Positions 1 to 64,000 of a stretch of 64,000 bases of DNA are shown in pieces. Each line of letters opens with the position of its first letter. Within the stretch, counting starts at the first letter, position 1. The stretch covers positions 140,205 through 204,204 of the forward strand of contig JAIEMQ010000015.1 of assembly GCA_019752015.1 (NCBI GenBank). The letters are read 5' to 3'. Position numbers and translations under genes: made by a program. The notes beneath the pieces are model-generated. The model saw only the letters and a list, made by a program, of their open reading frames with translations, ran no database searches and had not been told where the DNA came from. This DNA is from Cyanobacteriota bacterium (GTDB lineage: Bacteria > Acidobacteriota > Vicinamibacteria > Vicinamibacterales > UBA2999).

Positions 1-1224
1 CAGCTGCTGACGTGGGAAGGCGACATTCTCCGGCTGAAATTCTGGGCCCGGGCTTTCGAAGTGCTGAAAGAAACTGGAGCCGTGTTCCTGCAGAGTGAAG
101 GAAAGCACGCGGGCTGTTGGGTCATGAAAATTGACGACCCCGACGCTGCTCCCGCCGAGGACGGTGAAGAGGATCCGGAAGCGCGAGAAAAAGTCATCGT
201 GCGCTCCAACGGCACCGTGGTCTACGTCGGGAAGGACATGGCCTATCAGTTCTGGAAATCGGGACTGCTCGGCCGCGACTTTCTGTATCGCAAGTTCGCG
301 ACGCGCATGGACGGCGACACGCTGTGGGCGACGACGAGCGATCAGTCGCAGGCGGTGGCGGAGCATCCGAAGTTCGGCGACGCGGCGGCGACCTACAACG
401 TGATCGACGTGCGCCAGTCGTATTTACAGAAGCTGCTCAAGCAGGCGCTGTCGGCGATCGGCCATCCGCAGGAAGCCGATCGCCTCAAGCACTTCTCCTA
501 CGAGATGGTGGCGCTGTCGCACGCCACCGCGCAGCAGCTCGGCTTCGCGCCCGATCCGAACTCGGAAGAAGCGAAAAAACCGTTCGTGGAGGTGTCGGGG
601 CGCAAAGGCCTCGGCGTGAAGGCCGACGATCTGATCGATCGCGTGATCGACAAGGCGCTCGCCGAAGTGGATCGCCGGCAGAGCGATCTGCCACCGGACG
701 AGCGGCGCAGGATCGCGGAGCAGATCGGCGCCGCCGCGGTGCGCTACTTCCTGATCAAGTATTCGCGCACGACGGTGATCGCCTTCGACATCGACGAAGC
801 GGTGAGCTTCGTCGGCGAGACCGGACCGTACATCCAGTACGCGGTGGTGCGCGCCAACAAGATCATCGGCAAGCTCCAGGAACGGTTCGGGCTGGACGAG
901 ACCGCGACGCTCGCCGGGCTGCCGGGCTCACCGCCCGATCTCATCAATGAAGATGCCGAGCTGTGGGCGCTGGTGCTGGAAGCGTCGCGGCTCGACGAAA
1001 TCGTGGAGCAGGTGGTGCGCTCGCTCGAATTCGCCGTGCTCGCCAAGTTCGGATTCGGACTGGCGCAGATGTTCAGCGCGTTCTACCAGAACCCGAAACA
1101 GTCGGTTATCAACGAGGATCGGGCCGAGGCGCGCCGCTGGCGCGCGGCGGCGGTGGTGTATTGCCGGCAGCAGCTGACACGCGTGCTCGATCTGATGGGC
1201 GTTGCAGTACCGGCACGAATGTAG
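1..1224 (+). CDS. argS: arginine--tRNA ligase, C-terminal part (5' end lies outside the window)
   Basis: Frame 1 is open from base 1 into listed ORF 61..1224. Anticodon-binding-type helical C-terminus ends ...VPARM, as in ArgS. Confidence 0.85.
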   Translation, partial: QLLTWEGDILRLKFWARAFEVLKETGAVFLQSEGKHAGCWVMKIDDPDAAPAEDGEEDPEAREKVIVRSNGTVVYVGKDMAYQFWKSGLLGRDFLYRKFATRMDGDTLWATTSDQSQAVAEHPKFGDAAATYNVIDVRQSYLQKLLKQALSAIGHPQEADRLKHFSYEMVALSHATAQQLGFAPDPNSEEAKKPFVEVSGRKGLGVKADDLIDRVIDKALAEVDRRQSDLPPDERRRIAEQIGAAAVRYFLIKYSRTTVIAFDIDEAVSFVGETGPYIQYAVVRANKIIGKLQERFGLDETATLAGLPGSPPDLINEDAELWALVLEASRLDEIVEQVVRSLEFAVLAKFGFGLAQMFSAFYQNPKQSVINEDRAEARRWRAAAVVYCRQQLTRVLDLMGVAVPARM

Positions 1225-1238
1225 GACGCTGAGGACAC

Positions 1239-1934
1239 ATGGCGCTGATCGCAATCGGGCAGAACCGCAAGATGGAGGATTACCTCGAGTCCGTACGCCG
1301 GGCCGGCGGTGAGCCTGTTGAAGTGGTGGTTGGCGGCGAGACGCCCGAGCAGATCCTGTCGCGCGTGGACGCGCTGATGCTGACCGGCGGCGGCGACGTC
1401 GACCCGAAGCTGTACGGCGAAGCGCGGCACGACACGTTCCAGGCGGCCGAGACCGGGCGCGACGACTTCGAGATCGCGCTGGCGCGCGCCGCGGTCGCCA
1501 CGGGCATTCCCCTGCTGGCAATCTGCCGCGGCATGCAGGTCCTGAACGTGGCGATGGGCGGGACGCTGGTCCAGGACATTCCGAGCCAGGTCACCGGCGC
1601 GCTCGAACATTCGGTGCCGCAGCCGCGCGCCGGCAACGCCCACGAGGTGTGGGTCTCGAAAGGCTCGAAGATCGCGACGCTGCTGGCCGATCACATGGAA
1701 GACGGCGAGACCTGCCACGTCAACAGCCGGCACCATCAATCGGTGAAACAGGCGGCCAAGGGTTTTGAAGTGACCGCGACCTCGCCCGACGGCGTGATCG
1801 AGGCGATCGAAAAACCTGACGCGCCGTTCTGCGTCGCGGTGCAATGGCATCCGGAGAATTTCTGGCGGACCGGCGAGTTCCGCGAGCTGTTCGAGGGATT
1901 GGTGCAGGCCGCAACTACCGCGAAAAAGCGATGA
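1239..1934 (+). CDS. class-I glutamine amidotransferase, peptidase C26 / gamma-glutamyl-GABA hydrolase family
   Basis: LMLTGGGDVDP, nucleophile elbow LLAICRGMQVLN, SRHHQ and QWHPE motifs. Confidence 0.8.
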   Translation: MALIAIGQNRKMEDYLESVRRAGGEPVEVVVGGETPEQILSRVDALMLTGGGDVDPKLYGEARHDTFQAAETGRDDFEIALARAAVATGIPLLAICRGMQVLNVAMGGTLVQDIPSQVTGALEHSVPQPRAGNAHEVWVSKGSKIATLLADHMEDGETCHVNSRHHQSVKQAAKGFEVTATSPDGVIEAIEKPDAPFCVAVQWHPENFWRTGEFRELFEGLVQAATTAKKR

Positions 1935-3195
1935 CGGTCTCGACGTGCGCGGTGTGCGGAAAGAGATCGAACGCGCGCATCGACGACAGGCGATAGCCCG
2001 CATCCAGCAAGACCCGCGCATCGCGCGCCAGCGTGGCGACATCACACGACACATAGACGAATCGCGGCGCCTCGACGGCAATCGCGCGCTCGAGCGCGTC
2101 CTTGGACATGCCGGTGCGCGGCGGATCCACGATCACCGTCGCGATCGGCTGGGCCGAACCGGTGCTGAACTCCTCCACTGGAATCTGCAGGACCGTGATT
2201 CGACCGGCAGCGTTGCGCTTCAGATCGCGCGCCGCGAACCGATCGCCTTCAACCGCGGCGATCGGGCCGGCGCCGGCGGTGGCCGCGGTCAGGCTGAATA
2301 TGCCGACACCGGCGTAGAGATCGACCAGCGGGCCGGTCGAGACGTGACTGAGGACGTGATCGACGAACGGCGCGAGCAGATAACGGTTGCCCTGGAAGAA
2401 CGAGCGGACGTGACGGCTCAGCGTCACGCCGCGAATCGTGTCCGAGACGATCGTCGATCCGAACAGCTCCATGGTCCTGGGGTTTTCCGCGTGCGCGCAC
2501 GACGCGCCGCCGACGCCGTCGACGTACGCCAGCGCCGCCAGCCCCGACGGATCGGCATCGGGCAATAACTCGAAATGGATGGCGCGCTCCGAGGCGTCGA
2601 CGTTCTCGGCGATCTCGATGTCGCCGACCACCGGCCGTGCCGTCTTCGCGAGCGATGCTTCGAGGCGCCGGATCACAGCGATCGTGTCGTCGCGCAGCTG
2701 CCGCGTTGACGCAGCGTCGCAAATCGAGTGCGTCCCTTCGCGGAAGAAGCCGATCCGGCCGTTCCGCACGTGGAGCCGCGCGCGCATGCGATAGCCGTCC
2801 ACGCCGGACGCCACCACTTCGACCGGCGACTCGAGCGTGATCCGCCCGATGCGCCGGAACGCATCCTCGATGATTGCGCTTTTAATCTGGCGCTGCCGAT
2901 CGTAGGCAATGTGCGCGAAGACCGATCCGCCGCACGCGCCTTCCGGCGCATCGACGCGATCGGCCGAGCGCTCGACGATCTGCTTCGTCGCGGCCCACAC
3001 CGTGGCGCGCTGCACCTTCTCGACTTCGGCCTCGATGACTTCGCCCGGAATCGCGCCCGACACGAATACGATCGCGCCTTCATGCCGCGCGATCATGCGG
3101 CCGCCGGCGGCCGGCCGCTCGATCGTCAGTCGATAACGTTCGCCGCGCTTCACGGGAACTCTGGCAGGCCAAAGTGCCGGCGCACGACGAGCCAT
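1915..3195 (-). CDS. SAM-dependent RNA (uracil-5)-methyltransferase, TrmA/RlmD family
   Basis: VDLYAGVGIFSL, VIVDPPRTG, YVSCDVATLARD, FDLFPHTAHVE. The start is uncertain because the ORF overlaps the upstream ORF end by 46 nt. Confidence 0.85.
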   Translation of the reverse strand: MARRAPALWPARVPVKRGERYRLTIERPAAGGRMIARHEGAIVFVSGAIPGEVIEAEVEKVQRATVWAATKQIVERSADRVDAPEGACGGSVFAHIAYDRQRQIKSAIIEDAFRRIGRITLESPVEVVASGVDGYRMRARLHVRNGRIGFFREGTHSICDAASTRQLRDDTIAVIRRLEASLAKTARPVVGDIEIAENVDASERAIHFELLPDADPSGLAALAYVDGVGGASCAHAENPRTMELFGSTIVSDTIRGVTLSRHVRSFFQGNRYLLAPFVDHVLSHVSTGPLVDLYAGVGIFSLTAATAGAGPIAAVEGDRFAARDLKRNAAGRITVLQIPVEEFSTGSAQPIATVIVDPPRTGMSKDALERAIAVEAPRFVYVSCDVATLARDARVLLDAGYRLSSMRAFDLFPHTAHVETVIAFSR

Positions 3196-3926
3196 TGGGC
3201 CTGACGAAGCGCCTGCTGGTACGCCTGCTCGGGCATGCGGCCACGGAATGGCTCGAGCTCGGCATCGGCCTCGCGGTTGAGCGCGGCCCGCTCGGCAGCC
3301 TCGAGCGCTTCGAACGTCGCGACCATCAGCGCCGCTTCAATCTCCGAGGTTCGCAGCAGCAGCTGATCGCGCGCGTGCCCCCGGGCGCTCGCCGCTTCAG
3401 GACGCAGCGCATCAAGGGCGCGCACCGCCGCGTCGAGCGCGGCGCCCAGTTTTGGGCCCGCCTTGTCGCTGCCGCGCAGCACCGTCAACCGCGCCAGCGC
3501 GCTTTCGATTTGCGCGCCGAGCGACCGCCGCCCGCGCGTGGCCGGCTGCGGATCTTCGACATCGGGCCCGCCTGCCGCATCCGGCGCAATGTTCGTCACG
3601 CCAACGGCGCGGCGCCAATCGTCGAAGGCATCGAGCACGTCGGCCTCGCAGAATTCAATGCGGACCGGGCGACGACGCGGACCCTTGCGGTAGTAGCGCT
3701 CGAAATAGCGATCGATGCCGGCCTCAGCGACTTTCAGCGGCACGCCCTGGATCGCCCAGCCTTGCACCTGCTCGAAGGCCGGCCCGGTGATGCGGATCAA
3801 ATGGCCGTCGTTTTTCTTGCTGAGATACGCCTCGAGATTGCGGGCGTACGATTCGACATCGATCACTGTTTGGATGACTGCCTTGAATCGGTGGATCGTG
3901 AATCGGTGGCTTGGCGTTCCCACCAA
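3150..3926 (-). CDS. hypothetical protein
   Basis: 258-aa ORF in the same-strand gene chain between coaX and the methyltransferase. No motif recognised. The start is uncertain (overlaps the coaX 3' end). Confidence 0.5.
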   Translation of the reverse strand: MVGTPSHRFTIHRFKAVIQTVIDVESYARNLEAYLSKKNDGHLIRITGPAFEQVQGWAIQGVPLKVAEAGIDRYFERYYRKGPRRRPVRIEFCEADVLDAFDDWRRAVGVTNIAPDAAGGPDVEDPQPATRGRRSLGAQIESALARLTVLRGSDKAGPKLGAALDAAVRALDALRPEAASARGHARDQLLLRTSEIEAALMVATFEALEAAERAALNREADAELEPFRGRMPEQAYQQALRQAQWLVVRRHFGLPEFP

Positions 3927-4678
3927 AGCCGCAGACCGCGCAGCGTCAATTCAGGATCGACGTGATCGACGGTCTTCGACTCGGGCGCGACGATCGACGC
4001 GAGCCCGCCGGTGGCGACGACGATCGCCGCGCCGCCAAGCTCGGACTTGATGCGCTTGACCAGGCCCTCGACCATGTCCACGTAGCCCCAGAACAACCCG
4101 GCCTGCATCGCGCCAATCGTGTTGGTGCCGATCACGCGCGGCGGCTTGCGCACGTCGATGCGCGGCAGCTTCGCCGTGCGCTGCACCAGCGCATCCGCGG
4201 AGACCTGCGGGCCCGGGCAGATCACCCCGCCAAGATATTCACCCTTGGCCGACACCGCGTCGAAGGTCGTCGCCGTTCCGAAATCGATGACGATGATCGG
4301 CAGGCCCTGTTGTCCGTAGGTGGCAAACGCCGCGATGCTGTTGACGACGCGATCGGCGCCGACTTCAGCGGGGTTGTCGATCAGGATGGGAATGCCGCCG
4401 TTCACCGCCGGCTCGAACAGCAGCGGCACGCGTCCGAAATACTGCGTCACCATCGAGATCAGCGTGCCGGTCAGCGGCGGCACGACCGACGCGATCACGA
4501 TGCCCGAGATCTCGCTCTGGCGGACTTCATGCCGATCGCACAGATCCGACACCAGGATGCCGAGTTCGTCGGCGGTGCGCTCGCGGATCGTCGTCAGCCG
4601 CCAGCTGTGCACCAGCGTCTCGCCGCGAAACACGCCGATCACGATGTGGGTGTTGCCAACGTCAATTGCGAGCAGCAT
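3863..4678 (-). CDS. coaX: type III pantothenate kinase
   Basis: MLLAIDVGNTHIVIGVF N-terminus and DFGTATTFD, GGLA motifs. Confidence 0.9.
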   Translation of the reverse strand: MLLAIDVGNTHIVIGVFRGETLVHSWRLTTIRERTADELGILVSDLCDRHEVRQSEISGIVIASVVPPLTGTLISMVTQYFGRVPLLFEPAVNGGIPILIDNPAEVGADRVVNSIAAFATYGQQGLPIIVIDFGTATTFDAVSAKGEYLGGVICPGPQVSADALVQRTAKLPRIDVRKPPRVIGTNTIGAMQAGLFWGYVDMVEGLVKRIKSELGGAAIVVATGGLASIVAPESKTVDHVDPELTLRGLRLWWERQATDSRSTDSRQSSKQ

Positions 4679-5410
4679 CTAGAGCATCCATCGCAGTTCG
4701 CCGGCACTGATTCGTTCCACGCCGGCGCTGGTCTTCACGAGTAACGCACCACCGTCGTCGATCCCCGCGGTGGTACCGTGTTTCCCGTCCCACTCAACAT
4801 GCGTGCCGCTCGCGTTCGGCGAGGCCGCGCGCCACGCCTGCAGGATATCACCGGGCTTCTGCTCCAGCGCCGCGAGTCGATTCCATAACGAAATCAGAAC
4901 GTCGCCGAACAGTTGCTCGCGATCGATCGGCCGGCCCAGCTCGCCTTCGATCGACGTCGCGCGCGCCGCCACATCCGGTGAGTACGCCGCCGGTTGCAGG
5001 TTCACGCCGACGCCGATGATGACGGAAGGCGCCGGCGATCCGATGCCGACACCTTCGGCGAGAATCCCTGCCAGCTTGCGCTTGCCGACGATCACGTCGT
5101 TCGGCCACTTCAAATCGGCCGTGAGGCCGGTGCTGCGGTGAATGGCCTCGCGAACCGCGACGCCCGCAGCAAGCGTTACCAGCGCAATCGCCGAAGCGTT
5201 ACGCGGACGAGCCACGAACGACAGATAGAGTCCCGCACCGGCCGGCGATTGCCAGATCGCGCCGCGCCGGCCACGTCCGGCCGTTTGTTCCTCTGCAACA
5301 ATCACCACGCCGTGCCGCGCACCGTCATGGGCCAGAGCCGACGCCGCATCCATGGTGGATGGCAGCGACCCATGCCGGCGCACATCGAACCGCGCGTCAG
5401 GCAGCATCAC
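4679..5410 (-). CDS. birA: biotin--[acetyl-CoA-carboxylase] ligase
   Basis: GRGRRGAIWQSPAGAGLYLS and KWPNDV motifs. No N-terminal HTH is apparent. Confidence 0.88.
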   Translation of the reverse strand: MMLPDARFDVRRHGSLPSTMDAASALAHDGARHGVVIVAEEQTAGRGRRGAIWQSPAGAGLYLSFVARPRNASAIALVTLAAGVAVREAIHRSTGLTADLKWPNDVIVGKRKLAGILAEGVGIGSPAPSVIIGVGVNLQPAAYSPDVAARATSIEGELGRPIDREQLFGDVLISLWNRLAALEQKPGDILQAWRAASPNASGTHVEWDGKHGTTAGIDDGGALLVKTSAGVERISAGELRWML

Positions 5411-6249
5411 TCCGGCTCGAGCTCGAAGCTGAGGTCCGCCGCGGGCGCCGAGTGCGTGAGCGCGCCAATCGAGACGTATTGCGCGCCCGTTGTCGCGAGC
5501 TCGGGAATGCGCTGCAGCGTGACGCCACCCGAGATCTCGATCGCGGCGCGGCCGTTGACGCGTTTCACCGCCTCGCGGATGTCGTAGGTCGTGAAGTTAT
5601 CCAGCAGGATTCTCGGCACGCCGGTCTTCAGCACTTCGTCGAGCTCCTGCAGGTTTTCGACTTCGACGACGACCGGCAGGCCGCTGCTCTCTTTCAGCGC
5701 CCGACTCGCCGCCGCGCCGACGCCACCGGCCAGGCGCTTGTGGTTGTCCTTGATCAAAATGCCGTCATCAAGGCGCAGCCGATGATTGGTCCCGCCGCCG
5801 CAGCGCACCGCGTATTTTTCGAGCGCGCGAAAGCCCGGCGTGGTCTTGCGGGTATCGAGAATGGTGATGCCGCCGCGCGCGGCGTCGACGAACTTCGCGG
5901 TCAGCGTGGCGATGCCGCACAGCCGCTGCAGGAAATTGAGCGCGGTTCGTTCTGCTTCGAGCAGCGCATGCGCGTCGCCGAACACGCTGGCGACGACCTC
6001 GCCCGGTTGGACGCGCGAGCCGTCGCCCCACTTCACCTCGAACACCGCTTTCGGATCGACCTGGCGGAACGTCTCGGCGGCCACATCAAGGCCGGCCACG
6101 ACGAGATCCGATTTCGCGATGATCGTCCCGCGCGCGCGAATGCCTCGCGCGACCGTCGCCATGCTGGTCGCATCGCCGCGGCCGCGATCTTCGGCCAGCG
6201 CCTGTCGAACGAGGTCGCGATAGTCCTCCGGCGCCAACGGCGACGGCAT
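5407..6249 (-). CDS. nadC: nicotinate-nucleotide diphosphorylase (carboxylating)
   Basis: QPRTase-like sequence (TRKTTPGFR, LDNF). ATG at 6249 was chosen because the longer ORF to 6318 would overlap the valS 3' end. Confidence 0.9.
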   Translation of the reverse strand: MPSPLAPEDYRDLVRQALAEDRGRGDATSMATVARGIRARGTIIAKSDLVVAGLDVAAETFRQVDPKAVFEVKWGDGSRVQPGEVVASVFGDAHALLEAERTALNFLQRLCGIATLTAKFVDAARGGITILDTRKTTPGFRALEKYAVRCGGGTNHRLRLDDGILIKDNHKRLAGGVGAAASRALKESSGLPVVVEVENLQELDEVLKTGVPRILLDNFTTYDIREAVKRVNGRAAIEISGGVTLQRIPELATTGAQYVSIGALTHSAPAADLSFELEPE

Positions 6250-6250
6250 G

Positions 6251-8872
6251 TTACGCCTTGTCCACCGTAGACGGGGCGGACTCCGCGGGTTTAAGCGTGA
6301 CTTCGACGGAGGTTTCACCGGCGCGGAGAATCAACGATTCAGATCTCGATGCCGCTTTCAGGTCGCGCTCGATCAGCTTCAGGCATGCGATCGCATCATC
6401 GGGCGCTTGATAGACCACTTCACGCACGGGCGTGCCGACCGACACCTTCTGGTCGGTCTTGCCTTTGCGGATCGCATTCAAGGCCTCGGTCGCGTGAACG
6501 ACGGCATTCGCCGATGCCTGGTCGGTGCCTGACACGCTGATGAGCTCGTCTCGCGTCGGCCACGTCGCGCGGTGGATCGATCCGGCATTGGTCCACGACC
6601 ACACTTCGTCGGTTACGAATACGAGATACGGCGCGAGCAGACGCAACAACACCGACAACGCCAGCCGCATTGCCGTCGATGCCGACGCCGCCGGCCCGGG
6701 ACCGAAGTCGCCGTAACGGCGTGACTTCGCCGCCTCGACGTAGTTGTCGCAGAAGTCCCAGAAGAACGACTCGACCTTGGCGAGCGCCTTTGCGTATTCG
6801 TATCGCTCCAGCTCCGCAGTCGCTTCATCCACGACGAGCGCGAGGTTCTGCAACATGCCGCGATCGAGCGGCTCGGTGACCGGGCCGTCCGGCTGATCCC
6901 CGGCCAGCACGAACTTCGACACGTTCAGGATTTTGATCGCCAGCTTGCGGCCGATTTTCATCTGGCCCGGGTCGAACGCCGTATCGACGCCGGGGCCGCC
7001 GCGCGCGGCCCAGTAGCGCACGCCGTCGGAGCCGTGCTCCTTCAACAGCGCCATCGGCGTCACGACGTTGCCCTTCGACTTCGACATCTTCTTGCGATCG
7101 GGATCGAGGATCCATCCGGAGATCGCCGCGTTGGTCCACGGCACCGAGTTGTTCTCGAAATGCGCGCGCACCACCGATGAGAACAGCCACGTGCGAATGA
7201 TGTCGTGCGCCTGCGGCCGCAGGTCCATCGGGAAGGTCCGCGAGAACACGTCGTCGTCCGACTCCCACTTGGTGACGATTTGCGGCGACACCGACGATGT
7301 GGCCCATGTGTCCATGACGTCCGGATCACCGGCGAAGCCGCCGGGCCTGCCGCGCTGGTCCTCGCGATAGCCGTCGGGCGCCTCGGTGGACGGATCGACC
7401 GGCAGCCGCGATTCATCCGGCACCATCAGGTTGGCGTAGTCAATGCTGCCGTCGGCGCGAATCGGATACCAGACCGGGAACGGCACGCCGAAGAAACGCT
7501 GTCGGCTGATGCACCAGTCGCCATTGAGGCCGTTGACCCAGTTCTCGAATCGCAGCCGCATGTGCTCCGGGTGCCAGCTGATCTCGCGGCCGCGCGCGAT
7601 GAACGCCTCGCGATGGTCCATCGTCTTGATGAACCACTGGCGGCTGGTCACGATCTCGAGCGGACGATCGCCCTTCTCGTAGAACTTCACCGCGTGGGTG
7701 ATCGGTTTCGGATCGCCCTGCAGATCGCCGCTCTCGCGCAGCAGCTCGACGATCTTCGTCTGCGCCTTCTTCGTGGAGAGCCCGGCGAGCTGGTCGTAGG
7801 CGGCCTGCGCCTTCGCGGCGTCCGCGGATTCCCAGCCGGCGGTTCCCCACGTCACCGGACCGAGTGTGCCATTGGTCTGCACGATTGCGCGCACCGGCAG
7901 GCGCAGCTCGCGCCACCACGTCACGTCGGTGGTGTCGCCGAAGGTGCAGATCATCGCGATGCCGCTGCCCTTTTCCGGATCGGCCAGCGCGTGCGCCTTG
8001 ATCGGCACGCGCGCGCCAAACAGCGGCGTGATCACATACGTATCGAATAGATGCTGGTATCGCGCATCATCAGGATGAGCGACCAGCGCGACACACGCCG
8101 GAATCAATTCGGGCCGCGTCGTTTCAATCGCCACCGGCTCCCGGTTCCCGGCTCCCGGCTCCCGGTAAAAATGAATCTTGTGATACGCGCCCGGTTGCTC
8201 ACGGTCTTCAAGCTCTGCCTGCGCGACGGCGGTCTTGAAATCCACATCCCACAACGTCGGCGCTTCAACCTGGTAGGCGAGCTTCTTCGCGAGGTGACGC
8301 AGGAACGTGATCTGCGACACGCGCTGGGCGTCCCTGCCAATCGTCGCGTAGGTCATCGACCAGTCGACCGACAGCCCGAGATAACGCCACAACTCTTCGA
8401 ACGCCTTTTCGTCCTCGATCGTCAGCTTCGTGCACAGCTCGATGAAGTTCGGGCGTGATACGGAGATCGGCTTGTCCGGTTTCTCGCCCCTCGACTCCGC
8501 TCGGGGCGACCCTGAGCCCGTCGAATGGGTCGGCGGCGTGAAGTTCGGGACGTACGGCAGCGACGGATCGCAGCGGACGCCGAAGTAGTTCTGCACGCGG
8601 CGCTCGGTCGGCAGGCCGTTGTCGTCCCATCCCATCGGATAGAACACTTCCTTGCCGCGCATGCGCTGGAAGCGCGCAATGAAATCGGTGTGCGTGAACG
8701 AGAAGACGTGACCGACGTGCAGCGAGCCGCTGACGGTCGGCGGCGGCGTGTCGATCGAGTAGATCTGCTGCCGCGACCTGGTGCGATCGAATCGATAGGT
8801 GCCGTCGCGCTCCCAGCGCGCGGCCAGAGCGTCTTCGAGGCCCTCTAACGCGGGCTTCTCGGGAACAGGCAT
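6251..8872 (-). CDS. valS: valine--tRNA ligase
   Basis: PPPTVSGSLHVGHV (HIGH) and KMSKSKGN motifs, 873 aa. Contains two repeat-derived in-frame insertions (see findings). Confidence 0.95.
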   Translation of the reverse strand: MPVPEKPALEGLEDALAARWERDGTYRFDRTRSRQQIYSIDTPPPTVSGSLHVGHVFSFTHTDFIARFQRMRGKEVFYPMGWDDNGLPTERRVQNYFGVRCDPSLPYVPNFTPPTHSTGSGSPRAESRGEKPDKPISVSRPNFIELCTKLTIEDEKAFEELWRYLGLSVDWSMTYATIGRDAQRVSQITFLRHLAKKLAYQVEAPTLWDVDFKTAVAQAELEDREQPGAYHKIHFYREPGAGNREPVAIETTRPELIPACVALVAHPDDARYQHLFDTYVITPLFGARVPIKAHALADPEKGSGIAMICTFGDTTDVTWWRELRLPVRAIVQTNGTLGPVTWGTAGWESADAAKAQAAYDQLAGLSTKKAQTKIVELLRESGDLQGDPKPITHAVKFYEKGDRPLEIVTSRQWFIKTMDHREAFIARGREISWHPEHMRLRFENWVNGLNGDWCISRQRFFGVPFPVWYPIRADGSIDYANLMVPDESRLPVDPSTEAPDGYREDQRGRPGGFAGDPDVMDTWATSSVSPQIVTKWESDDDVFSRTFPMDLRPQAHDIIRTWLFSSVVRAHFENNSVPWTNAAISGWILDPDRKKMSKSKGNVVTPMALLKEHGSDGVRYWAARGGPGVDTAFDPGQMKIGRKLAIKILNVSKFVLAGDQPDGPVTEPLDRGMLQNLALVVDEATAELERYEYAKALAKVESFFWDFCDNYVEAAKSRRYGDFGPGPAASASTAMRLALSVLLRLLAPYLVFVTDEVWSWTNAGSIHRATWPTRDELISVSGTDQASANAVVHATEALNAIRKGKTDQKVSVGTPVREVVYQAPDDAIACLKLIERDLKAASRSESLILRAGETSVEVTLKPAESAPSTVDKA
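8134..8165. repeat. CCGGYTC heptamer tandem array inside valS
   Basis: ccggctc ccggttc ccggctc ccggctc ccgg read directly. Translates to EPGAGNREP on the minus strand. Confidence 0.9.
8486..8528. repeat. 42-nt REP-like imperfect palindrome inside valS
   Basis: cccctcgactccgctcggggcgaccctgagcccgtcgaatggg. Near-identical copy at 38666..38707 and a half copy at 30476..30495. Confidence 0.85.
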
Positions 8873-8883
8873 CCCTTTATTAT

Positions 8884-8978
8884 GGAAGGCAAAAGGCAGA
8901 AGGCAAACGGCAAAAGCACTTCCACCCTTCCCTTCTGCCTTTCGCCTTCTGCCTTTCGCCTTATGCCTTGTGCCTTTG
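8884..8978. repeat. long imperfect palindrome built from GGCARAAG-type short units, overlapping the stop codon of 8961..11519
   Basis: Left arm ggaaggcaaaaggcagaaggcaaacggcaaaagcac. Right arm ccttctgcctttcgccttctgcctttcgcc is its approximate reverse complement. Confidence 0.8.
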
Positions 8979-11519
8979 TTTTATGCGATCGATTTCGTCG
9001 CGCACGAGGCGCTCGGAGGTATCGGAGACGACCGAGCGAACGTTGTCGCGGATCAAGCGTTCGGAGGTTTCGGCCACCACGCCGGGCACGGTGTCGCGCA
9101 CCATTCGCTCCGAAGTGGCGGCGACGACGCCGGGCACGGTGTTACCAACGAGCCGCTCCGACGCTTCAGCAACCGCTCCAGGAACGGTATCGCGTACCAG
9201 CCGCTCGGAGGTCTGGGTGACGATCGCGGGCGTGGCATCGCGCACCAGCCGCTCGGACGTTTCAGCAACGACGGCGGGGACGACTTCACGCACCATGCGC
9301 TCGGACGTTTCAGCGACCACCATGTTGACCGTGTCGGAGACGACGATCGCCACGGTATCGCGAACCAGCCTCTCGGACGTTTCCGAGACGACCGCGGGCA
9401 TGGTTTCGCGGATCAGGCGCTCGGACGCTTCCGCCACGGCCGACGACACGGCGTCTCGCACCAGCCGCTCGGACGTCGCGGGGACGTTGGTTCGCACCGC
9501 ATCGCCGACCAACCGCTCGGAGGCTTCGTGGACGATCGACTGGACACTGTCGCGAATCAGACGCTCGGATGCCTCGGGCACCACCGATTGCACGCTGTCG
9601 CGGATCAGCCGCTCGGACGCTTCAGGAACAATCGCCTGGATGCTGTCGCGGATCATTCGCTCCGATGTTTCGGGCACGACGAATTGAACGGTGTCGCGAA
9701 TCAACCGCTCGGACGCCTCCGGCACGACCGTCTGAATCTTGTCGAGAATCAGCCGTTCTGAGGCTTCGGGCACGACGGTCTGAACCGAATCGCGGATCAA
9801 CCGCTCCGATGTTTCCGGCACGATCGACTGGACGCTGTCGCGGACCAGCCGCTCCGACGTTTCCGCGACGACGCCCGGCACCGTCTCGCGCACGACGCGT
9901 TCGGACGTTTCGGCGGCGACCCCCGGAACGGTGTCACGCACCACGCGCTCGGAGGCTTCGGCGACGACGCCAGGCACCGTGTCGCGGATCACCCGCTCTG
10001 ACGTTTCGGCGACGACACCCGGAACCGCATCGCGAATCAAACGCTCCGACGTTTCGGCGACGACCGTGCGAACCGTCTCGCGCATTGTCGTCGTCATCGC
10101 GTCCTTGAGGATTGCGCCAAACGTGCTCGCGTTCAGCCGATCGGCCACACGCGTGGCGATCTGATCGAGCATGGCGTCGGTGATCTTCGGCTCGACGATC
10201 CTGATCTCCGGCGGCGGCGGTGCCGGCGGATGCGCGCGCTCGCCACGCTCGAATGCCAGCAATGCATCGAAGTCGTCGGCGACCCTGGTCTCGACGGGCG
10301 GCGCCGGCGGCGCAGCGGTCACGCGCCTGATCGGCGCAACGGTCACGGGCGGCACAATCGGCGCCACCGGTTTTGGCGGAGCGGCAACGGGCGGCGGCGC
10401 GACCGGCGCGCGTTTCGGCAGCTCGGTTTTCACCGGCGCGGGCGCGGGCGGAAGTGGCGCGGGCGGTGCCGGCGGCGCCTGCGCCGCGGCGGCCTTGATG
10501 TCCTCGAGGCCGAAATCGAAATCGCGATCGGTGGCCGCCGGCGCGATCGGTTCCGATTCAGGAAGCTCGACCTCGTGGATGCCCATTTCCTTCGCGAGCT
10601 GCGCCTGCTCGACCTGTCTCGCCGCGCGAGCCTTGTCGTCTTCCGCAAACCACTCGTCGTCGACTTCGAAGACGCCGCTGGTCGGCGGTTTCGGTGGCGC
10701 CGGCGGCGGCTGAATTTCCGGATCGCTCAGGTCTTCGGCAATCTCGCGGCGGCCGGCTTTGGCTTCCGCGCGCGCCTGGCTCTCGGCCGTGCCGAACCAG
10801 TCGTCATCGACTTCGAAGACGGGATTGCCGGTGGCGCTGCTCGCCGTCGGTGGCGTGCGTCCCGGCGATCGCGGATCGATGGCGCCCCCTGCCTGCCCGA
10901 TGGGTCCGGAAGGATTGCGATTGGGCTTGGACGCAGGCGTCCGGCCCGAGAGCTGTTGATCGAGGGAATCAAACGCCTCGTCGAGCGTATCGAGATAGTC
11001 GGCAGGCTTCGGCGCGGACTCTTCGACGGAGGACACCGGCGCGGGCCGCGCGGACGTGGCTGGGCGCGCTGGCGCGGCCGCGGGGAGCTTCCTCTCCGCG
11101 GGACCGTCCACTGGCGTCACCGGACGGCCGGCCGAAGCCGGTTTCTCGTCGGATTTCATGCCCAGCAGTTCTTTCACCCGGCTTCTCACCACCGTCGGCT
11201 CGACCGGCTTCTCGAGCACGCCGTTCGCGCCGCTCGAGGCCAGACGCGCCTCGTCCACCGTCTCGAACGCGCCGGTCAGCAGCAGCACCGGCACCCGCCG
11301 CAACTCCGCCTTGCCGCGCATGAACTTGGCGAGGTCGTAGCCGCTAATCTGCGGCAACGTCGTGCCCGCGAGCACGATGTCGGGTTGATGCGCCGCCATC
11401 TTCTCCATCGCCTGCTGTCCGTCGCCGACGGAGATGACCTTGATCGGCGTTTCAGCGAACGTCAACGCAATCACCCGCTGGACTGTGATGCTGTCGTCCG
11501 CCAGGAGAAGGGTGCGCAT
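8961..11519 (-). CDS. receiver (CheY-like) domain protein with a Pro-rich linker and about 22 C-terminal 16-residue repeats
   Basis: N-terminus MRTLLLADDS...LLLTG...EKP has the REC pattern. The C-terminal 364 aa are E[TA]SER[LVM][IV]RD[TS]V..[VI]V. units. Confidence 0.85.
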   Translation of the reverse strand: MRTLLLADDSITVQRVIALTFAETPIKVISVGDGQQAMEKMAAHQPDIVLAGTTLPQISGYDLAKFMRGKAELRRVPVLLLTGAFETVDEARLASSGANGVLEKPVEPTVVRSRVKELLGMKSDEKPASAGRPVTPVDGPAERKLPAAAPARPATSARPAPVSSVEESAPKPADYLDTLDEAFDSLDQQLSGRTPASKPNRNPSGPIGQAGGAIDPRSPGRTPPTASSATGNPVFEVDDDWFGTAESQARAEAKAGRREIAEDLSDPEIQPPPAPPKPPTSGVFEVDDEWFAEDDKARAARQVEQAQLAKEMGIHEVELPESEPIAPAATDRDFDFGLEDIKAAAAQAPPAPPAPLPPAPAPVKTELPKRAPVAPPPVAAPPKPVAPIVPPVTVAPIRRVTAAPPAPPVETRVADDFDALLAFERGERAHPPAPPPPEIRIVEPKITDAMLDQIATRVADRLNASTFGAILKDAMTTTMRETVRTVVAETSERLIRDAVPGVVAETSERVIRDTVPGVVAEASERVVRDTVPGVAAETSERVVRETVPGVVAETSERLVRDSVQSIVPETSERLIRDSVQTVVPEASERLILDKIQTVVPEASERLIRDTVQFVVPETSERMIRDSIQAIVPEASERLIRDSVQSVVPEASERLIRDSVQSIVHEASERLVGDAVRTNVPATSERLVRDAVSSAVAEASERLIRETMPAVVSETSERLVRDTVAIVVSDTVNMVVAETSERMVREVVPAVVAETSERLVRDATPAIVTQTSERLVRDTVPGAVAEASERLVGNTVPGVVAATSERMVRDTVPGVVAETSERLIRDNVRSVVSDTSERLVRDEIDRIKQRHKA
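8964..10055 (-). repeat. in-frame 48-nt tandem coding repeat (about 22 units)
   Basis: Units counted in the translated ORF. The same periodicity shows in antisense ORFs 8799..9761 and 8968..9687. Confidence 0.9.
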
Positions 11520-11568
11520 GCGCCGGGCTACTTCCCCGTATCGGCCGGAAGAGTGTTGGGGAACACCC

Positions 11569-11973
11569 TCACACCCGGGCCCGGGCGTTGGCCGTAATGA
11601 AGTCGATGATTTGCTGCATGGGCGTGCCGGGGATGAAGATTCCCCGAATGCCTATCGCGTTCAGCTTGGGAATGTCGATGTCGGGGATGATGCCGCCGAT
11701 GACCACCTGCACGTCGTCGAGGCCTTTCTCCTTGAGGAGCTCCATGACTCGCGGGCAGATGTGCATGTGAGCGCCGGACAGGATCGAAAGACCGATCACA
11801 TCGGCGTCTTCCTGGAGCGTTGCCGCGACGATCATTTCCGGCGTCTGCCGGAGGCCGGTGTAAATCACTTCCATGCCCGCGTCACGCAGCGCACGCGCGA
11901 TCACTTTCGCGCCGCGATCGTGGCCATCGAGGCCGGGCTTGGCGATAACTACTCGTATCTTTTGACTCATCAA
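11569..11973 (-). CDS. methylmalonyl-CoA mutase family, cobalamin-binding small subunit
   Basis: [18 protein letters not shown]...[15 protein letters not shown]12-binding motif (DxHxxG). Confidence 0.9.
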
Positions 11974-12001
11974 ATCAACAGCTCACCAGATCAACAGATC
12001 A

Positions 12002-13681
<1,680 letters not shown>

Positions 13682-13922
13682 ATCGCCTCTAATTATAAGA
13701 CCCGCCTACGCTTTCCACATTTCCAAAGCTTCGGCCAGGCAGGCTCCCTCCGCTTTCCGTCCGCGGCGCCGCGTCATTCGATGTTCCCAGAACGATACCA
13801 AAAAGTCATGAAACGGATAGGAAATTGACATTGGCTACCGAAGCCGATTACTTTTGAATGTTTGCCCTTGCCGCCACCAGGGCCGCAGAAGGCACAGAAA
13901 TCTCTTTGACGTCGAGGACTTG

Positions 13923-15173
13923 ATGGCCGCACACGGTACGCTGTTCAGCGGGATGCTCCAGGAATTCGAGGGAGCCGCCCGCATTCTCAATCTCGAGCCG
14001 GGCATCTGGCAGATGCTCACTCACCCCAAGCGCCAGATCATCGTCTCCTGCCCGGTGCAGATGGACAACGGCAACATCGAGGTCTTCACCGGCTACCGCG
14101 TGCAATACAACATCACGCTCGGCCCCGCGAAAGGCGGCATCCGCTATCACCCCGATGTCACGCTCGATGAAGTGACGACGCTCGCGGCGTGGATGACGTG
14201 GAAGTGCGCGGTCGCGCAGCTGCCGTTCGGCGGCGGCAAGGGCGGCGTGATTTGCGATCCGACGAAGATGTCGAAGCGCGAGCTCGAAGCGCTGACGCGG
14301 CGCTACACGGCGGAGATCATCGACGCGATCGGCCCCGACAAGGACGTGCCGGCTCCCGACGTCAACACCAACGAGCAGGTCATGGCGTGGTTTTCCGACA
14401 CCTACTCGATGCACGTCGGCCACACCTCGACCGCGGTCGTGACCGGCAAGCCGGTTGAGATGGGCGGCTCGCTCGGCCGGCGCGAGGCGACGGGCCGCGG
14501 CGTCATGATCTGCGCGCGCGAGGCCGCGAAGCATCTCGGCTTCGGTCTGAAAGGCTCGCGCGTCGCAGTGCAGGGCTTCGGCAACGTCGGTTCGATCGGC
14601 GCGCAGCTGATGGCGGACCAGGGCGCGAAGATCATCGGCGTGACCGACTGGAAGGGCGGCGTCCAGAACGACAAGGGCCTCGACATTCCGAAACTGCAGG
14701 AGTGGGTCGCGAAGAACAAGACCGTCGCCGGCTTCGCGGGTGGCGAGCCGCTCGGCGCGAAGGACGTCTTCAAGCTGGACGCGAACATCCTCGTCCCCGC
14801 TGCGCTCGAAAAGCAGATCACTGCTGAAAACGTCAAGGACATCAAGGCCAAGCTGATCGTCGAAGGCGCCAACGGTCCGACCACGCCGGAGGCGCAAAAG
14901 GTGCTGAACGAACGCGGCGTGTTCGTGGTGCCGGACATTCTCGGCAACGCCGGCGGCGTCACCACCTCATATTTCGAGTGGGTGCAGGACCGTCACGGAT
15001 ACTTCTGGACCGAGAAGGAAGTGAACGAGCGGCTGGAAGCGAAGATGTGCCTGGCGTTCAACGCCGTGCTCGAGACGGCGCTGAAGTACAACGTCGACAT
15101 GCGCGTCGCGGCTTACATCGTCGCGATCAATCGCGTCGCGACTGTTACCAAGTTACGCGGTATGTACGCTTAG
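13923..15173 (+). CDS. gdh: Glu/Leu/Phe/Val dehydrogenase (glutamate dehydrogenase)
   Basis: GPAKGGIRYHP, LPFGGGKGGV, GFGNVG Rossmann motif. ATG 13923 is preferred over the listed 13854. Confidence 0.9.
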   Translation: MAAHGTLFSGMLQEFEGAARILNLEPGIWQMLTHPKRQIIVSCPVQMDNGNIEVFTGYRVQYNITLGPAKGGIRYHPDVTLDEVTTLAAWMTWKCAVAQLPFGGGKGGVICDPTKMSKRELEALTRRYTAEIIDAIGPDKDVPAPDVNTNEQVMAWFSDTYSMHVGHTSTAVVTGKPVEMGGSLGRREATGRGVMICAREAAKHLGFGLKGSRVAVQGFGNVGSIGAQLMADQGAKIIGVTDWKGGVQNDKGLDIPKLQEWVAKNKTVAGFAGGEPLGAKDVFKLDANILVPAALEKQITAENVKDIKAKLIVEGANGPTTPEAQKVLNERGVFVVPDILGNAGGVTTSYFEWVQDRHGYFWTEKEVNERLEAKMCLAFNAVLETALKYNVDMRVAAYIVAINRVATVTKLRGMYA

Positions 15174-15177
15174 TGGA

Positions 15178-15279
15178 CAAACATACACAGAAACACGGAA
15201 GCACAGAAACACGGAAATCTTTTTTGGAAAAACCAGGAGGCTTCGGTGCTTCAGTGTTTCCGTGCTTCTGTGTATGTTT
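15178..15279. terminator. long imperfect hairpin between convergent gdh and the VWA gene
   Basis: caaacatacacagaaacacggaagcacagaaacacggaaa pairs with gtgcttcagtgtttccgtgcttctgtgtatgttt. T6/A5 in the loop region. Confidence 0.7.
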
Positions 15280-17376
15280 TTAGCTGCCCAAACGAAATGC
15301 TATGAGCTCAGACACCGGCTTCTGTCCCTCACTCGTGCCGGTGATTTCCAGTAGATATTGACCGGCTGCAAGATTCGCCAGCGGGAGATCGATGGCATAC
15401 GTCTGCCCTTCTGTGGGCGCGGTGACGGAGACGTCCGTCATCTTCGTGCCCTGCTGATTCAACAGCTGCGCGGTGACTTTCGTTGGTGCGTCGGCGGGCG
15501 CGTAGGCGTCGAGACGGACCAGCAATCGATCGGTGCGGCGGAATTCGCGAACCGCGGTGGGCGCCGGCGGCGTCCCCGTGGTGATCTGCGTGAACTCGCG
15601 CGCGTTGCGCGCGAACCAGACTTTCGGCGTGCTCAGGATCACTTCCGGCGCGGAAAGATCCGGAATCACAAGCGCGCGATCTTCGCTGTCCAGCGTGCCC
15701 GTGCCGTCGCCCTCGATCGTCAGCCGCAGATCGAGCTTTCCTGGCGGCGCCTGGAAGCGCACGATCCCGCCGTTGCCCGGCGTCGCTAATTCCGCCGGCA
15801 CTTTGCCGCGATAGATGATGTCGCCGGACGACGACGTTGCGAGCACGGTGACCCGGCGCGGCTCGTCGCGCTTGACGCCCGGCGCCGGCGGCAGCGGTTC
15901 CCACAACAACGTGACGCGCGTCCGGCCGTCGGCGCCCTTGTCGTTGCCGATCCACGTGCGGATGTAACGGTGATTGGTCATCGGCGCGATGGCCGCGAGC
16001 GCCTGCGTGACTGCCGCGGGGGGTCCGGTTTTGGCGCTGACCTCGGTGGCCCGCTTCAGGTCGTCGGCCGAGTAGGCCCAATACCCCTGTCGATGCCGGA
16101 CCTGCACGCCCGGCCGCTTGACGCGGACGCGGATCGCGTGGAACTTGCCATCGGTCGGCGCCTGCGTCGAGTTGTAGCCAACCAGGTAGTAGGCGCTCGA
16201 ATCGCGGATGATCTGCTTCATGCCGGCGGCGAGATCGTTGCGATTCACGATCGCGCGGCCGTCGGTGTTGTCGGCAAGCTCGCGCAGCGTATCGAGCGAG
16301 GCGTTGAGATAGGCCTGGCTGGTCCGCTGCGAGATGTTCGCGGTGATGTCGAATCCGCCGGTGGCGAGGCCGCGCGGATCGACCGCGTAGATCGCGGTGT
16401 TGTTGCGGTTGCAGGCGTCCCACACGTCGCGCAGTTCGCGCTGCATGTCCATGCCGGCCGAGAACTGGACGCGATCCTCCATGACGTTGTTCTCGGCCGC
16501 GAAGGGATCGCGCGTGCCACCGCCGACGCCTGAGGTGCCGGCCAGACCGCCGGGCAGATTGCTCCGCATCTGCGGCGGCAGCGTCGCGTTGAAGCCCTCG
16601 CTCAGCAGAATCAGCGACTTGCGTCCTTCACGCAGCGAACCGAGCTTGGTGCACAACCCGCGAATCGCGCCGAGCGTGACCTGCCGGCGGATAATTTCGA
16701 TCGCGTCGGGCGTGAGCCGCATCACATAACGGTTCTCAATCGCGTTGACCGGCTCGTAGCGATACTTGCGTCCTTCGAATTTCTCGACGGCGTTGATGAT
16801 CCCCTGGTGATTGCGCGTCAGCACGGCGGCGTCGACCGGGGTCAGCGGATACATCACGGTCGCCAGATCGCCGGGCGCCAGCTGATTGGCAATGAAATCC
16901 ATCACCGGCTTCTTCATCGACATGCTGCTCTCGCGCAGCACGTGATAGTCGTCGAGGAAAAACGCGAAGATGCGGGAGTTTTCGTCGGCCGCGGCGGTCT
17001 CTTCGTCGTTGCGCGTGCGAATGCCGCGCTGCGTGTACGCCGGCTGCACCGCCGTATCAATCTTCACGAGCCGGAAGGTCTCCGCCTTCTGCGGCTTGCC
17101 GTCTTCCTGGATCTCGAAATCTTCGAGCTTCAGATCGGTAACGGGGTTGCCCTGCTTGTCGGTCACGATCACGTCGACGCGGACGGTGTTGATTCCGGTG
17201 CGGAAGACCGGCTGCTGATCGGGCGATGCGGGCGGTTGCTGGCCCGCCGTAGCCTCGGCGGAGGCGGGAGCGGGCGTTTGCGGCGGCGGAGTTGGCTGCT
17301 GGGCAAAGAGACCCGCGCCGGCCACGAGTGCCGCGATTAGTCCTGCACCGAATACACGAGTCAGCGTGGTACGCAT
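15280..17376 (-). CDS. VWA domain-containing protein with VWFA-related acidobacterial-type N-terminal module
   Basis: Signal peptide MRTTLTRVFGAGLIAALVAG, then FRTGINTVRVDVIVTDKQGNPVTDLKLEDFEIQEDGKPQK. The listed ORF to 17637 overlaps the divergent ACAD gene, so 17376 (or 17397) was chosen. Confidence 0.85.
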   Translation of the reverse strand: MRTTLTRVFGAGLIAALVAGAGLFAQQPTPPPQTPAPASAEATAGQQPPASPDQQPVFRTGINTVRVDVIVTDKQGNPVTDLKLEDFEIQEDGKPQKAETFRLVKIDTAVQPAYTQRGIRTRNDEETAAADENSRIFAFFLDDYHVLRESSMSMKKPVMDFIANQLAPGDLATVMYPLTPVDAAVLTRNHQGIINAVEKFEGRKYRYEPVNAIENRYVMRLTPDAIEIIRRQVTLGAIRGLCTKLGSLREGRKSLILLSEGFNATLPPQMRSNLPGGLAGTSGVGGGTRDPFAAENNVMEDRVQFSAGMDMQRELRDVWDACNRNNTAIYAVDPRGLATGGFDITANISQRTSQAYLNASLDTLRELADNTDGRAIVNRNDLAAGMKQIIRDSSAYYLVGYNSTQAPTDGKFHAIRVRVKRPGVQVRHRQGYWAYSADDLKRATEVSAKTGPPAAVTQALAAIAPMTNHRYIRTWIGNDKGADGRTRVTLLWEPLPPAPGVKRDEPRRVTVLATSSSGDIIYRGKVPAELATPGNGGIVRFQAPPGKLDLRLTIEGDGTGTLDSEDRALVIPDLSAPEVILSTPKVWFARNAREFTQITTGTPPAPTAVREFRRTDRLLVRLDAYAPADAPTKVTAQLLNQQGTKMTDVSVTAPTEGQTYAIDLPLANLAAGQYLLEITGTSEGQKPVSELIAFRLGS

Positions 17377-17406
17377 CGCCAAGGCCGATGATAACATTTG
17401 GACTTT

Positions 17407-18585
17407 ATGAGTCAGGTTTTGGCCGCCATGCCCGCGCTGACGCGGCTGGCTGAAGACGAAGCGATTTTCCGCGACAGCGTGTACGAGTTCGCCGACCGCG
17501 AAATCCGTCCGCTGGCGCGCGAAATGGACGAGCACGCCAAGTTTTCGCCGGAACTGATCAAAAAGCTGTTCGAGCTCGGCGTGATGAGCGTCGAAGTGCC
17601 GGAAAGCTACGGCGGCGCGGGCGGCACGTTCTTCCATTCGGTGCTGGCGGTCGAGTCGCTGTCACGCGTCGATCCGTCGATCGGCGTGCTCGTCGACGTC
17701 CAGAACACGCTCGTCATCAATGCGGTGATGCGCTGGGGCACCGACGAGATCAAGCGCAAGTACCTGCCGAAGTTCGCGACCAGCCTGATCGGCGCCTACT
17801 GCCTGTCCGAAGCGGGATCGGGCAGCGACGCGTTTGCAATGGCGACGCGCGCCACCGAAGTAAACGATGCTGTGAAGGGCGACGGCTTCGCCATCAACGG
17901 CCGCAAGCTGTGGATCACCAACGGCAACGAAGCGGACATGTTCATCGTGTTCGCGAACGTCAATCCCGATGCGGGCTACCGCGGCATCACGGCGTTCATC
18001 GTGGACCGCGGCACGCCGGGGTTCACGGTCGGCAAGAAAGAGGACAAGCTCGGCATCCGCGCCAGCAGCACGTGCGAGTTGATCTTCGAAGACTGCGTGG
18101 TGCCGAAGTCGCAGATCCTCGGCGAAGTCGGCAAGGGCTACAAGGTGGCGATCGAGACGCTGAACGAGGGCCGCATCGGCATTGGCGCGCAGATGCTCGG
18201 CCTCGCCCAGGGCGCGCTCGATCACACGATCGGCTACATCAAGGAGCGCAAGCAGTTCGGCAAGCCGATCGCCGATTTCCAGGGCGTGCAGTTCCAGATC
18301 GCGCGCATGGCGATGGACGTCGAAACCACCCGCCTGCTCGTTTACAACAGCGCGCGCCTGCGCGACGCCGGCCAGCCGTTCCTCACGGAAGCGGCGATGT
18401 GCAAGATCCACTCGTCGGAAGTCGCCGAGCGGGTCGCGTCGATGGCGATCAATCTCTACGGCGGCAATGGATTCGTGAAGGAATACCCCGTCGAGAAGCT
18501 GTATCGCGATGCCAAGATCGGTCAGATCTACGAAGGCACGTCGAACATGCAGCTTATGACGATCGCCAAGGGGATCCTCAGCTAG
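17407..18585 (+). CDS. acyl-CoA dehydrogenase (short/branched-chain type)
   Basis: Full-length ACAD pattern: CLSEAGSGSDA, ITNG, QIYEGTSNMQ. Confidence 0.92.
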   Translation: MSQVLAAMPALTRLAEDEAIFRDSVYEFADREIRPLAREMDEHAKFSPELIKKLFELGVMSVEVPESYGGAGGTFFHSVLAVESLSRVDPSIGVLVDVQNTLVINAVMRWGTDEIKRKYLPKFATSLIGAYCLSEAGSGSDAFAMATRATEVNDAVKGDGFAINGRKLWITNGNEADMFIVFANVNPDAGYRGITAFIVDRGTPGFTVGKKEDKLGIRASSTCELIFEDCVVPKSQILGEVGKGYKVAIETLNEGRIGIGAQMLGLAQGALDHTIGYIKERKQFGKPIADFQGVQFQIARMAMDVETTRLLVYNSARLRDAGQPFLTEAAMCKIHSSEVAERVASMAINLYGGNGFVKEYPVEKLYRDAKIGQIYEGTSNMQLMTIAKGILS

Positions 18586-18599
18586 TGCTCAAAGGGCTC

Positions 18600-19250
18600 A
18601 TGGCGGCACTGCTGTTGATGGCAGCACCCGTATCCGCTCAGCCCGCAATCGAATCCGTCAAGACCGAGCTCCGGGCCTTCATCACCGAGCTCAACGCGGC
18701 GCTCGCCGCGCGCGATCGAGAGGCGATCGAACGGCTTTACGCCGCCGAATTCCTCTACATCCACACCAACGGTCCACCGACCGATCGCGCAGCGCATATT
18801 GCCGAAACAATGGCCACGAAACCGCGCGGCGCCATGCCGATTCCCTCGCTCGACAACCTCATCGTCGTCGGCGACGTCGCGATCCTTCGAGATCGCGTTG
18901 CGGATCGCTTCGGCACAACGATTTACGCGAAGCGCAATGGAAGATGGCAGGTGCTGCAGCTGCAAGGGACGGCGCTGCCGTCGACGATTCCGGCGGCGGC
19001 GGTCTCGCCCGAGCTCCTCGCCAAATATGCGGGCCGGTATCAGCAGGACAACGACCTGGTCGTCATCTTCACAGTCGAGGGCGCTAACCTGAATCTACAG
19101 GTGGAAGGGCGGCAGAAGTTCGTGCTGACGACCGTATCGGCGACGGAGTTCGCGATGCCTGGCGACACCGCGCGGATTCGATTTGCGCCCGACGGCAGCT
19201 ACGAGTTCCATCGCGCCAATCAGCCGATCCGTAAAGGCAAGAAGCAGTAG
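18600..19250 (+). CDS. secreted hypothetical protein (NTF2/SnoaL-like N-terminal half)
   Basis: Signal peptide MAALLLMAAPVSAQP. The listed ORF 17910..19250 is a read-through shadow of the ACAD region. ATG 18600 (or GTG 18585). Confidence 0.65.
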   Translation: MAALLLMAAPVSAQPAIESVKTELRAFITELNAALAARDREAIERLYAAEFLYIHTNGPPTDRAAHIAETMATKPRGAMPIPSLDNLIVVGDVAILRDRVADRFGTTIYAKRNGRWQVLQLQGTALPSTIPAAAVSPELLAKYAGRYQQDNDLVVIFTVEGANLNLQVEGRQKFVLTTVSATEFAMPGDTARIRFAPDGSYEFHRANQPIRKGKKQ

Positions 19251-19262
19251 CTTCGCGCGGAG

Positions 19263-19567
19263 CGCACTCACTCCGGAGGGCTGTCAACTCGCTGCTCGCG
19301 TCTTCCTGCGCTGCACAGCTTGCGGCGAGTTTGTCAGTGATGACTCCGTCGCTCGGTTAGCCGGTCATCGTTCGACTCCGCTCTCGCTCCAGACGCCTGT
19401 CAACTCGCCGCTCGCGCCTGACTTCGCAGCGCGGCTCGCAGCGAGGTTGTCGGTAAAAAACCTGTCCGGCGGGCGCCCCGGATTGCCTTCAGTCATCATC
19501 TAGCTGCTCAGGCTTCCGCCCGCCTCTCGGCGACTTCCGCTCGAGCTCCGTCCAACGATGACCGGCC
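19263..19567. repeat. left arm of a large inverted repeat (composite of hairpin units)
   Basis: 19263..19303 is the exact reverse complement of 20430..20470. Similarity continues with one extra internal unit in this arm. Confidence 0.85.
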
Positions 19568-19640
19568 TTCTCGCTCTTCCCCATCGAGCGCCACCATCGA
19601 TAACGCTAATACCCGTTTATTGGTAGACTTATGGCCTGTC

Positions 19641-20255
19641 ATGACCTTCGATTTCACGGCCGAACAAAAGCTTCTGATCTCGACCGCCAAGAATGTGGCG
19701 GCACTGCCGCAAAAAGCGGCCGACGCGGTGCTCGTAATCGAAGAGCGTGCCAGCGCGAATCCCGCCGAAGCCGCACGGTTCGGATTCGAGGGTGTCGGCG
19801 GGAGATCGAACGCAACTGCTGCGATGCTCCCGGGGCTTGAAGGAAGCGAATCGGCCCTAGCATCGATTCCCGAAGACAACCGTATTCTCGCGCGGCTCAT
19901 TGCAGCGGCCGTGGCACTCGGCGTCGGACGCGCAGCGATCAATCACGCCGTGGCGGCGATGAAGAAGTTGGAAGTGAAACCGGGTCCCGAGACCACGGTG
20001 CCGCATTGGGCGCTGGCGGATGGCGCAACCGATGTCCAGGCCGCGAGACTGCTGACGTATTCCGCGGCGCAGTCATTCGATCGCGGCGAGCAGACAACGG
20101 ATCTCATCGCTCGCGCGCTCGAGTTCGCATCGCACGCCGCGCAACGTGCCGTCGACGCCGCGATTCGCGTGGAAGGTACGGCCGGTTACACACGCAACGG
20201 TCTGCTCGAGCGTCTCTCCCGTGACGCCCGAACACTGCAAGTCATTCTTCGCTAA
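19641..20255 (+). CDS. truncated acyl-CoA-dehydrogenase-like protein (N-terminal start motif plus C-terminal helical domain, middle domain missing)
   Basis: MTFDFTAEQKLL start and C-terminal ...GTAGYTRNGLLERLSRDA. Only about 204 aa versus about 390 for the neighbouring ACAD. Confidence 0.5.
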   Translation: MTFDFTAEQKLLISTAKNVAALPQKAADAVLVIEERASANPAEAARFGFEGVGGRSNATAAMLPGLEGSESALASIPEDNRILARLIAAAVALGVGRAAINHAVAAMKKLEVKPGPETTVPHWALADGATDVQAARLLTYSAAQSFDRGEQTTDLIARALEFASHAAQRAVDAAIRVEGTAGYTRNGLLERLSRDARTLQVILR

Positions 20256-20280
20256 CACGCGCTGGCGCCACAGCGCGAGA

Positions 20281-20470
20281 CGACGATCATCGTCAGACGG
20301 AGCACGAACGCAGGGGGCGAGAGGCGGGCGGAAACCTGAGCATCCAGCTTGATGACTGGTGGCAATCCGGGGCGCCCGCCGAGCATGGCTTTTGACCGAC
20401 AACCTCGCTGCGAGCCGTGCAGCGCGGGCAGACGCGAGCAGCGAGTTGACAGCCCTCCGGAGTGAGTGCG
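20281..20470. repeat. right arm of the large inverted repeat
   Basis: The reverse complement aligns to 19263..19567 (shared blocks ctgtcaactcgctgctcgcg, cggcgggcgccccggattgcc, ttccgcccgcctctcg). Confidence 0.85.
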
Positions 20471-20534
20471 GAGTCTGATGATGATCGGCCCGAGCGCGCG
20501 GTCCGGCTCAAGCCGGACCCTCACAGAAATGCGA

Positions 20535-21020
20535 TTAACCGAGCTTCATGAAAATGGGACGAAGACGCTCGGCGGTCTTGGGCAACTCTTCCGGCAACAC
20601 CCGCACTTCGCCGACGACCGTCATGAAGTTGGTGTCACCGTTCCACCGCGGCACGAGATGAATGTGCAGGTGATCGACGATGCCCGCGCCGGCGGGGCGT
20701 CCGAGATTCATGCCGACGTTGATGCCCTGCGGCGAGTACGCCTCCGTCAACACGCGCTCGCAGAGCTGCGTGAGCTTCGCCATCTCGCTGAGCTCGCTGT
20801 CTTCGAGCAGCGCCATCTGCGCGACGTGGCGATGCGGCACCACCATCAGGTGGCCGGCGTTGTACGGAAACTTGTTGAGGATGACGTAGCCGAGCGTGCC
20901 TTCGTGAACGATCAGCTGCTGCCCTTCACCAATCGTTCGCGCGATGCAGAACACGCAGCCGGGGGTTTCTTCAGACCTGGTCACGTAAGCATGGCGCCAT
21001 GGTGACCAAATACGATCCAT
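20535..21020 (-). CDS. HIT family protein
   Basis: Histidine triad DHLHIHLVPRW. Confidence 0.88.
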   Translation of the reverse strand: MDRIWSPWRHAYVTRSEETPGCVFCIARTIGEGQQLIVHEGTLGYVILNKFPYNAGHLMVVPHRHVAQMALLEDSELSEMAKLTQLCERVLTEAYSPQGINVGMNLGRPAGAGIVDHLHIHLVPRWNGDTNFMTVVGEVRVLPEELPKTAERLRPIFMKLG

Positions 21021-21028
21021 GGCCTGAC

Positions 21029-21088
21029 GATCTCAGATCTCAAATCTCACATCTCAGATTGATCTGAGATCTGCGATGTGAGATCTGC
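21029..21088. repeat. palindrome of ATCTCAG-type heptamers overlapping the IHF/HU gene 3' end
   Basis: ...atctcacatctcagat tg atctgagatctgcgatgtgagat... The arms are reverse complements. Confidence 0.8.
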
Positions 21089-21379
21089 AATCGGTTCCCC
21101 GGTTTCTTTATTGATCAGATCCTTCAATTCCTTGCCGGGCTTAAAGTAGGGAACTCGCTTGGGTGGCACGTCCACCTTGTCGCCGGTCTTGGGGTTGCGG
21201 CCCTTGCGGGGCTCGCGCTTGCGAAGGCGGAAGCTGCCGAATCCGCGAAGCTCGATCTTCTCGCCGCGCTTGAGAGCCTCGATGATGCTCTCGAACACGG
21301 TGTCGACGATGACCTCAGAGTGTTTCTTGGTGAGGTCCGAGACTCGCGAGACTTCTTCGACCAGTTCCGCCTTCGTCAT
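21047..21379 (-). CDS. integration host factor / HU family DNA-binding protein
   Basis: GFGSFRLRKREPRKGRNPKTGDKVDVPPKRVPYFKPGKELK. The C-terminal about 20 aa extension is encoded by the palindrome. Confidence 0.9.
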   Translation of the reverse strand: MTKAELVEEVSRVSDLTKKHSEVIVDTVFESIIEALKRGEKIELRGFGSFRLRKREPRKGRNPKTGDKVDVPPKRVPYFKPGKELKDLINKETGEPIADLTSQISDQSEM

Positions 21380-21383
21380 AATT

Positions 21384-21473
21384 AAGGTGCCTTAGGTGCC
21401 TAAGTGCCTAAGGTGCCTTTGGTGCCGGTGCCACGTGCACTCAGGCACTCAGGCACCCAGGCACTCAGGCACC

Positions 21474-21475
<2 letters not shown>
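21384..21475. terminator. about 40-bp-stem imperfect hairpin built from GGTGCCTWA octamers, directly after the rpsA stop
   Basis: aaggtgccttaggtgcctaagtgcctaaggtgcc pairs with ggcactcaggcactcaggcacccaggcactcaggcaccct. Confidence 0.7.
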
Positions 21476-23264
<1,789 letters not shown>

Positions 23265-23406
23265 TTGCTAGAGGTGTCCTTTACTTTCAGATTTGCTACG
23301 GATGGAACGGTCGCACATCGATTGTCTGATGTATCCGCGTTCCGCGTAACCGATAGAGATTACGTTACTTAGCGCGATACTGTCAAGAAGCCGAAAGGAT
23401 CTGGTC

Positions 23407-24069
23407 ATGGCCCGGAAGAAGCCAGCACGGCCCGCGAAGAAGGCGAAAAAGCAGGCCAAAAAGAAGACCGCATCGAAAGCCGCCGCGCGACGCGGCGTCA
23501 AGAAATCCGCCAGGAAAACGGCAAAAAAGAGCGCACCCAAAGCGCGCGGCTACGCCGCGGTCCGCAAGGCCAAGCCGGCCGCCAAGGCGAAGCCCAAAGG
23601 CCGCCTGATGAGTGCCGTCAAGAAACTGGCCGGCGCGGCGGTCCTGGCTGGAGTGGACGCCGCCTTGTCGGGGGCGAAGAAGAAGCCGAACCTCGATCGG
23701 CCCCGCAAGACTGTCGCGGACGTGCACGGCATCCCGTCCAGCCTCGACGCCAATCGCGGCGCCTCGGCCGCCAAGTCGGGCCGCGCCGAAATGAAGGATC
23801 GCCTGTCGAAGAACACCGGCTCGGGTCCGGCGCTCACCGGCGGTGATGTCGACGCCGATTGGGAATCAGCCGAATCGATCGGCGACGAGGCCCCGGGCGG
23901 CGACAACCCCACGCCTGATCAGGACGTGGTCGACGACATCGGCCGCGCGCTTGGCGTCGAGTACGAAGACGACGAAGAGCTGCAGGGCGGCGCGGAGATC
24001 GCCGATCGCGACAAGCATCGCTGGGAGCTCGATCCGGCGTCGAAGGACAACGACGAAGACGACGAATAA
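23407..24069 (+). CDS. Lys/Ala-rich histone-H1-like N-terminus fused to an acidic C-terminal domain
   Basis: MARKKPARPAKKAKKQAKKKTASKAAARRGVKK..., then LTGGDVDADWESAESIGDEAPGGDNPTPDQD. Confidence 0.6.
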   Translation: MARKKPARPAKKAKKQAKKKTASKAAARRGVKKSARKTAKKSAPKARGYAAVRKAKPAAKAKPKGRLMSAVKKLAGAAVLAGVDAALSGAKKKPNLDRPRKTVADVHGIPSSLDANRGASAAKSGRAEMKDRLSKNTGSGPALTGGDVDADWESAESIGDEAPGGDNPTPDQDVVDDIGRALGVEYEDDEELQGGAEIADRDKHRWELDPASKDNDEDDE

Positions 24070-24070
24070 C

Positions 24071-24148
24071 GGGGCTTGGGACTTGGGGCTTGGGACTTGG
24101 GGCTTGGGGTTTCTCAAGACCTCAAGACCTCGAGACCTCAAGACCTCA
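24071..24148. repeat. two adjacent tandem arrays: GGRCTTG heptamers then ACCTCRAG octamers, between convergent genes
   Basis: ggggcttgggacttggggcttgggacttggggcttgggg followed by tctcaagacctcaagacctcgagacctcaagacctca. Confidence 0.85.
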
Positions 24149-24943
24149 TGGCTTACACGGCGCGGTGACGGTATACCCGAACAGCCGCGTCGTGCTTCCC
24201 GCTCGATCGATCCGCACCACTTTCCCGAAGTCCCTGCTCACGACCACTTCACGATAGAACGTCTGCGACGGGATCTCCGCCAGCACCCGGCCCTGGTCGT
24301 CGAGGCACGCGATGCGGTCGGTGCTCGCGAGCCAGCGCCGCTTCGGATCGGCGCTCGACGCCAGCAGCCACGCGTCGTAGATTTCAACGCCGGCGCCTTC
24401 GCGCTTCTTGAAGGCGACGCGACCGTTGTCGTTGGCCATCTCGATGCCTTCAATCGAGATCGGCGCGCGCACCGCGCGCGTCAACAGCAAATCCCCCGTC
24501 GGCCGCGCATGCATCTGCAACATGCCGCTGAAGGTCCCGATCAGAAGATATTGCCCGGTCGTGTCGAAGGCGACGTCCGACGGCGTGCCCATGGTGCCGA
24601 TCGACACGCTCTTGCCATCGCGCTCGACCAGCCACGTGTATTTGTAGGTCGCCGATCCCGTCGTCGCGATCGAATCGCAATCGGGCGAGACGGCGGTTTC
24701 CTGCGGATAGATCAAGCGGCTGACTTTTCGATAGTTCCAGCGCCACGACAGCGCGCCGGTTTCGTCGAGCACTTCGATCGCGCCGTTCTGATCGACGAGG
24801 CTGCAGCGACCGAGCTCGTGGGCGGTGAGAAAGCGACCGCCCTTGGACAGCGTCTTCGTCCAGGCCGGTTCCAGGTAGTTCTGCGCGTTGGCAGCCGATG
24901 CAAGTACGAGCAACGAGACCAACACCAACGGGGCTTTGGCCAT
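24146..24943 (-). CDS. secreted hypothetical protein
   Basis: Signal peptide MAKAPLVLVSLLVLASAANAQ. No motif recognised. Confidence 0.55.
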   Translation of the reverse strand: MAKAPLVLVSLLVLASAANAQNYLEPAWTKTLSKGGRFLTAHELGRCSLVDQNGAIEVLDETGALSWRWNYRKVSRLIYPQETAVSPDCDSIATTGSATYKYTWLVERDGKSVSIGTMGTPSDVAFDTTGQYLLIGTFSGMLQMHARPTGDLLLTRAVRAPISIEGIEMANDNGRVAFKKREGAGVEIYDAWLLASSADPKRRWLASTDRIACLDDQGRVLAEIPSQTFYREVVVSRDFGKVVRIDRAGSTTRLFGYTVTAPCKP

Positions 24944-25051
24944 GCCCCGTTCAGAGCAATTGGCGCGCCATCGCCCAGGTCAGGAAACGCTCACGATTTC
25001 TCGTTCCGCCGCCCGGGTGGCGGAATGAATTACGCGACTGGCAGGAAGGTA

Positions 25052-26429
25052 TTACGGAAGCGAAATCGAGATGTATTTCACATCCATGAATTCATCAAGG
25101 CCCCACGGGCCGCCTTCGCGGCCGATACCCGAGAACTTCACGCCGCCAAACGGCGCATGCGGCACGGCGGGCAATCCGTCGTTGACGCCGACGATGCCGT
25201 AGTCGAGCGCTTCGGCAATGCGGAAGGCGCGCCCGAGATCCTTGGTCCACACATAAGCAGCCAGGCCGTACGGCGTTGCGTTCGCGGCGCGGATGATCTC
25301 CGCTTCGTCGGTGAAGCCGACGATCGGCGCGACCGGCCCGAATGTTTCTTCTTCGAGGATCCGCATGCCGCGCGACACGCCGGTGAGGAGCGTCGGCTCG
25401 AAAAACAAGCCGTCCTTGCGGTGGCCTCCCACAATCGCCTTCGCACCTTTTCCGACCGCATCGTCCACGTGCGACGCGACCTTGTCGAGTCCTTGCTGAT
25501 CGACGAGCGGCCCGACCTGGGTCTGATCGCTCATCGGATCGCCGACTCGCAGCTTGCGGATGCCGTCAGCCATAGCGTCGGAGAAGGGCGACTGAATCTG
25601 ATCGTGGACATAGATGCGATTCGCGCAACACGCACGTCTGCCCCGCGTTGCGGAACTTCGACGCCATTACCTGCTGCACCGCCGCGGGAATATCCGCGTC
25701 GCTGCAGATGATGAACGGCGCGTGACCGCCGAGCTCGAGCGACACGCGCTTGATGGTCTTCGCGGCTTTCTCGTAGAGCTTCATGCCGATCTCGGTGCTG
25801 CCCGTGAAGGTGAGCTTGCGCACGCGCGCGTCGGCGAAAAACACGTCCGACACGGCAGCCGGATCTGATGTGGTCAAGACTTGAAAGACGTCGGGCGGCC
25901 CTCCCGCCTGCGCCCACAGCTCCTCGAGCCTGATGGCGGTCAGCGGCGACTGCTCTGCCGGTTTCAACACGACCGTGCATCCAGCCGCGAGCGCCGGCGC
26001 AACTTTTCTGGTCACCATGGCGGCCGGAAAATTCCACGGCGTCACGGCGTAGACGGGACCGACCGGCTGTTTCATCGCGAGCAGGCGCTTGTTGTTCGAG
26101 TGCGACGGCACGATGTCGCCGTAGGCGCGCTTCGCTTCTTCGGCGTACCATTCGACGAACGCCGCGGCGTACTTCACCTCGCCGCGCGACTCGGTGATGG
26201 GCTTGCCCATCTCCTGGGTCATCATCTTCGCGAGCGTGTCCTCGTCCTTGAGGATCAGCTCGTACCACTTGCGCAGGATCGCGGAGCGCTCGAAGGGTGT
26301 CTTCGCCTTCCACATTGCAAACGCCGCGACGGATTTGTCGGCAGCCTGCTTCGCTTCCTCGACGGAGGCGTCCGGCGCGCGATCGAGGACGGCGGCGGTC
26401 GCCGGATTAATGATGTCGAATGTCTTCAT
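25052..26429 (-). pseudogene. NAD(P)-dependent (succinate-semi)aldehyde dehydrogenase interrupted by a 1-nt frameshift
   Basis: ORF 25566..26429 (N-terminal part, ELGG..., ends ...NAGQTCV) and ORF 25052..25573 (C-terminal part, EETFGPV) are consecutive ALDH pieces in different frames. Removing one T of gtgTTgcgcg (plus-strand 25627-25628) restores ...TCVCANRIYVHDQ... Confidence 0.8.
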
Positions 26430-26447
26430 GGCAGTCTCCAGGCGGGT

Positions 26448-27866
26448 CTAAAGACCCGCCTCTACGGCGCGCGTCATCAACGACCACAGTTGTTCAACGT
26501 GTTGACGCTCGGTCAGCTCCGCGCCGATCGAGACGCGGACCATCCACCGGCCATCGAGCAGCGCGGGCGTGACGTAGGCCTGCCCCGACTGATTCAGTCG
26601 AGCGGCCCATTCGAGCGTGTGCTTGTCGAGCGCCTCGCCTTCGAGTCCGGGCGGCTCATGACGAACACACAAGGTCTGTAACGGTACCGGCGCGAGCACT
26701 TTCCAGCAGGGTGTGTTCGCAATCTCGCGCACCAGCCATTTCGCGTTGTCGATATCCCGCCGCAGCCGTGCCTGCAATCCCTCGACGCCCTGTTCGCGGA
26801 TCAGGAACCACAACTTGAGCGCGCGGAAGCGGCGGCCCAGGGGCAATCCCCAGTCGCGATAGTTGTTCACGCGGCCGTCTGCCGCGGTCTGCAGATAACT
26901 CGGGTTGGTCGACATCACGCGCACGAGATGTTCCGGATCGCGAACGAAGTAGATCGTGCAGTCGAACACGGCGCCGAGCCACTTGTGCGCGTTGACGATC
27001 ACCGAATCCGCGCCCTCGACGCCGTGCCACATCCAACGGCACTCGGGCAGGATCATCGCCGAGCCGGCCATTGCCGCATCGACGTGCAGCCACAGGTTGT
27101 TGGCCTTGGCGACCTGCGCGAGTCTCTCAATGGGATCCAGTGCGGTTGATGTGGTCGTGCCCGTGGTCGCAACGACCACGCACGGACGACGGCCGTTGAG
27201 AATGTCGTCCTTCACCATGTTCTCGAGCGATTCGGGACGCATGGCGTGCGAGCCTTCGTGGGGAACGATTCGCACGTTGGCCTTGCCGAAGCCCGCGAGC
27301 ACCGCCGCCTTTTCAACGGAACTGTGACTGTGCGCCGAGGTGTAGACGATCAGCGGCCGATCCTGATCCTGCAGCCCGCCCTTCGCGAGGCTGAATTCGG
27401 AAGCGCGTTCGCGTGCGCATAACAGCGCCACCAGCGTGCTCGTCGACGCGGTGTCGTTGATGACACCGCTCCACGCTTCGGACAGGCCGAGCATCTGCCG
27501 CATCCAATCGGTGACGACCTCTTCCACTTCGGTCAAGGCCGGGCTTGATTGCCACGCCAGGCCAATCACGCCGAGGCCGGTGCTGACGTAGTCGCCCAGC
27601 ACGCTCGACAACAGCGCGTTCGACGGGAAGTAGCCGAAGAACCGCGGATGCTGCCACGTCGTGATGCCCGGCAGGACGACGCGATCGAGATCGCCGAGGA
27701 TGGTGTCGAACGACTCCGGCTGTTGTGGCGGCGATGCGGGCAGCATGGCCTTGATGTCCCCGGGCGCGCTCTTCGCCATCACCGGACGCGCCTCCACGCC
27801 GGCGCGGTAGTCGGCTATCCAGTCGATGACGCGGTACCCGGCCTTGCGGAATTCGTCGGGGTTCAT
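26448..27866 (-). CDS. pyridoxal-dependent (group II, aromatic-L-amino-acid type) decarboxylase
   Basis: HPRFFGYFPS, SSPALTEVE, NAHKW (PLP lysine). Confidence 0.88.
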   Translation of the reverse strand: MNPDEFRKAGYRVIDWIADYRAGVEARPVMAKSAPGDIKAMLPASPPQQPESFDTILGDLDRVVLPGITTWQHPRFFGYFPSNALLSSVLGDYVSTGLGVIGLAWQSSPALTEVEEVVTDWMRQMLGLSEAWSGVINDTASTSTLVALLCARERASEFSLAKGGLQDQDRPLIVYTSAHSHSSVEKAAVLAGFGKANVRIVPHEGSHAMRPESLENMVKDDILNGRRPCVVVATTGTTTSTALDPIERLAQVAKANNLWLHVDAAMAGSAMILPECRWMWHGVEGADSVIVNAHKWLGAVFDCTIYFVRDPEHLVRVMSTNPSYLQTAADGRVNNYRDWGLPLGRRFRALKLWFLIREQGVEGLQARLRRDIDNAKWLVREIANTPCWKVLAPVPLQTLCVRHEPPGLEGEALDKHTLEWAARLNQSGQAYVTPALLDGRWMVRVSIGAELTERQHVEQLWSLMTRAVEAGL

Positions 27867-28528
27867 CAGCCTTCGAGTTTTTCCGCGACCAGCATCAGCA
27901 CACGGTGCACGACGACGTCGATCGGCATCGAGGTGGTGTCGATGTAGATCGCGTCTTCGGCCTTCGCGAGCGGCGCAACCGATCGCGTGGAATCGGATTT
28001 GTCTCGCGCGACCAGGTTGCTCTGCACGGTGGCGATATTCGACGGGCTGCCGGTGTGCGCCGGATCGGCGGCACGCCGCCGCGCGCGCTCTTCGGGCGAG
28101 GCGTCGATGTAGAACTTGAGATCCGCCTGCGGGAACACCACGGTGCCGATGTCGCGGCCTTCCATGACGACGGCGCCGCCGGCGCCGAGCGCGCGCTGCT
28201 GATCGACGAGGATCTGGCGGACGTGCGGCAGCCGGGCGACCGACGCCGACGCCTTGTCGATTTCGGGCGTGCGGATCGCGCGGGTCACATCGTGGCCGTC
28301 GATGGTGATCTGTCCGTCAGCCTGCTCGTACTTCGCCCGCCGCGCCAGCTCCGACACTTGCGCGTCGTCATCGAGCGGCAGGCCCTCGTGCGCCGCCTTC
28401 CACGCGACCGCGCGATACATCGCGCCGGTATCGACGTGCCGGTAGCCAAGCCGCTCCGCAACCGTGCGGGCGAGTGTGCCCTTGCCCGCTCCCGACGGCC
28501 CATCGATCGCAATGACCAGTCGCTTCAC
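27866..28528 (-). CDS. cmk: (d)CMP kinase
   Basis: IAIDGPSGAGKGT P-loop, GRDIGTVV. Confidence 0.92.
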   Translation of the reverse strand: MKRLVIAIDGPSGAGKGTLARTVAERLGYRHVDTGAMYRAVAWKAAHEGLPLDDDAQVSELARRAKYEQADGQITIDGHDVTRAIRTPEIDKASASVARLPHVRQILVDQQRALGAGGAVVMEGRDIGTVVFPQADLKFYIDASPEERARRRAADPAHTGSPSNIATVQSNLVARDKSDSTRSVAPLAKAEDAIYIDTTSMPIDVVVHRVLMLVAEKLEG

Positions 28529-28554
28529 AAGAGGTTCAGTGTACCATCCGTGAC

Positions 28555-29766
28555 GTGCCTCTGACCCGCGGCAGCAGGGCGGCGCTCGTCCTCGTCCTCA
28601 TCGCGGGCCTGTTCTTCTTCGTCGCGCTTCCCTATCTCGATGCGCTGGGTTTCATCATTCGGGCGGCCGATCTTCCCGGCGCCGCGGCGACGGCCGCGGC
28701 CTGGCGCGCGAGCCCGTTCACACGCGATGCCGAGTTCACCGTGCCGACGCGCGGCGGCGTGATCCCGGCGCGGTTTTTCCGGCCGGCCCGCCAGACGCGG
28801 CGCACGCTGATCATGATCCCGGGCGTGCATCGCGACGGCATCAATGAATCACGACTCGTCGGCCTCGCGGAAGATCTCGCGGCCACCGGCTACGGCGTGT
28901 TGACGATCGCCGCTCCGGACCTGCAGCGCTTCAAGATCACGCCCGCCGTCACGGACACGATCGAGGATGCGGTCCGCTGGGCGAGCGAACAGCCGCAGTA
29001 CCGCACCGACGGCAAGATCGGCATTGTCGGCATCAGCTTCTCGGGCGGCCTCTCGATCGTCGCCGCCGGCCGCGACTCGATCAAGGATCGCGTCGCATTC
29101 GTGATGTCGTTCGGCGGCCACGGCGATCTTGCCCGCGCCATGCATTACCTCACCACCGGCCAGGTGCTGGGCAATCTCGAAACAGCCAAAGCGAGCTCCG
29201 CGGTGCTGGGCGCGGATCACGTCGGCGTGCATCCGCCGCACGATTACGGTCTCGCGGTCACGCTGTTGAACCTCGCCGATCGCGTGGTGCCGGCCGATCA
29301 AGTCGGACCGTTGTCGAAAGGCATCGACGACTTCCTGCTCGCCTCGTCGCTCGCGGTCACCGATCCAGCGAAGGCGATTCCCGTTTTCGAAGCGGCGAAG
29401 AAATACCAGGAGGCGCTGCCGGAGCCGTCGCGGACCTACATGCAATACGTGAACGATCGCGCCGTCGACAAGCTCGGACCAATCCTCTCGCCTGTTGCCG
29501 ATGCCCTGGCCACGCACCCGGCGATGCCGTCGCTCTCACCGGAGCGCGCCACGCCGCCGATCGCGCCGATCTTTCTGCTGCACGGCGTCGACGACAACGT
29601 CATTCCTTCGGTTGAGACCGTGCTGCTCGCGGAACATCTCAAGGGCAAGGCGCGCGTCGAAGGCCTGCTGAGCGGACTGATTACGCACGCTGAAGTCAAT
29701 CGCACCGCAACCTCGACCGAAGTTTGGCGGCTCGCGCAGTTCTGGCGCGACATAATGAAGCAGTGA
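28555..29766 (+). CDS. membrane-anchored alpha/beta-hydrolase-fold protein
   Basis: N-terminal TM segment, nucleophile-elbow-like VGISFSGG, LLHGVDDNVIP, ITHAE. Confidence 0.65.
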   Translation: MPLTRGSRAALVLVLIAGLFFFVALPYLDALGFIIRAADLPGAAATAAAWRASPFTRDAEFTVPTRGGVIPARFFRPARQTRRTLIMIPGVHRDGINESRLVGLAEDLAATGYGVLTIAAPDLQRFKITPAVTDTIEDAVRWASEQPQYRTDGKIGIVGISFSGGLSIVAAGRDSIKDRVAFVMSFGGHGDLARAMHYLTTGQVLGNLETAKASSAVLGADHVGVHPPHDYGLAVTLLNLADRVVPADQVGPLSKGIDDFLLASSLAVTDPAKAIPVFEAAKKYQEALPEPSRTYMQYVNDRAVDKLGPILSPVADALATHPAMPSLSPERATPPIAPIFLLHGVDDNVIPSVETVLLAEHLKGKARVEGLLSGLITHAEVNRTATSTEVWRLAQFWRDIMKQ

Positions 29767-30509
29767 ACGTCCGCCTGCAGAAGATCTTGTCGACCGCCGG
29801 CGTCGCATCACGACGCGCCTCCGAGCAGATGATCCTCGACGGCCGCGTCATGGTGAACGGCGAAACGGTGCGCGAGCTCGGCACGAAAGCCGATCCCGCA
29901 AAAGACGCCATCAAGGTCGACGGCCGCCGCATCAAGACAGAGGTCGCGCAGCGCTACATCGTCCTTTACAAGCCGAAGGGCTATGTGACGACGAGAAGCG
30001 ATCCGGAAGGCCGCCGCACGGTGATGGATCTGATCGGCGAAGGCGCCTACATCTATCCGGTCGGCCGCCTCGATTACGACTCCGAAGGCCTGCTGCTGAT
30101 GATGACCGACGGCGATCTCGCCGCGCGCCTCATGCATCCGCGTCATGAAGTGGACAAGGTCTACGAAGTGATCGTGATGGGCACGCCCGATCCGCGGAGC
30201 ATCGAGAAGCTGCGCAAGGGCGTTCACATCGAGGGCGGACGCACGTCGCCCGCCGACGTGCACGTCGGCACCACGGTGAAAGGCGCCAGGCCGACCACGC
30301 TCCTGACCATCACCATCCGCGAAGGGCGGAACCGCCAGATCCGGAAGATGTGCAGCTCAGTGGGCCTGCCCGTGCGGGATTTGCGCCGGATTCGCATGGG
30401 TCCCATCGGCCTGGGCCGGCTGAAACCGGGACAGTGGCGCGATCTTACGCCAGAGGAAGTCCGCCGCCTGAAGCGCCCTTCGACTCCGCTCAGGGCGCGT
30501 GACGTCTAG
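29763..30509 (+). CDS. rluB: pseudouridine synthase, RluB/RsuA family
   Basis: S4 domain RLQKILSTAGVASRR, catalytic GRLDYDSEGLLL. GTG 29763 overlaps the upstream TGA (GTGA). Confidence 0.85.
   Translation: MNVRLQKILSTAGVASRRASEQMILDGRVMVNGETVRELGTKADPAKDAIKVDGRRIKTEVAQRYIVLYKPKGYVTTRSDPEGRRTVMDLIGEGAYIYPVGRLDYDSEGLLLMMTDGDLAARLMHPRHEVDKVYEVIVMGTPDPRSIEKLRKGVHIEGGRTSPADVHVGTTVKGARPTTLLTITIREGRNRQIRKMCSSVGLPVRDLRRIRMGPIGLGRLKPGQWRDLTPEEVRRLKRPSTPLRARDV
30476..30507. repeat. half copy of the REP-like element at the rluB 3' end
   Basis: cccttcgactccgctcaggg matches one arm of the 8486 and 38666 elements. Encodes the terminal PSTPLRARDV. Confidence 0.6.
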
Positions 30510-30545
30510 AGACGCCCGCCGCGCGAAAAATCGAATATGATGCTG

Positions 30546-30576
30546 CGATCGAATCGGGAAGGATTCGATCGAATCG
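30546..30576. promoter_or_regulatory. candidate operator: 10-bp perfect inverted repeat / 11-bp direct repeat upstream of the PQQ dehydrogenase
   Basis: cgatcgaatc-gggaag-gattcgatcg. cgatcgaatcg is also repeated directly 20 nt apart. About 30 nt upstream of the AGGAG RBS. Confidence 0.4.
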
Positions 30577-30607
30577 ACGCATTTCCCAGTTTTAGGAGCA
30601 AAAACGC

Positions 30608-32740
30608 ATGAAGCGCATCGCAATTCGGGTCGTGCCCGCCCTGGTGCTGCTCGTCGCGGTCTACGCGTGGGTCGCCCCGCTCGTGTCCGGACAGGCTACC
30701 GGTTTCCCGAGCACGAGGAACGGCGAGTGGCCGATGTACACCGCGGACCTTCGCGGCTCGAAGTACTCACCGCTCGATCAGATCACTGGCAGCAACTTCA
30801 GCAAGATGGAAGTCGCGTGGCGCTTGAAGACCGATAACTTCGGTCCGCGGCCCGAAACGAAGCTCGAAGGCACGCCGATCATGGTCAAGGGCATGTTGTA
30901 TGCGACCGCCGGCACGCGCCGCGCCGTCGTGGCCCTCAACCCGGCGACGGGCGAAATCAAGTGGACCTACAGTCTCGACGAGGGCGAGCGCGCCACGCGC
31001 TGGGCGCCGCGTCAGCTGTCAGGCCGCGGCCTCTCGTTCTGGACCGACGGCAAGGGCGACGATCGCGTCATCTACGTGACCACCGGTTATCGCCTCGTCT
31101 CGCTCAATGCGAAGACGGGCCAGCCGGTCGCCGGCTTCGGCACCAACGGCATCGTCGACCTGAAGCAGGGCATCATCATCAACGGCAAGCAGGCGGATCT
31201 CGAGAAGTCGGAAATCGGCCTGCACTCCACGCCGACCGTCGTCAATGACACGATCCTCGTCGGCTCGTCGATGTTCGAAGGCCTCGGCTACGAGTACGCC
31301 ACCAACGTGCAGGGCCAGGCCCGCGCGTTCGACGCGCGCACCGGCAAGCTGCTGTGGTCGTTCCACGGCATCCCGAAGCGCGGCGAGTTCGGCTTCGACA
31401 CGTGGAAGAACGAGTCGGCCGGCTACACCGGCAACAACGGCGTGTGGACGCAGATCACCGCGGACCCCGAAGCCGGCATCGTGTATCTGCCGGTCGAGAC
31501 GCCGACCATCGACGAATACGGCGGCAACCGCCCCGGCGACAACCTGTTCGCCGAATCGCTGGTCGCGGTCGATCTGAAGACCGGCGTGCGCAAGTGGCAC
31601 TTCCAGTTCGTGCATCACCCGCTGTGGGATCACGACATGTCGTCGGCGCCGCTGCTGATCGACACCACGATCGACGGCAAGCCGCGCAAGATCGTCGCGG
31701 TGCCCTCGAAGCAGGGCTGGCTCTACTGCTTCGACCGCATCACCGGCGTGCCGATCTGGCCGATCGAAGAGCGCCCGGTTCCGCAGACGACGATGAAGCA
31801 CGAGCAGACGTCGCCGACGCAGCCGTTCGTCACCAGGCCGGTGCCGTACGCGCGCATCTTCATCCGTCCGGAGGATCTCATCGACTTCACGCCGGCGCTG
31901 CGCGCGCAGGCGCTCGAGAACCTCAAGTTCTTCCGCTGGGAGCAGTCGCCCTACGTTCCGCCGACGGGACCCGAGACCCCGGGCAAGTTCGGCGCGATCA
32001 ACATCGGCAACACCGCGGGCGGCACCAACTGGCCCGGCGCCGGCTTTGACGTCGAGACCGGCATCTTCTACTCGCAGGCCGGCATGACCAACGTGACGGT
32101 CGGCCACTACAGCGAAGAAGAGTTCGCCAAGGTCACGCCCGAGAACAAGGGCAACCGCACGCCGCGTTGGGAAGCCGAACCGAACTACGGCCTGCCCCGC
32201 GCGGCTCCGGCACCGGGCGCGCCTGCCGCGCCCGCCGGTGGCATCAACTTCCCCGGCGGCGAAGGCCGCCGTCGTCTGGCCGAAGGCCTCGAGGGCCTGC
32301 CGATCGTCAAGCCGCCTTACGGCGTCCTCGCCGCAATCGACCTGAAGAACCCGGACAAGCTCCTGTTCCAGGTGCCCCACGGCGACACGCCGGACAACAT
32401 CAAGAACCACCCGCTGCTGAAGGGCATGAACATCCCGAAGACCGGCCAGAGCGGCAGCGTGGGCGTGATGATCACCAAGAACTTCGTGGCCTCGGGCGAC
32501 CCCGGCATCACGACGGTGAACGGCGTGCGCGGCGCATCGCTGCGCGCCTATGACAAGCAGACCGGCGCCGAGCTCGGTTCGGTGCGCGTGCCGGCGCCGA
32601 TCCTCGGCATGCCGATGACCTACTCGGTCGACGGCCGCCAGTACATCGTGGTGGGCGTGAGCGGCGGCAACTACACGGGCGAGTACATCGCGTTCCGGTT
32701 GCCGGCGAGCGAAGTGCCGCGCAGGAATACCGCGCAGTAA
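30608..32740 (+). CDS. PQQ-dependent dehydrogenase (quinoprotein beta-propeller)
   Basis: Signal peptide, W..Y..DLRGSKYSPLDQI, repeated propeller W motifs, 710 aa. Confidence 0.85.
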   Translation: MKRIAIRVVPALVLLVAVYAWVAPLVSGQATGFPSTRNGEWPMYTADLRGSKYSPLDQITGSNFSKMEVAWRLKTDNFGPRPETKLEGTPIMVKGMLYATAGTRRAVVALNPATGEIKWTYSLDEGERATRWAPRQLSGRGLSFWTDGKGDDRVIYVTTGYRLVSLNAKTGQPVAGFGTNGIVDLKQGIIINGKQADLEKSEIGLHSTPTVVNDTILVGSSMFEGLGYEYATNVQGQARAFDARTGKLLWSFHGIPKRGEFGFDTWKNESAGYTGNNGVWTQITADPEAGIVYLPVETPTIDEYGGNRPGDNLFAESLVAVDLKTGVRKWHFQFVHHPLWDHDMSSAPLLIDTTIDGKPRKIVAVPSKQGWLYCFDRITGVPIWPIEERPVPQTTMKHEQTSPTQPFVTRPVPYARIFIRPEDLIDFTPALRAQALENLKFFRWEQSPYVPPTGPETPGKFGAINIGNTAGGTNWPGAGFDVETGIFYSQAGMTNVTVGHYSEEEFAKVTPENKGNRTPRWEAEPNYGLPRAAPAPGAPAAPAGGINFPGGEGRRRLAEGLEGLPIVKPPYGVLAAIDLKNPDKLLFQVPHGDTPDNIKNHPLLKGMNIPKTGQSGSVGVMITKNFVASGDPGITTVNGVRGASLRAYDKQTGAELGSVRVPAPILGMPMTYSVDGRQYIVVGVSGGNYTGEYIAFRLPASEVPRRNTAQ

Positions 32741-32765
32741 CGACCCCACCTCAGCTGTTCGAGAA

Positions 32766-32800
32766 GGGACGGACTCGAAAGGGTCCGTCCCTTTTATTTT
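32766..32800 (+). terminator. rho-independent terminator
   Basis: gggacggac-tcgaaagg-gtccgtccc followed by ttttatttt. Confidence 0.85.
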
Positions 32801-32843
32801 GTTGCTACACTTTTTTCGATGCGCACCCTAGCTCGGCTGTTGA

Positions 32844-35618
<2,775 letters not shown>

Positions 35619-35664
35619 GGCAGCGACCGTTAGACTCACGCCCGGCCGAAGGCCGGGCATTCGC

Positions 35665-36015
35665 TCAGGGCAAGGACTGCGGCGCGGCGAGGCGCGGCGC
35701 CTCGTTCAACACCGGTGAGGTGTGCTTCTCGGTTGCGGGAGCCGGCGCCTCGCCCGGCATGCGGTGCGTGCCTTCCTGCTGCTGTTCGAGGAGCGCCTCG
35801 AGCTCGCCGAAAGCGTCGCCCGCGGAATGGCGCGACTTGGCGACGCGTCTCACGCCGGACTTCGGCTTGGTCGGAGGCGTGTCATCCCACACGCGCATCT
35901 TTTCGCGGCGGCCCCAGATCGAGAGGGCGAGGCCAACGCCGAACCACGCTGCCCACTGCGCAGCGAGGGCCACCGGCATCGCCAGCAACAAGCCTTTCAG
36001 ATCGTCCATCGACAT
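35665..36015 (-). CDS. small membrane protein, hypothetical
   Basis: 116 aa with an N-terminal hydrophobic segment. Only 4 nt downstream of 36020..36703, so probably co-transcribed. Confidence 0.5.
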   Translation of the reverse strand: MSMDDLKGLLLAMPVALAAQWAAWFGVGLALSIWGRREKMRVWDDTPPTKPKSGVRRVAKSRHSAGDAFGELEALLEQQQEGTHRMPGEAPAPATEKHTSPVLNEAPRLAAPQSLP

Positions 36016-36019
36016 ATCG

Positions 36020-36703
36020 TTACGGGACCCACGAGAAGCGGTCCGCGCCTCCGAGTGAATACTTGGTCAACAAGGCTTCGAAGATCGGCGCACGGACCGC
36101 CTGCGAAGCCATCGCGGAGCGAAGCGATTGATCGATGTTGACGTTCTCATCCTGCTCGAGCACCAGGATGATCACGACGCGGCGCTGATCGGACGTTTCG
36201 TCCACGCCGGTCGGCGCATGATGGCCGACATTGAGTTTGCGCACCGGGATCGGGCGGTTGAGCGCCTCACGGACCCACACCGCAATCTTTTCGGCGCGGC
36301 GCGCGGCGCGCTTCTCTTCTTCGACGCGGCCCTCGGGGAACGACTTGCCCGGAGGAATCTCTTCCGAGCTGGCGCCGACGGTGATGATTTCGCGGGCGCT
36401 GTTGAGCACCGCCTTCATCTCCGGCGTAAACTGCGGACGGGCGCCGCCGCTTTCGACGGCGTCGAACGAATTGATGCGCCAGCGGAACTCGTCGCTGAAC
36501 AGCATGATGCGAAACGTCGCCTTGTTGCCCTCTTCGTCCGGGACGTTGCGAACCGTCACGTCCTTCATGACTTCGGGCGGCGTCGGGACGATGTACCACG
36601 CCTGGCGTACCTGGCCGGCGGTCGCGCCGGCGAGCCAGCCGCCGGCAATGACCCAGGCGACCGTGACGACATACCGTGAATATCTGACCAGTTTGTGCAC
36701 CAT
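36020..36703 (-). CDS. membrane-anchored hypothetical protein (weak OmpA/MotB-C-like pattern)
   Basis: TM VVTVAWVIAGGWLAGATAG. IITVGASSEE...KRAARRAEKIAVWV...DQRRVVIILV resembles the OmpA_C pattern (by eye only). Confidence 0.55.
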   Translation of the reverse strand: MVHKLVRYSRYVVTVAWVIAGGWLAGATAGQVRQAWYIVPTPPEVMKDVTVRNVPDEEGNKATFRIMLFSDEFRWRINSFDAVESGGARPQFTPEMKAVLNSAREIITVGASSEEIPPGKSFPEGRVEEEKRAARRAEKIAVWVREALNRPIPVRKLNVGHHAPTGVDETSDQRRVVIILVLEQDENVNIDQSLRSAMASQAVRAPIFEALLTKYSLGGADRFSWVP

Positions 36704-36824
36704 GTCTTACCGCCAAGCTGCAGGAATACTGCCAAGCGCTTATCGGCCAAAATGGCCTGAAAATATAGGCCTCGATTACGGAATTGTTGGTGCCTGATCA
36801 ATTTTGGGAGCATCCAATCGACAG

Positions 36825-37946
36825 ATGATCCAGCCCACCTACCCCGCCGCCAATCTTGTCGCTGACGCGGTGCAGGCGCATTTTGCCCGCCATATTGCGG
36901 CCGCGCGGCCGACAGATTTGGTGAATGGCGCGGATTCGCCGCCGCCGCTGGCGATCGCCTCGATCATCGACGCCGCGTTCTGGGCCAGCCTGCGACGAGA
37001 AGAAGGACAGGCGCCGAAGATTTCGCTCGCGTTTCTTCCTCCTGAACATGCGAAGCATCCGCTGCTGTTCGCGCAGAAGCTGCCGCTCGCGCCCGCGGTG
37101 TTGTCGAAAGTGGCGCCGGCCGTCGAGCGCCCCGGCATTCATCTCGGCGTGTGGCGCAACGGCGAGGAACTTTTCGTGTGGGGCACGACGCGCGAAGTCC
37201 CCGCCTTCTGTCTCGTCGTCGAAGTCGTCGCCTCCGGCTTGATCGTCGTCAAGCATCGCTTCGAGCAGTTCGGCAAGTTCGTGAACGTGGCGGTGCTCGA
37301 AGGCGATCAGATCAAGATCGTGGACGAGGGCGTCGGACGGGTGATGCCCGACTGCCCGCACGTGGTGTCGTCGCTCGCGGGCGCGATCGATCACAAGTCC
37401 GCGTCGGGCGTCACGGCGGTGCTGATTCTCCTGGCGACGTCGATGCGGCAACACGGCCGCGGCGGCGCGCTGCTCGTGGTGCCGACGGGCACCGACGCGT
37501 GGCGCGACTCGATCGTGACGCCGGTGTTGTACGCGGTCGATCCGCCGTACTCGGAGCTGGCGCAGCTGATGAAACTGAAGAACCCGGACCCCGACGACCT
37601 GAAGCGCGCGGTGGATGCGATCGCGGGGCTGACGGCGGTCGATGGCGCGACCATCATCAACGATCGCTACGACCTGCTGGCGTTTGGCGCGAAGATCTCG
37701 CGGCGGCGCGGCAGCACCACGGTCGAGCAGGTCAATGTGACGGAGCCGGTCGAAGGCAGCATCTCGACCATCGCAACACCGGCGCAGCTCGGCGGGACGC
37801 GCCACTTTTCAGCCGCGCAGTTCGTCCACGATCAGCGCGACGCGATGGCGCTCGTCGCGTCGCAGGACGGGCGCTTCACGATCTTCAAGTGGTCGCCGCG
37901 CGAGGCGTTCGTCCACGCGCACCGCGTGGACGCGCTGTTACTCTGA
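36825..37946 (+). CDS. DAC (DisA_N / diadenylate-cyclase) fold protein with an unrecognised N-terminal half
   Basis: GGALLVVP, AVDGATIIN (DGA motif), GGTRHFSAAQFV...DAMALVASQDGRFTIF (compare GTRHRAA...VVSEE.G.IS of CdaA/DisA). Confidence 0.7.
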   Translation: MIQPTYPAANLVADAVQAHFARHIAAARPTDLVNGADSPPPLAIASIIDAAFWASLRREEGQAPKISLAFLPPEHAKHPLLFAQKLPLAPAVLSKVAPAVERPGIHLGVWRNGEELFVWGTTREVPAFCLVVEVVASGLIVVKHRFEQFGKFVNVAVLEGDQIKIVDEGVGRVMPDCPHVVSSLAGAIDHKSASGVTAVLILLATSMRQHGRGGALLVVPTGTDAWRDSIVTPVLYAVDPPYSELAQLMKLKNPDPDDLKRAVDAIAGLTAVDGATIINDRYDLLAFGAKISRRRGSTTVEQVNVTEPVEGSISTIATPAQLGGTRHFSAAQFVHDQRDAMALVASQDGRFTIFKWSPREAFVHAHRVDALLL

Positions 37947-38615
37947 CATCCCTTCGGGGACGTCGCCTTCTTCCAGCGGCAACATTTCTTCCGGTACCGG
38001 CCGTTCCATCAGGACCGGCGGCGGCTCGAATCCAAGCTGCTGCGCCATGTCTTCGATCTTCGGCAGGTCGGTGAGGTCGTTGAGGCCGAAGCGAATCAGG
38101 AATTCCTTGGTCGTCCCGTAGAGGAACGGGCGGCCGATCACGTTCTTGCGGCCGACGATCTTGATCAGATGCCGTTCGAGGAGAGTCGACAACACGCCCG
38201 ACGTGTTGACGCTGCGGATCTCGCCAATCTCCGCCGCGGTCACCGGCTGCTTATACGCAATCACGGACAGGGTTTCGAGCGCCGCCACCGAGAGCTTGCT
38301 CGCGGAGCGCTCGTGGAACAGCCGCCGCACCCACTCGTGATATTCGGGCCGCGTCGTGATCTGGTAACCGCCGGCGACTTCGGCAATGTGCAGGCCGCCG
38401 CGATCGACGTAATCCGCCTTGAGCGCCTCGAGCGCCGCCTTGACGTCTTCCTTGGGCTCGTCGTTCAGCAGCCGGTTCAGCAGGCGCGGCGTGATCGGAT
38501 CCGGCGACGCAAACACCAGCGCCTCAATCACCGCCTTGAGCTGCGCCAACTCCATCCTGGGGACGGGTGCGTCGGGTGCATCGGGTGCGTCAGGTGCCGT
38601 GGTCTCGTCGCTCAT
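37938..38615 (-). CDS. scpB: SMC-Scp complex subunit ScpB
   Basis: ALVFAS..P, EVAGGYQ, YKQPVT..EI..IRGV-like motifs. The N-terminus carries APD x3 from a 9-nt repeat. Confidence 0.9.
   Translation of the reverse strand: MSDETTAPDAPDAPDAPVPRMELAQLKAVIEALVFASPDPITPRLLNRLLNDEPKEDVKAALEALKADYVDRGGLHIAEVAGGYQITTRPEYHEWVRRLFHERSASKLSVAALETLSVIAYKQPVTAAEIGEIRSVNTSGVLSTLLERHLIKIVGRKNVIGRPFLYGTTKEFLIRFGLNDLTDLPKIEDMAQQLGFEPPPVLMERPVPEEMLPLEEGDVPEGMSE
38565..38600. repeat. 9-nt tandem repeat (GGGTGCRTC x4) in the scpB 5' end
   Basis: gggtgcgtc gggtgcatc gggtgcgtc aggtgccgt. Encodes APDAPDAPDAP. Confidence 0.85.
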
Positions 38616-39541
38616 TTCTTGTCGTCCTCTGTGCCGGTTCCCGGCTCCCGGCTCCCGGCTGCCGGCCCCTCGACTTCGCTCGGGGCCGCCCTGAGCTTGT
38701 CGAAGGGCGGATGATGTGCTTTGTATTCATCCTCAGGGTCGTGAATCGGGTGCGGCGCGTCCGTTGGGCGGGCGCGTTTGTAAACGCGGATCGCGCCGAC
38801 GCCGCCCTGCTGGAACACGCGAATCAGCTTCAAGCGGATCATTTCCAGCAGCGCCAGGAACGTGACGATCATGCCGGTGCGGGTGGCATCGCCCTCGAAG
38901 AGCTCCTCGAAGCCGCACGCCTCGGTTTCCGACAGCCGCTCGAGCATCTGCTCGATGCGCGCCTCGATCGAGATCTCCTCGGGCGGCAGCGGCACCGGCG
39001 GCCGCTCGCGGGCGCGCTCGAGGACCTGCTTGAACGCGGACAACAGGCTGAACAGGTCGACTTCGATCTCCGGCTCGTAATCGCCGCCGGCAATTTCCTC
39101 GATGCGCGAATCGGGGCGGGCCCACTGCGCGCTGCGCAGCGTTTCCTTGTCGTGCAGCATCTCCGCCGCGGCCTTGAACTTCTGGTGCTCGAGCAGGCGG
39201 CGCACCAGCGCGTCGCGCGGATCCTCTTCCTCCAGCGGATCGCCCGCCGCCGTCTCCGGCCGCGGCAGCAGCATCTTGCTCTTGATGTGGATCAGCGTCG
39301 CCGCCATCACCAGGAATTCGCTGGCGACGTCGAGATTGAGCTCCTGCATCAGGTCGAGGTACTCGAGGTATTGCCGGGTGATGACGGAGATCTGGATGTC
39401 GTAGACGTTCATCTGGTTCCTCTTGATCAGATGAACGAGCAGATCGAGCGGGCCTTCGAAGGCCTGCACCTTGATCTGGATCGACTCGAGCTGCGACTCG
39501 AAGAGGTCTTCGCCGCCGGGGTTCTGAGGAGTGTCGGCCAT
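38612..39541 (-). CDS. scpA: segregation and condensation protein A (kleisin)
   Basis: FEGPLDLLVHLI, typical ScpA length plus about 45 aa of repeat-encoded C-terminal tail. ATGA overlap with scpB. Confidence 0.9.
   Translation of the reverse strand: MADTPQNPGGEDLFESQLESIQIKVQAFEGPLDLLVHLIKRNQMNVYDIQISVITRQYLEYLDLMQELNLDVASEFLVMAATLIHIKSKMLLPRPETAAGDPLEEEDPRDALVRRLLEHQKFKAAAEMLHDKETLRSAQWARPDSRIEEIAGGDYEPEIEVDLFSLLSAFKQVLERARERPPVPLPPEEISIEARIEQMLERLSETEACGFEELFEGDATRTGMIVTFLALLEMIRLKLIRVFQQGGVGAIRVYKRARPTDAPHPIHDPEDEYKAHHPPFDKLRAAPSEVEGPAAGSREPGTGTEDDKK
38634..38707. repeat. CCGGYTC heptamer array immediately followed by a 42-nt REP-like palindrome, inside the scpA 3' end
   Basis: ccggttcccggctcccggctcccggctgccgg + cccctcgacttcgctcggggccgccctgagcttgtcgaaggg. 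Confidence 0.88.
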
Positions 39542-40536
39542 CAGTATTTCAGCTTCACGGCCTCGCGGACGCGCTCCATGGTCTGATGGGCCACGCCCTG
39601 CGCCTTCTTCGAGCCATCGATCAGCACATCACGAATGTAACCGGGCTTCGCGAGTGCGTTGGCGCGCCGCTCGCGGATCGGGTCGAGCACATTGTTGATC
39701 GCAACGGCGAGCTTGGTCTTGACCTCGACGTCTCCGACTTTGCCGGCGCGGTAGCGCGTCTTCAGATCCTCGACCTCTTCCTTGTTCGGATTGAACGCAT
39801 CGTGGTACTCGAAGACCGGGTTGCCTTCGACCGTGCCGGGAATGTCCGCGCGCACGCGCTTCGGGTCGGTGTACATCTGGCGCACTTTGTTCTGCACCGT
39901 CCTGGCGTCGTCCGACAGGTTGATGGTGTTGTTGTAGCTCTTGCTCATCTTCCGGTTGTCGAGGCCCGGCAGGCGCGACGTCTTCGTCAGGATCTGCATC
40001 GGCTCGATCAATTTCGCGTCCGGGTAGAAATTGTTGAAGCGGCGCACCACCTCGCGCGTCAGCTCGAGGTGCGGGACCTGGTCGTCGCCGACCGGCACCT
40101 TGTGCGCGTCGTACACCGCGATGTCGGCCGCCTGCAGCAGCGGATAACCGAGAAAGCCGATGCTCGAGAGATCACGATCGCTCAGCTGCTCGACCTGCTC
40201 CTTGTAGGTCGGCACGCGCTCGAGCCACGGGATTGGCGTCACCATCTGGAACAGCAGATACAGCTCGGCATGTTCCGGCACGAGCGACTGGATGAAGAAC
40301 GTGCTCTTCTCGGGATCGAGGCCGGCGCCGATCCAGTCGGCGACGTTGTCGAAGGTGTTCTCGACGATCTCGCTGGTGTCGTTGTAGTTGGTCGTCAGCG
40401 CGTGCCAGTCGACGATGCAGTGATAGGAGTCGTATTGCGACTGCATCTCCACCCAGTTGTGCAGCGCGCCAACAAGGTGGCCGAGATGAAGTTTTCCCGT
40501 CGGGCGCATTCCCGACAACACGCGTTGCTTCGACAC
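39541..40536 (-). CDS. trpS: tryptophan--tRNA ligase
   Basis: GKLHLGH and KMSKS motifs. GTG 40536 (or ATG 40509). The listed 549-aa ORF N-terminus overlaps the M50 gene and is rejected. Confidence 0.9.
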
Positions 40537-41252
40537 TAAACACCCAGCAGGTAGCGCAAATAGTCGACGATCGGCCCGAGGATCCTGTTCAACGCGCCGG
40601 TCAGCATCAGCGCGTAGAGAATCAGGATTCCATACGGCCGCATCTGCTCGACGAGCTTCGCCGAGTTGGCGGGCAGCACGCCGATCAGGACGTTGCCGCC
40701 GTCGAGCGGCGGCACCGGAATCATATTGAACACTGCCAGCAGCACGTTGACCACCGCGAAAGTGAAGAGCAGCGGCAGCAGCGCGTCGCTCAGCGTGCCC
40801 CCGACAAAGTTGCCGGGCCCGGCAATATCGCGGACGACCGCAAGCACTGCCGCGCCGATGGCGGCCATCACCAGGTTGCTGGCCGGCCCCGCGGCGGCGA
40901 TCAGCGCGAAGTCGCGCTTCGGGTGCTTCAGGTATCGAAAATCGACCGGCACCGGCTTGGCCCAGCCAATCAGCGGCACGCCGGTGACGTACGCGATCAA
41001 CGGAAACAGCAGCGTGCCGATCGGATCGACGTGGACGGCGGGATTGAGCGACAGCCGGCCGAGATGACGCGCGGTCGGATCGCCGAGCCGGTCGGCGGCA
41101 AACGCGTGCGCGGCCTCGTGCACGGACAGCGACGTGATCAGCACGACCAGGACGATTAGGATTTCGGTTAAATCGATGCCGCCCAAACAAGAAATGCTAT
41201 CACGCGAGTCGCCGGGCGACGCGGCGGATTGTGGCCAGCAATTGCTCGACAT
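40536..41252 (-). CDS. site-2 protease family (peptidase M50) membrane protein
   Basis: HEAAHAF zinc motif, multiple TM segments. The start is uncertain. Confidence 0.8.
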
Positions 41253-42614
41253 CCGCCATCGTCGTCCGGTAGTTGACAATGCAGGCGCGCAGGGCGAAGC
41301 GGCCGTTGATGGCCGCATTTGAGAGATACGAATCGCCGTCTCGCTGGACGTCGACCATCAATCTCCTGTTGAAGTCGTCGTCTCCGCCCCGGTAGCGGAA
41401 GCAGACAATGCTGAGCGGCGCCGGCGCCAGCAGTTCGAAGTCGCTGCTCTGCTCGACCAGCGCGGCGAGATGCCTGGCCACCGCGATGTTGCTGTCGATG
41501 GCCTCCTGGACGGCGCGCGCGCCGTGAATCTTCAGCAGGAACCAGATCTTCAGCGCGCGAAAGCGGCGCGACAGCTCGGGGCCGTGATCCCAATACGCGA
41601 ACTCCGACATGTCCTTGTCGGCGACGACGTCAATGTAGCCGGCGCCGGTCGAGAACGCGCCTTGCATCGCGGCGGCATCACGAACGAGCAGACACCCGGC
41701 GTCCGTGGGCGCGAAGAGCCACTTGTGGGGATCGAGCGACATTGAATCGACGCGCGCCAACGCCTTCATGGCGCCGCCGACGTGCGTCGATCGCGCGGCG
41801 AGCGCTCATACGAACCGTCAACGTGCAGCCACAGCTTGTGTGCCGCGCAGACATCCGCGATCGCATCGAGCGGATCGATCGCGCCGGTATTCACGTCACC
41901 GGCCGTGGCGACGACGCAGACTGGGTGGAAGCCGGCGGCACGATCGGCTTTGATCCATGATGACAGCGCGACGGCGTCCATCTGGAAGGCGTTGTTGACG
42001 GGGAGCGTCTCGATCGCGTCTTTGCCGATGCCGAGCATCGATGCGGCCTTGCCGATCGACATGTGCGTCATCGACGAGGTGTAGATGCGGGGCTTACCCG
42101 GCAGCGCGCCGACGCCGCGCTGATTGAGATCGATGTCCGTGCTCGCGCGCAGCGCCACGGCGAGCCCAGCGAAGTTCGCCATCGAGCCGCCGCTCATGAG
42201 GACACCGATGCCTTGCGGTCCGAAACCGACCATCTCCTTCAGCCACTCGATGACCTGGTGCTCGATCGTGGTCGGCGCCGGCGCCGAGCGCCATGACGTG
42301 ACGTTCTGATTGATCGCGGACGCGATCAGATCGCCCATGACGCCGGCGAAGCTCGCGGATGACTGCACGTAGCCGAACATGCGCGGATGACCGTTGTGGC
42401 GGCCGTGATCGGCAATGCGCTGAACATCCGCCATCACGCTGGTCAGGTCTTCGGGCTGAACCGGCAGTGACCCCGCCAGCAGCGAGGACAGATCCTTGGC
42501 GCTGACAGTTGGATAAATCGGCAGCTGGGATTGTGCGGCGAAATACTTCAGGGCCCAGTCAAGGGCGGCCCGGCCAAGCTGCGCGCGCTGGGCCTCGCTC
42601 AGCTCGATGCTCAT
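41200..42614 (-). pseudogene. pyridoxal-dependent decarboxylase interrupted by a 1-nt frameshift
   Basis: ORF 41766..42614 ends ...LWLHVDGSY then goes out of frame. ORF 41200..41769 continues ...SMSLDPHKW. Adding one G at tatg|agcgc (plus-strand about 41807) gives VDGSYGALAARSTHVGGAMKALARVDSMSLDPHKW. Confidence 0.8.
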
Positions 42615-44494
42615 GAATTCGCGGCGAAGTGTGCAATGACGGCATCGGCGACTTTTGTCCCAACGACCCGGGCAAGCTCTTCACGCGTCGCTCTTCGCAC
42701 ACCAGAAAGGCTGCCAAATGCCGTCAGCAGAGTCTTGCGGCGGCGCAGGCCGATGCCAGGCACGACATCGAGCTCCGATTGCAGATCCCGTTTACGCCGG
42801 GACTGACGATGGAACGTGATCGCAAACCGATGGGCCTCGTCGCGAATCCGTTGCAGCAGCCGCAGCGCGTTGCCGTGCGTGTCGAGCGCAAGGGGCTCCA
42901 TGCTGTCGCGCGTGAACACGAGCTCCTCTTTCTTCGCAAGACCGATCGCAACGAGATTCGACAAACCGATCGACTCGAGCGCGGCGTACGCGGCGTTCAA
43001 CTGTCCTTTGCCGCCGTCGATGACGATGAGATCCGGGAATGGGCCACCATTCTCGAGCACCTTCGAATATCGCCGGCGCACCACCTGCTCCATTGCCGCG
43101 AAATCATCGAGGAATCTCGCTTCGCTCGTATCGGGGCTTGGGACTTGGGGCTTGGGGCTTGGGAAGTCTTTCCTAATCTTGAATTTTCGGTACTCCGAGG
43201 GACGCATGCGGCCCTCTTCGCACACCACCATCGACGCGACCGTTTCGCTGCCCTGGATGGTCGAGATGTCGAAGCAATCGATGCGCCGCGGCAGCTTCGG
43301 CAATCGCAGCGCGGCCTGCAGTGATTCGAGGGCATCGTAATTGGCGGTGGCATTCGTATCGAAACGCTGTCGATAGCCGAGCGCGGCGTTGCGATGCGCG
43401 AGCTCCATCATGCCCTTCTTGGTGCCGCGCTGTGGCACGACGATGCGAACTTTCCGATCCACCTTCTGACCCAGCCACTCCTCGAGCACTTGCGGGTCCG
43501 CCGGCGCGACCGGCACGTGGATCTCCGGCGGCGGCTCGTGCTCCAGGTAGAACTGTTGAATCGCAGCTTCGATGATGCCAGCCTCGGGCTCTTGATTCTG
43601 AGCCATCCGTGCCATCTGTGGCCCGCTTTCGGCGGCCCACATCAGCTCGATGCGCTCGATCACGCGCCCGCCGCGAACGATGAACACCTGCACGACCGCG
43701 CCGCTCGCGCCGGCCTTGACGCCGAACACGTCTCTGTCGCCGAGCTCCGCCGACGCCATTTTCTGTTGGCGCTCGCGAAGCGTCTCGACCGTGCGCATTG
43801 CATCCCGCAGCTGCGCCGCTTCCTCGTAGCGCTGATCGCCCGAGGCTTCGAGCATGCGCCCGCGCAGCTGATCGGCGAGCTCGTCGTTGCGGCCTTCGAG
43901 AAACAGCTTCGTATCCGCAACCGCCACCGCGTAGCGCTCTTCGCTGCAGATCGACACGACACACGGCGCCAGGCAGCGCTTGATGTCGTATTCGAGGCAC
44001 GGCCGTTGACGCGTGCCGGTGATCACCTCGTTGCACGAGCGGATGCCAAACACCTTGTGCGTCAGCGACATCGTCCGGCGCGCGAATTTCGCCGGCAGGA
44101 ACGGCCCCGCATACATGTTGCCGTCGCGCTCCACCGATCGGGCCACCAGGACGCGCGGGAACTGCTCCGTCGTCGTCAGCTGCAGGTAGGGATAATTCTT
44201 GTCGTCGCGCAGCAGGATGTTGTAGCGCGGCGATCGCTGCTTGATGACGTTGTTTTCGAGCGCCAGCGCTTCCACCACCGAATCGGTGACGATCACCTCG
44301 ATGCGCGTCGCCTCGTCCAGCAACGCGTCGTGGCGCGGGCTCATCCCATAGGCATTCAGGTACGAGCGCGTGCGATCGCGCAACGATCGGGCCTTGCCGA
44401 CGTAAAGCGTCTCGCCTTTCGCGTTGTAGTAGATGTAGATGCCCGGCTGCTCAGGCAGCCGCGCCATCTGCTCTCGTAGATCCTGAATCGCCAC
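42611..44494 (-). CDS. uvrC: excinuclease ABC subunit C
   Basis: GIY-YIG start (GIYIYYN...LYVGKA), C-terminal HhH. Contains the GGGGCTT repeat insert. Confidence 0.95.
   Translation of the reverse strand: MAIQDLREQMARLPEQPGIYIYYNAKGETLYVGKARSLRDRTRSYLNAYGMSPRHDALLDEATRIEVIVTDSVVEALALENNVIKQRSPRYNILLRDDKNYPYLQLTTTEQFPRVLVARSVERDGNMYAGPFLPAKFARRTMSLTHKVFGIRSCNEVITGTRQRPCLEYDIKRCLAPCVVSICSEERYAVAVADTKLFLEGRNDELADQLRGRMLEASGDQRYEEAAQLRDAMRTVETLRERQQKMASAELGDRDVFGVKAGASGAVVQVFIVRGGRVIERIELMWAAESGPQMARMAQNQEPEAGIIEAAIQQFYLEHEPPPEIHVPVAPADPQVLEEWLGQKVDRKVRIVVPQRGTKKGMMELAHRNAALGYRQRFDTNATANYDALESLQAALRLPKLPRRIDCFDISTIQGSETVASMVVCEEGRMRPSEYRKFKIRKDFPSPKPQVPSPDTSEARFLDDFAAMEQVVRRRYSKVLENGGPFPDLIVIDGGKGQLNAAYAALESIGLSNLVAIGLAKKEELVFTRDSMEPLALDTHGNALRLLQRIRDEAHRFAITFHRQSRRKRDLQSELDVVPGIGLRRRKTLLTAFGSLSGVRRATREELARVVGTKVADAVIAHFAANS
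43133..43163. repeat. GGRCTTG heptamer array inside uvrC
   Basis: ggggcttgggacttggggcttggggcttggg. Encodes PSPKPQVPSP on the minus strand. Same repeat as 24071 and 48751. Confidence 0.9.
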
Positions 44495-44665
44495 CGGGAG
44501 TTCCTACCAGTTTAGATGCTGACGGGTTTCATGGCACGTATGTGACATCGGCTGCAGCCGAAGGAGACCCAGCCATGTTGGCGTTCGTTCGCACTGCCGC
44601 GCTGGCCGCGGCACGCCGGATGCGCGACGTGGTGCAGGAGTCAGACGGCGCGATCCTCGCGTTGA

Positions 44666-45647
44666 CTACCAGTACAACTTCAGGCCGAGCTGAATTTCGC
44701 GGGCGGCGCGGGTGGCAATGATTTGCCCGAAGCGATCGCCCGCGACATTGCACGTCGTGGCCGAGAAGGTGCACGTGTTGTCGAGGCCGTGGACCGCCGG
44801 ATCCGCCAGCCACTGGCGCTGATCGAACGCGTTGATCAACTCCGCCCTGAACTGCATCCGCACGGTGCTCGTCGGATAGAAGTTCTTCGAGAAGTTCAGG
44901 TCCCACTGGTGGCGTCCCGGCTGGCGGAACGGCGCGCGTCCGGAGTTGCCGAACGTGCCCGCCGCCGGACGCGATGATCTTGAACTGCTCGATCGACTCG
45001 AGAGTCGGAGTGGACAGCAGCGTGATGTTGCTGCCGACGTCGACGTTCATGACGCCGTCGACCAGCCAGTTCACCGCGTTTCGGCGCGTGCCGTTGACGG
45101 AGATGCTCGTGTTGCTCGTCAGGCCGAGCGACACTTCGTCGGCGAAGTCGCTGGACACGCCGGGCGCGAGCTCAACCAGCTTGGCGAAATGGCGGTTGTT
45201 GATCGGCAGCTCCTGGACCTGTCGTGAGTCGATCAGGTTCTGGACCGCCGTCGTCGTCTGGACGAGCGTCTGGCCGGTGACCTCGACGACTTCGGCCACG
45301 CCGCCGGTCGCCATCGTCGCATCGACCTGGATGCGATCGTTGACGTTAAGGGTGATCCCTCGGACCGTGCGGGTCTGGAAGCCTGACAGGGTGAACGTCG
45401 CCTCGTAGTTGCCAATCGGCAGCAGCGGCACGAGATCACCGCCTTCGGCGCTGGTCGTGCTCTCGAACACGCGGCCGGTGCCGACGTGTTTGAGGCTGAC
45501 GACGACTCCCGGAAGTACGCCACCGCTGGCATCCTTCACAGTGCCGGTTACAGTTGCGGTGATTTCTTGAGCGCTGGCGGAAGGGACCGAGAGGGCAAAC
45601 AGAGCGAGACTACAACACAGGGCAAAACACCAACGGCGTATATACAT
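44666..45647 (-). pseudogene. TonB-dependent receptor remnant with a large internal out-of-frame deletion
   Basis: N-terminal about 240 aa: signal peptide, CarboxypepD_reg (TVTGTVKDASGGVLPGVVV) and plug start. The C-terminal frame reads GTFGNSGRAPFRQPGRHQWDLNFSKNFY...REIQLGLKLYW. The two are joined at about 44955-44975, so the barrel is missing. Confidence 0.75.
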
Positions 45648-45730
45648 CCTCCGAACTGGAAGGTACCGCAGATTTACATCATGGTTACCTTGAGTCTGCA
45701 CGGTGCCATCGGGTACGCTAATCGGCGCTC

Positions 45731-46483
45731 ATGACCTTCACTGGCGCGATCGGCGCCGTCTTCTGGCTCCCCCTCAGGGCCCTCATCAACCTCACCGTCT
45801 CCCTGGGCATTCACCCTAACGTCCTGACGCTGATCGGCGTGCTGATCAACGTCGTGGCCGCGTGGTATCTGGCGACGAACCACTTCATCATCGCCGGCCT
45901 CGTGATGATCCTGGCGAACGTCTTCGACATGATCGACGGGAAGGTGGCGCACATCGCCGGCAAGCAGTCACTGTTCGGCGCCTTCTGGGATTCGACGCTC
46001 GACCGCTTCTCCGATCTCGCGCTCTTCACCGGCTTGATCTGGCTCTATGCGGAGCTCGGCAGGAACGGCTACGTGTTGATCGCGACGCTGGCGTTGATCT
46101 TCTCGATCATGACGAGCTACGCGCGCGCCCGCGCCGAGTCGCTGATCCAGAAATGCAAGGTCGGATTCATGGAGCGGCCGGAGCGCATCGTGCTGTTCAT
46201 GATCGGCGCCTTCACCAATCGCATGGCCGGCGTCCTGTGGGTGATCCTCGTGCTCGCGATCATCACTGTGAGCAACCGGATTCACTACACGTATCTCGTG
46301 TTGAACAACAAGCCGATGCCGGCCGGCTGGTTCGCGCGGTTCTTCTTCTGGCAGGACGAACGCGCCACGCTCCCCTACGACATCTGGGTGATCGTGATTC
46401 TCGCGTTCGTGTGGCTGGTGCCGCCGGACTGGATTAGCGATCCGACGGCAACCGGAATGGGCTTACTTTCGTTTCTTCGATAA
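45731..46483 (+). CDS. CDP-alcohol phosphatidyltransferase family protein
   Basis: DMIDGKVAH...GAFWDSTLDRFSD matches D(x)2DG(x)2AR...G(x)3D(x)3D. Confidence 0.88.
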   Translation: MTFTGAIGAVFWLPLRALINLTVSLGIHPNVLTLIGVLINVVAAWYLATNHFIIAGLVMILANVFDMIDGKVAHIAGKQSLFGAFWDSTLDRFSDLALFTGLIWLYAELGRNGYVLIATLALIFSIMTSYARARAESLIQKCKVGFMERPERIVLFMIGAFTNRMAGVLWVILVLAIITVSNRIHYTYLVLNNKPMPAGWFARFFFWQDERATLPYDIWVIVILAFVWLVPPDWISDPTATGMGLLSFLR

Positions 46484-46484
46484 C

Positions 46485-46504
46485 GGCGGCACTGAAGTGC
46501 CGCC
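46485..46504. terminator. 8-bp GC hairpin between convergent ORFs
   Basis: ggcggcac-tgaa-gtgccgcc. A T-rich run (gtttcttttt) lies about 10 nt downstream on the plus strand. Confidence 0.5.
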
Positions 46505-46564
46505 CTACCGGCGTTTCTTTTTCGTCTTCGGCTTGTAGCTGCCCCAGACAGCTTTTCTCGCCAT
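46505..46564 (-). CDS. candidate 19-aa highly basic peptide (possibly bTHX-like)
   Basis: ATG preceded by GGAG with a 6-nt spacer. Translates to MARKAVWGSYKPKTKKKRR. The stop abuts the hairpin. Confidence 0.35.
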   Translation of the reverse strand: MARKAVWGSYKPKTKKKRR

Positions 46565-46615
46565 CGTTGTCTCCGTCCAAGCCGCCGCTCCGGAGGAGCG
46601 GCCAGCTAAATAGGT

Positions 46616-47476
46616 TTAGGAAGCTTTGCGCTTCTTCGCCTTGATGCTCGTTACTTTCTTCGACGTGGCCTCCGCGGCCTTCGCCGTCTTCTTCTTCCCG
46701 GTGCTGACCTGATCGAGGCTCTTCCTCAGCGCCTCCATCAAATCAACGACCTTCGGTGGTGCGACTTCCTCCTGCGCCACGATCTCCTCGCCGGCAATCT
46801 TGGCGTCGATGATCTTGCGCAGGCCTTCCTGATATTCGTCCTTATAGTCGGCGAGGTTTAGATCCCCCTCGATGCTTTCGATCACTTGCCGTGCAAGCTT
46901 CATCTCGGCCGGGTTGACCTTGCCGCGCACTTCGCGCAGCTCGTCGATCTGATCGATGGTGCGGATCTCGGCGGCGTGATGCAGCGTGTACATCACCATG
47001 CCGTTCTTGTGCGGCTTGACAGCGACGAGGTACTCGCGGCCGTGAATGGCGACTTTGCCGATGCCGGCCTTGCCGGTCATGCCTTCACGCATCACCGAGT
47101 AGGCATCCGCGGCCATCGGCCCTTCGGGCGCGAGGTAATAGGTCTTGTCGACGTACATCGGATCGATCGCGTCGACGTCGGTGAACTGCAGCAGGTTGAT
47201 GATCTTGGTCGACTCGGTCTTGACCTTGGCGATGTCTTCTTCCTCGACCACCACCCAGCGGCCTTTCTCGAATTCGTAGCCCTTGACGATGTCGGCCTGC
47301 GTCAGCTCGATCTCGCACTTCGGGCACCACTTCTTCTGCTGGATCTTGGTCTGGCAGACGGCGTGAAGCTGGTTGAACGAGATGGTCGCGCTCGACTCGG
47401 TCGCCGGGTAAACCTTCACCGGAATCGTGACGAGGCTGACCTTGATGTAGCCCTTCCAGGTGGGACGTGCTGCCAT
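46616..47476 (-). CDS. ku: Ku protein (non-homologous end joining)
   Basis: MAARPTWKGYIKVSLVTIPVKVYPAT... and a basic C-terminal tail. Confidence 0.92.
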   Translation of the reverse strand: MAARPTWKGYIKVSLVTIPVKVYPATESSATISFNQLHAVCQTKIQQKKWCPKCEIELTQADIVKGYEFEKGRWVVVEEEDIAKVKTESTKIINLLQFTDVDAIDPMYVDKTYYLAPEGPMAADAYSVMREGMTGKAGIGKVAIHGREYLVAVKPHKNGMVMYTLHHAAEIRTIDQIDELREVRGKVNPAEMKLARQVIESIEGDLNLADYKDEYQEGLRKIIDAKIAGEEIVAQEEVAPPKVVDLMEALRKSLDQVSTGKKKTAKAAEATSKKVTSIKAKKRKAS

Positions 47477-47503
47477 GACTGCTGTCTCCTTATCGGACTT
47501 CGC

Positions 47504-47538
47504 GGGTTACCCGTTACAGGTTACAGGTTACGGGTTTA
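47504..47538. repeat. GGTTACN heptamer array
   Basis: gggttac ccgttac aggttac aggttac gggttta. Overlaps the stop of 47536..48126. Confidence 0.8.
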
Positions 47539-48126
47539 CACAGATTCGCGCGTGTCGCGGGTGCCGAGATGGATTCCCGGGCCCGCGTCGAACTCGATGG
47601 CGTGCTCACCGATCTTATCCCTCAGGAAATGCCTGACCTCGCCGAGGTGCACGCCGGGTACCCGGAGCCGGCGCGCCAGCGTTTTCTGTCGTGACGCGAG
47701 CACGAGCGTGTCGGTGCCCTTCCACGTGAGGCCGCCGATCTCGGTGTAGCGCATGAAACCGGAGTCTGTCCAGACGCCGTCCTCATAGAGGCCGCGGCGA
47801 ATGCGCGTCGAGAGCGGCAGCATGTAGCCGTAATACAGGAACATCATCGAGACGCCGAACATCGACGGCGCCGCGTTCCAGCCGCGCTTTTGATATTCGA
47901 TCTCGACGTACGCCGTGACGAACAGGAGGATACCGAGCAGCACGCCGATCGCGAGGTTGATGGCGTAGAACGGCGGCCGCGGCCCGGGCCAGACGACGAT
48001 CGCCTGCTTGCGGATGCGCCACCAACGGGCGATCTGCCAGCCGACGTTGACATCCACGATCACGAACAGCACACCGAGCGCGAGCAGGGCTTGCCGAAGC
48101 AGCGGGGCAAGCTCCTGCGACGTCAT
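47536..48126 (-). CDS. membrane protein, hypothetical
   Basis: Start [10 protein letters not shown] at 48126 (ATGA overlap with the tdk stop). Four predicted hydrophobic segments. Confidence 0.6.
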
Positions 48127-48737
48127 CGCGCTTTCCCGGCCGCTTCCCGGATCGCCCTGGTCTCCTCTTCGCGCGACAGCGTGGGATCGAAGCAGTGACG
48201 GCAGCGCGCCTCGTAGGTGCCCTGCGCGCCGAGCAGCACGCGATCCGAGCTGACGACGAGACGCTGCGTGTGGTTCGCGGGATTGCCGCACACCATGCAG
48301 ATGGCGCGCGTCTTGGTGATGTATTCCGCGATCGCCAGCAGCTGCGGCATGGGCTCGAAGGGCTTGCCGAGGTAGTCCTGATCGAGTCCGGCGACGATGA
48401 CGCGAACGCCGCGGCGCGCCAGTTCCGACGCGACCGCCGGCAGCTCCGCGTCGAAGAACTGTCCTTCGTCGATGCCGACGACTTCGGTGTCCCGGCGAAC
48501 CTGCTCGAGCAGTTCTTTCGCGGTCTTCGCGGTGTCCGATGGGATCCGCAATTCGCTGTGCGACACGATGTGATCGGTCGCGTATCGCGTATCGACGGAG
48601 GGCTTGAAGATCTGGACGCGCTGGCGGGCAATCTGGGCGCGTCGCAGGCGGCGAATCAGCTCTTCGCTCTTGCCGCTGAACATGCTCCCGACGACGACCT
48701 CAATCCAGCCCGTCGCCGGGGTCCGAACTACATCCAT
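48123..48737 (-). CDS. tdk: thymidine kinase
   Basis: [15 protein letters not shown]-loop and C-terminal Cys zinc ribbon CMVCG...CRHC. Confidence 0.93.
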
Positions 48738-48750
48738 CGCCCAATTATAT

Positions 48751-48799
48751 GGGCTTGGGGCTTGGGGCTTGGGGCTTGGGGCTTGGGGCTTGGGGCTTG
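48751..48799. repeat. GGGGCTT heptamer x7 (G-quadruplex-type motif)
   Basis: gggcttggggcttggggcttggggcttggggcttggggcttggggcttg, between the efp stop and the tdk start. Confidence 0.92.
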
Positions 48800-48800
48800 A

Positions 48801-49367
48801 CTACGCGCGCGTCTGGTATTCGCCGGTTTCCGTATTGACGCGAATCACGTCGCCTTCGTTGATGAACGGCGGCACCTGGACGACTACGCCGGTCTCGAGC
48901 TTGGCGGGCTTCAACTGATTGGTCGCGGTCGCGCCCTTGATGCCGGGCGTCGTCTCGATGACCTTCAAATCCACGACCTGCGGGATCTCGATGCCGATCG
49001 GGTTCTCGCCGTAAAACTCGACCTCGACGTGCATGTCGGGCAGCAGGAAGCCGACCGTGTCGCCCAGCAGATCCGCGTTCAGCTGCACCTGGTCGAACGT
49101 GGTGGTGTCCATGAAGTGGTAGCCGTCACCATCGTTGTAGAGGTACTGCATCTCCTTCTGCTCGAGCGACACGCGCTCGACGATGTCTTCCGAGCGGAAC
49201 TTCTCCTCGGCCATCGATCCGTTCTGGATGTTGCGCATCTTGATACGGACGAAGCCGCGGAGGTTGCCGGGCGTGACGTGCATGCGGTCGAAAATCCGGT
49301 ACAGCTTGTTGTCGACCTTGATGATCATGCCCTTGCGGAGCTGGGTTGCGAGCAGGTTGTCAGCCAT
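48801..49367 (-). CDS. efp: elongation factor P
   Basis: KVDNKLYRI...HVTPGNLRGFVRIKMRN and an OB-domain C-terminus. Confidence 0.93.
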   Translation of the reverse strand: MADNLLATQLRKGMIIKVDNKLYRIFDRMHVTPGNLRGFVRIKMRNIQNGSMAEEKFRSEDIVERVSLEQKEMQYLYNDGDGYHFMDTTTFDQVQLNADLLGDTVGFLLPDMHVEVEFYGENPIGIEIPQVVDLKVIETTPGIKGATATNQLKPAKLETGVVVQVPPFINEGDVIRVNTETGEYQTRA

Positions 49368-49431
49368 AAAGCCTTTGTAATCAGGTAGTAGAACCTATCG
49401 AATATAACACATGTGCTACGATGGCTGAATC

Positions 49432-49833
49432 GTGGTCTTTGCTCGCTGGGACCCATTCCGCGACCTGATTCGCATCCAGCATGGCCTCGAGCGCCTCGCG
49501 TCTCATGGCCCGCAGGGCTGGGCGCCGGCCGTCGACCTGTGCGAAACGACGGATGCATTTATTTTCACAGCCGAGCTCCCCGGCCTGTCGCGTGAGCAGG
49601 TGCGCATCGACGTCCAGGAAAATCGCGTGACGCTGGCGGGCCGCCGCGAAGCGCGCGTGTCCTGCGAGCAATATCACCAGGTCGAGCGGGGGCATGGCGA
49701 GTTCATGCGCACGTTCGTGCTCTCGCATCCGGTCAATGCCGAAGGCGTGACCGCCGATCTCACTGACGGCGTCCTGACCATCACCGTGCCGAAGCAGCCC
49801 GTCGAAGCGCCCAGACGCGTCGTCGTTTCCTGA
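49432..49833 (+). CDS. Hsp20/alpha-crystallin family small heat-shock protein
   Basis: WDPFRDL, PAVDLCETTDAFIFTAELPG, GVLTITVPK. Confidence 0.9.
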   Translation: MVFARWDPFRDLIRIQHGLERLASHGPQGWAPAVDLCETTDAFIFTAELPGLSREQVRIDVQENRVTLAGRREARVSCEQYHQVERGHGEFMRTFVLSHPVNAEGVTADLTDGVLTITVPKQPVEAPRRVVVS

Positions 49834-49845
49834 CGTCTAACTAAC

Positions 49846-51024
49846 GTGTTGAAGAAGCTTTCCATGCTGAGCCTGCTGGTTGCAGGCGTCATTGTCGGCA
49901 TTGTCATCTCCGGGCGCGCCGTCGATCGGCCCGAGATCATCGCGCGGACGCCCGAGGCCGGCGCGGAATCAACCGCACCGCCGGCGGAACAAGCCGTTGC
50001 GGCAGCGCCCACATCAGGACCTGATTTCACGCGGGTCGCGGCGCAAACGGTTCGAGCGGTCACCAACATTTCGTCGGTGCAGGTCGTGCGGCGATCGGCA
50101 TCGCCGCTTTCGAACGATCCCTTCTTCCAGTATTTCTTCGGCGATCAGGGCGATGTGTTCGGGCGCAGCCGCGCCGAGCAGAGCCTCGGATCGGGTGTCG
50201 TGATTTCTCCCGACGGCTACGTGGTCACGAACAATCACGTGATTGGAGACGACGTCGCCGAAGTGACGGTGACGGTGGGCGATCATCGTGACGTCAAGGC
50301 GAAGATCATCGGGGTCGATTCGTGGACGGACCTTGGCCTGTTGAAGATCGATGCAACGAATCTGCCGGTGATTCCGTGGGGCGATTCCTCGAAGCTGAAA
50401 GTCGCGGAATGGGTGATGGCGGTCGGTAATCCCTTTTCGCTCAATCAGACGGTAACGCTCGGCATCGTCAGCGCGCTCGGCCGGGCGAATGTCGGCATCA
50501 CGCAGTACGAGGACTTCATCCAGACCGACGCGGCGATCAATCCCGGCAACTCCGGCGGCGCGTTGATCAACGGCCGCGGCGAGCTGGTCGGCATCAACAC
50601 CGCGATCTTTTCGCAGAGCGGCGGCTACCAGGGCATCGGGTTCGCGGTACCCAGTAATCTCGTCCGCCGCGTCGTGGACGATCTACAGAAGTTCGGGCGG
50701 GTGCGCCGCGGCTCGATCGGCTACGTGGAAGTGATTCCGCTGACGGCGCGCCTTGCCGGCGAGCTGCGCGCGCCGGCCGGCGACGGCATTGTCGTCAACC
50801 AGATGGCACGGGATTCGGCGGCATATCGCAACGGTCTCGAGCCGGGCGATGTGATCATCTCCGTCAACGACAAGGCCATCGTCGATCCCTCGCAATTCGT
50901 GCGCATGATCGCCGACAGCAGCATCGGCACCACGGTGCGTGTCGAGATCCTGCGCGACGGCAAGCGGTCCACTCTCAGAATTCCCGTCGAGGCCCAGCAA
51001 GAGCGTCGCGTCCGTCGTAGATGA
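49846..51024 (+). CDS. htrA: Do/HtrA family serine protease with one PDZ domain
   Basis: TNNHV, DLGLLKI, GNSGGAL catalytic triad context. Confidence 0.9.
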   Translation: MLKKLSMLSLLVAGVIVGIVISGRAVDRPEIIARTPEAGAESTAPPAEQAVAAAPTSGPDFTRVAAQTVRAVTNISSVQVVRRSASPLSNDPFFQYFFGDQGDVFGRSRAEQSLGSGVVISPDGYVVTNNHVIGDDVAEVTVTVGDHRDVKAKIIGVDSWTDLGLLKIDATNLPVIPWGDSSKLKVAEWVMAVGNPFSLNQTVTLGIVSALGRANVGITQYEDFIQTDAAINPGNSGGALINGRGELVGINTAIFSQSGGYQGIGFAVPSNLVRRVVDDLQKFGRVRRGSIGYVEVIPLTARLAGELRAPAGDGIVVNQMARDSAAYRNGLEPGDVIISVNDKAIVDPSQFVRMIADSSIGTTVRVEILRDGKRSTLRIPVEAQQERRVRRR

Positions 51025-52148
51025 TGCAGGCGCCAGTCACGCCGCCGGCGCTGCCCGCCATGTTCAGTCTTGAAGCCGCTGCTGCCGTCGCGATCGCGGC
51101 GCTGATCGCGTCGGCGATCGCGCTGCTGGTCGGGTCGTTGACGCGGCGGCTGCTGCTGTCCATCGAGGGCGAGCGTTTCCACACGCAGCCGATCGCGAAC
51201 GCGACCGTGCGCGCGGTGCGCGGCGTCACGTTCGTGCTGGTGCTGCTGGTCCTGCTCTTCCCCGCGCTCGATCTGGCCGGCGTCAAGCTCACGGTCGGCC
51301 TGCATCCCGAAGAGATCACGCAGTGGGCGACGGAGAGCGGCGCCCGTATCCTGCTGCTCATTCTGCTCGCCTTTGCCGCCAATCGTTTCGCGGCGTCGGT
51401 GATCCGCAATGCGGAGCACGAGATCGCCGAGGGCGACGATCATCGGACGCTGGAACGCCGCAAGCGGCTCCAAACGGTCGGCGCCACGTCGCGGCGGTTT
51501 TTCTCGATCCTGATCTGGAGTGCGGCGCTGCTGATGGTGTTGCGCGAGCTCGACGTCGACATCACGCCGGTGCTGACGGGCGCCGGCATCATCGGCCTGG
51601 CGGTCGGCTTCGGCGCGCAGACGCTGGTCAAGGACATCATCTCGGGGTTGTTCCTGATCGCCGAGGATCAAGTGCGGCTTGGCGACGTCGCCGAGATCAA
51701 CGGCATTGGCGGCGCGGTCGAGGAGATCAATCTGCGCACGATCGTGCTGCGCGACCTCGAAGGCGTCCGGTATCACATCGCCAGCGGCGAGATTCGCATG
51801 CTGGCGAACAGGTCGAAGGACTTTGCCTACTATGTGATCGACATCGGCGTCGGATACGACGACGACACGGATCGCATTGTCGAGGCGGTTCGCGATGTCG
51901 CCCGGGACCTCCTACAGGATCCCGGCTACGGTTCATTCATTCTCGAGCCGCTCGAGGTGCTCGGCGTCGATGCCTTCAAGGCAACCGAGGTCACGCTGCG
52001 GTTCCGAATCAAGACGCTGCCGCTCAAGCAGTGGGACGTAGGCCGCGAGCTCAGGCGCAGGATCAAGAAAGCCTTTGATGCGCAGGGGATCCGCATTCCA
52101 GGCCCGCAACTGAATGTCACGCTGAAAAATCAGCAATCTGACGCCTGA
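51021..52148 (+). CDS. mechanosensitive ion channel (MscS) family protein
   Basis: TM segments followed by FLIAEDQVRLGDVAEI.G..G.VEEINLRTIVLRD. Confidence 0.85.
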   Translation: MMQAPVTPPALPAMFSLEAAAAVAIAALIASAIALLVGSLTRRLLLSIEGERFHTQPIANATVRAVRGVTFVLVLLVLLFPALDLAGVKLTVGLHPEEITQWATESGARILLLILLAFAANRFAASVIRNAEHEIAEGDDHRTLERRKRLQTVGATSRRFFSILIWSAALLMVLRELDVDITPVLTGAGIIGLAVGFGAQTLVKDIISGLFLIAEDQVRLGDVAEINGIGGAVEEINLRTIVLRDLEGVRYHIASGEIRMLANRSKDFAYYVIDIGVGYDDDTDRIVEAVRDVARDLLQDPGYGSFILEPLEVLGVDAFKATEVTLRFRIKTLPLKQWDVGRELRRRIKKAFDAQGIRIPGPQLNVTLKNQQSDA

Positions 52149-52250
52149 GATCTACTTCCGCACGTCTGCCACAGATCTGCCCGACATCTGCCTGAGGTCT
52201 GTCATGTCCGCTGCGCCTCATGCAGTGAGGCGATCGGCCCGTAGTCGGGC

Positions 52251-52892
52251 TCAGTCCCCCATTTTCACCCTGCGCGAGGGAGAAAATGGGGGACGGAGCC
52301 CGGAGATTGATGGATGACCGCTAACTGTTGCGCGCCAAGGGTATTCGGTACCTACCCTAATTCCGATGCGTTTGCTCCACACAATCTCTGGGTGCGCGAT
52401 TCCCCGGTCATGGACGGTCAGCGGACCGCTCTGCAGCGGGCGCTTGTTGTCTTCGAGCGTGATGCCCATCGCGCGGCAAAGATTGCCCGGGCCTCGACAG
52501 AGCTCGTGATCCGGGACCGGCGGCTTCCCTTTTCGCCACTTCGCCTGCGCCCGCCGGCGCCGCATCAACGGCACTCCTTCGAGCGGCTCGAGCGCGCGGA
52601 TCAGGACGGCGGCGGGACTGCCCTCTTCTTCCGTCACCGCATTCATCATGTCGTGCAGGCCGTAATTCAGGTACACGTAGGCGCGGCCAGGCGCGCCGTA
52701 GAGCGGCGCGTTGCGCTCGGTGGGACCCGGCGCCGCATGACAGGCGGGATCGTCTTCCCCGATGTAGGCCTCGACCTCGACGATCGCCCCCGCCGTGACG
52801 CCCGCTTTCGCCTTGTAGACGAGCACTTTGCCGATCAGATCGCGCGCGACATCCAGCGTGGGACGTCGATAGAAATCAACCGGCAGGATCAC
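52251..52892 (-). CDS. mpg: DNA-3-methyladenine glycosylase (Mpg/AAG family)
   Basis: FYRRPTLDVARDLIGKVL, VEVEAYIGEDDPACHA, AYVYLNYGLH. Confidence 0.9.
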   Translation of the reverse strand: MILPVDFYRRPTLDVARDLIGKVLVYKAKAGVTAGAIVEVEAYIGEDDPACHAAPGPTERNAPLYGAPGRAYVYLNYGLHDMMNAVTEEEGSPAAVLIRALEPLEGVPLMRRRRAQAKWRKGKPPVPDHELCRGPGNLCRAMGITLEDNKRPLQSGPLTVHDRGIAHPEIVWSKRIGIRVGTEYPWRATVSGHPSISGLRPPFSPSRRVKMGD

Positions 52893-53725
52893 GGAACGGG
52901 CGATCCGAGCTCGATCAAGTAGCCGCGCGCCTGATCCCGGCGCGATCGATCGCCAAGCGCCTCGCGAATCACGGCGATCGATCCGTCGCGCAGCATCCGC
53001 TCGCGCGCGAACGCGACGGCAAGCGCCGTCGGATCCCTGCCATCCGCCCAGCGATCCCCGATCAACTGACGCACGACCGGCATTGCCGATGCATCGCCAA
53101 TGCGCGCCAATGCTTCGAGCGCGCCGCCGGCGAGCGCGCGCTTGTTGCGATCGCGATAGTAACGATAACGATCGGCCAGCGCCGTGGTGGCGTTCACTTC
53201 GCGGATCAAGCCGAGCGCATCCATCGCCGCCAGCTGTTCGATCTCGCCGTCCTGATTCATCAGCGCAAACAGCACGTCGACCATCGCCGGCGGGACGACG
53301 GGGCGTGGTCCCGCGGGATCAAAGGAGCACGCGAACACGCGCCCGGCCACACGCGCGCCGGCGATTCGCGAGCGGCGATCCTCCACGCTCATCATCGCCA
53401 CGAGCACCTGGCCCGCGGCGGCGAGCTCCTGCGGTGACGCCGCGAGTCCCGATCGCCCGGCGAGGATCCCGAAGGTGTAGGCCGCGGCGATCCGTTCGTT
53501 GCCGGTGGAGCTCGCGAGGATTGCCAACGGCGATGCAAAGGATCCCGGCGTGACCGGTACCGACGGCACCATCAGGGAATCGAACGCAGCATCGAACGCG
53601 CCATCTCTGACGGCGACGCCGTGGCGCTGCAGCAAGTCGGCAAGCGCCGGCTGAGCCGCAGCCGTGGACGCACCAAGGGCGATGAAGGCGAGCAGGACGC
53701 TCGCCGAGCGCGATATCTGAATCAT
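52889..53725 (-). CDS. secreted hypothetical protein (helical-repeat-like)
   Basis: Signal peptide LLAFIALGASTAAAQP. No motif recognised. Confidence 0.5.
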   Translation of the reverse strand: MIQISRSASVLLAFIALGASTAAAQPALADLLQRHGVAVRDGAFDAAFDSLMVPSVPVTPGSFASPLAILASSTGNERIAAAYTFGILAGRSGLAASPQELAAAGQVLVAMMSVEDRRSRIAGARVAGRVFACSFDPAGPRPVVPPAMVDVLFALMNQDGEIEQLAAMDALGLIREVNATTALADRYRYYRDRNKRALAGGALEALARIGDASAMPVVRQLIGDRWADGRDPTALAVAFARERMLRDGSIAVIREALGDRSRRDQARGYLIELGSPVP

Positions 53726-53728
53726 GCG

Positions 53729-56635
53729 TTATCGAGCAACCGTCTGGAGAAGCTTCCCAGACGATAACACTTCTCGAATGTATTTGCCGGTGTGCGACGC
53801 CAGGTTGTGCGCGACCTGCTCCGGCGTGGCCATCGCGAGCACGCGCCCGCCGTCCTCACCGCCTTCAGGACCCAGATCGATGATCCAGTCTGCGACCTTG
53901 ATCACGTCGAGGTTGTGCTCGATGACCACGAGCGTGTGCCCGGCTTCCAGCAACTTCCGGAACGCGGCCAGCAACTTCGCGATGTCGTCGAAGTGCAGAC
54001 CGGTGGTCGGCTCGTCGAGGATATAGAGCAGGCGCTCACCGGCATGCGATGACAGATGCGCCGCGATCTTGATGCGCTGCGCTTCGCCACCCGACAGCGT
54101 CGTCGCCGGCTGACCCAGGCGCAGGTAGCCAAGGCCGATTTCGTCCAGCACCTGCAGCCGCCGCAACACCTTCGGCGTGCTGCCGAAGAAGGTCAATGCT
54201 TCGCGGACCGTCATGTCGAGCACCTGCGTCACGTTCCTGCCGCGATACTTGACCTCGAGGACCTGCTGCTTGAATCGCCGGCCGTCGCACTGCTCGCACG
54301 GCACGAACACGTCGGCGAGGAACTGCATTTCGACGCGCACTTCACCTTCACCCTGGCAGGCTTCGCATCGGCCGCCGGGGACGTTGAACGAGAAGTGGCT
54401 CGCGGTAAGACCCCGCGACTTCGCATCCTTGGTCGCGGCGAACAGCTCGCGGATCGGATCGAACGCCTTGAGATACGTGACTGGATTCGATCGCGGCGTG
54501 CGTCCAATCGGCGTCTGATCGACGAGGACGACGTCGCTGACGAACTCGTGGCCTTCGAGTCGCTGATGCGCGCCGACCTTACGATCCCAATCGCCCTTGG
54601 CGCGCTTCAACGCGGCATAGAGCACGTCGTGCACCAACGTGGACTTGCCCGATCCGCTCACGCCGGTCACACACGTCAGCGTGTTGAGCGGGACTTCGAT
54701 GTCGACGCCCTTGAGATTGTGCTCGGTCGCGCCAAACAACTTGATGCGCTGCGGCGTGCCCTTGCGCCGTTGCGGCGGCACCGGGATGCTGAGCTCGCCG
54801 CGCAGATATTTCGCCGTCAACGATCGCGGCTCGCTGGTCAATCCCTGCAGCGACCCCGAGTAAACCACGCGCCCGCCGTGCTCGCCCGCGCCAAGCCCCA
54901 TGTCGACGAGATGATCCGCGACGGCGATCATGTCGGCGTCGTGCTCGACGACGATCACGGTGTTGCCCTGATCGCGAAGCTGTCGAAGGATCGCGATCAA
55001 TCGCTGGTTGTCGCGCGTGTGCAGGCCGATCGACGGCTCGTCGAGGACATACAAGGTACCGACCAGCGCCGAACCGAGCGACGTCGCGAGGTTGATGCGC
55101 TGCGCTTCCCCGCCCGACAACGTCGACGACAGGCGATCGAGCGTCAGGTAGTCAAGGCCGACGTCGCGGAGGAATCCAAGGCGGCGCTGAATTTCCTTCA
55201 GCACCTTGTCGGCGATCGCGGCTTCCTTTTCGGTCAGCTTCAGATCGGCGAAGAAGCGCTCCGCTTCGCGCACCGTCCGCGCCGATGCCTTGTCGATGGT
55301 CACGCCGCCGACATGGACATCGCGGGCCTCGCGCCGCAGCCGCGTGCCGCCGCAATCGGGACAGGTCAGGTAGCCGCGGTAACGGCTCAGGAACACGCGG
55401 ACGTGCACCTTGTACTTCTTCCGCTCGAGCCAGCGGAAGAAGCCGCGCACGCCCTCGAAATCATCGCCGTCGCCGTCCATGACGAACGCGATTTCCTTGT
55501 CGGTCAGATCGCGCCACGCCACATCCAGGCGCACGCCGCCATCCCTGGCGGCGCGCTTCAGCTCGGCGAGATGCGATCGGTAGTGCGGCTTGGTCCACGG
55601 CTCGATCGCGCCCTGGTTGATCGATTTCTGCTGATCGGGCACGACCAGCTCCTGATCGAGCTCGATGATGTTGCCGAAACCGTGGCAGGTCGGGCACGCG
55701 CCGAAGGGGTTGTTGAACGAAAACAGGCGCGGCTGCGGATCCTCGTACGGAATGCCGCAGGTCCGGCACTCGAAACGCTCCGAGAACAAGTGCTGGATCG
55801 GCTCGCCGCTCTCCTGCAGTTGCAGGGCCCAGGCCGCGCCGCCGCCTTCCGAGTAGGCGGTCTCAACAGAGTCCGTGATGCGCGTGCGCGCGTCCGCCGC
55901 GACCTTGATGCGGTCGACGACGACGCGCAGCGTGGTCATTTTCTTGAGGGCTTTCGGATCGACCTCTTCAAGCGTGATGGCCTGATCGCCGATCAAGAGA
56001 CGGCCAAAACCCTTGCGCCGGAGGTTTGCCAGGGCCACAGATGGCGCAGATTCATTAGCCAGGGCCGCAGAAGGCACAGAAGGCTCAGAATCAAGATCGA
56101 GGTTCTCGCCCTCCTCCGCGCCTTTCGAACCGTCTTCGGAGATCGCCATCACCGGCAGATCAAAGCCAAGCATCAGCCGCGTGCCCTCGGGCAGCGCGAG
56201 CAGGCGGTTCGCCACCACTTCGGCGGTCTCGCGGATCACTTCCTGTCCGCACTTGCGGCAGATCGTGCGGCCGACGCGCGCGTACAGCAGCCGCATGTAG
56301 TCGTGAATCTCGGTGACCGTGCCGACCGTGGAGCGCGGGTTCCTGACGGAATTTTTCTGGCGGATCGCGATCGACGGGCAAATGCCGTCGATGCGATCGA
56401 CGTCGGGCTTCTCCATCCGCTCGAGGAACTGGCGCGCGTACGCCGACAGCGACTCGACGTAGCGGCGCTGTCCTTCGGCGTAAATGGTGTCGAACGCGAG
56501 TGAGGATTTCCCGGATCCGCTGACGCCTGTAAAAACAATCAGCTGTCCGGCTGGCAGCGTGAGGTCGACGTTCTTCAGGTTGTGGGTGCGGGCACCACGA
56601 ATGACGAGAGCCGAATGACCGGTTTCCGGCGGCAT
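53729..56635 (-). CDS. uvrA: excinuclease ABC subunit A
   Basis: Two ABC modules (GVSGSGKSS, LSGGEAQR x2), 968 aa. Repeat-derived insert near residue 185. Confidence 0.96.
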   Translation of the reverse strand: MPPETGHSALVIRGARTHNLKNVDLTLPAGQLIVFTGVSGSGKSSLAFDTIYAEGQRRYVESLSAYARQFLERMEKPDVDRIDGICPSIAIRQKNSVRNPRSTVGTVTEIHDYMRLLYARVGRTICRKCGQEVIRETAEVVANRLLALPEGTRLMLGFDLPVMAISEDGSKGAEEGENLDLDSEPSVPSAALANESAPSVALANLRRKGFGRLLIGDQAITLEEVDPKALKKMTTLRVVVDRIKVAADARTRITDSVETAYSEGGGAAWALQLQESGEPIQHLFSERFECRTCGIPYEDPQPRLFSFNNPFGACPTCHGFGNIIELDQELVVPDQQKSINQGAIEPWTKPHYRSHLAELKRAARDGGVRLDVAWRDLTDKEIAFVMDGDGDDFEGVRGFFRWLERKKYKVHVRVFLSRYRGYLTCPDCGGTRLRREARDVHVGGVTIDKASARTVREAERFFADLKLTEKEAAIADKVLKEIQRRLGFLRDVGLDYLTLDRLSSTLSGGEAQRINLATSLGSALVGTLYVLDEPSIGLHTRDNQRLIAILRQLRDQGNTVIVVEHDADMIAVADHLVDMGLGAGEHGGRVVYSGSLQGLTSEPRSLTAKYLRGELSIPVPPQRRKGTPQRIKLFGATEHNLKGVDIEVPLNTLTCVTGVSGSGKSTLVHDVLYAALKRAKGDWDRKVGAHQRLEGHEFVSDVVLVDQTPIGRTPRSNPVTYLKAFDPIRELFAATKDAKSRGLTASHFSFNVPGGRCEACQGEGEVRVEMQFLADVFVPCEQCDGRRFKQQVLEVKYRGRNVTQVLDMTVREALTFFGSTPKVLRRLQVLDEIGLGYLRLGQPATTLSGGEAQRIKIAAHLSSHAGERLLYILDEPTTGLHFDDIAKLLAAFRKLLEAGHTLVVIEHNLDVIKVADWIIDLGPEGGEDGGRVLAMATPEQVAHNLASHTGKYIREVLSSGKLLQTVAR
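56028..56087. repeat. 30-nt tandem duplication inside uvrA containing CAGAAGGCA-type units
   Basis: gccagggccacagatggcgcagattcatta / gccagggccgcagaaggcacagaaggctca. 56059..56081 is identical to 13877..13899 upstream of gdh. Confidence 0.85.
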
Positions 56636-56738
56636 GATTCAGGATGAAGGTATACAGGCGCGAATTTCTGTCGCGCCCGTAACCTTCGATGTTACTCCTT
56701 TGCCGCTCTGATCTTCAAATCAACGTGCGATTACATTT

Positions 56739-58370
56739 CTATCGCGCGTCGGTCGTTGGCGCCGTAAACGGCTTGCCCTTCCAGAAACTGTTGAGGGTGG
56801 CCAGGCGTTGGGCGGACTTGATCTTGTTGCCGGCCGCCGCGTGGGCGGCAATCGCGCCCATCAACGAGCGCGCGCGATTCGGCATCCGCAACAGGCTGAC
56901 CTCGAAGGCATCGGCAGCTTCCTTCGCTTTGCCGGCCTTGAGCAGCACCTCGCCAAGCAATTCGTGTGACGGCTTGATCGGATCGGCGGCGCCGTTCGGC
57001 GCGCGCATCGTCTCTTCGAGGGCCGCGGCATCCTGCAGCAGCTTGATCGCCTGGTCGGTCTGGCCCTTCGCCTGCGCGATCAACGCGGCAAGCTCCATGT
57101 GCATCACGCGAACACCTTTGCCCGCGTCGGAGTTTCCACCGGCCGCGGGCTGCGCAGCCGGAGCGGGCGCAGCGCCGTGCTCGGCGTGCGGATTTGCCGG
57201 TGCGGGCGCGCCGCCTGGCGCTGCCTTGGCCTTCGCGGCCAGCATCTCTTCCATCTTCGTGGCTGTCGCCATGTCGCCGGTCTTCACCGCGCTGAATCCG
57301 TTGGCCAGGATCGTCTCGTTGGACGCGCCCTCGGCCACCGGCTGCACCTTCCACTCTTCCGTCTCGATGATGTAGCGGGCGCGGACCAGCGCGAGAGCGC
57401 CCGTGGCGCGCGCGTTCTTCGTCGTCTCCGCCATCCACTCGAACGCCTGGATGCGCTCGCGCGCGCCGGCGTAGTCACCGAGCTGCAGGAACCCGTACTG
57501 GCCCCAGTCGCCGGAGTGCGACATGTCGCCGGGCACGTCGCCGGGACGCCACAGCTCCTTGCCGACGTTGTAGGCGCGGATGTTCTGGTTGGCGACCTCG
57601 TTCCACATCCCGTGCTGGATGAAGATGTGCGTCGGCATGTGGACCGCGTGCGACACTGCCGGGACGATCTTCGCGTAGACCTTTGCGGCCTCGAGCGCGA
57701 GCGGCGCGTGGATCGGATCGTCGAAGGCGTGGATGATGTAGTGCACCGCGCCCGGATGATTCGAATTGCGCTTGAAGACATCCATCGCCAGCGCGGCGGC
57801 CTTGACGTTCAGGCGCGACGTGCGATCGTCCACGGCGGCCGAGGCGCTCAGGATCGACAGCGCATAAAACGTCGTCACTTCATCGTCGTTCGGGAACTGG
57901 TTGTGGAGCCGCTCCATGGCGGCCATGTAATTGAGACGGCGCTGTCGCGAGTCGCCCTCGCCCCAGAGCTCTTCGACCGCGTTCACAAAGCCCTTCTCGC
58001 GATCGGTCGGCGCCTTGGCGGCGCGCGCGGCGCGATCCGGCCCCAGCCGCGCGAGCACCTTGCGCGGCTCGGTGAAGTCCATCTGCGAGTTGAGCGGATG
58101 ATTGTAGGCGAGCGACTCGCCCCAGTAGGCCATCGCGAAATTCGGCTGGGCCTTCTGCGCGAGCTGGAATTCCTCGATCGCCTGCTTCCATCCAAAGCTG
58201 TGCAGGATGGCGACGCCGCGCAGGAAGTGGCGCTGCGCTTCAGCGGATCCGGATGTGGGGAATGACAGCTGGCCGACGTTTTCGAGCTGGGCAAAGGCGG
58301 GCGTAGCAAGCGAGAGCGCAAAGACCGCGCAGGCAAGGAGTCGACAACACATACGGACCTCCGGGGTCAT
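56739..58370 (-). CDS. secreted tetratricopeptide-repeat protein
   Basis: Signal peptide plus TPR-like helical repeats at the N- and C-termini. Confidence 0.65.
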   Translation of the reverse strand: MTPEVRMCCRLLACAVFALSLATPAFAQLENVGQLSFPTSGSAEAQRHFLRGVAILHSFGWKQAIEEFQLAQKAQPNFAMAYWGESLAYNHPLNSQMDFTEPRKVLARLGPDRAARAAKAPTDREKGFVNAVEELWGEGDSRQRRLNYMAAMERLHNQFPNDDEVTTFYALSILSASAAVDDRTSRLNVKAAALAMDVFKRNSNHPGAVHYIIHAFDDPIHAPLALEAAKVYAKIVPAVSHAVHMPTHIFIQHGMWNEVANQNIRAYNVGKELWRPGDVPGDMSHSGDWGQYGFLQLGDYAGARERIQAFEWMAETTKNARATGALALVRARYIIETEEWKVQPVAEGASNETILANGFSAVKTGDMATATKMEEMLAAKAKAAPGGAPAPANPHAEHGAAPAPAAQPAAGGNSDAGKGVRVMHMELAALIAQAKGQTDQAIKLLQDAAALEETMRAPNGAADPIKPSHELLGEVLLKAGKAKEAADAFEVSLLRMPNRARSLMGAIAAHAAAGNKIKSAQRLATLNSFWKGKPFTAPTTDAR

Positions 58371-58383
58371 TCTACTGGTATCT

Positions 58384-58433
58384 GGTGCCTGGGTGCCTGG
58401 GTGCCGGGGTGCCGGGGTGCCGGGGTGCCGGGG
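58384..58433. repeat. GGTGCCKG octamer x6
   Basis: ggtgcctg ggtgcctg ggtgccgg ggtgccgg ggtgccgg ggtgccgg gg. Ends at the stop of 58434..59549. Confidence 0.9.
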
Positions 58434-59549
58434 TTACTTCTTGTAGGTCAACGATAAGACCGCATACGCCGTGGCCGCATCGCTCATGAACTTACCGGTG
58501 TCCGATTGCTGATCGCGTTCCTTGTTCGGCGAGATCGCCGACCACTTCCCTGTTGAGCGATCCTGGTTGCGGCGCAGCCAGTCGAGTCCCTTCGTAAGAC
58601 GCGCGTCTGCGGCCGGCACGCCGACGGATTGTAACGCCAGCGTGGCAAGCGCCGTGGCGTATCCGTCGGTGCGCATGTCACTCGTGGTGTTGTCCATGCG
58701 CTTGTACGAACCGAGCGCCGTGGTGTTCCAACCGCCGTCGGGTTGTTGCGCGGCAAACGCCGCGTCGATCGTGGACTGACGCTGTTGCGGTGTCAGCAGA
58801 TCCGGCACTCGGCTCGAGGCCCACAGGCCCATCAGCTGATTCAGCAGCGAGACGTTGGCGTGTTGCTTCTGGAAATATCCTTTCAGCAATTTCACTCGAT
58901 CGGCGATCTCGGCGGACGCACCATAGCCTTCCGGCGCGGACCCAATCGCGAGCGCCGCCAGCGATGCGCCGAAGTACGGCGAGTTCGGCGACTCCGACGG
59001 ATCCATCTTGAAGTTGAGCCACGTCCAGGCGCCGGCTTCTGGGCCGGTCTTCATCTGCAGGCCCCACATCACCCCGAGGGCGGTGCGCGTGTCGTCACTC
59101 AACTTGCCTGCGGCCGCATCGCGACGACTGAGGACGACGGCGTTCATCACCGCCTCGATCGCGCGTGACTCGCTGGTCTTTGGAATGCCGCGCGTTTGAT
59201 CGGGATACCAGGGTTCAACGTCGCGCCAGGCGCGCGCACGCGTCAACAGATTGCCGACGATCTTCTCTTCAGCGGGAGATGGCGCCCGCTCGTTGAGCAG
59301 GCCGCGAAGCTCGGGCCGCGCGAGTGCGTATGGCAGCGTCGTGTGGCACGACATGCAATACGTTCCACGATCGCGCGCCGCGCTCGGCCACGTCGTCCAC
59401 CACTCGGCGCGGCTATCGAGATAGGCCGCGGCGGCCTTCGGATCCCACCCCGAACCATCAACGGCGCGAGCCTGAAGCTGCGTCGCAATGGATACAGCAG
59501 CACCGATTGCGAGTCCGATCGGCAAGATGATCCGAAGCGCTATCTTCAT
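58434..59549 (-). CDS. secreted protein with a CxxCH motif and prenyltransferase/squalene-cyclase-like QW repeats
   Basis: Signal peptide, YCMSCHT, QW-like QQPDGGWN, RNQDRSTGKWS, GPEAGAWTW. Confidence 0.6.
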   Translation of the reverse strand: MKIALRIILPIGLAIGAAVSIATQLQARAVDGSGWDPKAAAAYLDSRAEWWTTWPSAARDRGTYCMSCHTTLPYALARPELRGLLNERAPSPAEEKIVGNLLTRARAWRDVEPWYPDQTRGIPKTSESRAIEAVMNAVVLSRRDAAAGKLSDDTRTALGVMWGLQMKTGPEAGAWTWLNFKMDPSESPNSPYFGASLAALAIGSAPEGYGASAEIADRVKLLKGYFQKQHANVSLLNQLMGLWASSRVPDLLTPQQRQSTIDAAFAAQQPDGGWNTTALGSYKRMDNTTSDMRTDGYATALATLALQSVGVPAADARLTKGLDWLRRNQDRSTGKWSAISPNKERDQQSDTGKFMSDAATAYAVLSLTYKK

Positions 59550-59588
59550 GGTGACCTCTCGATAGCGGCAATTATAGGCGGCGCGCGA

Positions 59589-59915
59589 CTAGCGAGCGGT
59601 TCGTTTCGTGCCTTCGGTCTTGGGCCGTTTGCTCGTGGCTTTCGCCACGCGGGCTCTCTTCGGGGCCTCCGTGGCTTCATCGTCCGGCGCGCCGACCACG
59701 ACAAAATCCGCGGTCTCCCACGTGAACGGCGGCGCCTTACGGCGATCCTTAGAGCGGCGCTCAGCGGGAGCGGATTCGGTTGAGGCCCTGCGATCGGCTG
59801 CGCGGCGATCCCAGGAGACCACCACGGGCAAATCGGCGGTTTTGCGGCTCAGAGCCTCGAATCGGCGCGTCGCACCGCGACGCACGATTATTGCGACTGG
59901 TTTCTTCTTCGCCAC
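59589..59915 (-). CDS. small basic hypothetical protein (DRR/ERR-rich)
   Basis: 108-aa ORF. No motif recognised. Confidence 0.45.
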   Translation of the reverse strand: MAKKKPVAIIVRRGATRRFEALSRKTADLPVVVSWDRRAADRRASTESAPAERRSKDRRKAPPFTWETADFVVVGAPDDEATEAPKRARVAKATSKRPKTEGTKRTAR

Positions 59916-59994
59916 GCACGGTGTCTATCGGTCGATCGCTGAGCAGCCTTGATAAGAACGCGACCACCGCGACACTGTTTTGCCAGGAATATTT

Positions 59995-60046
59995 TGGAGC
60001 CGGCAATCGGACTTGAACCGATGACCTGCTGATTACGAATCAGCTT
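59995..60046 (-). tRNA. tRNA-Thr(CGU) 3' portion only (anticodon arm, variable loop, T-arm, acceptor 3' strand, CCA); probable att repeat
   Basis: Minus strand reads GCTGA-TTCGTAA-TCAGC AGGTC ATCGG-TTCAAGT-CCGAT TGCCGGC T CCA. The upstream sequence has no D-arm or matching acceptor 5' strand. Confidence 0.65.
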
Positions 60047-60235
60047 GGGCGGGAAATCGGCAGTGATCGCGCGTCCTCGTGTGTGCGCGTTTCCTCGGGA
60101 TTTCGTGACTTGCGTGATCTTGCAGATCCGCGCGGCTTCTCCCGTCCGTCCACTATCCGTCCACCGATTTCGGTCGCGCTGCGCGATCTCAGCCGTTCCC
60201 AATGAGAGTGTTTCACGCCGGACCGTGGTCTAGTC

Positions 60236-60263
60236 GTCAAGTTTTTTTGCTGTAAAACTTGAC
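60236..60263. promoter_or_regulatory. perfect 10-bp inverted repeat upstream of abiEi (candidate operator)
   Basis: gtcaagtttt-tttgctgt-aaaacttgac, 32 nt upstream of the ATG. Followed by the partial repeat aacttga. TTGACA lies within the right arm. Confidence 0.45.
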
Positions 60264-60294
60264 AACTTGAGCCGATGCCCGGCACAGTGGAGTC

Positions 60295-61044
60295 ATGGGA
60301 AAGGGCAGCAAATCGCCACCGTCGCGGCAAACCGCGAAACTGATCCGCGACCGCATCGAACGGGGCGGCGAGCGCATCTGGCGCTTCGATGATTTCCCCG
60401 GTGTCCCGATGTCGGCGGCGGCGCAGGCGCTGTCGCGCCTCGCGCGGGAGGGCCAACTGCAGCGTCTGAGCAAGGGCGTGTATTACCACGCCCGGGAGAC
60501 AGCGCTCGGCAAGAGCCGGCCGAACCCCGTCGCGATCAGCACGCTCGCCGCTCGCCGCAGGACCGTCTTCCCAGCGGGCGTCGCCGCCGCGAACCTCCTT
60601 GGCTTCACGACACAGGCGGCGGGCCGCAGCGAGGTCGCGACAAGCGCGCTCAGCCTCCCGCGGAAACTGGTCGGGGCCGACACGCTGATCCACACGCGGC
60701 GGCCGGAAGCGTGGCGCGCCCTCTCCGACGCGGACGCTGCGCTGCTCGATTTCCTGCGGCGGGGCGGCAGGACGAGCGAACTTGGTCCCGACGAGACGAT
60801 CCGGCGTCTGGAAGCGCTCCTGCGGAAGCCGGGCCGTTTTGAGCGTCTGCTCAAGGTCGCCGATACGGAGCCGCCGCGCGTGCGGGCGATGCTCGGCGCG
60901 CTCGGCGACGCGCTCGGCAAGAACCCGCGCGCGCTCAAGCGGCTCAGGGACTCCTTGAATCCGCTGTCGCGTTTTGATTTTGGCGCCCTGTCGGCGTTGC
61001 CCGGCGCCAGTCGCTGGCAGGCGAAGGAGCCACGTCCGGCATGA
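60295..61044 (+). CDS. abiEi: type IV toxin-antitoxin system AbiEi family antitoxin-like protein
   Basis: Called by size, position and the 4-nt overlap with the AbiEii-type gene. Has an N-terminal wHTH-like region (AAQALSRLAREGQLQRLSKGVYY). Confidence 0.7.
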   Translation: MGKGSKSPPSRQTAKLIRDRIERGGERIWRFDDFPGVPMSAAAQALSRLAREGQLQRLSKGVYYHARETALGKSRPNPVAISTLAARRRTVFPAGVAAANLLGFTTQAAGRSEVATSALSLPRKLVGADTLIHTRRPEAWRALSDADAALLDFLRRGGRTSELGPDETIRRLEALLRKPGRFERLLKVADTEPPRVRAMLGALGDALGKNPRALKRLRDSLNPLSRFDFGALSALPGASRWQAKEPRPA

Positions 61045-62003
61045 GGCTCTTCGAGCACCGGGATTTCGAACAGGTGGTGCTGCAAGCGGCGGAGCATTTC
61101 CGCGGTCAGGGCTTGCGCCCGGCGCTGATCGAAAAGGACTACTGCGTCACGGAAGCGCTGCGCATCATCGCAGCGACCGTCGGCGACAAGGTGATTTTCA
61201 AGGGCGGCACGAGCCTGTCGAAGGGCTGGAACCTCATTCAGCGGTTTTCAGAAGACATCGATATCTTTCTCGATCCGCGCGCCTTCGATCCCGTGCTTGC
61301 TAAGCGCGGGATCGATCGCGAGTTGAAGAAGCTTCGCGATTCGGTCGAGCGCCATCCGGCACTGACCTTTCTGAAGGAAGAAAGCCAAACGATCGGCGGC
61401 TTCGGGCGCTCCGACCGCTTCTCCTTCAGGCAGCGTTTCGGCGGGGCTGGTGAGGTCGCGGGACATGTACTCGTGGAGGCCGGAACCGCCAGCGGGCGCG
61501 AGCCGACGGCTGTCGTCGAACTGCGCTCGTACGTGAGTACGTTCCTTCGGGACAGAGGCGTCTCGCTTGGCGCCGAAGACGAAGGCGGCTTCACGATGCG
61601 GTTGCTCCACTTCCGCCGGACGTTCGTCGAGAAGCTCTTCGCCATTCACGGCAAGGTGGAACTGTTCAAGCGCGAGGGGCGCCCGATCGGATCGTATGCG
61701 CGGCATTACTACGATCTCTCCCAGCTCGCCGCGCAGCCGGACGTGATGACAATGCTGCGCTCCGACGAGTACGCAGCCATCAAGGCCGACTACGACGAGA
61801 TCAGCCGGGCGCATTTTGCGCAGAGCTATTTTGCGCCACTAGACATGAGCTTCGCGACGAGCGACGCGCTGTTCCCGGCGGGCGAATTGGTCGCCACGCT
61901 CGGCAGAGAATACGAGACGCAGTGTCGCCAGCTTTGCCTTGGCCCCTATCCGGTGTGGACGGACGTGCAAGCGCGGTTTCGGGAGCTGAAGGAACTTCTC
62001 TGA
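61041..62003 (+). CDS. abiEii: nucleotidyltransferase AbiEii/AbiGii toxin family protein
   Basis: IEKDY, VIFKGGTSLSK, RFSEDIDIF motifs typical of DUF1814/AbiEii. Confidence 0.85.
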   Translation: MRLFEHRDFEQVVLQAAEHFRGQGLRPALIEKDYCVTEALRIIAATVGDKVIFKGGTSLSKGWNLIQRFSEDIDIFLDPRAFDPVLAKRGIDRELKKLRDSVERHPALTFLKEESQTIGGFGRSDRFSFRQRFGGAGEVAGHVLVEAGTASGREPTAVVELRSYVSTFLRDRGVSLGAEDEGGFTMRLLHFRRTFVEKLFAIHGKVELFKREGRPIGSYARHYYDLSQLAAQPDVMTMLRSDEYAAIKADYDEISRAHFAQSYFAPLDMSFATSDALFPAGELVATLGREYETQCRQLCLGPYPVWTDVQARFRELKELL

Positions 62004-62063
62004 AAGGAACACGAGCAGCCTAAAGTTCTTGGCCTGCGTCCACGATAGACGGAGCGGATATCG

Positions 62064-62759
62064 ATGAGTTTTGTTTCCAAGTGGTTCGACAGGCAGGTTC
62101 AGCCCGCGCCGGCCGCGACGCGTCTTCAAACTGTGATGTCACGTCTCACACCCGAGGATGCGATCAAGGCGCTGGAAAGCTCGCCGAGCGAAGACCTTCG
62201 GCTTGCTGCCGGCATCTCGATTCTCACGCTGTTCATTGCGCAGAAGCTTCACACGGAAGTGATGACGCTCGTGGACGCACTCCCGTCAGCTGTTCGGAAG
62301 ACCGCCGTCAATCCTGCCCACGACGTGGTCGTCTTCGAAGCTGCTGCCTACTGTCACTTCCAGTTGATGAAGGAATACCTCGGCGACGAGGACGATAGCC
62401 ACGACGGCGACTATTATTTCAATGCGTTGCGAGAGGCCGTCCACTTGACATCGGCACTGCTGAAGAGTCACACGGAGTTCTCAGTCGATGAACGGCTGTT
62501 CGCGAATCGCGTCATCCGCTATTCGATGAAAGTTGGACCCCTTGCGGTTCGCGATGAAACGGCGGAACTGGAAGCCCTCGTGCTGCAATCGTTACAGAAG
62601 GGAAGTCCCATCGGAGCAGCTCACGCACCGACGTTGTTGAATCTTGCGCTCGGGATTGCGCTCAAGACGGCGATCGCGATCTTCCACAACACGTGGATGA
62701 CGCCGCTTCGCCAGACTGCGCAGAATCTCCATCAGTACGATTTGGACAATCCGGCATAG
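62064..62759 (+). CDS. hypothetical protein (lower-GC island cargo)
   Basis: 231-aa ORF, predicted helical, no motif recognised. Confidence 0.55.
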   Translation: MSFVSKWFDRQVQPAPAATRLQTVMSRLTPEDAIKALESSPSEDLRLAAGISILTLFIAQKLHTEVMTLVDALPSAVRKTAVNPAHDVVVFEAAAYCHFQLMKEYLGDEDDSHDGDYYFNALREAVHLTSALLKSHTEFSVDERLFANRVIRYSMKVGPLAVRDETAELEALVLQSLQKGSPIGAAHAPTLLNLALGIALKTAIAIFHNTWMTPLRQTAQNLHQYDLDNPA

Positions 62760-62841
62760 GGAGGCGAGTCTTGCACCTCGCGTTCCCCATGCTCACCTCA
62801 GAGTGCGCTCAAGTTGCCGTCGCTCTGATAAATGCCAAACG

Positions 62842-62930
62842 GCGGAAGCGCGCCGGGCGGGTCAAGGGCGCGACGAACCGAATCGTGGAGCGGCGAAGCG
62901 GACCCTTGAGCCGCCCGGCGCGGCTTCCGC
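62842..62930. other. 27-bp-stem hairpin between convergent island genes
   Basis: gcggaagcgcgccgggcgggtcaaggg ... cccttgagccgcccggcgcggcttccgc (one mismatch, one bulge, 34-nt loop). Confidence 0.75.
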
Positions 62931-62955
62931 ACAATATCCGGTCGGAGCGACGGCG

Positions 62956-64000
62956 TCAGCGACTGATCGCCACTGCATGACCGACGCTGGTGCCGCGTGA
63001 ATCTTGGCTGATTCTCTGGCGCGACGAGGACGAGCCGCTCTTGTGCTCCAGTGCCGAGCGATGCGACACCTCTCGGTTCAGCGCTCGCCCCAGCTTCACC
63101 TTGTCGTCCGTGTAGATCCGTGCGTCGTGCTGACCGCGCGAGACGGCGACGTACGCGAGCCGTTGATTGACCAATTTCTCACTCGCACGATCGGTCTCGA
63201 CGTGCACGAGGACCCGACCCGTCGTCTGCCCCTGGCTGCTGTGGCTCGTCATCGCGTATCCGTAATCCAGGTGCGTTCGGTCGCTCGGCTCGAATGACGA
63301 CGTTCGACCGGAATCCCATCGAACCTCCATTCGCCCGTTCTGACGGATGCGCTCGATCGTGCCAAGCTCCCGATTTGCGACACCTCGCTCTCGATCCGGT
63401 GCGGTCATCTGCACACGGTCGCCGGCTGAAAAGGCCCGCTCGGTTTCGCGATACAGAGTCACGCCTTGGAGTCGCCGTGGATCGTACGTAACCCTGGTCC
63501 CTTTGTCGGTTCCGACTGTTAGTCTGTTCTCCCTCGCGTCGACGTGCTCGACCCGCGCGTAGTCGCCGGCGTGGATGCCGAGCGTCTTGCTGCCGTGGCT
63601 ATACCGCACCACATCGCCGACTTCGTACCGTTCCGCCCACTGTCGATCGGTGCCGGTGATCTCGTTGCGCGGCACGAGTACGGGCGTTCGATGCTCCTGG
63701 CGATCGACGTGACCCTCGGACTGCATCGCCCGGTGGATCGCGCCGTTCAGCTCCTGTCGCGATTGATTGTCCGGCGAGACGACAAGAGTTGAGTGCGGGT
63801 CCTTGACGTACTCGTTCGCGATGGCCTCCAGCCTCTCGTTCCGCGGGCCGATTTCGTGGACTCGGCCTTGGCGGTCCAGCTGCTCGACTGCGCGTTGGAC
63901 CTCGCCGCGGGACAACTGTTCGACGACCGCTTTCAGCTCCTGGTCCTTCTGCCGGACGATGCCGTCGAGACGCGCGGTTTGAATGCCCGCTTCTTGAAGC
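62956..64000 (-). CDS. conjugative relaxase (TraA/TrwC/MobA-MobL type), C-terminal helicase-associated part; 5' end outside the window
   Basis: The frame is open to base 64000 (...ARLDGIVRQKDQELKAVVEQLSRGEV...). C-terminus has LAYVAVSRGQHDARIYTDD. Confidence 0.75.
   Translation of the reverse strand, partial: LQEAGIQTARLDGIVRQKDQELKAVVEQLSRGEVQRAVEQLDRQGRVHEIGPRNERLEAIANEYVKDPHSTLVVSPDNQSRQELNGAIHRAMQSEGHVDRQEHRTPVLVPRNEITGTDRQWAERYEVGDVVRYSHGSKTLGIHAGDYARVEHVDARENRLTVGTDKGTRVTYDPRRLQGVTLYRETERAFSAGDRVQMTAPDRERGVANRELGTIERIRQNGRMEVRWDSGRTSSFEPSDRTHLDYGYAMTSHSSQGQTTGRVLVHVETDRASEKLVNQRLAYVAVSRGQHDARIYTDDKVKLGRALNREVSHRSALEHKSGSSSSRQRISQDSRGTSVGHAVAISR

Follow-up and report, generated by a model that had tools for sequence, protein, structure and literature searches.

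The question raised by this locus is how repetitive DNA comes to be read, in frame, within conserved genes. The window, a 64,000-nt stretch of contig JAIEMQ010000015.1 from a soil acidobacterium, whose proteins have close homologs labeled Vicinamibacterales or Acidobacteriota, was proposed in a first-pass annotation to carry repeat elements inserted in frame into five essential genes (valS, uvrA, uvrC, scpA, and scpB). The word "essential" was too strong for uvrA and uvrC, which are conserved repair genes and not essential in the strict sense. The claim that the frame is kept open agreed with our analysis, as all of the repeat segments were located inside open frames. Two kinds of repeats were found within genes with the frame intact, a 45-nt double hairpin (the doublet) and arrays of 7-nt units, and sequence comparisons indicate that the segments in valS, uvrC, uvrA, and scpA/scpB are variable repeat DNA and not conserved protein. 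A chance origin of the repeats was ruled out by shuffle tests. Misassembly was rejected as unlikely, because both the arrays and the element recurred, site for site, in independent assemblies (L081, L082, L085, L086, and L173). A search of Rfam returned no family above threshold in the window and, at both copies of the doublet, only chance-level miRNA or snoRNA matches. The valS region contains the following features.

6251 to 8872, minus strand: valS (valine-tRNA ligase), an 873-aa ORF that is 100% identical to the public MAG protein P0001 and aligns to T. thermophilus ValRS (1GAX).
8134 to 8165, minus strand: heptamer array, 4.6 copies of CCGGCTC (GAGCCGG on the coding strand), reading EPGAGNREP (TRF).
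8486 to 8530, minus strand: palindromic doublet insertion of 45 nt (15 codons), reading THSTGSGSPRAESRG (empty versus filled sites at the DNA level; hairpin census).
8886 to 8977, unstranded: inverted heptamer-array pair closely upstream of valS (4.4 copies of AAGGCAA, then 6.7 copies of CCTTTTG), an example of the hairpin-forming arrangement (TRF).

The annotation had named valS as host to two repeat-derived segments, and both were recovered, the heptamer array at 8134 to 8165 and the hairpin element at 8486. The doubled heptamer pattern of this array occurred six times in the window versus 0.17 expected, and none of 100 shuffles had as many. The array lengthens the turn of a β-hairpin in the editing domain, where its counterpart in the 1GAX alignment is the turn YEVEGGGFIEIAT. 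ValS has 8000 homologs. The array site was compared in 120 orthologs: 54 had a short loop without an array, 37 had a GAGCCGG-type unit, and 29 had a GATCRGG-type unit. Lengths of the array loop were 7, 10, 13, and 20 residues; the step from 13 to 20, which divides neighbors on the tree, corresponds to three heptamers.

For the hairpin element, both its location and its being an insertion stood, and only the length needed correction: measured against an orthologous site that is empty, the inserted DNA amounts to 45 nt net (~8486 to 8530) and not 43 nt. The doublet consists of two inverted hairpins (8484 to 8509 and 8507 to 8532 in valS) that have a 3-nt arm in common, with variable stems of 6–7 bp and conserved 12-nt loops (TCGACNNNGCTC). 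The 15-residue segment that it encodes was missing from 97 of the 120 ValS orthologs (81–92% identical) and present in 23. In the filled orthologs it occupied two positions 9 nt apart, site A (CCGCCG^GAGAAR) and site B (GAGAAGGCC^GAGAAG), and both stem variants, GCCCC/GGGGC and GTCCC/GGGAC, were found at site B (DNA was compared for two GTCCC-type copies). On a neighbor-joining tree of ValS, the presence and absence of the doublet demanded at least 18 state changes, a count that may be inflated, since recombination among related populations or poor resolution of the tree could also produce the scatter. The pattern could reflect either one ancient insertion followed by losses or repeated insertion. 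Related features were found in scpA, scpB, and one further gene.

38612 to 39541, minus strand: scpA, with an SMC_ScpA domain at residues 38–253 and a repeat-encoded tail past this Pfam domain (residues 254–309).
38634 to 38666, minus strand: heptamer array in scpA, 4.7 copies of CCGGYTC (the valS unit), reading PAAGSREPGTG and adjoining the hairpin doublet (TRF).
38663 to 38710, minus strand: second copy of the doublet, in the scpA tail, in another frame than in valS (PFDKLRAAPSEVEG); not found in any of the 80 related scpA loci.
38564 to 38597, minus strand: 9-nt repeat, 3.8 copies, in the N-terminal linker of scpB (37938 to 38615), reading APDAPDAPDAP (TRF).
30473 to 30498, plus strand: single hairpin of the doublet family, GCGCCCT TCGACTCCGCTC AGGGCGC, which codes for the C-terminal residues of an S4/pseudouridine synthase protein (29724 to 30509).

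Thus, the scpA tail is made up of a heptamer array plus a hairpin element, and the APD repeats of scpB come from a 9-nt unit, both as first described. DNA of the scpA doublet had a fold z-score of −3.2 to −3.7, and its minimum-energy fold was one long hairpin. In the 80 related loci, the ScpA tail after KAHHP was hypervariable, and the position of the array held arrays of the same unit, arrays of other units, or none. The MSDE start of scpB, which overlaps the scpA stop codon (ATGA), was conserved, and the linker that follows, up to PRMELxQLK, ranged from ~5 to ~60 residues across related loci. The APD repeat is an in situ, triplet-compatible repeat in a variable N-terminal linker.

The window has three sites of the hairpin family. 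A census of 1.5 Mb of syntenic related loci gave 24 hairpins versus 5 expected, at ~8 independent loci. When both window copies were used in an nhmmer search of 1.39 Mb of related loci, few more copies were found, which shows that these syntenic regions are not rich in the doublet. In metagenomes it was common, with matches in at least 120 contigs and, among the matches listed, a G+C content of 0.36 to 0.72. Phage carriage was rejected, as there was 1 match in the 2.9 million viral contigs scanned. Among the matches listed, 112 copies were aligned; stem pairing was 94.7% versus 81.5% in shuffles (0 of 500 as high), and changes on both sides were seen at all seven pairs of stem 1 and the outer three pairs of stem 2. 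G-U pairs were rare in the stems, which points to a palindrome at the level of DNA. Columns invariant in this alignment of listed matches were TCGAC, GCTC, CC, TGAGC, and CGAA, and a GTAG or CGTC tetranucleotide was found at neither end. Further hairpins were chained to many of the metagenomic copies. A third, outer stem closing the doublet was also considered and rejected, complementarity of the flanks being at background level.

Five of the six reading frames of the doublet are stop-free. Given this and its length of 15 codons, an insertion into a surface loop or tail merely adds a short peptide. Again among the matches listed, 37 of 122 metagenomic doublets (~30%) lay inside convincing ORFs, and 19 of these 37 used the valS frame (DPSTGSGSPRAxSRG; p = 2e-5). 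Their hosts included Pkinase, PQQ dehydrogenase, acyl-CoA dehydrogenase, LptF/G, and citrate synthase genes, with a Pfam match spanning the insertion.

REPs are short, G+C-rich stem-loops, often in inverted dimers, that sit mainly in gaps flanked by convergent or co-directional genes; a smaller share is found within ORFs, with intragenic copies known in uvrA, uvrB, tRNA synthetase, and pseudouridine synthase genes (Di Nocera et al., 2013; PMC3733652). Their superfamilies are defined by a terminal GTAG or CGTC tetranucleotide (PMC3733652). The doublet is likewise a short, palindromic stem-loop supported by pairing, whose hosts in the window are valS, scpA, and the tail of a pseudouridine synthase, and it resembles a REPIN or BIME in its two inverted units with a common 3-nt arm, in the single long hairpin of the scpA copy, and in the hairpins chained to it in metagenomes. 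Unlike REPs, it has no GTAG or CGTC tag, and its 12-nt loop is the conserved part. The RPEs of Rickettsia, in the account of Ogata et al. (2000) available through PMC10969869, are a palindromic family found in frame in many unrelated, conserved protein genes, where the fold tolerates the added peptide; RPE-4 and RPE-6 bear a CGTC tag (PMC3733652). The doublet is similar in lying in frame at permissive positions of conserved genes (valS and scpA here; those of a kinase, citrate synthase, and others in metagenomes). However, RPEs are ~100–150 bp long and belong to Rickettsia, whereas the doublet is 45 nt (15 codons) long, was found in an acidobacterium, and has no CGTC tag; it is therefore not a member of the RPE family. 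It further differs from RPEs in its contigs of 0.36 to 0.72 G+C (matches listed), its conserved loops, and its covarying stems.

Heptamer arrays and other repeats were also found in and around the two repair genes.

43133 to 43163, minus strand: heptamer array in uvrC (42611 to 44494), 4.4 copies of GGGGCTT (AAGCCCC on the coding strand), reading SPKPQVPSP (TRF).
24071 to 24109, unstranded: intergenic array of the uvrC unit, 5.6 copies of GGGGCTT/GGGACTT, the GGGACTT variant being common to the uvrC array (TRF; repeat family D3).
48751 to 48799, unstranded: intergenic array, 7 copies of GGGCTTG (the uvrC unit), flanked by the genes for thymidine kinase and EF-P (TRF).
56028 to 56087, minus strand: 30-nt tandem duplication in the linker of uvrA (53729 to 56635), reading PSVPSAALAN/ESAPSVALAN (repeat family D17).
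13877 to 13899, plus strand: 23-mer identical to uvrA 56059 to 56081, located 25 nt upstream of the gdh ATG and specific to the window.

The uvrC array, present where it had been annotated, lies in a loop that precedes the DD[YF] motif in the endonuclease domain at the C terminus and coincides with a 17-residue gap relative to T. maritima UvrC (2NRT). Four UvrC orthologs had 5 residues only at this site, and others had 9–36 residues encoded by assorted heptamers or octamers. Many different units were found there, and whole inverted pairs were read in frame in L013, L048, and L050. The SPKPQxPSP type was found in UvrC orthologs over 81–90% identity. The proposal that the intragenic repeats also lie between genes held, within the window, for the GGGGCTT unit only; the hairpin doublet was intergenic only in related genomes and metagenomes.

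The uvrA duplication and the identity of its 23-mer with 13877 to 13899 were both present in the sequence as annotated, with tandem copies at 56029 to 56056 and 56059 to 56086. The segment is a duplication inside a linker that is hypervariable in every ortholog. A composite 23- to 33-mer (CCAGGGCC followed by CAGAAGGCN repeats) occurs at three places, uvrA, the gdh leader, and the uvrC of another genome, where a related 33-mer is read from the opposite strand, and thus in both coding senses.

An AlphaFold2 model of ValS made with 33 close homologs was too poor for loop mapping (mean pLDDT 48.8), and sequence alignments to solved structures were used instead. The ValS, UvrC, and UvrA sites were gaps or unaligned stretches versus 1GAX, 2NRT, and 2R6F, respectively (in UvrA, residues 157–199 were unaligned to residues 171–183 of the Bst protein), which supports the earlier view that the segments are tolerated as surface loops or tails. 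In the ortholog alignments that the annotation had proposed as a check, the ValS, UvrC, and ScpA segments were variable or absent. Predicted peptides across the segment junctions include, for example, FTPPTHSTGSGSPR and FYREPGAGNREPVAIETTR.

A survey of 1.51 Mb of Vicinamibacterales DNA yielded 235 tandem arrays, 143 with a period of 7, 7 with a period of 6, and 23 with a period of 8. The density of period-7 arrays was 5.2 per 10 kb outside called CDS versus 0.33 per 10 kb inside, where counts of arrays and copies are approximate, as gene calls in the related loci were crude (codon log-odds model). Arrays outside CDS had convergent neighbor genes in 34 cases (19 expected) and divergent ones in 8 (25 expected; p = 7e-6). 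An inverted partner array lay within 200 nt of 59 of the 143 (41%), versus a control rate of 1.4%. The hairpin doublet was rejected as the center of such pairs; it was in 0 of 19, and the spacers, 6–80 nt long, were mutually unrelated. The 143 arrays comprised 74 distinct units, which recurred in 17.3% of pairs within a locus versus 1.0% between loci (Fisher p = 8e-25), and this genome specificity held across loci more than 500 nt apart. Different genomes carried different units at the same loops of UvrC, ValS, and ScpA, and units differed at orthologous sites of proteins that were ~90% identical. Internal variants were common to separate arrays in the window: GGGACTT at 24071 and 43133, and CCGGTTC at 8134 and 38634. 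Intragenic arrays were seen only in in-frame states among ValS and UvrC orthologs. The sequence around the heptamer arrays showed neither a conserved flank nor a target motif.

The segments are probably best explained by two small-repeat families of this lineage's genome that land or grow in genes, with the cases in valS, uvrC, uvrA, and scpA/scpB being the survivors of purifying selection. Most likely, the repeats are selfish or neutral, and selection passes only stop-free insertions of a multiple of three in permissive loops; the peptides they add would presumably have no function. The first family would be a REP/REPIN-like, 45-nt palindromic doublet that acts as a mobile or copied element, its Ser/Gly/Pro/Arg-rich frame being the one most often kept. 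We infer this mobility from distribution only, because no transposase or other mobilizing enzyme was identified; ten window proteins were scanned against Pfam, and none was a transposase such as the RAYT (IS200/IS605-type tyrosine transposase) with which REPs are associated. The second would consist of arrays of 7-nt units, with ~4–5 copies each, that may spread within a genome with genome-specific units, often as inverted pairs able to form long hairpins and mostly downstream of genes. Within genes, such arrays would last only in permissive loops when the added length is a multiple of three, and copy number would then move by three units. Two observations sit less easily with this explanation. 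The pairing kept in coding sequence and the two stem variants at site B could reflect selection on structure, against pure junk, and the very same loops are reused across most genomes to an extent beyond what simple random insertion plus a filter predicts.

The heptamer arrays themselves recall the STRRs of cyanobacteria, which Mazel and colleagues reportedly described in 1990 as short, tandemly repeated heptanucleotides. Units of cyanobacterial STRRs include CCCCAGT, TTGGTCA, and CAACAGT. Like STRRs, our arrays are dispersed, tandem, and 7 nt in period, with lineage-specific units; unlike STRRs, they occur in Acidobacteriota, form inverted pairs in 41% of cases, use 74 units in 143 arrays, and are read in frame in conserved enzymes. 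The unit CCCCAGT was found in only 2 of the 143 period-7 arrays. In the contingency loci of Haemophilus, Neisseria, and others, non-triplet repeats within ORFs of dispensable surface or restriction genes serve as on/off switches. The arrays resemble these in being non-triplet tandem repeats in coding sequence in which a one-unit slip shifts the frame, and differ in their housekeeping hosts, their short length, and the occurrence of only in-frame states among orthologs. No paper on tandem or heptanucleotide repeats was found for Acidobacteria or Vicinamibacter in a search of the literature, nor was any prior description of how the arrays behave; in-frame palindromic repeats are already known.

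The strong dominance of period 7, the genome-specific units at loci more than 500 nt apart, the differing units at orthologous sites of proteins ~90% identical, the variants common to separate window arrays, and the composite 23- to 33-mer in three contexts and both senses would also suit a dedicated, genome-specific mechanism that writes arrays. The resident heptamer might be installed at sites that are structured or prone to pausing, the recurrent uvrC, valS, and scpA loops among them, by a templated polymerase or reverse transcriptase, by a recombinase that targets hairpins, or through biased gene conversion from array to array. We regard this as doubtful: no candidate enzyme was seen, the arrays have no conserved flank or target motif, some are old and vertically inherited (SPKPQxPSP in UvrC orthologs), and ordinary slippage with occasional ectopic conversion could yield the same picture. 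It is rather unlikely that Vicinamibacterales have an active process that writes or converts hairpin-forming, genome-specific 7-nt arrays at many sites, fixed loops of uvrC, valS, and scpA among them, such that the arrays are the trace left by a templated or recombinational system not yet described and not by passive slippage. If true, active array writing might also explain the STRR arrays of cyanobacteria.

That the segments are ordinary low-complexity linkers, evolved in place through replication slippage with no insertion, fits the uvrA linker and the N-terminal linker of scpB, which are hypervariable and repeat-rich in every ortholog and whose 9- and 30-nt units are triplet-compatible, as in situ coding repeats should be; three-unit steps were also seen in ValS. 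As a general account it is quite improbable, because the 45-nt doublet is discrete, with sharp boundaries, an empty site, and more than 100 copies elsewhere, the heptamer units are not triplet-compatible and recur in intergenic DNA of the same genome, and the uvrA repeat has a 23-mer identical to a non-coding site. Finally, a role at the level of DNA or RNA (pausing of transcription, effects on the processing or stability of the mRNA, or dosage control of repair and housekeeping proteins by switches prone to frameshifting) is very unlikely even though stem pairing is kept in coding sequence with the variable amino-acid positions falling on unconstrained loop bases, non-genic arrays prefer 3′ ends as functional REPs do (PMC3733652), and DNA repair genes are repeated hosts in other phyla, since most orthologs are without insertions, units and lengths vary freely at one site, the near-absence of G-U pairs speaks against RNA structure, and, in valS, slipping by a single unit would be lethal and not regulatory.

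Repeat-encoded cassettes (DPSTGSGSPRAxSRG, EPGAGNR, DQGSGIG, SPKPQxPSP, and similar) are part of conserved enzymes in soil bacteria that are abundant and mostly uncultured, which affects annotation, alignments, and domain models for such organisms. In ValRS, UvrC, UvrA, and ScpA, the insertions naturally mark out which sites are permissive. With its conserved loops, covarying stems, and Watson-Crick-only pairing, the doublet is a well-defined target for finding its mobilizing enzyme. The strict period of 7, genome-specific units, inverted pairs, and reoccupied loops provide a testable handle on how the arrays originate, a question that dates from the cyanobacterial STRRs.

The five genes in which the first-pass annotation had reported in-frame repeats proved to be real ORFs with Pfam or PDB matches, in a window of 61-68% G+C, and every repeat segment that it had listed in them was found again by TRF or translation. 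Genes and repeats are as follows.

6251..8872, minus strand: valS, ORF
8134..8165: CCGGCTC x4.6 (TRF) in valS, read as EPGAGNREP
8486..8530: hairpin element in valS, read as THSTGSGSPRAESRG
37938..38615, minus strand: scpB, ORF
38564..38597: 9-mer x3.8 (TRF) in scpB, read as APDAPDAPDAP
38612..39541, minus strand: scpA, ORF; tail read as PFDKLRAAPSEVEGPAAGSREPGTG (translation)
38634..38666: CCGGCTC x4.7 (TRF) in scpA
42611..44494, minus strand: uvrC, ORF
43133..43163: GGGGCTT x4.4 (TRF) in uvrC, read as SPKPQVPSP
53729..56635, minus strand: uvrA, ORF; tandem repeat read as PSVPSAALAN/ESAPSVALAN (translation)
21437..21472: intergenic octamer array, GCACTCAG x4.5
24113..24148: intergenic octamer array, CTCAAGAC x4.5
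58384..58434: intergenic octamer array, GGTGCCGG x6.4

The REP-like element of valS is present, with a net insertion of 45 nt and not 43. The host genes had been called essential; strictly speaking, uvrA and uvrC are not, although both are conserved. Within the window the doubled heptamer occurs six times (0.17 expected), the valS unit is found again in scpA, and the uvrC unit, with its shared GGGACTT variant, also lies between genes at 24071 and 48751. As had been claimed, the uvrA repeat and a site upstream of gdh have an identical 23-mer in common.

The valS insert is a doublet of two inverted hairpins (stem, 6-7 bp; loop, 12 nt, TCGACNNNGCTC) that have a 3-nt arm in common. Alignment of 120 ValS orthologues (81-92% identity to the window protein) showed that its 15-residue segment was present in 23 and absent from 97, in line with the insertion that had been proposed. 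In the DNA of eight orthologous loci, we found an empty site (CCGCCG/GAGAAG; L081 and L088) and two filled positions 9 nt apart, with identical orientation and frame: site A, directly after Pro-Pro (window, L082, L084, L086), and site B, after Glu-Lys-Ala/Pro (L083, L085). Site-A copies carry GCCCC/GGGGC; at site B, both copies examined at the DNA level carry GTCCC/GGGAC, and some site-B proteins (P0039, P0054, P0057, P0112) imply the GCCCC/GGGGC form. At least 18 changes among the three states (empty, A, B) were needed on a neighbour-joining tree, which would fit repeated gain and loss, and recombination or weak tree resolution could be contributing to this count. The scpA tail holds a second doublet, in a frame other than that of the valS copy and found only in the window among the related scpA loci compared. 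A single hairpin encodes the C-terminal end of a pseudouridine synthase.

When metagenome contigs were scanned for the exact conserved positions of the doublet, at least 120 matched; among the matches listed, G+C was at least 55% in 109 and 36-50% in 11. One in 2.9 million viral contigs had the pattern. When 112 distinct copies from the matches listed were aligned without gaps, the loops being invariant by construction, the stems were seen to vary freely yet stay paired (94.7% of cells vs. 81.5% in shuffles, 0/500 as high); every one of the seven stem-1 pairs, and in stem 2 the outer three, showed changes on both sides. Pairing fell to about 50% when the partner was slid by one column. In these copies G-U pairs were rare in stem 1 (14 cells vs. 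160 double changes), as expected of a palindrome under constraint in both strands of the DNA rather than of an RNA structure. Many of the listed copies were part of chains with more hairpins of this type, and Rfam held no family resembling the doublet. Among the matches listed, 37 of 122 copies lay inside ORFs that scored well as coding sequence to either side of the copy, and 19 of the 37 used the valS frame (expectation, one in five; p = 2e-5). Read directly, the element has five of its six frames free of stops; the bias thus favors the hydrophilic Ser/Gly/Pro/Arg frame and is not an avoidance of stops. Hosts include a Ser/Thr kinase domain, PQQ dehydrogenase, acyl-CoA dehydrogenase, LptF/G and citrate synthase, and in these the Pfam match spans the insert.

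Arrays were surveyed by TRF (at least 3 copies, at least 80% matches) in 1.51 Mb of DNA comprising the window, 80 species-level genome loci around scpA and eight valS loci. The survey gave 235 arrays, 143 of them of period 7 (period 6, 7; period 8, 23; period 9, 30), at a density per 10 kb of 0.33 inside and 5.2 outside CDS calls, which are approximate. The heptamer arrays comprised 74 distinct units. An array of the complementary unit lay within 200 nt of 59 of the 143 (control rate, 1.4%), and such inverted pairs have spacers of 6-80 nt, so that many of them can fold into long hairpins whose arms are periodic. Extragenic heptamer arrays favored convergent (34; 19 expected) over divergent (8; 25 expected) intergenic regions (p = 7e-6). 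Units are genome-specific, being shared by 17.3% of array pairs more than 500 nt apart within a locus vs. 1.0% between loci (p = 8e-25).

The same loops hold different units in orthologues. Between EYRKFKIK and FLDDFAAM, UvrC has 5 residues in four orthologues and 9-36 in the remainder (QGSGIGDQGSG, PQDLKTLRPQDLKTL, SPKPQVPSP, RPSGQQAIRPSG and many more), and in three loci (L013, L048, L050) a complete inverted array pair is read in frame. The ValS heptamer loop is short and array-free in 54 of the 120 orthologues, of GAGCCGG type in 37 and of GATCRGG type in 29; between one pair of neighbours the difference is exactly three units. After KAHHP, the ScpA tail is array-free in some related loci and in others carries arrays of either unit or expanded ones. 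ScpB keeps its MSDE start, which overlaps the scpA stop; the linker with the APD repeat ranges from about 5 to about 60 residues. The UvrA linker between LGFDLPV and NLRRKGFGRLL is hypervariable throughout, with one, two or three to four copies of the 30-nt unit, depending on the orthologue. Alignment to homologues of solved structure (for ValS, T. thermophilus ValRS, 1GAX) showed that the heptamer segment of ValS extends the editing-domain turn YEVEGGGFIEIAT, and placed the doublet in an unaligned stretch (query 95-152 vs. chain 93-119), the uvrC array in a 17-residue gap just ahead of the DDY motif (T. maritima UvrC, 2NRT), and UvrA query residues 157-199 opposite chain 171-183 (B. stearothermophilus UvrA, 2R6F). 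An AlphaFold2 model of ValS was of too poor quality to add information. Taken as a whole, the first-pass observation is confirmed, and its interpretation, that the repeats are tolerated as loops or tails, is supported.

Other repeats were seen at or near these sites. A 33-mer in a second variable UvrC loop of another MAG (L007, 5772..5804) is almost identical to the uvrA repeat of the window (CCAGGGCCGCAGAAGGCGCAGAAGGCTCAGAAG); its reading, PRAAEGAEGSED, uses the other strand than in uvrA. A different recurrent cassette (TFAQSATADKSAALG, FARGATADKSVALEK, TSTYAKASADKQ, AAEATADNEG) occupies the same variable sites in other lineages (UvrA P0132 and P0136, UvrC P0349, the ScpA tail of L025) and looks like another dispersed repeat family read in frame. 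The CTCAAGAC unit is read as PQDLKTLR in the UvrC of other genomes, and the GGTGCCGG array has four-G runs spaced 4 nt apart, a G-quadruplex-type motif. In L053 and L066 the scpA frame continues into scpB sequence with no stop, reflecting either true fusions or frameshift errors at a repeat-rich junction. An 852-aa protein (8961..11519, minus strand) carries a response-regulator receiver domain at its N terminus and, after it, about 15 tandem 48-nt (16-residue) repeats (8997..10132); its orthologues in the valS loci have 280 to 717 residues, and thus the repeat number is highly variable. Two 76-nt direct repeats (19263..19338 and 19379..19454; 78% identical, starts 116 nt apart) sit in a long gene-poor stretch (about 18966..19619). 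Between the convergent gdh and its neighbour, two 16-nt tandem duplications with roughly complementary units (15186..15216 and 15242..15273) form a long repeat-built hairpin, possibly a terminator.

A public MAG labelled 'Cyanobacteria bacterium' encodes ValS and UvrC 100% identical to those of the window, and related genome records have mixed titles, including Acidimicrobiia, cyanobacterium and Bifidobacteriaceae. The Cyanobacteria, Acidimicrobiia and Bifidobacteriaceae labels carried by the source MAG and several close relatives (records P0001, P0241, L001-L080) are probably wrong, because nearly all close homologues that bear a taxon name belong to Vicinamibacterales or Acidobacteriota.

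The reading with the most support takes both repeat families to be selfish or neutral DNA of the lineage. Insertions or expansions would strike anywhere in the genome, and those surviving within genes would be the ones that lie in permissive loops, linkers or tails, contain no stop and have a length divisible by three, with the hydrophilic frame preferred. This logic is the one described for Rickettsia RPEs. It also agrees with the intragenic REPs reported from other phyla in uvrA, uvrB, tRNA synthetase and pseudouridine synthase genes (Di Nocera et al., PMC3733652). The doublet is REP/REPIN-like in anatomy but lacks the GTAG/CGTC tag that defines the catalogued REP super-families, and no transposase was identified among ten window proteins scanned against Pfam; for these reasons we did not assign it to those super-families. 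Cyanobacterial STRRs are similar to the heptamer arrays, for which a literature search returned no report from Acidobacteria. Three features of the arrays are not accounted for by passive slippage: their strict period of 7, the genome-specific units shared by distant loci, and the repeated use of the same loops by different units. An active mechanism that copies or converts arrays is therefore possible but unproven. In-frame palindromic repeats are a known kind of event, here with a new host and a new element, and heptamer arrays read in frame are a new variant.

Follow-up and report, generated by a model that had tools for sequence, protein, structure and literature searches.

RomR is a response-regulator scaffold that marks the cell poles in Myxococcus and Bdellovibrio, and it is a hub of the bacterial polarity switch that has been studied best. 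In M. xanthus the linker and the C-terminal region (RomR-C, a conserved, Glu-rich alpha-helical stretch) are each sufficient, independent pole-targeting determinants (PMC3441718), and residues 371-420 form a homotrimer and bind MglC via W394 (PMC12719032). RomR homologs are reported from Geobacter/Pelobacter, Acidobacteria, Deferribacterales and Aquificales; acidobacterial homologs are listed from genomes that lack a complete MglA/MglB pair (Keilberg 2012). Receivers recognised as PF00072 but devoid of the D phosphorylation site (aspartate-less receivers, ALRs) are a well-known class comprising ~4% of all receivers (J Bacteriol 2025 review, PMC12632262). In the polar scaffold PopZ, an increase in helix valency from three to five solidifies the condensates, and a longer intrinsically disordered region (IDR) compensates (PMC9512792).

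The window, i.e. the whole 64-kb stretch of DNA analysed here, contains a complete 852-aa coding sequence at positions 8961-11519 on the minus strand, as are all features described below. On balance we read it as the divergent Vicinamibacterales (Acidobacteriota) ortholog of romR, whose product is now likely a phosphorylation-independent polar scaffold with a multivalent tail. It comprises a receiver without the phospho-acceptor Asp, then a disordered linker and finally an expanded array that resembles RomR-C. A valS gene of the alt_ValS type lies directly downstream (6251-8872), followed by nadC, birA and coaX. The first-pass annotation had placed the gene at the head of this same-strand housekeeping chain; the downstream genes are as described, but the gene is not strictly the head, as it is preceded, at a distance of 49 nt, by two co-oriented methylmalonyl-CoA mutase (mcm) subunit genes. 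In the 15 Acidobacteriota/Vicinamibacterales loci recovered, the order mcm-gene-valS is seen in every case where the flank is available, including L016, whose ortholog carries PDIVLADVGMP. No clue to function comes from these neighbours (the mutase subunit genes, valS, nadC, birA and coaX), and the valS-nadC adjacency is informative solely as an orthology marker. The source organisms of the family are uncultured. Its members are labelled 'CheY-like chemotaxis protein', 'OmpR family regulator' or 'PopZ' in the databases, labels that an identification as RomR would correct.

The receiver (REC) domain occupies residues 1-120 (11160-11519), with a Pfam Response_reg (PF00072) match to residues 5-115 (E 1e-15 to 5e-17) and an AF2 pLDDT of about 80-95. 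An ungapped phmmer alignment to RR468 (3dge_C) places Gly52 (codon 11364-11366) opposite the phospho-acceptor Asp53, which is also the position of D53 in RomR; the pseudo-receiver proposed in the first-pass annotation is therefore borne out, and the domain is an aspartate-less receiver. Work on aspartate-less receiver or pseudo-receiver domains has reportedly been done by Maule et al. in 2015. The acidic pair, Thr and Lys that had been noted at first reading are found at D8/D9, T82 (with G83) and K104 (with P105); further landmarks retained are the Pro at D+4 and the Gly at D+8. Loss of the Asp is clade-wide: among 120 homologs of the window's clade the acceptor position is Gly in 100, Ala in 13, Ser in six and Asp in one, and it differs (G, A, S, D) even between the close relatives P0055, P0056 and P0059, while all 119 scorable members of the sister clade keep Asp. 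The loss is also independent of array expansion. One homolog (P0365) retains the Asp yet carries an array of the same type of 16-residue units, and most Asp-less members have no array, so the two are separate events.

With a published romR primer, bona fide RomR genes could be retrieved from metagenome contigs; the window receiver matches the Myxococcus-type RomR receiver at 36-38% identity (95 bits, E 4e-25). Controls compared with RR468 give 30-36% identity, and the best PDB receivers score only 64-69 bits; among solved structures generic receivers alone match, with no RomR entry. Taken by itself, the window receiver is just slightly nearer to RomR than to a generic receiver, and the link is made through the sister clade and synteny. 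A sister-clade member, P0121, is 58% identical to the window receiver and 51% identical to the RomR receiver over 123 aa (127 bits, E 3e-37). Mean identity to the RomR receiver is 53% in 98 sister-clade receivers versus 38% in 105 from the window's clade. Two Myxococcus-type loci (L018 and L020) have romR followed by valS (NCBIfam PRK14900, 1909 bits) and nadC (TIGR00078), in the same order as in the window. The romR-valS-nadC arrangement is an ancient neighbourhood that is found in Myxococcus too and is not incidental.

The C-terminus offers a further point of comparison. With hhalign, a profile of the family (A2) aligns with RomR-C over 35 columns to the C-terminus (E 9.7e-5, probability 58%, against a single-sequence template), and the similarity to RomR-C is short and no more than moderately significant. 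A position-specific matrix built from the 16-residue unit finds its best RomR-C match at QLAETIIREELERLIK (shuffle p = 0.007), and its third-ranked, lower-scoring match lies exactly 16 residues upstream. RomR W394 falls on an invariant Arg of the window family in the hhalign alignment, and neither the C-terminal module nor the array contains a Trp; RomR P398, a Pro that is likewise invariant in RomR-C, coincides with the Pro of VVP-E[AT]SER units (7/22), although not with the terminal unit. As this Trp is missing, the interaction with MglC, which is the sole biochemically defined contact of RomR-C, probably does not apply. Searches by tblastn with approximate MglA/MglB probes had no hits in the window's 64 kb or in the loci retrieved, and are uninformative on the whole genome. 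The protein as a whole has a receiver of the RomR subfamily, a lineage-specific unstructured linker, a predicted helical C-terminal RomR-C region, and a gene position upstream of valS-nadC. The first-pass annotation had left the protein unnamed.

Between the receiver and the C-terminal module is a Pro/Ala-rich, intrinsically disordered linker (residues 121-443; 10191-11159), defined by composition, pLDDT and conserved columns, and carrying short conserved helices and motifs (DYLDTLDEAFDSLDQQL, VADDFDALLAFERGE). Pro and Ala account for 19.5% and 18.1% of residues 126-412, and most of the linker has an AF2 pLDDT below 50; helical islands occur at residues 172-190, 248-264, 288-311 and 413-424. 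The low-complexity character and the two copies of FEVDD[DE]WF recorded at first reading agree with this: FEVDDDWF spans residues 235-242 (10794-10817), and FEVDDEWF, at residues 284-291 (10647-10670), leads into the confidently predicted helix at 288-311. Across 80 homologs W290 and F291 are invariant and W241 is conserved in at least 90%. Linkers are 334 aa long in proteins with an expanded C-terminus and 304 aa otherwise (p = 6e-4, with no phylogenetic correction), a suggestive hint that linker length and C-terminal expansion are correlated.

The C-terminal module begins at residues 444-488 (PKITDAMLDQIATRVADRLNASTFG...TVRTVVA; 10056-10190), a helix that is expanded instead in other lineages, and continues as 22 tandem 16-residue units with the consensus ETSERLVRDTVPGVVA (residues 489-848; 8976-10055), which we regard as an expanded RomR-C core. 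The terminal unit and tail (DTSERLVRDEIDRIKQRHKA; 8964-9023) represent the ancestral, family-wide C-terminal helix and align with RomR ...AETIIREELERLIKD. The roughly 22 back-to-back units with one 8-aa insertion reported at first pass are matched by a count of 22 SER-anchored units spaced by 16 residues throughout, except for one interval of 24, and by TRF periods of 48 and 96 nt. The insertion is a half-unit duplication, DTVNMVVA, within unit 15 (residues 729-736; 9312-9335), and is common to the L001 ortholog. None of the 22 units departs from S3, E4 and R5, for which three, two and five different codons, respectively, are used; at the nucleotide level the units are on average 66% identical (range 46-83%), and the longest exact repeat within the array is 20 nt. 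The units are under selection, with pS of 0.58, pN of 0.25 and pN/pS of 0.43 between them. This agrees with the earlier view of an old and maintained array rather than recent slippage.

No credible named family was found for the repeat in Pfam or NCBIfam, and the first-pass annotation had not assigned one either. Pfam gives repeat-driven noise only on the array, with Cornifin and Fibrinogen_BP below their cut-offs; Apo-VLDL-II, an avian yolk protein, scores 31 bits on the isolated array and has no passing stretch in the full protein; and all NCBIfam matches to the array are far below cut-offs. An exhaustive search of 1.84 billion proteins with a two-unit profile returns 18 matches at E <= 0.001. 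The full-length or domain-informative ones examined belong to the RomR-like family, five are unrelated junk tandem ORFs, and several others are very short. Unit number varies from one to 29 among relatives, the close relative L001 having 29 units, of which those at the edges are shared with the window and those in the interior have turned over. Most members have a single copy of the helix, which matches the RomR-C region; the array has arisen in place, by multiplication of a helix that the protein already had at its C-terminus, and is not a foreign repeat fused to a pseudo-receiver.

Based on analogy with RomR and PopZ, the most likely role of the protein would be that of a phosphorylation-independent polar scaffold with a multivalent tail for self-association or partner binding. 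In the scheme we propose, the phospho-acceptor Asp would have been replaced by Gly (Ala or Ser in relatives) with the rest of the active site retained. Because the acceptor is gone, the receiver would no longer be switchable by Asp phosphorylation, and it would most likely act as a fixed interaction module. The MglC-binding Trp of RomR-C would have been lost in the window lineage, and the 16-residue RomR-C core duplicated in place to give 22 helical units, each with the invariant S-E-R. The array would thereby multiply a self-association or partner-binding helix and yield a multivalent, longer scaffold at the pole, with copy number (1 to 29) acting as an evolvable dial. A bolder version, which we consider doubtful, is that RomR in this clade has moved from being phosphorylation-switched to being assembly-driven, forming a polar matrix (condensate or filament lattice) that is tuned by copy number and balanced by linker length, and in which the FEVDD[DE]WF motifs take over partner binding from the lost Trp; if true, it would parallel in nature the valency series that has been engineered in PopZ.

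Structure prediction bears on what the array may do. In the full-length AF2 model pLDDT is about 70 across most of the array and below 50 in units 4-7 (residues 535-600), and modelling the array by itself gives all helix with a mean pLDDT of 50 and no usable fold; neither a tertiary nor a quaternary structure of the array is predicted with confidence by AF2. Calculated at 100 degrees per residue for a continuous alpha-helix, the 16-residue period turns the hydrophobic face by ~160 degrees per unit, which makes a simple coiled coil along the whole array unlikely. The prediction of long, uninterrupted helices would also suit a spacer or molecular ruler, in which a long, semi-rigid rod of helix, held by Glu/Arg/Asp salt bridges from i to i+4 like a single-alpha-helix domain, sets the distance between the terminal helix and the receiver and linker and adds no binding sites. 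E1, E4, R5, R8 and D9 have this i/i+4 spacing and are the best-conserved positions, and relatives differ freely in length but all retain the terminal unit. However, the hydrophobic positions L6, V/I7, V11, V14 and V15 are kept in every unit, usually together with Pro or Gly, unlike in ER/K single helices, and the S-E-R found in 22/22 units resembles a specific contact motif and is the same as in the terminal RomR-C-like helix. We therefore consider a pure spacer unlikely, though it is the strongest of the alternatives to a multivalent tail.

A less probable alternative still is that the gene has been decaying or drifting since phospho-control was lost and that the expansions are tolerated junk. 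Such drift would account for the much faster evolution of the RomR-like protein (~50-78% identity between relatives) compared with the mutase subunits, valS and gdh (80-95%), for the variable acceptor residue even in close relatives, and for the greater distance of the receiver from RomR than in the Asp-containing clade. But over 100 homologs have an intact ORF, the gene is kept at the same locus in the genomes of recovered relatives, the linker motifs are invariant across 80 sequences, the receiver retains its DD, T, K, Pro and Gly landmarks, and both the pN/pS between units and the varied codons of the three invariant residues argue against it.

It is very improbable that the protein belongs to the PopZ family of pole organisers, even though three C-terminal fragments of the family carry the JGI name 'cell pole-organizing protein PopZ' and the layouts are alike (a client-binding N-terminus, an acidic Pro-rich IDR and C-terminal helices; PMC9512792), as the RomR link is far stronger; PopZ homology was rejected, with no match to PF10691/DUF2497 or an NCBIfam PopZ model even at E <= 10 and an hhalign probability of 0.7% (E 0.079) for the family profile against an approximate Caulobacter PopZ sequence as template. 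Tandem repeats are a classic source of misassembly and the exact 852-aa protein is not on record in the other assemblies looked up, but a collapsed or inflated array is hardly credible, as the divergence of the units and the shortness of the longest exact repeat rule out both assembly artefact and recent slippage, and large arrays occur in independent assemblies (L001, P0002 with 19 units and P0007 with about 16), with equally large expansions of the neighbouring unit on long-read contigs of more than 1 Mb (L006 and L008).

We return to the proposed multivalent polar scaffold of RomR ancestry and to how it compares with known systems. The tail of FrzS in M. xanthus is a heptad coiled coil and FrzS has no long Pro-rich IDR, whereas the repeat here has a 16-residue period punctuated by Pro. 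FrzS is similar in being a pole-localised protein, a polar beacon, with a non-phosphorylatable receiver and a long helical C-terminal region (PMC9811614).

The likeness to PopZ of Caulobacter crescentus is functional, and there is no detectable sequence homology. PopZ is a modular scaffold built of an interaction module, an acidic Pro-rich IDR and assembly-driving C-terminal helices, a layout that the window protein would share, and in PopZ altering the number of C-terminal helices alters the material state, with IDR length compensating. Natural PopZ proteins keep a valency of three helices, against a range of 1 to 29 copies here. The family offers a natural experiment on the number of binding helices that a scaffold of this kind can accommodate, and the RomR-C copy series, together with the independent expansions of the neighbouring helix, would provide a test of the effects of valency and linker length.

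In common with other ALRs, the window receiver matches PF00072 without a phosphorylatable Asp. It differs in retaining the DD, T, K, Pro at D+4 and Gly at D+8, in having a small replacement (G/A/S) in its clade where Glu is the commonest in ALRs, and in having canonical, Asp-containing orthologs as its direct sister clade at the same locus. With Asp-bearing and Asp-less orthologs matched at one conserved locus, the family is a clean natural system for studying the role of an aspartate-less receiver.

The closest relationship is to RomR itself (MXAN_4461 of M. xanthus and Bd2761 of Bdellovibrio), with which the protein shares the succession of receiver, Pro-rich unstructured linker and short C-terminal helix. 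The receiver subfamily is the same (51-53% identity in the sister clade), the C-terminal helices can be aligned (AETIIREELERLIK against SERLVRDEIDRIK), and the window gene is likewise directly upstream of valS-nadC; this arrangement, spanning two phyla, is a positional marker for divergent RomR orthologs missed by sequence searches. The differences are that the phosphorylatable Asp53 of RomR is Gly52 in the window protein, that W394, which is invariant in RomR-C and needed for MglC binding, is absent, that PGPGMPP-type repeats in the RomR linker contrast with the two FEVDD[DE]WF motifs here, and that a RomR-C core of about two units compares with 22 tandem 16-residue units in the window protein.

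The minus-strand ORF at 8961-11519 encodes an 852-residue protein with a receiver (REC) domain, a Pro/Ala-rich linker and a C-terminal repeat array, matching the three-part design of RomR, the polarity response regulator of Myxococcus and Bdellovibrio. In RomR the receiver carries D53, the linker is unstructured and lineage-specific, and the C-terminal region (RomR-C) is short, helical and rich in Glu and contains a Trp and a Pro that are invariant; homologs have been reported in Acidobacteria (PMC3441718). Using a published romR primer as an exact DNA pattern, five Myxococcus-type romR loci were recovered from metagenome contigs, two of them with complete genes (415 and 430 aa, ending ...REVIEKIAWEVVPQLAETIIREELERLIKDRETQH), and the recovered C-termini agree with the published residues E390, K391, W394 and E402. 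Both complete loci carry romR, then valS, then nadC on the same strand, and in the window the romR-like gene is followed by the chain named in the first-pass annotation: valS, nadC, birA and coaX. This order is kept although the valyl-tRNA synthetases are only about 26% identical and of different NCBIfam types, alt_ValS in the window (873 aa; minus strand, 6251-8872, ATG at 8872) and a PRK14900-type 1290-aa ORF in the Myxococcus-type locus L020 (2459-6331), which may reflect in-place synthetase replacement. Of the lines of evidence for romR identity, gene position is the most decisive.

Domain comparisons point the same way. The receiver of an Asp-containing sister clade is 51% identical to RomR REC over 123 aa (127 bits, E 3e-37; clade mean 53%, n=98), and the window receiver 36-38% (E 4e-25; Asp-less clade mean 38%, n=105); by these means the Asp-less receivers have diverged faster. 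REC controls against the Thermotoga receiver RR468 give 30-36%. The family C-terminal profile matches RomR-C (hhalign E 9.7e-5, probability 58%), with AWEVVPQLAETIIREELERLIK on RTVVAETSERLVRDEIDRIKQ, and a PSSM built from the 16-residue units of the window finds its best RomR site at QLAETIIREELERLIK (shuffle p = 0.007). Exactly 16 residues upstream of it is a lower-scoring match ranked third, KASREVIEKIAWEVVP, a hint that canonical RomR-C already has the 16-residue period, with about two units. REC similarity, RomR-C matches and gene position together argue for a divergent ortholog of romR whose receiver is aspartate-less and whose RomR-C is expanded. The first-pass reading was right as far as it was taken, and this supplies the name; a RomR-like role is predicted from the sequence, and the hosts are uncultured.

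Pfam Response_reg matches residues 5-115 (E about 1e-15). In an ungapped phmmer alignment PDIVLAGTTLP sits on PDLIVLDIMMP of RR468, placing Gly52 (codon 11364-11366) at the phospho-acceptor position as proposed earlier by eye, with the other landmarks retained (acidic pair D8/D9, T82 and G83, K104 and P105, Pro at D+4 and Gly at D+8). Aspartate-less receivers (ALRs) are a subset of pseudo-receivers and constitute about 4% of all receivers (2025 review, PMC12632262); by these definitions the window receiver is an ALR. A protein search gave 569 hits at E <= 1e-5, amounting to several hundred homologs. Almost all are from metagenome bins of Vicinamibacterales or Acidobacteriota and are named only in general terms ('response regulator', 'CheY-like chemotaxis protein' and the like); JGI labels are inconsistent (CheY-like, OmpR family, YjiN/DUF445, PopZ). 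Among the best 120 of the 569, the acceptor residue is Gly in 100, Ala in 13, Ser in six and Asp in one. The close relatives P0055, P0056 and P0059 have A, G and D respectively, which suggests relaxed constraint or reversion at this site; their codons (GCC, GGC and GAC) are single-nucleotide neighbours, and the three have one unusual C-terminal tail in common (...SQEAAREDNVE).

Gene order was scored wherever flanks were present, leaving out a sixteenth locus (L015) with an unrelated generic receiver. The 15 related loci share the order gdh (opposite strand), methylmalonyl-CoA mutase large subunit, B12-binding subunit, romR-like gene and valS; at the protein level the neighbours are 80-95% identical and the romR-like product about 50-78%. 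At the same position the more distant locus L016 encodes an approximately 380-aa protein with a canonical PDIVLADVGMP, and searching with it identified the large sister clade, with proteins of 350-400 aa, in which Asp is kept in 119/119 scorable members. These share the layout of the window protein: REC, a Pro-rich linker with an (S/T)WDP(E/D)L motif, SLVDAFAALLAAEQ, and a C-terminus ITDEMIEEIAxRVLARLSDQxRPxILDVAERLVREEIERIK. Loss of Asp is therefore derived within one orthologous group. In L012 (8001-10126) and L013 (8001-9658), both on MFD MAG-series contigs, the ortholog is broken up into at least two ORFs, likely through indel errors rather than as real pseudogenes; adjoining genes in L013 are fragmented too.

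The array spans residues 489 to 848 and comprises 22 units anchored on S-E-R, bearing out the estimated copy number. Spacing is exactly 16 residues save for one 24-residue interval, whose extra eight residues (DTVNMVVA) are a half-unit duplication. Mean identity between units is 66% at the nucleotide level (maximum 83%) and 59% at the amino-acid level, with pS of 0.58 and pN of 0.25; S3, E4 and R5 are unchanged in 22/22 units, using three, two and five codons respectively. With this divergence and a longest exact repeat of 20 nt, recent slippage and assembly collapse are excluded, and the sequence is that of an old, selected and correctly assembled array, as the first-pass annotation held for its age and maintenance. 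AF2 models the array as helical, without a confident fold. In a continuous alpha-helix with this period the hydrophobic face would, by our calculation, turn by about 160 degrees from one unit to the next. It is unlikely that the array forms one long coiled coil; probably the units either kink where they have Pro or Gly or each pack against several neighbours. Pfam and NCBIfam searches gave the receiver and nothing further that is credible, in keeping with the earlier failure to place the repeat in a named family. The isolated array (residues 448-852) scores 31 bits against Pfam Apo-VLDL-II (avian apovitellenin; gathering cut-off 23.4 bits). This is a false positive caused by the repeats, by which automatic annotation could be misled. 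Plus-strand shadow ORFs of 179-320 aa across the array (8799-9761, 8968-9687 and 9569-10108), themselves repetitive, arise from the GC-rich 48-nt periodicity and are liable to be mis-called as genes.

Among the best 120 homologs, most members are about 480-560 aa and end in one unit copy, ...TVRSVVSETSERLVRDEIERIKSK; a minority have arrays of two to more than 20 units, the largest being that of the window protein. The array has thus grown in place out of the helix that ends the protein itself, and is not a domain brought in from elsewhere by fusion. The closest relative, L001 (neighbours 94-95% identical), has a 1006-aa ortholog with 29 units. The first four units, the final two and the 8-aa insertion have orthologs in the window array and the interior has turned over, as is typical where unequal crossing-over acts on a unit that is under selection. 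Other lineages independently expanded a different, adjoining unit from the first helix of the C-terminal module (about 29 aa, PEITGEMLExxAxRVSERLxxSxPPPPEP), which reaches about 11 or more copies; the expansion is seen in L006 (8001-11360; 1119 aa), L008 (8001-10754; 917 aa), P0075, P0082, P0099, P0111 and P0118. Four consecutive copies are identical in L006, on a long-read contig of more than 1 Mb, pointing to very recent duplication. P0365 (444 aa) combines a canonical PDIVLADIDMP with an array whose 16-residue units are of the TAERLVRETVTEMVSK type, so array expansion and Asp loss are independent events.

The linker (residues 126-412; 19.5% Pro, 18.1% Ala) is predicted to be mostly disordered, and both previously noted motifs, FEVDDDWF (235-242) and FEVDDEWF (284-291), are conserved in 80 homologs. 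It is somewhat longer in those homologs whose C-terminus is expanded (334 vs 304 aa, p = 6e-4, no phylogenetic correction). A near-perfect minus-strand RNA hairpin of roughly 30 bp (8886-8962; -52 kcal/mol, z = -5.9 vs shuffles) lies in the gap from the stop codon (8961-8963) to the valS ATG; it is built of heptamer repeats (GGCGAAA/GGCAGAA paired with TTTGCC/TTCTGCC), lacks a T-tract and occurs once in the window. It appears specific to this genome because relatives such as L001 and L007 have a far shorter gap before valS (about 40 nt), and it may be a terminator, attenuator or processing site upstream of valS. A minus-strand 258-aa ORF (3150-3926), flanked by coaX and a TRAM/tRNA-U5-methyltransferase gene, matches nothing in Pfam at E <= 1e-5.

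By analogy with RomR, the protein is most plausibly still a polar scaffold, whose receiver would not be switchable by Asp phosphorylation and whose tail would display, many times over, a helix for self-association or partner binding. In M. xanthus, RomR 371-420 forms a homotrimer that binds an MglC dimer (PMC12719032), and either RomR-C alone or the linker alone suffices for polar targeting (PMC3441718). That the array is a passive spacer or ruler is the one serious alternative. Neutral decay of the gene is not, nor is an assembly artefact behind the repeat count, given the divergence of the units; PopZ membership, suggested by a JGI label on three C-terminal fragments, is rejected on an hhalign probability of 0.7%.

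The scaffold PopZ, unrelated to the window protein, offers an analogy in helix number and IDR length: with five C-terminal helices in place of three its assembly turns solid, an effect that lengthening the IDR offsets (PMC9512792). Relative to RomR, D53 is replaced by Gly, and the RomR-C Trp, required for MglC binding (PMC12719032), is absent, an invariant family Arg standing there in the profile alignment; P398 falls on the Pro of the VVP-E[AT]SER units. The RomR linker has PGPGMPP-type repeats and the window linker Trp-acidic motifs. The RomR-C core is multiplied 22-fold in the window protein, and the family provides a natural valency series, with matched orthologs with and without Asp, within a well-studied polarity system.

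Follow-up and report, generated by a model that had tools for sequence, protein, structure and literature searches.

Gene 36825..37946, on the forward strand of the 64,000-nucleotide stretch of DNA analysed here (the window), is a typical member, with a very divergent DAC domain, of the DACNV-DAC family, which has been catalogued by domain architecture only. In the reading that we favour, with a probability of about 0.55, its product would be a stand-alone, cytoplasmic, sensor-gated cyclic-dinucleotide synthase with ATP as its most likely substrate.

Gene 36825..37946 and the two domains of its product

All three ORFs of the region were confirmed, 36825..37946 on the + strand and 36020..36703 and 35665..36015 on the - strand. 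For the first of them, the ATG at 36825, which gives 373 aa, was preferred over an upstream TTG at 36804 because this length fits the closest homologues, most of the nearest 120 in the database being 372-373 aa long. A database protein 100% identical to the product (MBY0494495.1) is labelled 'hypothetical protein'. At least 8000 homologues were found in a database clustered at 90%, at E <= 1e-3 the family comprised 2024 clusters (50% identity level), and ~80% identity was kept across the 120 clusters (90% level) around the protein. With such numbers of homologues and clusters the gene is beyond chance, real and strongly conserved, and the family is under strong constraint. Its parts are as follows:

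36825..37946, + strand: DACNV-DAC gene (373 aa plus stop), coding for a two-domain protein predicted to be soluble
36825..37400, + strand: N-terminal module (aa 1-192), delimited on AF2 models
36930..37190, + strand: PF21751 DACNV region (aa 36-122; hmmscan E 2.1e-30, 105.2 bits)
37407..37943, + strand: predicted DAC (DisA_N-like) catalytic domain (aa 195-373), from Foldseek and the Pfam matches of the family

The AF2 model of the whole protein reached a pLDDT of 93 and a pTM of 0.89. The sole hydrophobic window (aa 124-142) is confidently modelled as a beta-hairpin and is on this basis not a TM helix, in keeping with the initial annotation, which had described a protein with neither TM segment nor HhH domain. 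No further Pfam domain was found in it by hmmscan, HhH and CdaA_N included, and the chain stops at the DAC domain; an NCBIfam search returned noise only.

In the N-terminal half the initial annotation had recognised no motif, but had supposed one of the sensor modules described in fusion with DAC domains. Such a module was found, as PF21751 ('Probable sensor domain DACNV') was matched above the Pfam cut-off of 27 bits, and the same profile was matched by 37 of 37 diverse family members. DACNV is said to be among the N-terminal domains defined by Galperin in 2023 (J Bacteriol). Its signature in the ORF is FWASL..EEG (F52, W53, S55, E59, E60) plus W119-G120, and E60, W119 and G120 are invariant across the 37 diverse members. 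In the AF2 model, long helices (aa 7-30 and 41-56) and a beta-rich domain up to ~aa 166 are separated from the DAC domain by a linker of low confidence (aa 170-193). No structural neighbour of this ~165-aa module was found in the PDB (best Foldseek E 0.17). CdaM took the top two places among the Foldseek matches, at E 0.17-0.19 and an rmsd of 11-13 A, which raised the idea of a degenerate second DAC domain, dropped because hhalign to DAC profiles was non-significant (E 0.19 and 0.71, probability <1%).

The C-terminal half, which had been assigned by eye to the diadenylate cyclase core, adopts a true DAC fold according to its model, as all 47 PDB matches at a Foldseek E <= 0.001 were DisA, CdaA, CdaM or DacA, with probability 1.00 and a TM of 0.5-0.59 on the target. 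The DisA_N profile search gave a divided answer: Pfam DAC (PF02457) scored 13.5 bits (E 0.056, aa 323-352 only) in the protein itself, below the gathering cut-off of 27 bits, but it was detected at E <= 1 in 35 of the 37 diverse family members, the best at 5e-8. Searches of the PDB by sequence, with the protein, a full-length family profile or a C-terminal profile, found no DAC, and the haemagglutinin and thioesterase matches that appeared in them (E 0.5-2) were attributed to chance. Verified CdaA and DisA sequences were used to build a small HMM, which found nothing in the window or in 83 related loci (1.2 Mb); this canonical HMM misses the DACNV proteins too, so that it can neither reveal nor exclude a second, canonical DAC, and the DACNV-DAC family is therefore strongly divergent. 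Fold and domain architecture can be regarded as established.

With CdaA/DacA, the membrane-anchored c-di-AMP synthase of Firmicutes (4RV7, 6HVL, 6HUW), the protein shares the DAC fold, DGA, T-R-H and, past the next strand, a Ser accompanied by an acidic residue, at 13-16% identity. However, the three-helix TM anchor of CdaA is absent and a ~190-aa soluble N-terminal module stands in its place, RHR is changed to RHF and SEE to SQD, ~22 extra residues lie ahead of GTRH, and cdaR/glmM neighbours are absent from the locus. DisA (3C1Y, 9Y4S) also shares the DAC fold and scores best of all in Foldseek (E 1.3e-4 to 1.5e-4), but carries its DAC domain at the N-terminus, followed by a helical spine and HhH, whereas here the DAC domain is C-terminal and ends the chain without HhH. 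From its own family (PF21751, here at 105 bits, then the DAC fold, ~373 aa) the protein shows no detectable difference and is an ordinary member.

Motifs of the active site

The motifs quoted in the initial annotation (GGALLVVP, DGA, RHF and SQD) were all located where it had placed them, and with the stretch that precedes GTRH they are:

37461..37484, + strand: GGALLVVP (aa 213-220), apparent counterpart of the canonical 'GALI' strand
37641..37649, + strand: DGA (D273, G274, A275), CdaA D171-G172-A173 in the hhalign register
37692..37790, + strand: pre-GTRH stretch (aa 290-322), which follows the adenine-contacting strand and is ~22 residues longer than in CdaA/DisA
37800..37808, + strand: R326-H327-F328, altered RHR, aligned to CdaA R203-H204-R205
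37860..37868, + strand: S346-Q347-D348, counterpart of CdaA S222-E223-E224 in the hhalign register

The hhalign register placed DGA, TRH and S-x-D on CdaA D171GA, T202-R203-H204 and S222-E224, respectively, E224 being the metal-binding acid in CdaA structures. GGALLVVP was matched to IGALISV by eye and by the strand order of the model; within the family G213 is invariant and G214 nearly so. DGA was invariant in the 37 diverse members; 119/120 close homologues have it, as do 81 of the 82 representatives with the motif located. R326 was invariant and H327 at least 90% conserved among the diverse members; S346 was likewise invariant and D348 at least 90% conserved, with SQDG in 119/120 close homologues.

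The reading of RHF at aa 326-328 was confirmed, and the third Arg is lost throughout the family, so that RHF is not peculiar to this gene. The position is mostly occupied by L or Q, also by F, K, I and others, with R in only two of 66 representatives, and F after RH is a minority state (2/120 close relatives, in which L is usual).

The longer pre-GTRH stretch contains an insertion predicted by AF2 as an extra beta-hairpin (strands 303-306 and 315-317), with a conserved E-P pair (E306 P307) within it. The spacing from TAV-DGA to GTRH has a family median of 54 residues, and the distance from the D to the first R is 53 in this protein versus 32 in CdaA. The hairpin would lie over the base pocket, and the ~22-residue insertion, adjoining the base-binding region, could alter the substrate or the product.

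Proposed function and its alternatives

The conservation of the catalytic residues is established: down to 29% identity, each is either invariant or conserved to at least 90%, which argues for retained catalysis. DAC activity requires head-to-head dimers, and regulators act by blocking them (PMC8573169). DACNG, DACNH and similar N-terminal modules of DAC proteins are considered sensory, and activity is retained in divergent DACs whose motifs are changed to DGF or GGR (preprint 10.64898/2026.08.10.743927). In the mechanism that we infer, two DAC domains would meet head-to-head and condense two NTPs, most likely two ATP into c-di-AMP, with D273 (of DGA), R326-H327 and S346/D348 carrying out the chemistry. 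The ~165-aa DACNV module, on its flexible linker, would detect a ligand or partner inside the cell and gate the formation of the productive DAC dimer; DACs are controlled in this way by N-terminal modules of other kinds and by partner proteins, GlmM among them. The cyclase product would work in trans on receptors encoded elsewhere, and the gene has no dedicated operon partner.

The incomplete RHR and the sub-cut-off Pfam DAC score weigh against the synthase reading. In the DisA of M. tuberculosis, changing RHR to AAA, all three residues together, kills activity (PMC3328451). A literature search found no assay of any DACNV-family protein. Neither a c-di-AMP riboswitch nor another c-di-AMP gene was found within the window (Rfam, whole window), a result that is uninformative either way.

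The alternative that survives best, although we hold it to be unlikely, keeps the same fold and regulation with a product other than 3'3'-c-di-AMP, for example asymmetric cUA or another nucleotide. It reasons from the missing third Arg in RHR and from the ~22-residue hairpin, which would remodel the lid over the base pocket, and it draws on the rarity of R at that position (L or Q in most members), on the conserved length of the insertion (spacing 54 vs ~32) and on its conserved E-P pair. A precedent is the PanS minimal DAC, a producer of 3'3'-cUA whose motifs read DGF/GGR and whose lid loop is extended, but the DS-2C DACs and one minimal DAC, likewise divergent, still yield c-di-AMP (preprint 10.64898/2026.08.10.743927), and the position of the hairpin over the base pocket is itself conjectural. 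In a wider form, to be taken with equal reserve, the remodelled site of the family (RH-L/Q/F, SQD, ~22-residue lid hairpin) would make a non-c-di-AMP signal, gated by a sensor fold new to the PDB, in a large chromosomal clade of soil bacteria (Acidobacteriota, Bacteroidota and Gemmatimonadota). DS-2C (DACNG-DACNH-DAC) and PanS resemble the present protein in their divergent DAC with partly altered DGA/RHR, and DS-2C also in its presumed N-terminal sensor module (preprint 10.64898/2026.08.10.743927), but the module here is DACNV, not DACNG/DACNH, and effector partner, defence island and PADLOC match are absent.

A catalytically dead DAC-fold protein, which would serve as receptor or scaffold by binding a nucleotide or a partner, seems to us improbable. 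The incomplete RHR, the sub-threshold Pfam DAC match and the lack of adjacent signalling partners would fit it, but down to 29% identity there is no exception at D273, G274, A275, R326 and S346 and hardly any at H327 and D348. Degenerate pseudo-enzymes usually lose such catalytic residues.

Firmicutes and Actinobacteria are the phyla in which c-di-AMP signalling has been studied well; to our knowledge it is almost unexplored in Acidobacteriota and Gemmatimonadota, both abundant in soil, and in many Bacteroidota. The DACNV-DAC family combines a conserved non-canonical active site with an N-terminal module that has no solved structural relative, and is a reasonable biochemical target because divergent DACs are capable of producing other signals, cUA for one. 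The gene described here, which belongs to a family that is known but uncharacterised, is of modest interest; the locus itself contributes family membership only, and the proposed connection with membrane effectors breaks down.

Neighbouring membrane-protein genes and genomic context

Upstream of the cyclase gene lie a spacer and two small genes:

36704..36824, no strand: divergent intergenic spacer (121 nt, GC 0.49)
36020..36703, - strand: 227-aa protein, membrane-anchored at its N-terminus, no known domain; a neighbour, not shown as a partner
35665..36015, - strand: 116-aa single-TM protein with a Pro/Ala-rich tail, fast-evolving; a neighbour

The initial annotation had joined the three genes in a second-messenger module, in which the cyclase would signal to the divergent 227-aa and 116-aa membrane proteins as its effectors. 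The genes are adjacent and divergent, blocks of the spacer are kept in close relatives, synteny is maintained in L001-L006 and L009, and the longest contigs of DAC and 227-aa database matches agree in length, which suggests that within the clade both genes share contigs. When nine loci with a DAC at least 70% identical (L001-L009) were compared with 74 loci with a DAC 55-65% identical, the small genes were near the cyclase only in the former, which are close relatives and also keep PQQ, histidine kinase, ScpAB and TrpS synteny. Even there, a transporter gene of ~1.6 kb intervenes between the cyclase and the small genes in L007, and L008 has the same separation of ~1.65 kb. Neither small gene was present in any of the 74 more distant loci, other Vicinamibacteria included. 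As the linkage is limited to relatives with general synteny and is lost in the distant loci, the module is unsupported and is largely refuted by this phyletic test, which the initial annotation had itself named; the small genes are lineage-specific neighbours and most probably not partners of the cyclase. Moreover, the DAC family (2024 clusters at 50%, at least 8000 matches) far exceeds that of the 227-aa protein (1176 matches), and Pfam finds a known nucleotide-binding domain in neither membrane protein, so that we regard the module as very improbable.

The lack of conserved neighbours is established more widely, none having been found for the cyclase gene across 80 genomes. The recurrent flanking families are generic and lie kilobases off (ABC-F ATPase, FtsX-type permease, TPR, TonB-type receptor, RecQ, DsbA-like and TamB), the neighbours being variable and housekeeping in kind, and the context of the locus is stable and housekeeping, with a histidine kinase gene on one side and scpB/scpA/trpS on the other. 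That the gene encodes a cyclase for defence against phages, like those of CBASS DS-2 or Panoptoo, is hardly credible: some DAC families do act as defence enzymes (preprint 10.64898/2026.08.10.743927), but PADLOC matched none of the three proteins, Pfam detects no DACNG or DACNH domain in the 373-aa protein, neither a Cap15/S2TM-beta-like partner nor a conserved neighbour accompanies it, the housekeeping context is syntenic, and plasmid or phage copies of the gene were not found by tblastn.

The two small proteins are membrane proteins as annotated, each with one hydrophobic segment, N-terminal in both: the 227-aa protein has it at aa 11-30 (KD19 1.54) and the 116-aa protein at aa 9-33 (KD19 1.67). 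The homologues of the former are all 'hypothetical' and are confined to a Vicinamibacterales subclade. The strings in which an OmpA/MotB-like pattern had been seen, KRAARRAEKIAVWV and DQRRVVIILV, are present in it, but a Pfam profile match is absent: nothing was found at E <= 5 in the protein itself, nor any Pfam OmpA match at E <= 5 in 12 members, and the family profile found nothing in the PDB. With hhalign against E. coli Pal/OmpA/MotB, E was 0.085 and the probability 0.7% over 36 columns; this short alignment covers the '...G..P....QRRVVII' stretch pointed out initially. The 116-aa protein is 27-52% identical in relatives where the DAC is 70-81% identical, and its gene is probably co-transcribed with the 227-aa gene, since it starts 4 nt past the end of the latter.

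The spacer has, as annotated, 121 nt and a lower GC than the window (0.49 vs 0.64). It shows no match to the sigma-70 consensus. Two blocks of it, TGCAG..TTGCCA and TGAC.AAAT[CT]GT, are conserved in close relatives, and it is probably a promoter or operator.

Fold and family of the cyclase-like protein

The three ORFs reported in the initial annotation were all present as described, and the motifs quoted for the cyclase-like protein were translated at the expected positions:

36825..37946, plus strand: cyclase-like gene, 373 aa
aa 213-220 of its product: GGALLVVP
aa 273-275: DGA
aa 326-328: RHF
aa 346-348: SQD
36704..36824: divergent spacer, 121 nt, GC 0.49
36020..36703, minus strand: gene for a 227-aa membrane-anchored protein
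35665..36015, minus strand: gene for a 116-aa membrane protein

The ATG at 36825 was preferred as the start of the cyclase-like ORF because most of the best 120 homologues have 372-373 aa and MIQPTY-like N-termini. At least 8000 homologues were found in a 90%-clustered database, the best 120 of these clusters being 79-100% identical to the query, and at 50% identity there were 2024 clusters at E <= 1e-3 and 208 at E <= 1e-30. These numbers show a real gene under strong selection. An identical protein, MBY0494495.1, is annotated only as 'hypothetical protein'. The 3' ends of the gene and of a convergent scpB-like ORF (37938..38615, minus strand) overlap by 9 nt (37938..37946), and no terminator-like hairpin was found between the two genes.

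The earlier guess that the N-terminal half is a sensor module proved right, as Pfam PF21751 ('Probable sensor domain DACNV') matched aa 36-122 with E 2.1e-30 (105 bits vs. a cut-off of 27). The DAC family (PF02457) gave only a sub-threshold match (aa 323-352, 13.5 bits, E 0.056), and NCBIfam and PADLOC scans of the protein returned nothing useful. When 37 diverse full-length relatives (29-54% identity with the query) were scanned singly, all of them matched DACNV and 35 matched DAC at E <= 1 (best 5e-8). The AlphaFold2 model built on the alignment of these relatives was very confident (pLDDT 93.1, pTM 0.89), and all 47 Foldseek matches in the PDB with E <= 0.001 were diadenylate cyclases (probability 1.00), namely DisA of M. 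tuberculosis and T. maritima, CdaA of B. subtilis, L. monocytogenes and S. pneumoniae, S. aureus DacA and Mycoplasma CdaM. Therefore, the proposed DAC fold is confirmed, with TM-scores of 0.5-0.59 normalised to the CdaA domain at only 10-16% identity. Profile-versus-sequence searches of the PDB with DACNV-DAC detected no DAC and a small canonical DAC HMM detected no DACNV protein; the homology to canonical DACs is remote.

The protein has neither the TM anchor of CdaA nor the HhH domain of DisA, from which it also differs in its C-terminal DAC domain, and it is not of the kind of the DS-2C or PanS defence cyclases. It is a regular member of the already catalogued DACNV-DAC architecture.

Active site and N-terminal module

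DAC domains bind ATP via their DGA and RHR motifs. Verified CdaA and DisA sequences were recovered from the PDB search output and aligned, and hhalign of the C-terminal family profile against this alignment (E 7e-4, probability 26%) gave the following register with L. monocytogenes CdaA:

D273-G274-A275: D171-G172-A173
T325-R326-H327-F328: T202-R203-H204-R205
S346-Q347-D348: S222-E223-E224

Among the 37 relatives, D273, G274, A275, R326 and S346 are invariant and H327, D348 and G349 are conserved in at least 90%. The change of RHR to RHF noted previously is true but family-wide: in 186 motif-bearing sequences, RH is followed by L (131), Q (18), V (9), P (7), F (5) or others, and by R in only two. 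Given this rarity of R, the altered RHR marks the whole DACNV-DAC family, with F as a minority state. One 50%-identity-cluster representative, P0145, showed scrambled sequence over the GTRH region (AARGTCPRRSSSHDQ) and part of the N-terminal domain, which looks like assembly frameshifts rather than a true variant, and it was left out of the sub-alignments.

DGA and the first Arg lie 53 residues apart, compared to 32 in CdaA, and the DGA-to-GTRH spacing is also long family-wide (median 54 between motif anchors). The extra ~22 residues, which contain a conserved E-P, were modelled as a beta-hairpin with strands at 303-306 and 315-317 and would fall, by sequence position, between the base-contacting strand (ASYL) and the GTRH helix of CdaA, that is, in the lid region. 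Remodelling of this region lets the minimal DAC PanS make 3'3'-cUA (preprint 10.64898/2026.08.10.743927).

In M. tuberculosis DisA, changing RHR to AAA abolishes ATP binding (PMC3328451); divergent DACs with DGF/GGR motifs are still active, their conserved contacts being an Asp and an Arg at the bottom of the site (preprint 10.64898/2026.08.10.743927). The protein under study is predicted to be an active enzyme, because Asp, the first Arg, His and the Ser/Asp pair show no or almost no variation. Its default product would be c-di-AMP; the lack of Arg at the third position of RHR and the insertion in the lid make another product a real possibility.

For c-di-AMP to be made, two DAC domains have to face each other head-to-head, an arrangement that regulators such as GlmM block (PMC8573169). 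In the simplest view, the DACNV module would sense a ligand or partner and thereby gate dimerisation, which fits published descriptions of such N-terminal modules (preprint 10.64898/2026.08.10.743927). No experimental work on any DACNV-DAC member was found in the literature.

Modelled alone (pLDDT 88) or in the full protein, the N-terminal module consists of a pair of long helices (aa 7-30 and 41-56) plus a beta-rich domain to about aa 166, followed by a linker of low model confidence (aa 170-193); the Pfam model spans only aa 36-122 of it. E60, W119 and G120 are invariant in the 37 relatives, and F52, W53, S55, E59 and P98 nearly so. Foldseek found no significant PDB neighbour for the module (best E 0.17, probability 0.2, rmsd > 11 Å), and no profile similarity to DAC domains was detected.

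Neighbourhood of the cyclase gene

When one genome per GTDB species was scanned, 551 confirmed loci were obtained, and the best 80 of these (DACNV-DAC identity 55-78%) came from Acidobacteriota (Vicinamibacterales, Pyrinomonadaceae, Blastocatellia, Bryobacterales), Bacteroidota (Pontibacter, Rufibacter, Pedobacter, Mucilaginibacter, Larkinella) and Gemmatimonadota (Longimicrobiaceae). The 227-aa and 116-aa proteins served as tblastn queries against these 80 and three metagenomic loci. Both genes were found only in L001-L009, in which cyclase identity is 70% or more and the whole synteny (PQQ, histidine kinase, ..., ScpB, ScpA, TrpS, M50) is also kept. Neither was present in the other 74 loci, although 8 kb of upstream sequence was covered in many of them and several are likewise from Vicinamibacteria. 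All-versus-all clustering of flanking ORFs revealed no neighbour common beyond genus-level groups, and the few recurrent families were generic and kilobases off. Thus, by the refuting test that came with it (no linkage in related genomes), the earlier proposal of a three-gene module fails everywhere outside a narrow clade, and the adjacency is inherited synteny rather than a sign of a functional module.

In L007 and L008 (cyclase 71-73% identical) the 227-aa gene lies ~1.65 kb from the cyclase gene. The gap in L007 holds one ORF:

L007:6349..7989, plus strand: polytopic membrane protein, on the cyclase strand and directly upstream of the cyclase gene; by eye, a short-chain fatty-acid/AtoE-like transporter

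The spacer has, as claimed, a lower GC content than the window (0.49 vs. 0.64). Two blocks in it, TGCAG-N5-TTGCCA and TGAC-[AG]AAAT[CT]GT, are kept in L001, L002, L004-L006 and L009 and are probably promoter/operator elements common to both divergent transcription units. The spacer (36704..36824) gave no match to the sigma-70 consensus.

The 227-aa protein combines an N-terminal hydrophobic anchor (aa 11-30) with a soluble part of ~190 aa that is highly conserved (80% mean column identity among relatives). Its family is far narrower than that of the cyclase, with 1176 matches, all annotated as 'hypothetical' and none with a Pfam domain. For the OmpA/MotB-like domain suggested previously, Pfam gave nothing at E <= 5 among 12 members, a family profile search of the PDB gave nothing, and hhalign against the E. 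coli Pal/OmpA/MotB C-domains was not significant (E 0.085, probability 0.7%). The 116-aa protein, with a single TM segment (aa 9-33), has a Pro/Ala-rich tail that evolves fast; it is 27-52% identical in relatives whose cyclases are 70-81% identical. Its gene starts 4 nt past the end of the 227-aa gene, so both are probably on one transcript. Convergent with the 116-aa gene, and part of the synteny in close relatives, is a gene for a 924-aa hybrid histidine kinase (32844..35618, plus strand) with a membrane N-terminus, PAS/GAF, HisKA, HATPase and a C-terminal receiver.

Role and distribution of the family

The stand-alone, chromosomal and syntenically stable context of the cyclase gene, flanked by the hybrid histidine kinase gene and scpB/scpA/trpS, favours a second-messenger role in housekeeping or physiology over one in defence; PADLOC gave no defence match at the locus, and no plasmid or phage copies of the cyclase were found. 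The interest lies in the family rather than in the locus, namely in its non-canonical active site, conserved lid insertion, N-terminal fold without a solved relative and 55-60% identity between phyla.

DACNV-DAC proteins of Bacteroidota (Pontibacter, Rufibacter, Pedobacter and Larkinella; loci L024, L025, L034, L043, L045, L047, L049, L051, L056, L061, L066, L071 and L078) are 56-59% identical to the acidobacterial query and so as close to it as many Acidobacteriota copies (55-65%), a sign of either transfer between phyla or unusually strong constraint. In several Vicinamibacterales species the only copies are ~60% identical, a hint of paralogous lineages. The source MAG is labelled 'Cyanobacteria bacterium' at NCBI (K2Y23_09780; protein MBY0494495.1), but the closest named relatives of the cyclase and its neighbour genes are from Vicinamibacterales or other Acidobacteriota and the GC content is 64%, so the bin is probably mislabelled.

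Follow-up and report, generated by a model that had tools for sequence, protein, structure and literature searches.

Near the right end of the window, the whole 64,000-nt stretch of DNA analysed here, lies one half of a tRNA-Thr gene. Is this half gene the edge of an integrated mobile element, and is that element still whole? A sequence-only reading had taken it for the displaced 3' copy of tRNA-Thr(CGU) left by an insertion. We compared the fragment, its two flanks and the genes beside it with loci of related genomes, which are designated by L numbers. The comparison supports reading the half tRNA-Thr as attR, the right-hand junction of a small mobilizable island that entered a tRNA-Thr gene. 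The features of the locus are listed in Table 1.

Table 1. Features at the junction between chromosome and element, in window coordinates.
Feature	Position	Strand	Basis or remark
Conserved 371-aa prenyltransferase/cyclase-like gene, chromosomal flank	58434..59549	-	L089 ortholog
attR core: 3' 51 nt of tRNA-Thr(CGU), anticodon stem to CCA	59995..60045	-	sequence and relatives
Element-side attachment arm (P arm) in place of the tRNA 5' half	60046..60173	-	82% identity to L009/L005 ends
Perfect inverted repeat GTCAAGTTTTTTTGCTGTAAAACTTGAC, putative promoter/operator of the AbiE pair	60236..60263	+	upstream of abiEi
AbiEi antitoxin/transcriptional regulator, 249 aa, cargo	60295..61044	+	Pfam, PADLOC, L007 ortholog
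AbiEii nucleotidyltransferase toxin, 320 aa, cargo	61041..62003	+	Pfam, PADLOC, L007 ortholog
231-aa protein, lower G+C, extra cargo	62064..62759	+	absent from L007
Long hairpin, inner stem 62842-62930	62816..62954		directly 3' of relaxase stop codon
C-terminal RecD-like helicase part of TrwC-family (MOBF) relaxase, 5'-truncated	62956..64000	-	Pfam; runs off window

The half tRNA-Thr gene and its two flanks

Read as the reverse complement, 59995-60046 gives a single A followed by an anticodon arm (GCTGA-TTCGTAA-TCAGC, anticodon CGT), a variable loop (AGGTC), a T arm (ATCGG-TTCAAGT-CCGAT), an acceptor 3' strand (TGCCGGC), the discriminator T and CCA, exactly the 3' half with anticodon CGU that had been described. 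The intact tRNA-Thr(cgt) gene of L089 is identical to 59995-60045 (51/51 nt, 100%) and that of L004 is 98% identical, which agrees with a displaced 3' copy, that is, attR. Position 60046 is the first mismatch to genuine tRNA-Thr(CGU) genes; of the extent originally given, the start stands and the end is off by one. Where the tRNA 5' half (GCCGGCGTAGCTCAGTTGGTAGAGC) would stand, the window has unrelated sequence, in keeping with the D-arm and acceptor 5' strand having been reported as absent. Chance would give 0.01 occurrences of the 20-nt anticodon-arm pattern in the window, which contains one. ARAGORN, one of the tRNA callers proposed as a check on a complete tRNA at this place, called zero tRNAs in the whole 64-kb window; Rfam showed no tRNA at E<=1 within 58000-64000.

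The sequence to the right of the fragment belongs to an element end. The complete elements L009 (16123-16299) and L005 (17280-17458) have right ends that align with window positions 59995-60173 at 82% identity, and this homology stops exactly at 59995, at the CCA, which places the chromosome/element boundary there. The approximately 125 nt adjoining the tRNA fragment form a conserved attachment arm with GGTGGACGG repeats, presumed to be the arm-binding sites of the integrase. A tandem arm-type repeat, GGTGGACGGATAGTGGACGG, is found at 60146-60165, and its motif is unique in the window. In L082-84, L088, L004 and L070, an intact tRNA-Thr beside a cognate integrase has the arm repeat about 55-65 nt downstream.

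The left flank is native chromosome. The 371-aa gene has an 88% identical ortholog in the closest relative, L089, where an intact tRNA-Thr(cgt) gene stands about 0.9 kb upstream on the same strand, showing that the 371-aa gene natively lies downstream of tRNA-Thr(CGU) and co-oriented with it. A promoter-proximal sequence, TATAATTGC(C/G)GCT, is common to the window and the L089 locus, and the L004 and L070 chromosomes run collinear with the left flank, uvrA included. With the left side chromosomal and the right-side arm conserved in L005 and L009, the element lies to the right, as had been claimed. L089 also serves as the insertion-free relative with which comparison had been advised, since it has the intact tRNA-Thr and the flank gene without this insertion. 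No AbiE, relaxase or P arm is present at its tRNA-Thr/371-gene locus, which carries a different small remnant bearing a PhdYeFM/PIN toxin-antitoxin pair; the locus has therefore been reused.

Cargo genes and the hairpin

The abortive-infection pair announced just inside the junction was recovered by both model collections. AbiEi matches Pfam AbiEi_4 (PF13338) and DUF6088, and PADLOC AbiEi over nearly its full length (E=1.7e-32); AbiEii matches Pfam PF08843 (E=2.3e-27) and PADLOC AbiEii over its full length (E=1.4e-55). The abiEii start overlaps the abiEi stop by 4 nt (ATGA). Both genes have orthologs in the complete element L007, where AbiEi is in the same position with 73% identity (dN/dS 0.17) and AbiEii has 80% identity (dN/dS 0.09). 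By these sequence comparisons, the pair is intact cargo of the element family under purifying selection; the low dN/dS lends indirect support to a predicted toxicity neutralised by AbiEi and to phage protection. The inverted repeat GTCAAGTTTTTTTGCTGTAAAACTTGAC is kept nearly base for base in L007, whereas the surrounding DNA has diverged. AbiEi proteins autoregulate, and because of this an operator role may be assigned to the repeat. As an addiction module, AbiE probably helps to keep the remnant in the genome.

The 231-aa ORF had been singled out for its visibly lower G+C, and measurement gave 0.56-0.58 versus about 0.64 around it. Its product has no match in Pfam or PADLOC and has 58 remote homologs of about 230 aa each. 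The AlphaFold model is confident and all-helical (pLDDT 90), with no match in PDB or BFVD.

The large hairpin, also pointed out earlier, is far more stable than chance would give: 62760-62960 folds at an MFE of -111 kcal/mol (z=-5.2), and 0/200 shuffles were as stable. In L002, L005 and L007 the relaxase gene is likewise followed by a homologous hairpin with a TCAAGGG...CCCTTGA core. The hairpin is probably a terminator between convergent genes.

A truncated relaxase and its complete relatives

The gene running off the window had been read as a TraA/TrwC-like relaxase. It belongs to the TrwC family but is not a whole relaxase. The part within the window matches Pfam AAA_30 (C-terminal end only), SH3_13 and UvrD_C_2, and is 74-79% identical to relaxases of Vicinamibacterales/Acidobacteria MAGs. 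The window's 347 residues are 100% identical to the source-genome protein P0001 (MBY0494520.1, 552 aa), which is encoded on the same 213,126-nt contig as the 371-aa flank protein. Of the 926-aa L002 relaxase, P0001 covers no more than residues 490-924, namely the C-terminal 435 residues, and it has neither the TrwC relaxase domain (PF08751) nor Walker A. P0001 begins with 121 residues that correspond to the L005 integrase gene read in antisense (translated 3415-3780; 70% identity, E=9e-48). Integrase sequence does lie just beyond base 64000, as had been foreseen for the integrase, but about 71 N-terminal codons are gone and what is left is fused head-on to the relaxase part, with the junction predicted some 250 nt past that base. 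The excisionase is deleted as well, because it normally stands between the fused breakpoints.

A single annotated protein documents the truncation, and it comes from the short-read MAG assembly that also supplied the window. Similar fusions occur in L004 and L070, which come from other projects, so that an assembly chimera is an unlikely source of the fusion. Over about 431 codons the relaxase remnant stays free of stops, and its dN/dS versus relatives is 0.12-0.19; the decay must then be recent, unless selection still acts on the fragment.

Complete relatives are integrative mobilizable elements (IMEs) of about 12 kb, inserted in various tRNA genes. Their gene set comprises an integrase, an excisionase, an HTH/M78 ImmA-like regulator, two unknown genes and a VirD4/TrwB coupling protein, followed by the 926-aa TrwC relaxase-helicase, the terminator hairpin, variable cargo and attR. 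No mating-pore (MPF) genes were present within the approximately 12 kb, and these elements would therefore need a helper conjugative element. With a relaxase and a coupling protein, the complete relatives are mobilizable elements, not large conjugative ones. L008 has integrase, HTH_17, HTH+M78, TrwB, TrwC (relaxase domain PF08751, 3e-62) and cargo lying between exact 47-nt direct repeats that copy the tRNA-Asp 3' part; the direct repeats of L033 and L044 measure 29 and 27 nt, respectively. L005 and L008 keep their own integration/excision module, and in L088 cargo can stand between integrase and attL. A co-oriented tRNA is found upstream in more than 20 of the 80 relaxase loci.

The same arm repeats accompany intact tRNA-Thr genes elsewhere. 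In L082-84 and L088, proteins 80-83% identical to the L005 integrase adjoin an intact tRNA-Thr(cgt), and integrase remnants adjoin an intact tRNA-Thr in L004 and L070. No intact tRNA-Thr was found within the flank examined of L005 and L009.

Origin of the locus and comparison with known systems

We consider it likely that the window holds attR and the decayed remnant of a tyrosine-integrase island in tRNA-Thr(CGU), deleted between integrase and relaxase. The host would be a Vicinamibacterales-like soil acidobacterium. A tyrosine integrase would have inserted the island into the anticodon-loop region of the tRNA-Thr(CGU) gene, the probable place of the crossover. By standard tRNA-site integration, the incoming circle would have borne a copy of the tRNA 3' 51 nt flanked by GGTGGACGG-repeat arms. 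At the far end (attL, beyond 64000) recombination would have restored a complete tRNA, as L082-84, L088, L004 and L070 suggest, and it would have left the original 3' half at 59995-60045 joined to the P arm of the element. An internal deletion of about 6 kb would later have brought integrase codon ~72 next to relaxase codon ~490, taking the integrase N-terminus, excisionase, regulator, coupling protein, relaxase domain and helicase Walker A; attR, AbiEi/AbiEii with the operator-like repeat, the 231-aa orphan gene and the hairpin are the intact survivors. The integrated mobile element of the sequence-only reading holds as an insertion in tRNA-Thr and fails as a working mobile element, its relaxase and integrase being truncated. 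The window copy appears as a decayed remnant with most mobility genes lost, and mobility itself is presumably lost with them.

Three other explanations were weighed. The remnant might still move as a cis-mobilizable element (CIME) with attL and attR, carried by a related incoming element and spreading AbiE. Its attR and arm repeats are intact, the tRNA-Thr/371-gene locus has been reused, with another toxin-antitoxin remnant held by L089, and complete relatives with cognate integrases are frequent in this lineage, one MAG carrying two (L008 and L009); moreover, the CIME/accretion concept is established (PMC5704250). Against this, the window contains no tandem element, and no identical remnant was found in unrelated genomes, the sole other copy found being a 2.8-kb Logan contig from one sample; we regard continued movement as improbable. 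Somewhat less credible still is an intact, currently mobile IME/ICE whose full-length relaxase, integrase and transfer genes lie just past the window. The attR arm shared with the complete L005 and L009, the stop-free relaxase part under purifying selection and the intact AbiE would suit such an element, but in P0001 the homology to relaxases breaks off at residue 490 of 926, a TrwC domain and Walker A are absent, and the protein runs on into antisense integrase sequence. Given this fusion, Xis, ImmA, coupling protein and relaxase domain cannot lie between the relaxase part and the integrase. That the half tRNA is an unrelated pseudo-tRNA or older relic, with AbiE, the orphan ORF and the helicase chromosomal or the element to the left, is very unlikely: boundary-unrelated tRNA-like relics do occur in relatives (a Gln-like fragment in L005/L009; Met-like anticodon arm repeats), but the ~125 nt to the right are a conserved element arm, L007 has AbiE in the same cargo slot, in L089 the adjoining left gene natively follows tRNA-Thr, syntenic chromosome lies further left, and the window has no other tRNA or integrase anywhere.

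The island that would have decayed into this attR-bearing remnant can be set beside several known systems. The AbiE systems of Lactococcus and Streptococcus agalactiae are type IV toxin-antitoxin/abortive infection systems (PF13338, PF08843) built from a winged-helix AbiEi regulator and a DNA polymerase beta-like AbiEii nucleotidyltransferase, and the S. agalactiae operator consists of paired repeats. The window pair is like them in its overlapping order of AbiEi regulator then AbiEii nucleotidyltransferase, its full-length HMM matches and the inverted repeat upstream; it differs as a predicted system that is cargo of an acidobacterial island, and in having a single inverted repeat with 10-nt arms.

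TrwC and TrwB of plasmid R388 are a MOBF relaxase-helicase and a VirD4-type coupling protein. The complete relatives share the TrwC relaxase followed by a RecD-like helicase and the adjacent TrwB-type coupling protein, but are integrated rather than plasmid-borne and lack Trw mating-pore genes; of TrwC, the window gene keeps the helicase C-terminal part only.

IMEs have their own integration/excision module, their own relaxase with or without a coupling protein, and an oriT, and no mating-pore genes; those whose tyrosine integrase targets the 3' part of a tRNA gene include NBU1 (tRNA-Leu, Bacteroides), IME_Sag2603_tRNAlys and BcenGI2 (tRNA-Ala) (PMC5704250). The complete relatives resemble them in tyrosine integrase and excisionase, own relaxase and coupling protein, absence of mating-pore genes, size of about 12 kb, direct repeats of the tRNA 3' end and toxin-antitoxin cargo. 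They differ in host, Acidobacteriota (Vicinamibacterales and Terriglobia MAGs), and in their relaxase, a large MOBF TrwC-helicase fusion. The window copy has neither a functional integration/excision module nor a relaxase of its own, the integrase being 5'-truncated and the excisionase deleted, and the coupling protein falls in the deleted interval; without these defining functions it is a remnant, not an IME.

CIMEs were first described beside ICESt1/ICESt3 in Streptococcus thermophilus. They are decayed ICE/IME remnants that keep attL and attR (PMC5704250). The window element resembles them in the loss of integration and transfer genes, the intact-looking attR and the reused tRNA hotspot; there is no sign of trans-mobilization or accretion in the window. 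It differs in still containing parts of the integrase and relaxase genes, and attR is the end that was read. The island is a piece of ordinary genome archaeology rather than a new kind of system.

The tRNA-Thr fragment and its chromosomal side

Direct reading of the minus strand at 59995-60046 revealed an anticodon arm (loop TTCGTAA, anticodon CGT for Thr), a 5-nt variable loop, a T arm (loop TTCAAGT), an acceptor 3' strand, discriminator T, and CCA, with the D arm and the acceptor 5' strand absent upstream. A complete tRNA, which would have spoken against the sequence-only reading of a truncated tRNA-Thr 3' half, was found neither by ARAGORN (0 tRNA in the whole 64-kb window) nor by Rfam (58-64 kb, E<=1). 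The 20-nt anticodon-arm string occurred once in the window compared to 0.01 expected by chance. Structure and uniqueness thus bear out the truncated tRNA-Thr far beyond chance. On comparison with genuine tRNA-Thr(CGU) genes in loci from related genomes (L-numbers), identity covered 51 nt (L089, 100%; L004, 98%). The next base, 60046, differed, so that the proposed start held while the proposed end was one base too long.

The closest relative of the 371-aa gene flanking the fragment was in L089 (88% identity). There, an intact tRNA-Thr(cgt), whose 3' 51 nt equal the window fragment, lies 0.9 kb upstream of the 371-aa ortholog on the same strand, providing the comparison with a relative lacking the insertion that had been called for. 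This gene order indicates that the gene left of 59995 is the native chromosomal downstream neighbour of the tRNA, and fixes the native orientation. In L089 the tRNA-Thr has an RtcB-like gene on the side away from the 371-aa gene and is followed by a PhdYeFM antitoxin and weak-PIN toxin pair and then by a 25-nt anticodon-arm repeat directly preceding the 371-aa gene. The tRNA-Thr hotspot therefore holds in L089 a TA-bearing remnant unlike that of the window, which shows repeated use of the site.

L004 and L070, both Vicinamibacterales contigs, were collinear with the left flank at 50.2-56.6 kb, which includes a 968-aa UvrA (tblastx with score filters). In all three genomes uvrA was linked to the tRNA-Thr locus, on the tRNA 5' side in L004 and L070 versus the 3' side in the window, past the 371-aa gene and a 543-aa TPR gene. 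The genes between uvrA and tRNA-Thr were unrelated across the three, so the backbone around the hotspot has been rearranged. An inversion of the island relative to uvrA, considered from the comparison with L004 and L070, was ruled out by L089: there the tRNA-Thr natively precedes the 371-aa gene on the same strand, which is also the arrangement in the window.

The best relatives of the window's relaxase fragment (74-79% identity) were in Vicinamibacterales and Acidobacteria gp6 MAGs; the source genome is outside the GTDB representatives, among which the best relaxase identity was 79%. The relaxase-derived protein MBY0494520.1 and the 371-aa flank protein (K2Y23_09885) were on the same NCBI contig of 213,126 nt. 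Exact-protein matches of window ORFs were found only in a 2.8-kb Logan contig ending at window position ~64082, and scanning metagenome contigs for exact 32-mers gave no match. The source MAG is named 'Cyanobacteria bacterium' in NCBI. The best matches and synteny of flank and island, which are Vicinamibacterales/Acidobacteriota, contradict this label; the record was probably binned or named wrongly.

Coordinates of features in the window and in loci from related genomes
Feature	Locus	Position	Strand
uvrA to tRNA-Thr locus	Window	53729-59549	
uvrA to tRNA-Thr locus	L004	2479-8334	
uvrA to tRNA-Thr locus	L070	3135-9643	
371-aa flank gene	Window	58434-59549	-
tRNA-Thr(CGU) 3' part, attR core	Window	59995-60045	-
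P arm	Window	60046-60173	
GGTGGACGGATAGTGGACGG	Window	60146-60165	
Inverted repeat GTCAAGTTTTTTTGCTGTAAAACTTGAC	Window	60236-63	
AbiEi	Window	60295-61044	+
AbiEii	Window	61041-62003	+
231-aa ORF	Window	62064-62759	
Hairpin	Window	62816-62954	
Relaxase part of MBY0494520.1	Window	62956-64000	-
Chimeric ORF (off-window, numbered as the window)	Source contig	~64000-64615	
Relaxase-side breakpoint (off-window, numbered as the window)	Source contig	~64250	
Relaxase-side breakpoint	L004	~9740	
Match to MBY0494520.1 residues 1-121	L005	3415-3780	+
tRNA-Asp	L008	2677-2753	
47-nt repeat of tRNA-Asp 3' part	L008	14447-14493	
tRNA-Thr, TA pair and repeat	L089	1944-2916	
25-nt anticodon-arm repeat	L089	2851-2875	
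32-nt Gln-like fragment	L005	2453-2484	-
32-nt Gln-like fragment	L009	2564-2595	-
~150-nt conserved segment	L009	11287-11438, 15224-15377	
~150-nt conserved segment	L005	16348-16496	
~150-nt conserved segment	L008	13222-13360	
tRNA-Leu 5' part by appearance	L007	9140-9200	-
Complete relative	L091	11803-21224	

The element side and its complete relatives

The segment 59995-60173 showed 82% identity to the right ends of two complete elements, L009 (contig CAWJAP010000024.1) and L005 (contig CAWDRS010000007.1), and the homology with these ends broke off exactly at CCA. Their relaxase was oriented toward the tRNA fragment, as in the window. The 125 nt standing in for the tRNA 5' half contained GGTGGACGGATAGTGGACGG, which is unique in the window. 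The tandem arm motif, a repeat of the GGTGGACGG type, recurred 55-65 nt downstream of intact tRNA-Thr in L004, L070, L082-84, and L088; its presence on both sides would be the pattern expected for arm-type sites flanking an attP core. The conserved arm, the match to the L005 and L009 ends, and the flank order in L089 agree with the proposal that the fragment is attR with the element to its right.

Integrases beside intact tRNA-Thr with the arm motif showed 80-83% identity to the L005 integrase, and remnants of an L005-type integrase were present beside tRNA-Thr in L004 and L070. These results indicate that the L005-type integrase clade targets tRNA-Thr(CGU). Among relatives, the distance between integrase and attL was smallest in L070 (about 90 nt) and largest in L088, where inserted cargo brings it to >3 kb. 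An unusual attL in L005 and L009, which have no intact tRNA-Thr beside their integrases, was considered and dropped: in L088 a PadR-MacB cassette separates the integrase from the tRNA-Thr attL, so the attL of L005 and L009 is probably outside the fetched flank. At the expected place of the P' arm and tRNA-Thr, these two loci share a 32-nt tRNA-like T-loop/acceptor/GCCA fragment, which is Gln-like (U1-A72, G73), inverted, ~100 nt past the integrase stop codon, and co-directional with the integrase; neither locus had a second copy.

The cleanest complete case was L008, in which a tRNA-Asp and an exact repeat of its 3' part enclose a tyrosine integrase, an HTH_17 excisionase-like gene, an HTH-XRE/M78 (ImmA-like) gene, two unknown genes, a TrwB/VirD4 coupling protein, a TrwC relaxase, an IS91-like gene, and a DUF433/DUF5615 pair. 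Repeats of a tRNA 3' part were also found in L033 and L044, and a co-oriented tRNA (Lys, Met, Asp, Leu, Pro, or Thr) was upstream at >20 of the 80 relaxase loci. From the ImmA-like gene through the relaxase, which is one 926-aa ORF in L002, the backbone was 81-87% identical among L005, L008, and L009, with differing integrase and end modules. Since the complete relatives span about 12 kb with no room for mating-pore genes, their gene content identifies them as integrative mobilizable elements (IMEs) in the sense of PMC5704250. A literature search for the family in Acidobacteriota returned general ICE/IME papers only; small TrwC/TrwB mobilizable islands form a family widespread across this phylum and apparently undescribed there. 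By exchanging integrase modules, the islands of the family change their tRNA targets (Thr, Asp, Pro, Lys, Met, Leu); their cargo is of the toxin-antitoxin or defence type.

The relaxase part of the complete relative L091 was 84% identical to that of the window and was followed by a big defence-like cargo, including an SNF2/DUF2283 helicase and SACS-like, FRG, and type I restriction-like proteins. A 407-aa protein with the same identity (P0019) was considered as a closer truncated remnant and proved to be a frameshift-split call in L091. A ~150-nt segment absent from the window was conserved in L005, L008, and L009, lying on either side of a 918-aa cargo ORF in L009. Its end resembles a tRNA-Met anticodon arm (TTGGGCTCATAACCCAA), without an Rfam match; the segment may mark a place of cargo insertion or be left over from an att site. 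Past the AbiE cargo of L007, beside a small SecG-like gene, a segment with the appearance of a tRNA-Leu 5' part, in which ARAGORN found no tRNA, may represent a different type of att site.

Decay of the window copy and its surviving cargo

The sequence-only reading had a TrwC-like relaxase running off the window. Over the 347 residues that lie within the window, the 552-aa source-genome protein MBY0494520.1 showed 100% identity. Only its residues 121-552 aligned to the relaxase, at 490-924 of 926, starting from helicase motif Ia (PTSRAAHKL). The protein has neither a TrwC domain nor a Walker A loop. The gene is therefore of TrwC relaxase type as proposed, but only a C-terminal part of it is present. 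Residues 1-121 matched the plus-strand translation of an L005 segment (70% identity, E=9e-48) that is antisense to codons ~72-193 of the integrase gene. These alignments indicate a head-on junction in the source genome between relaxase codon ~490 and integrase codon ~72, about 250 nt to the right of base 64000, and the loss of an interval of about 6 kb, which in L005 holds the excisionase, regulator, coupling protein, and relaxase domain. The annotation of MBY0494520.1 as 'AAA family ATPase' is misleading; it is a chimeric pseudogene call. The AbiE pair is island cargo.

Comparable integrase-relaxase fusions were found beside intact tRNA-Thr in L004 and L070, from other projects, which argues against an assembly artefact in the window copy. 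A single ancestral remnant shared with L004 was considered, as BLASTP aligned across both junctions. DNA mapping ruled this out: the integrase-side breakpoints differed (L005-equivalent 3313 in L004 vs 3780 in the window), so the two are not simply one shared fossil. L004 had about 6 more relaxase nucleotides, and L002, with its full-length gene, was closer to the window remnant than L004 was. On the relaxase side, the breakpoints of window copy and L004 were about 6-20 nt apart, at helicase motif Ia.

Functional integrase modules and relaxase domains both numbered 0 in the window element, which is therefore not an IME and can be called a decayed IME; it would count as a CIME if its attL were kept. 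The proposed mobile element is thus real, with a tRNA-Thr attR and the element rightward, but the truncation of MBY0494520.1 marks the island as a relic.

The AbiEi/AbiEii pair, claimed to lie just inside the element, was full length by Pfam and PADLOC, with a 4-nt overlap. Its place was confirmed by the complete element L007, which has AbiEi (73% identical) and AbiEii (80%) in the same slot between relaxase and attR; dN/dS against L007 was 0.17 and 0.09, respectively. The inverted repeat GTCAAGTTTTTTTGCTGTAAAACTTGAC upstream of the pair was kept in L007, whereas adjacent DNA was not, and would be a putative AbiEi operator/promoter. The 231-aa ORF, of low G+C, was absent from L007 and had 58 remote homologs of about 230 aa, with no Pfam or PADLOC match. 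Its AlphaFold model was confident and all-helical (pLDDT 90, pTM 0.88), with no match at E<0.1 in PDB or BFVD. The strong hairpin beside it (z=-5.2) had homologous hairpins after the relaxase stop codon in L002, L005, and L007, and would most simply be a terminator between convergent genes.

The window relaxase remnant had no stops and a dN/dS of 0.12-0.19 against relatives, with dS saturated; the window and L004 remnants were both stop-free, with dN/dS 0.16. This indicates either recent decay or continuing constraint on the fragment. Int-to-relaxase deletions were recurrent in the family at the tRNA-Thr locus (window, L004, L070). It is nevertheless unlikely that the remnant is a selected, domesticated or helper-dependent unit rather than dead DNA. 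If it were, the att-flanked AbiE cassette would either persist in immobilised form for defence, alongside a truncated helicase that still functions, or be moved in trans by abundant complete relatives, as CIME-like accretion and mobilization in Acidobacteriota.

Proposed integration and relation to known systems

For the decayed IME, we infer standard tRNA-site integration. A circular element with a P arm, a core (the 3' 51 nt of tRNA-Thr), and a P' arm would be recombined with the chromosomal tRNA-Thr by a heterobivalent tyrosine integrase; the start of the repeat at the anticodon stem suggests that the crossover took place in the anticodon loop. The attL would regenerate the tRNA, and the original 3' half would stay at attR. 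A later illegitimate deletion would have immobilised the island, and the AbiE addiction/defence module plausibly favours keeping the remainder. Every feature fits the established models of tRNA-site integration, element decay, and addiction-module retention, so no new question is opened conceptually. The locus provides a clean and well bounded tRNA-Thr(CGU) hotspot in Vicinamibacterales, an abundant, poorly cultured soil lineage.

The closest kinds to the window element are tRNA-targeting IMEs, CIMEs, AbiE systems, and MOBF TrwC/TrwB modules. The tRNA-targeting IMEs include NBU1, IME_Sag2603_tRNAlys, and BcenGI2, and their decayed derivatives are termed CIME (PMC5704250). Unlike these three IMEs, the window element is without a functional integrase module or relaxase domain.
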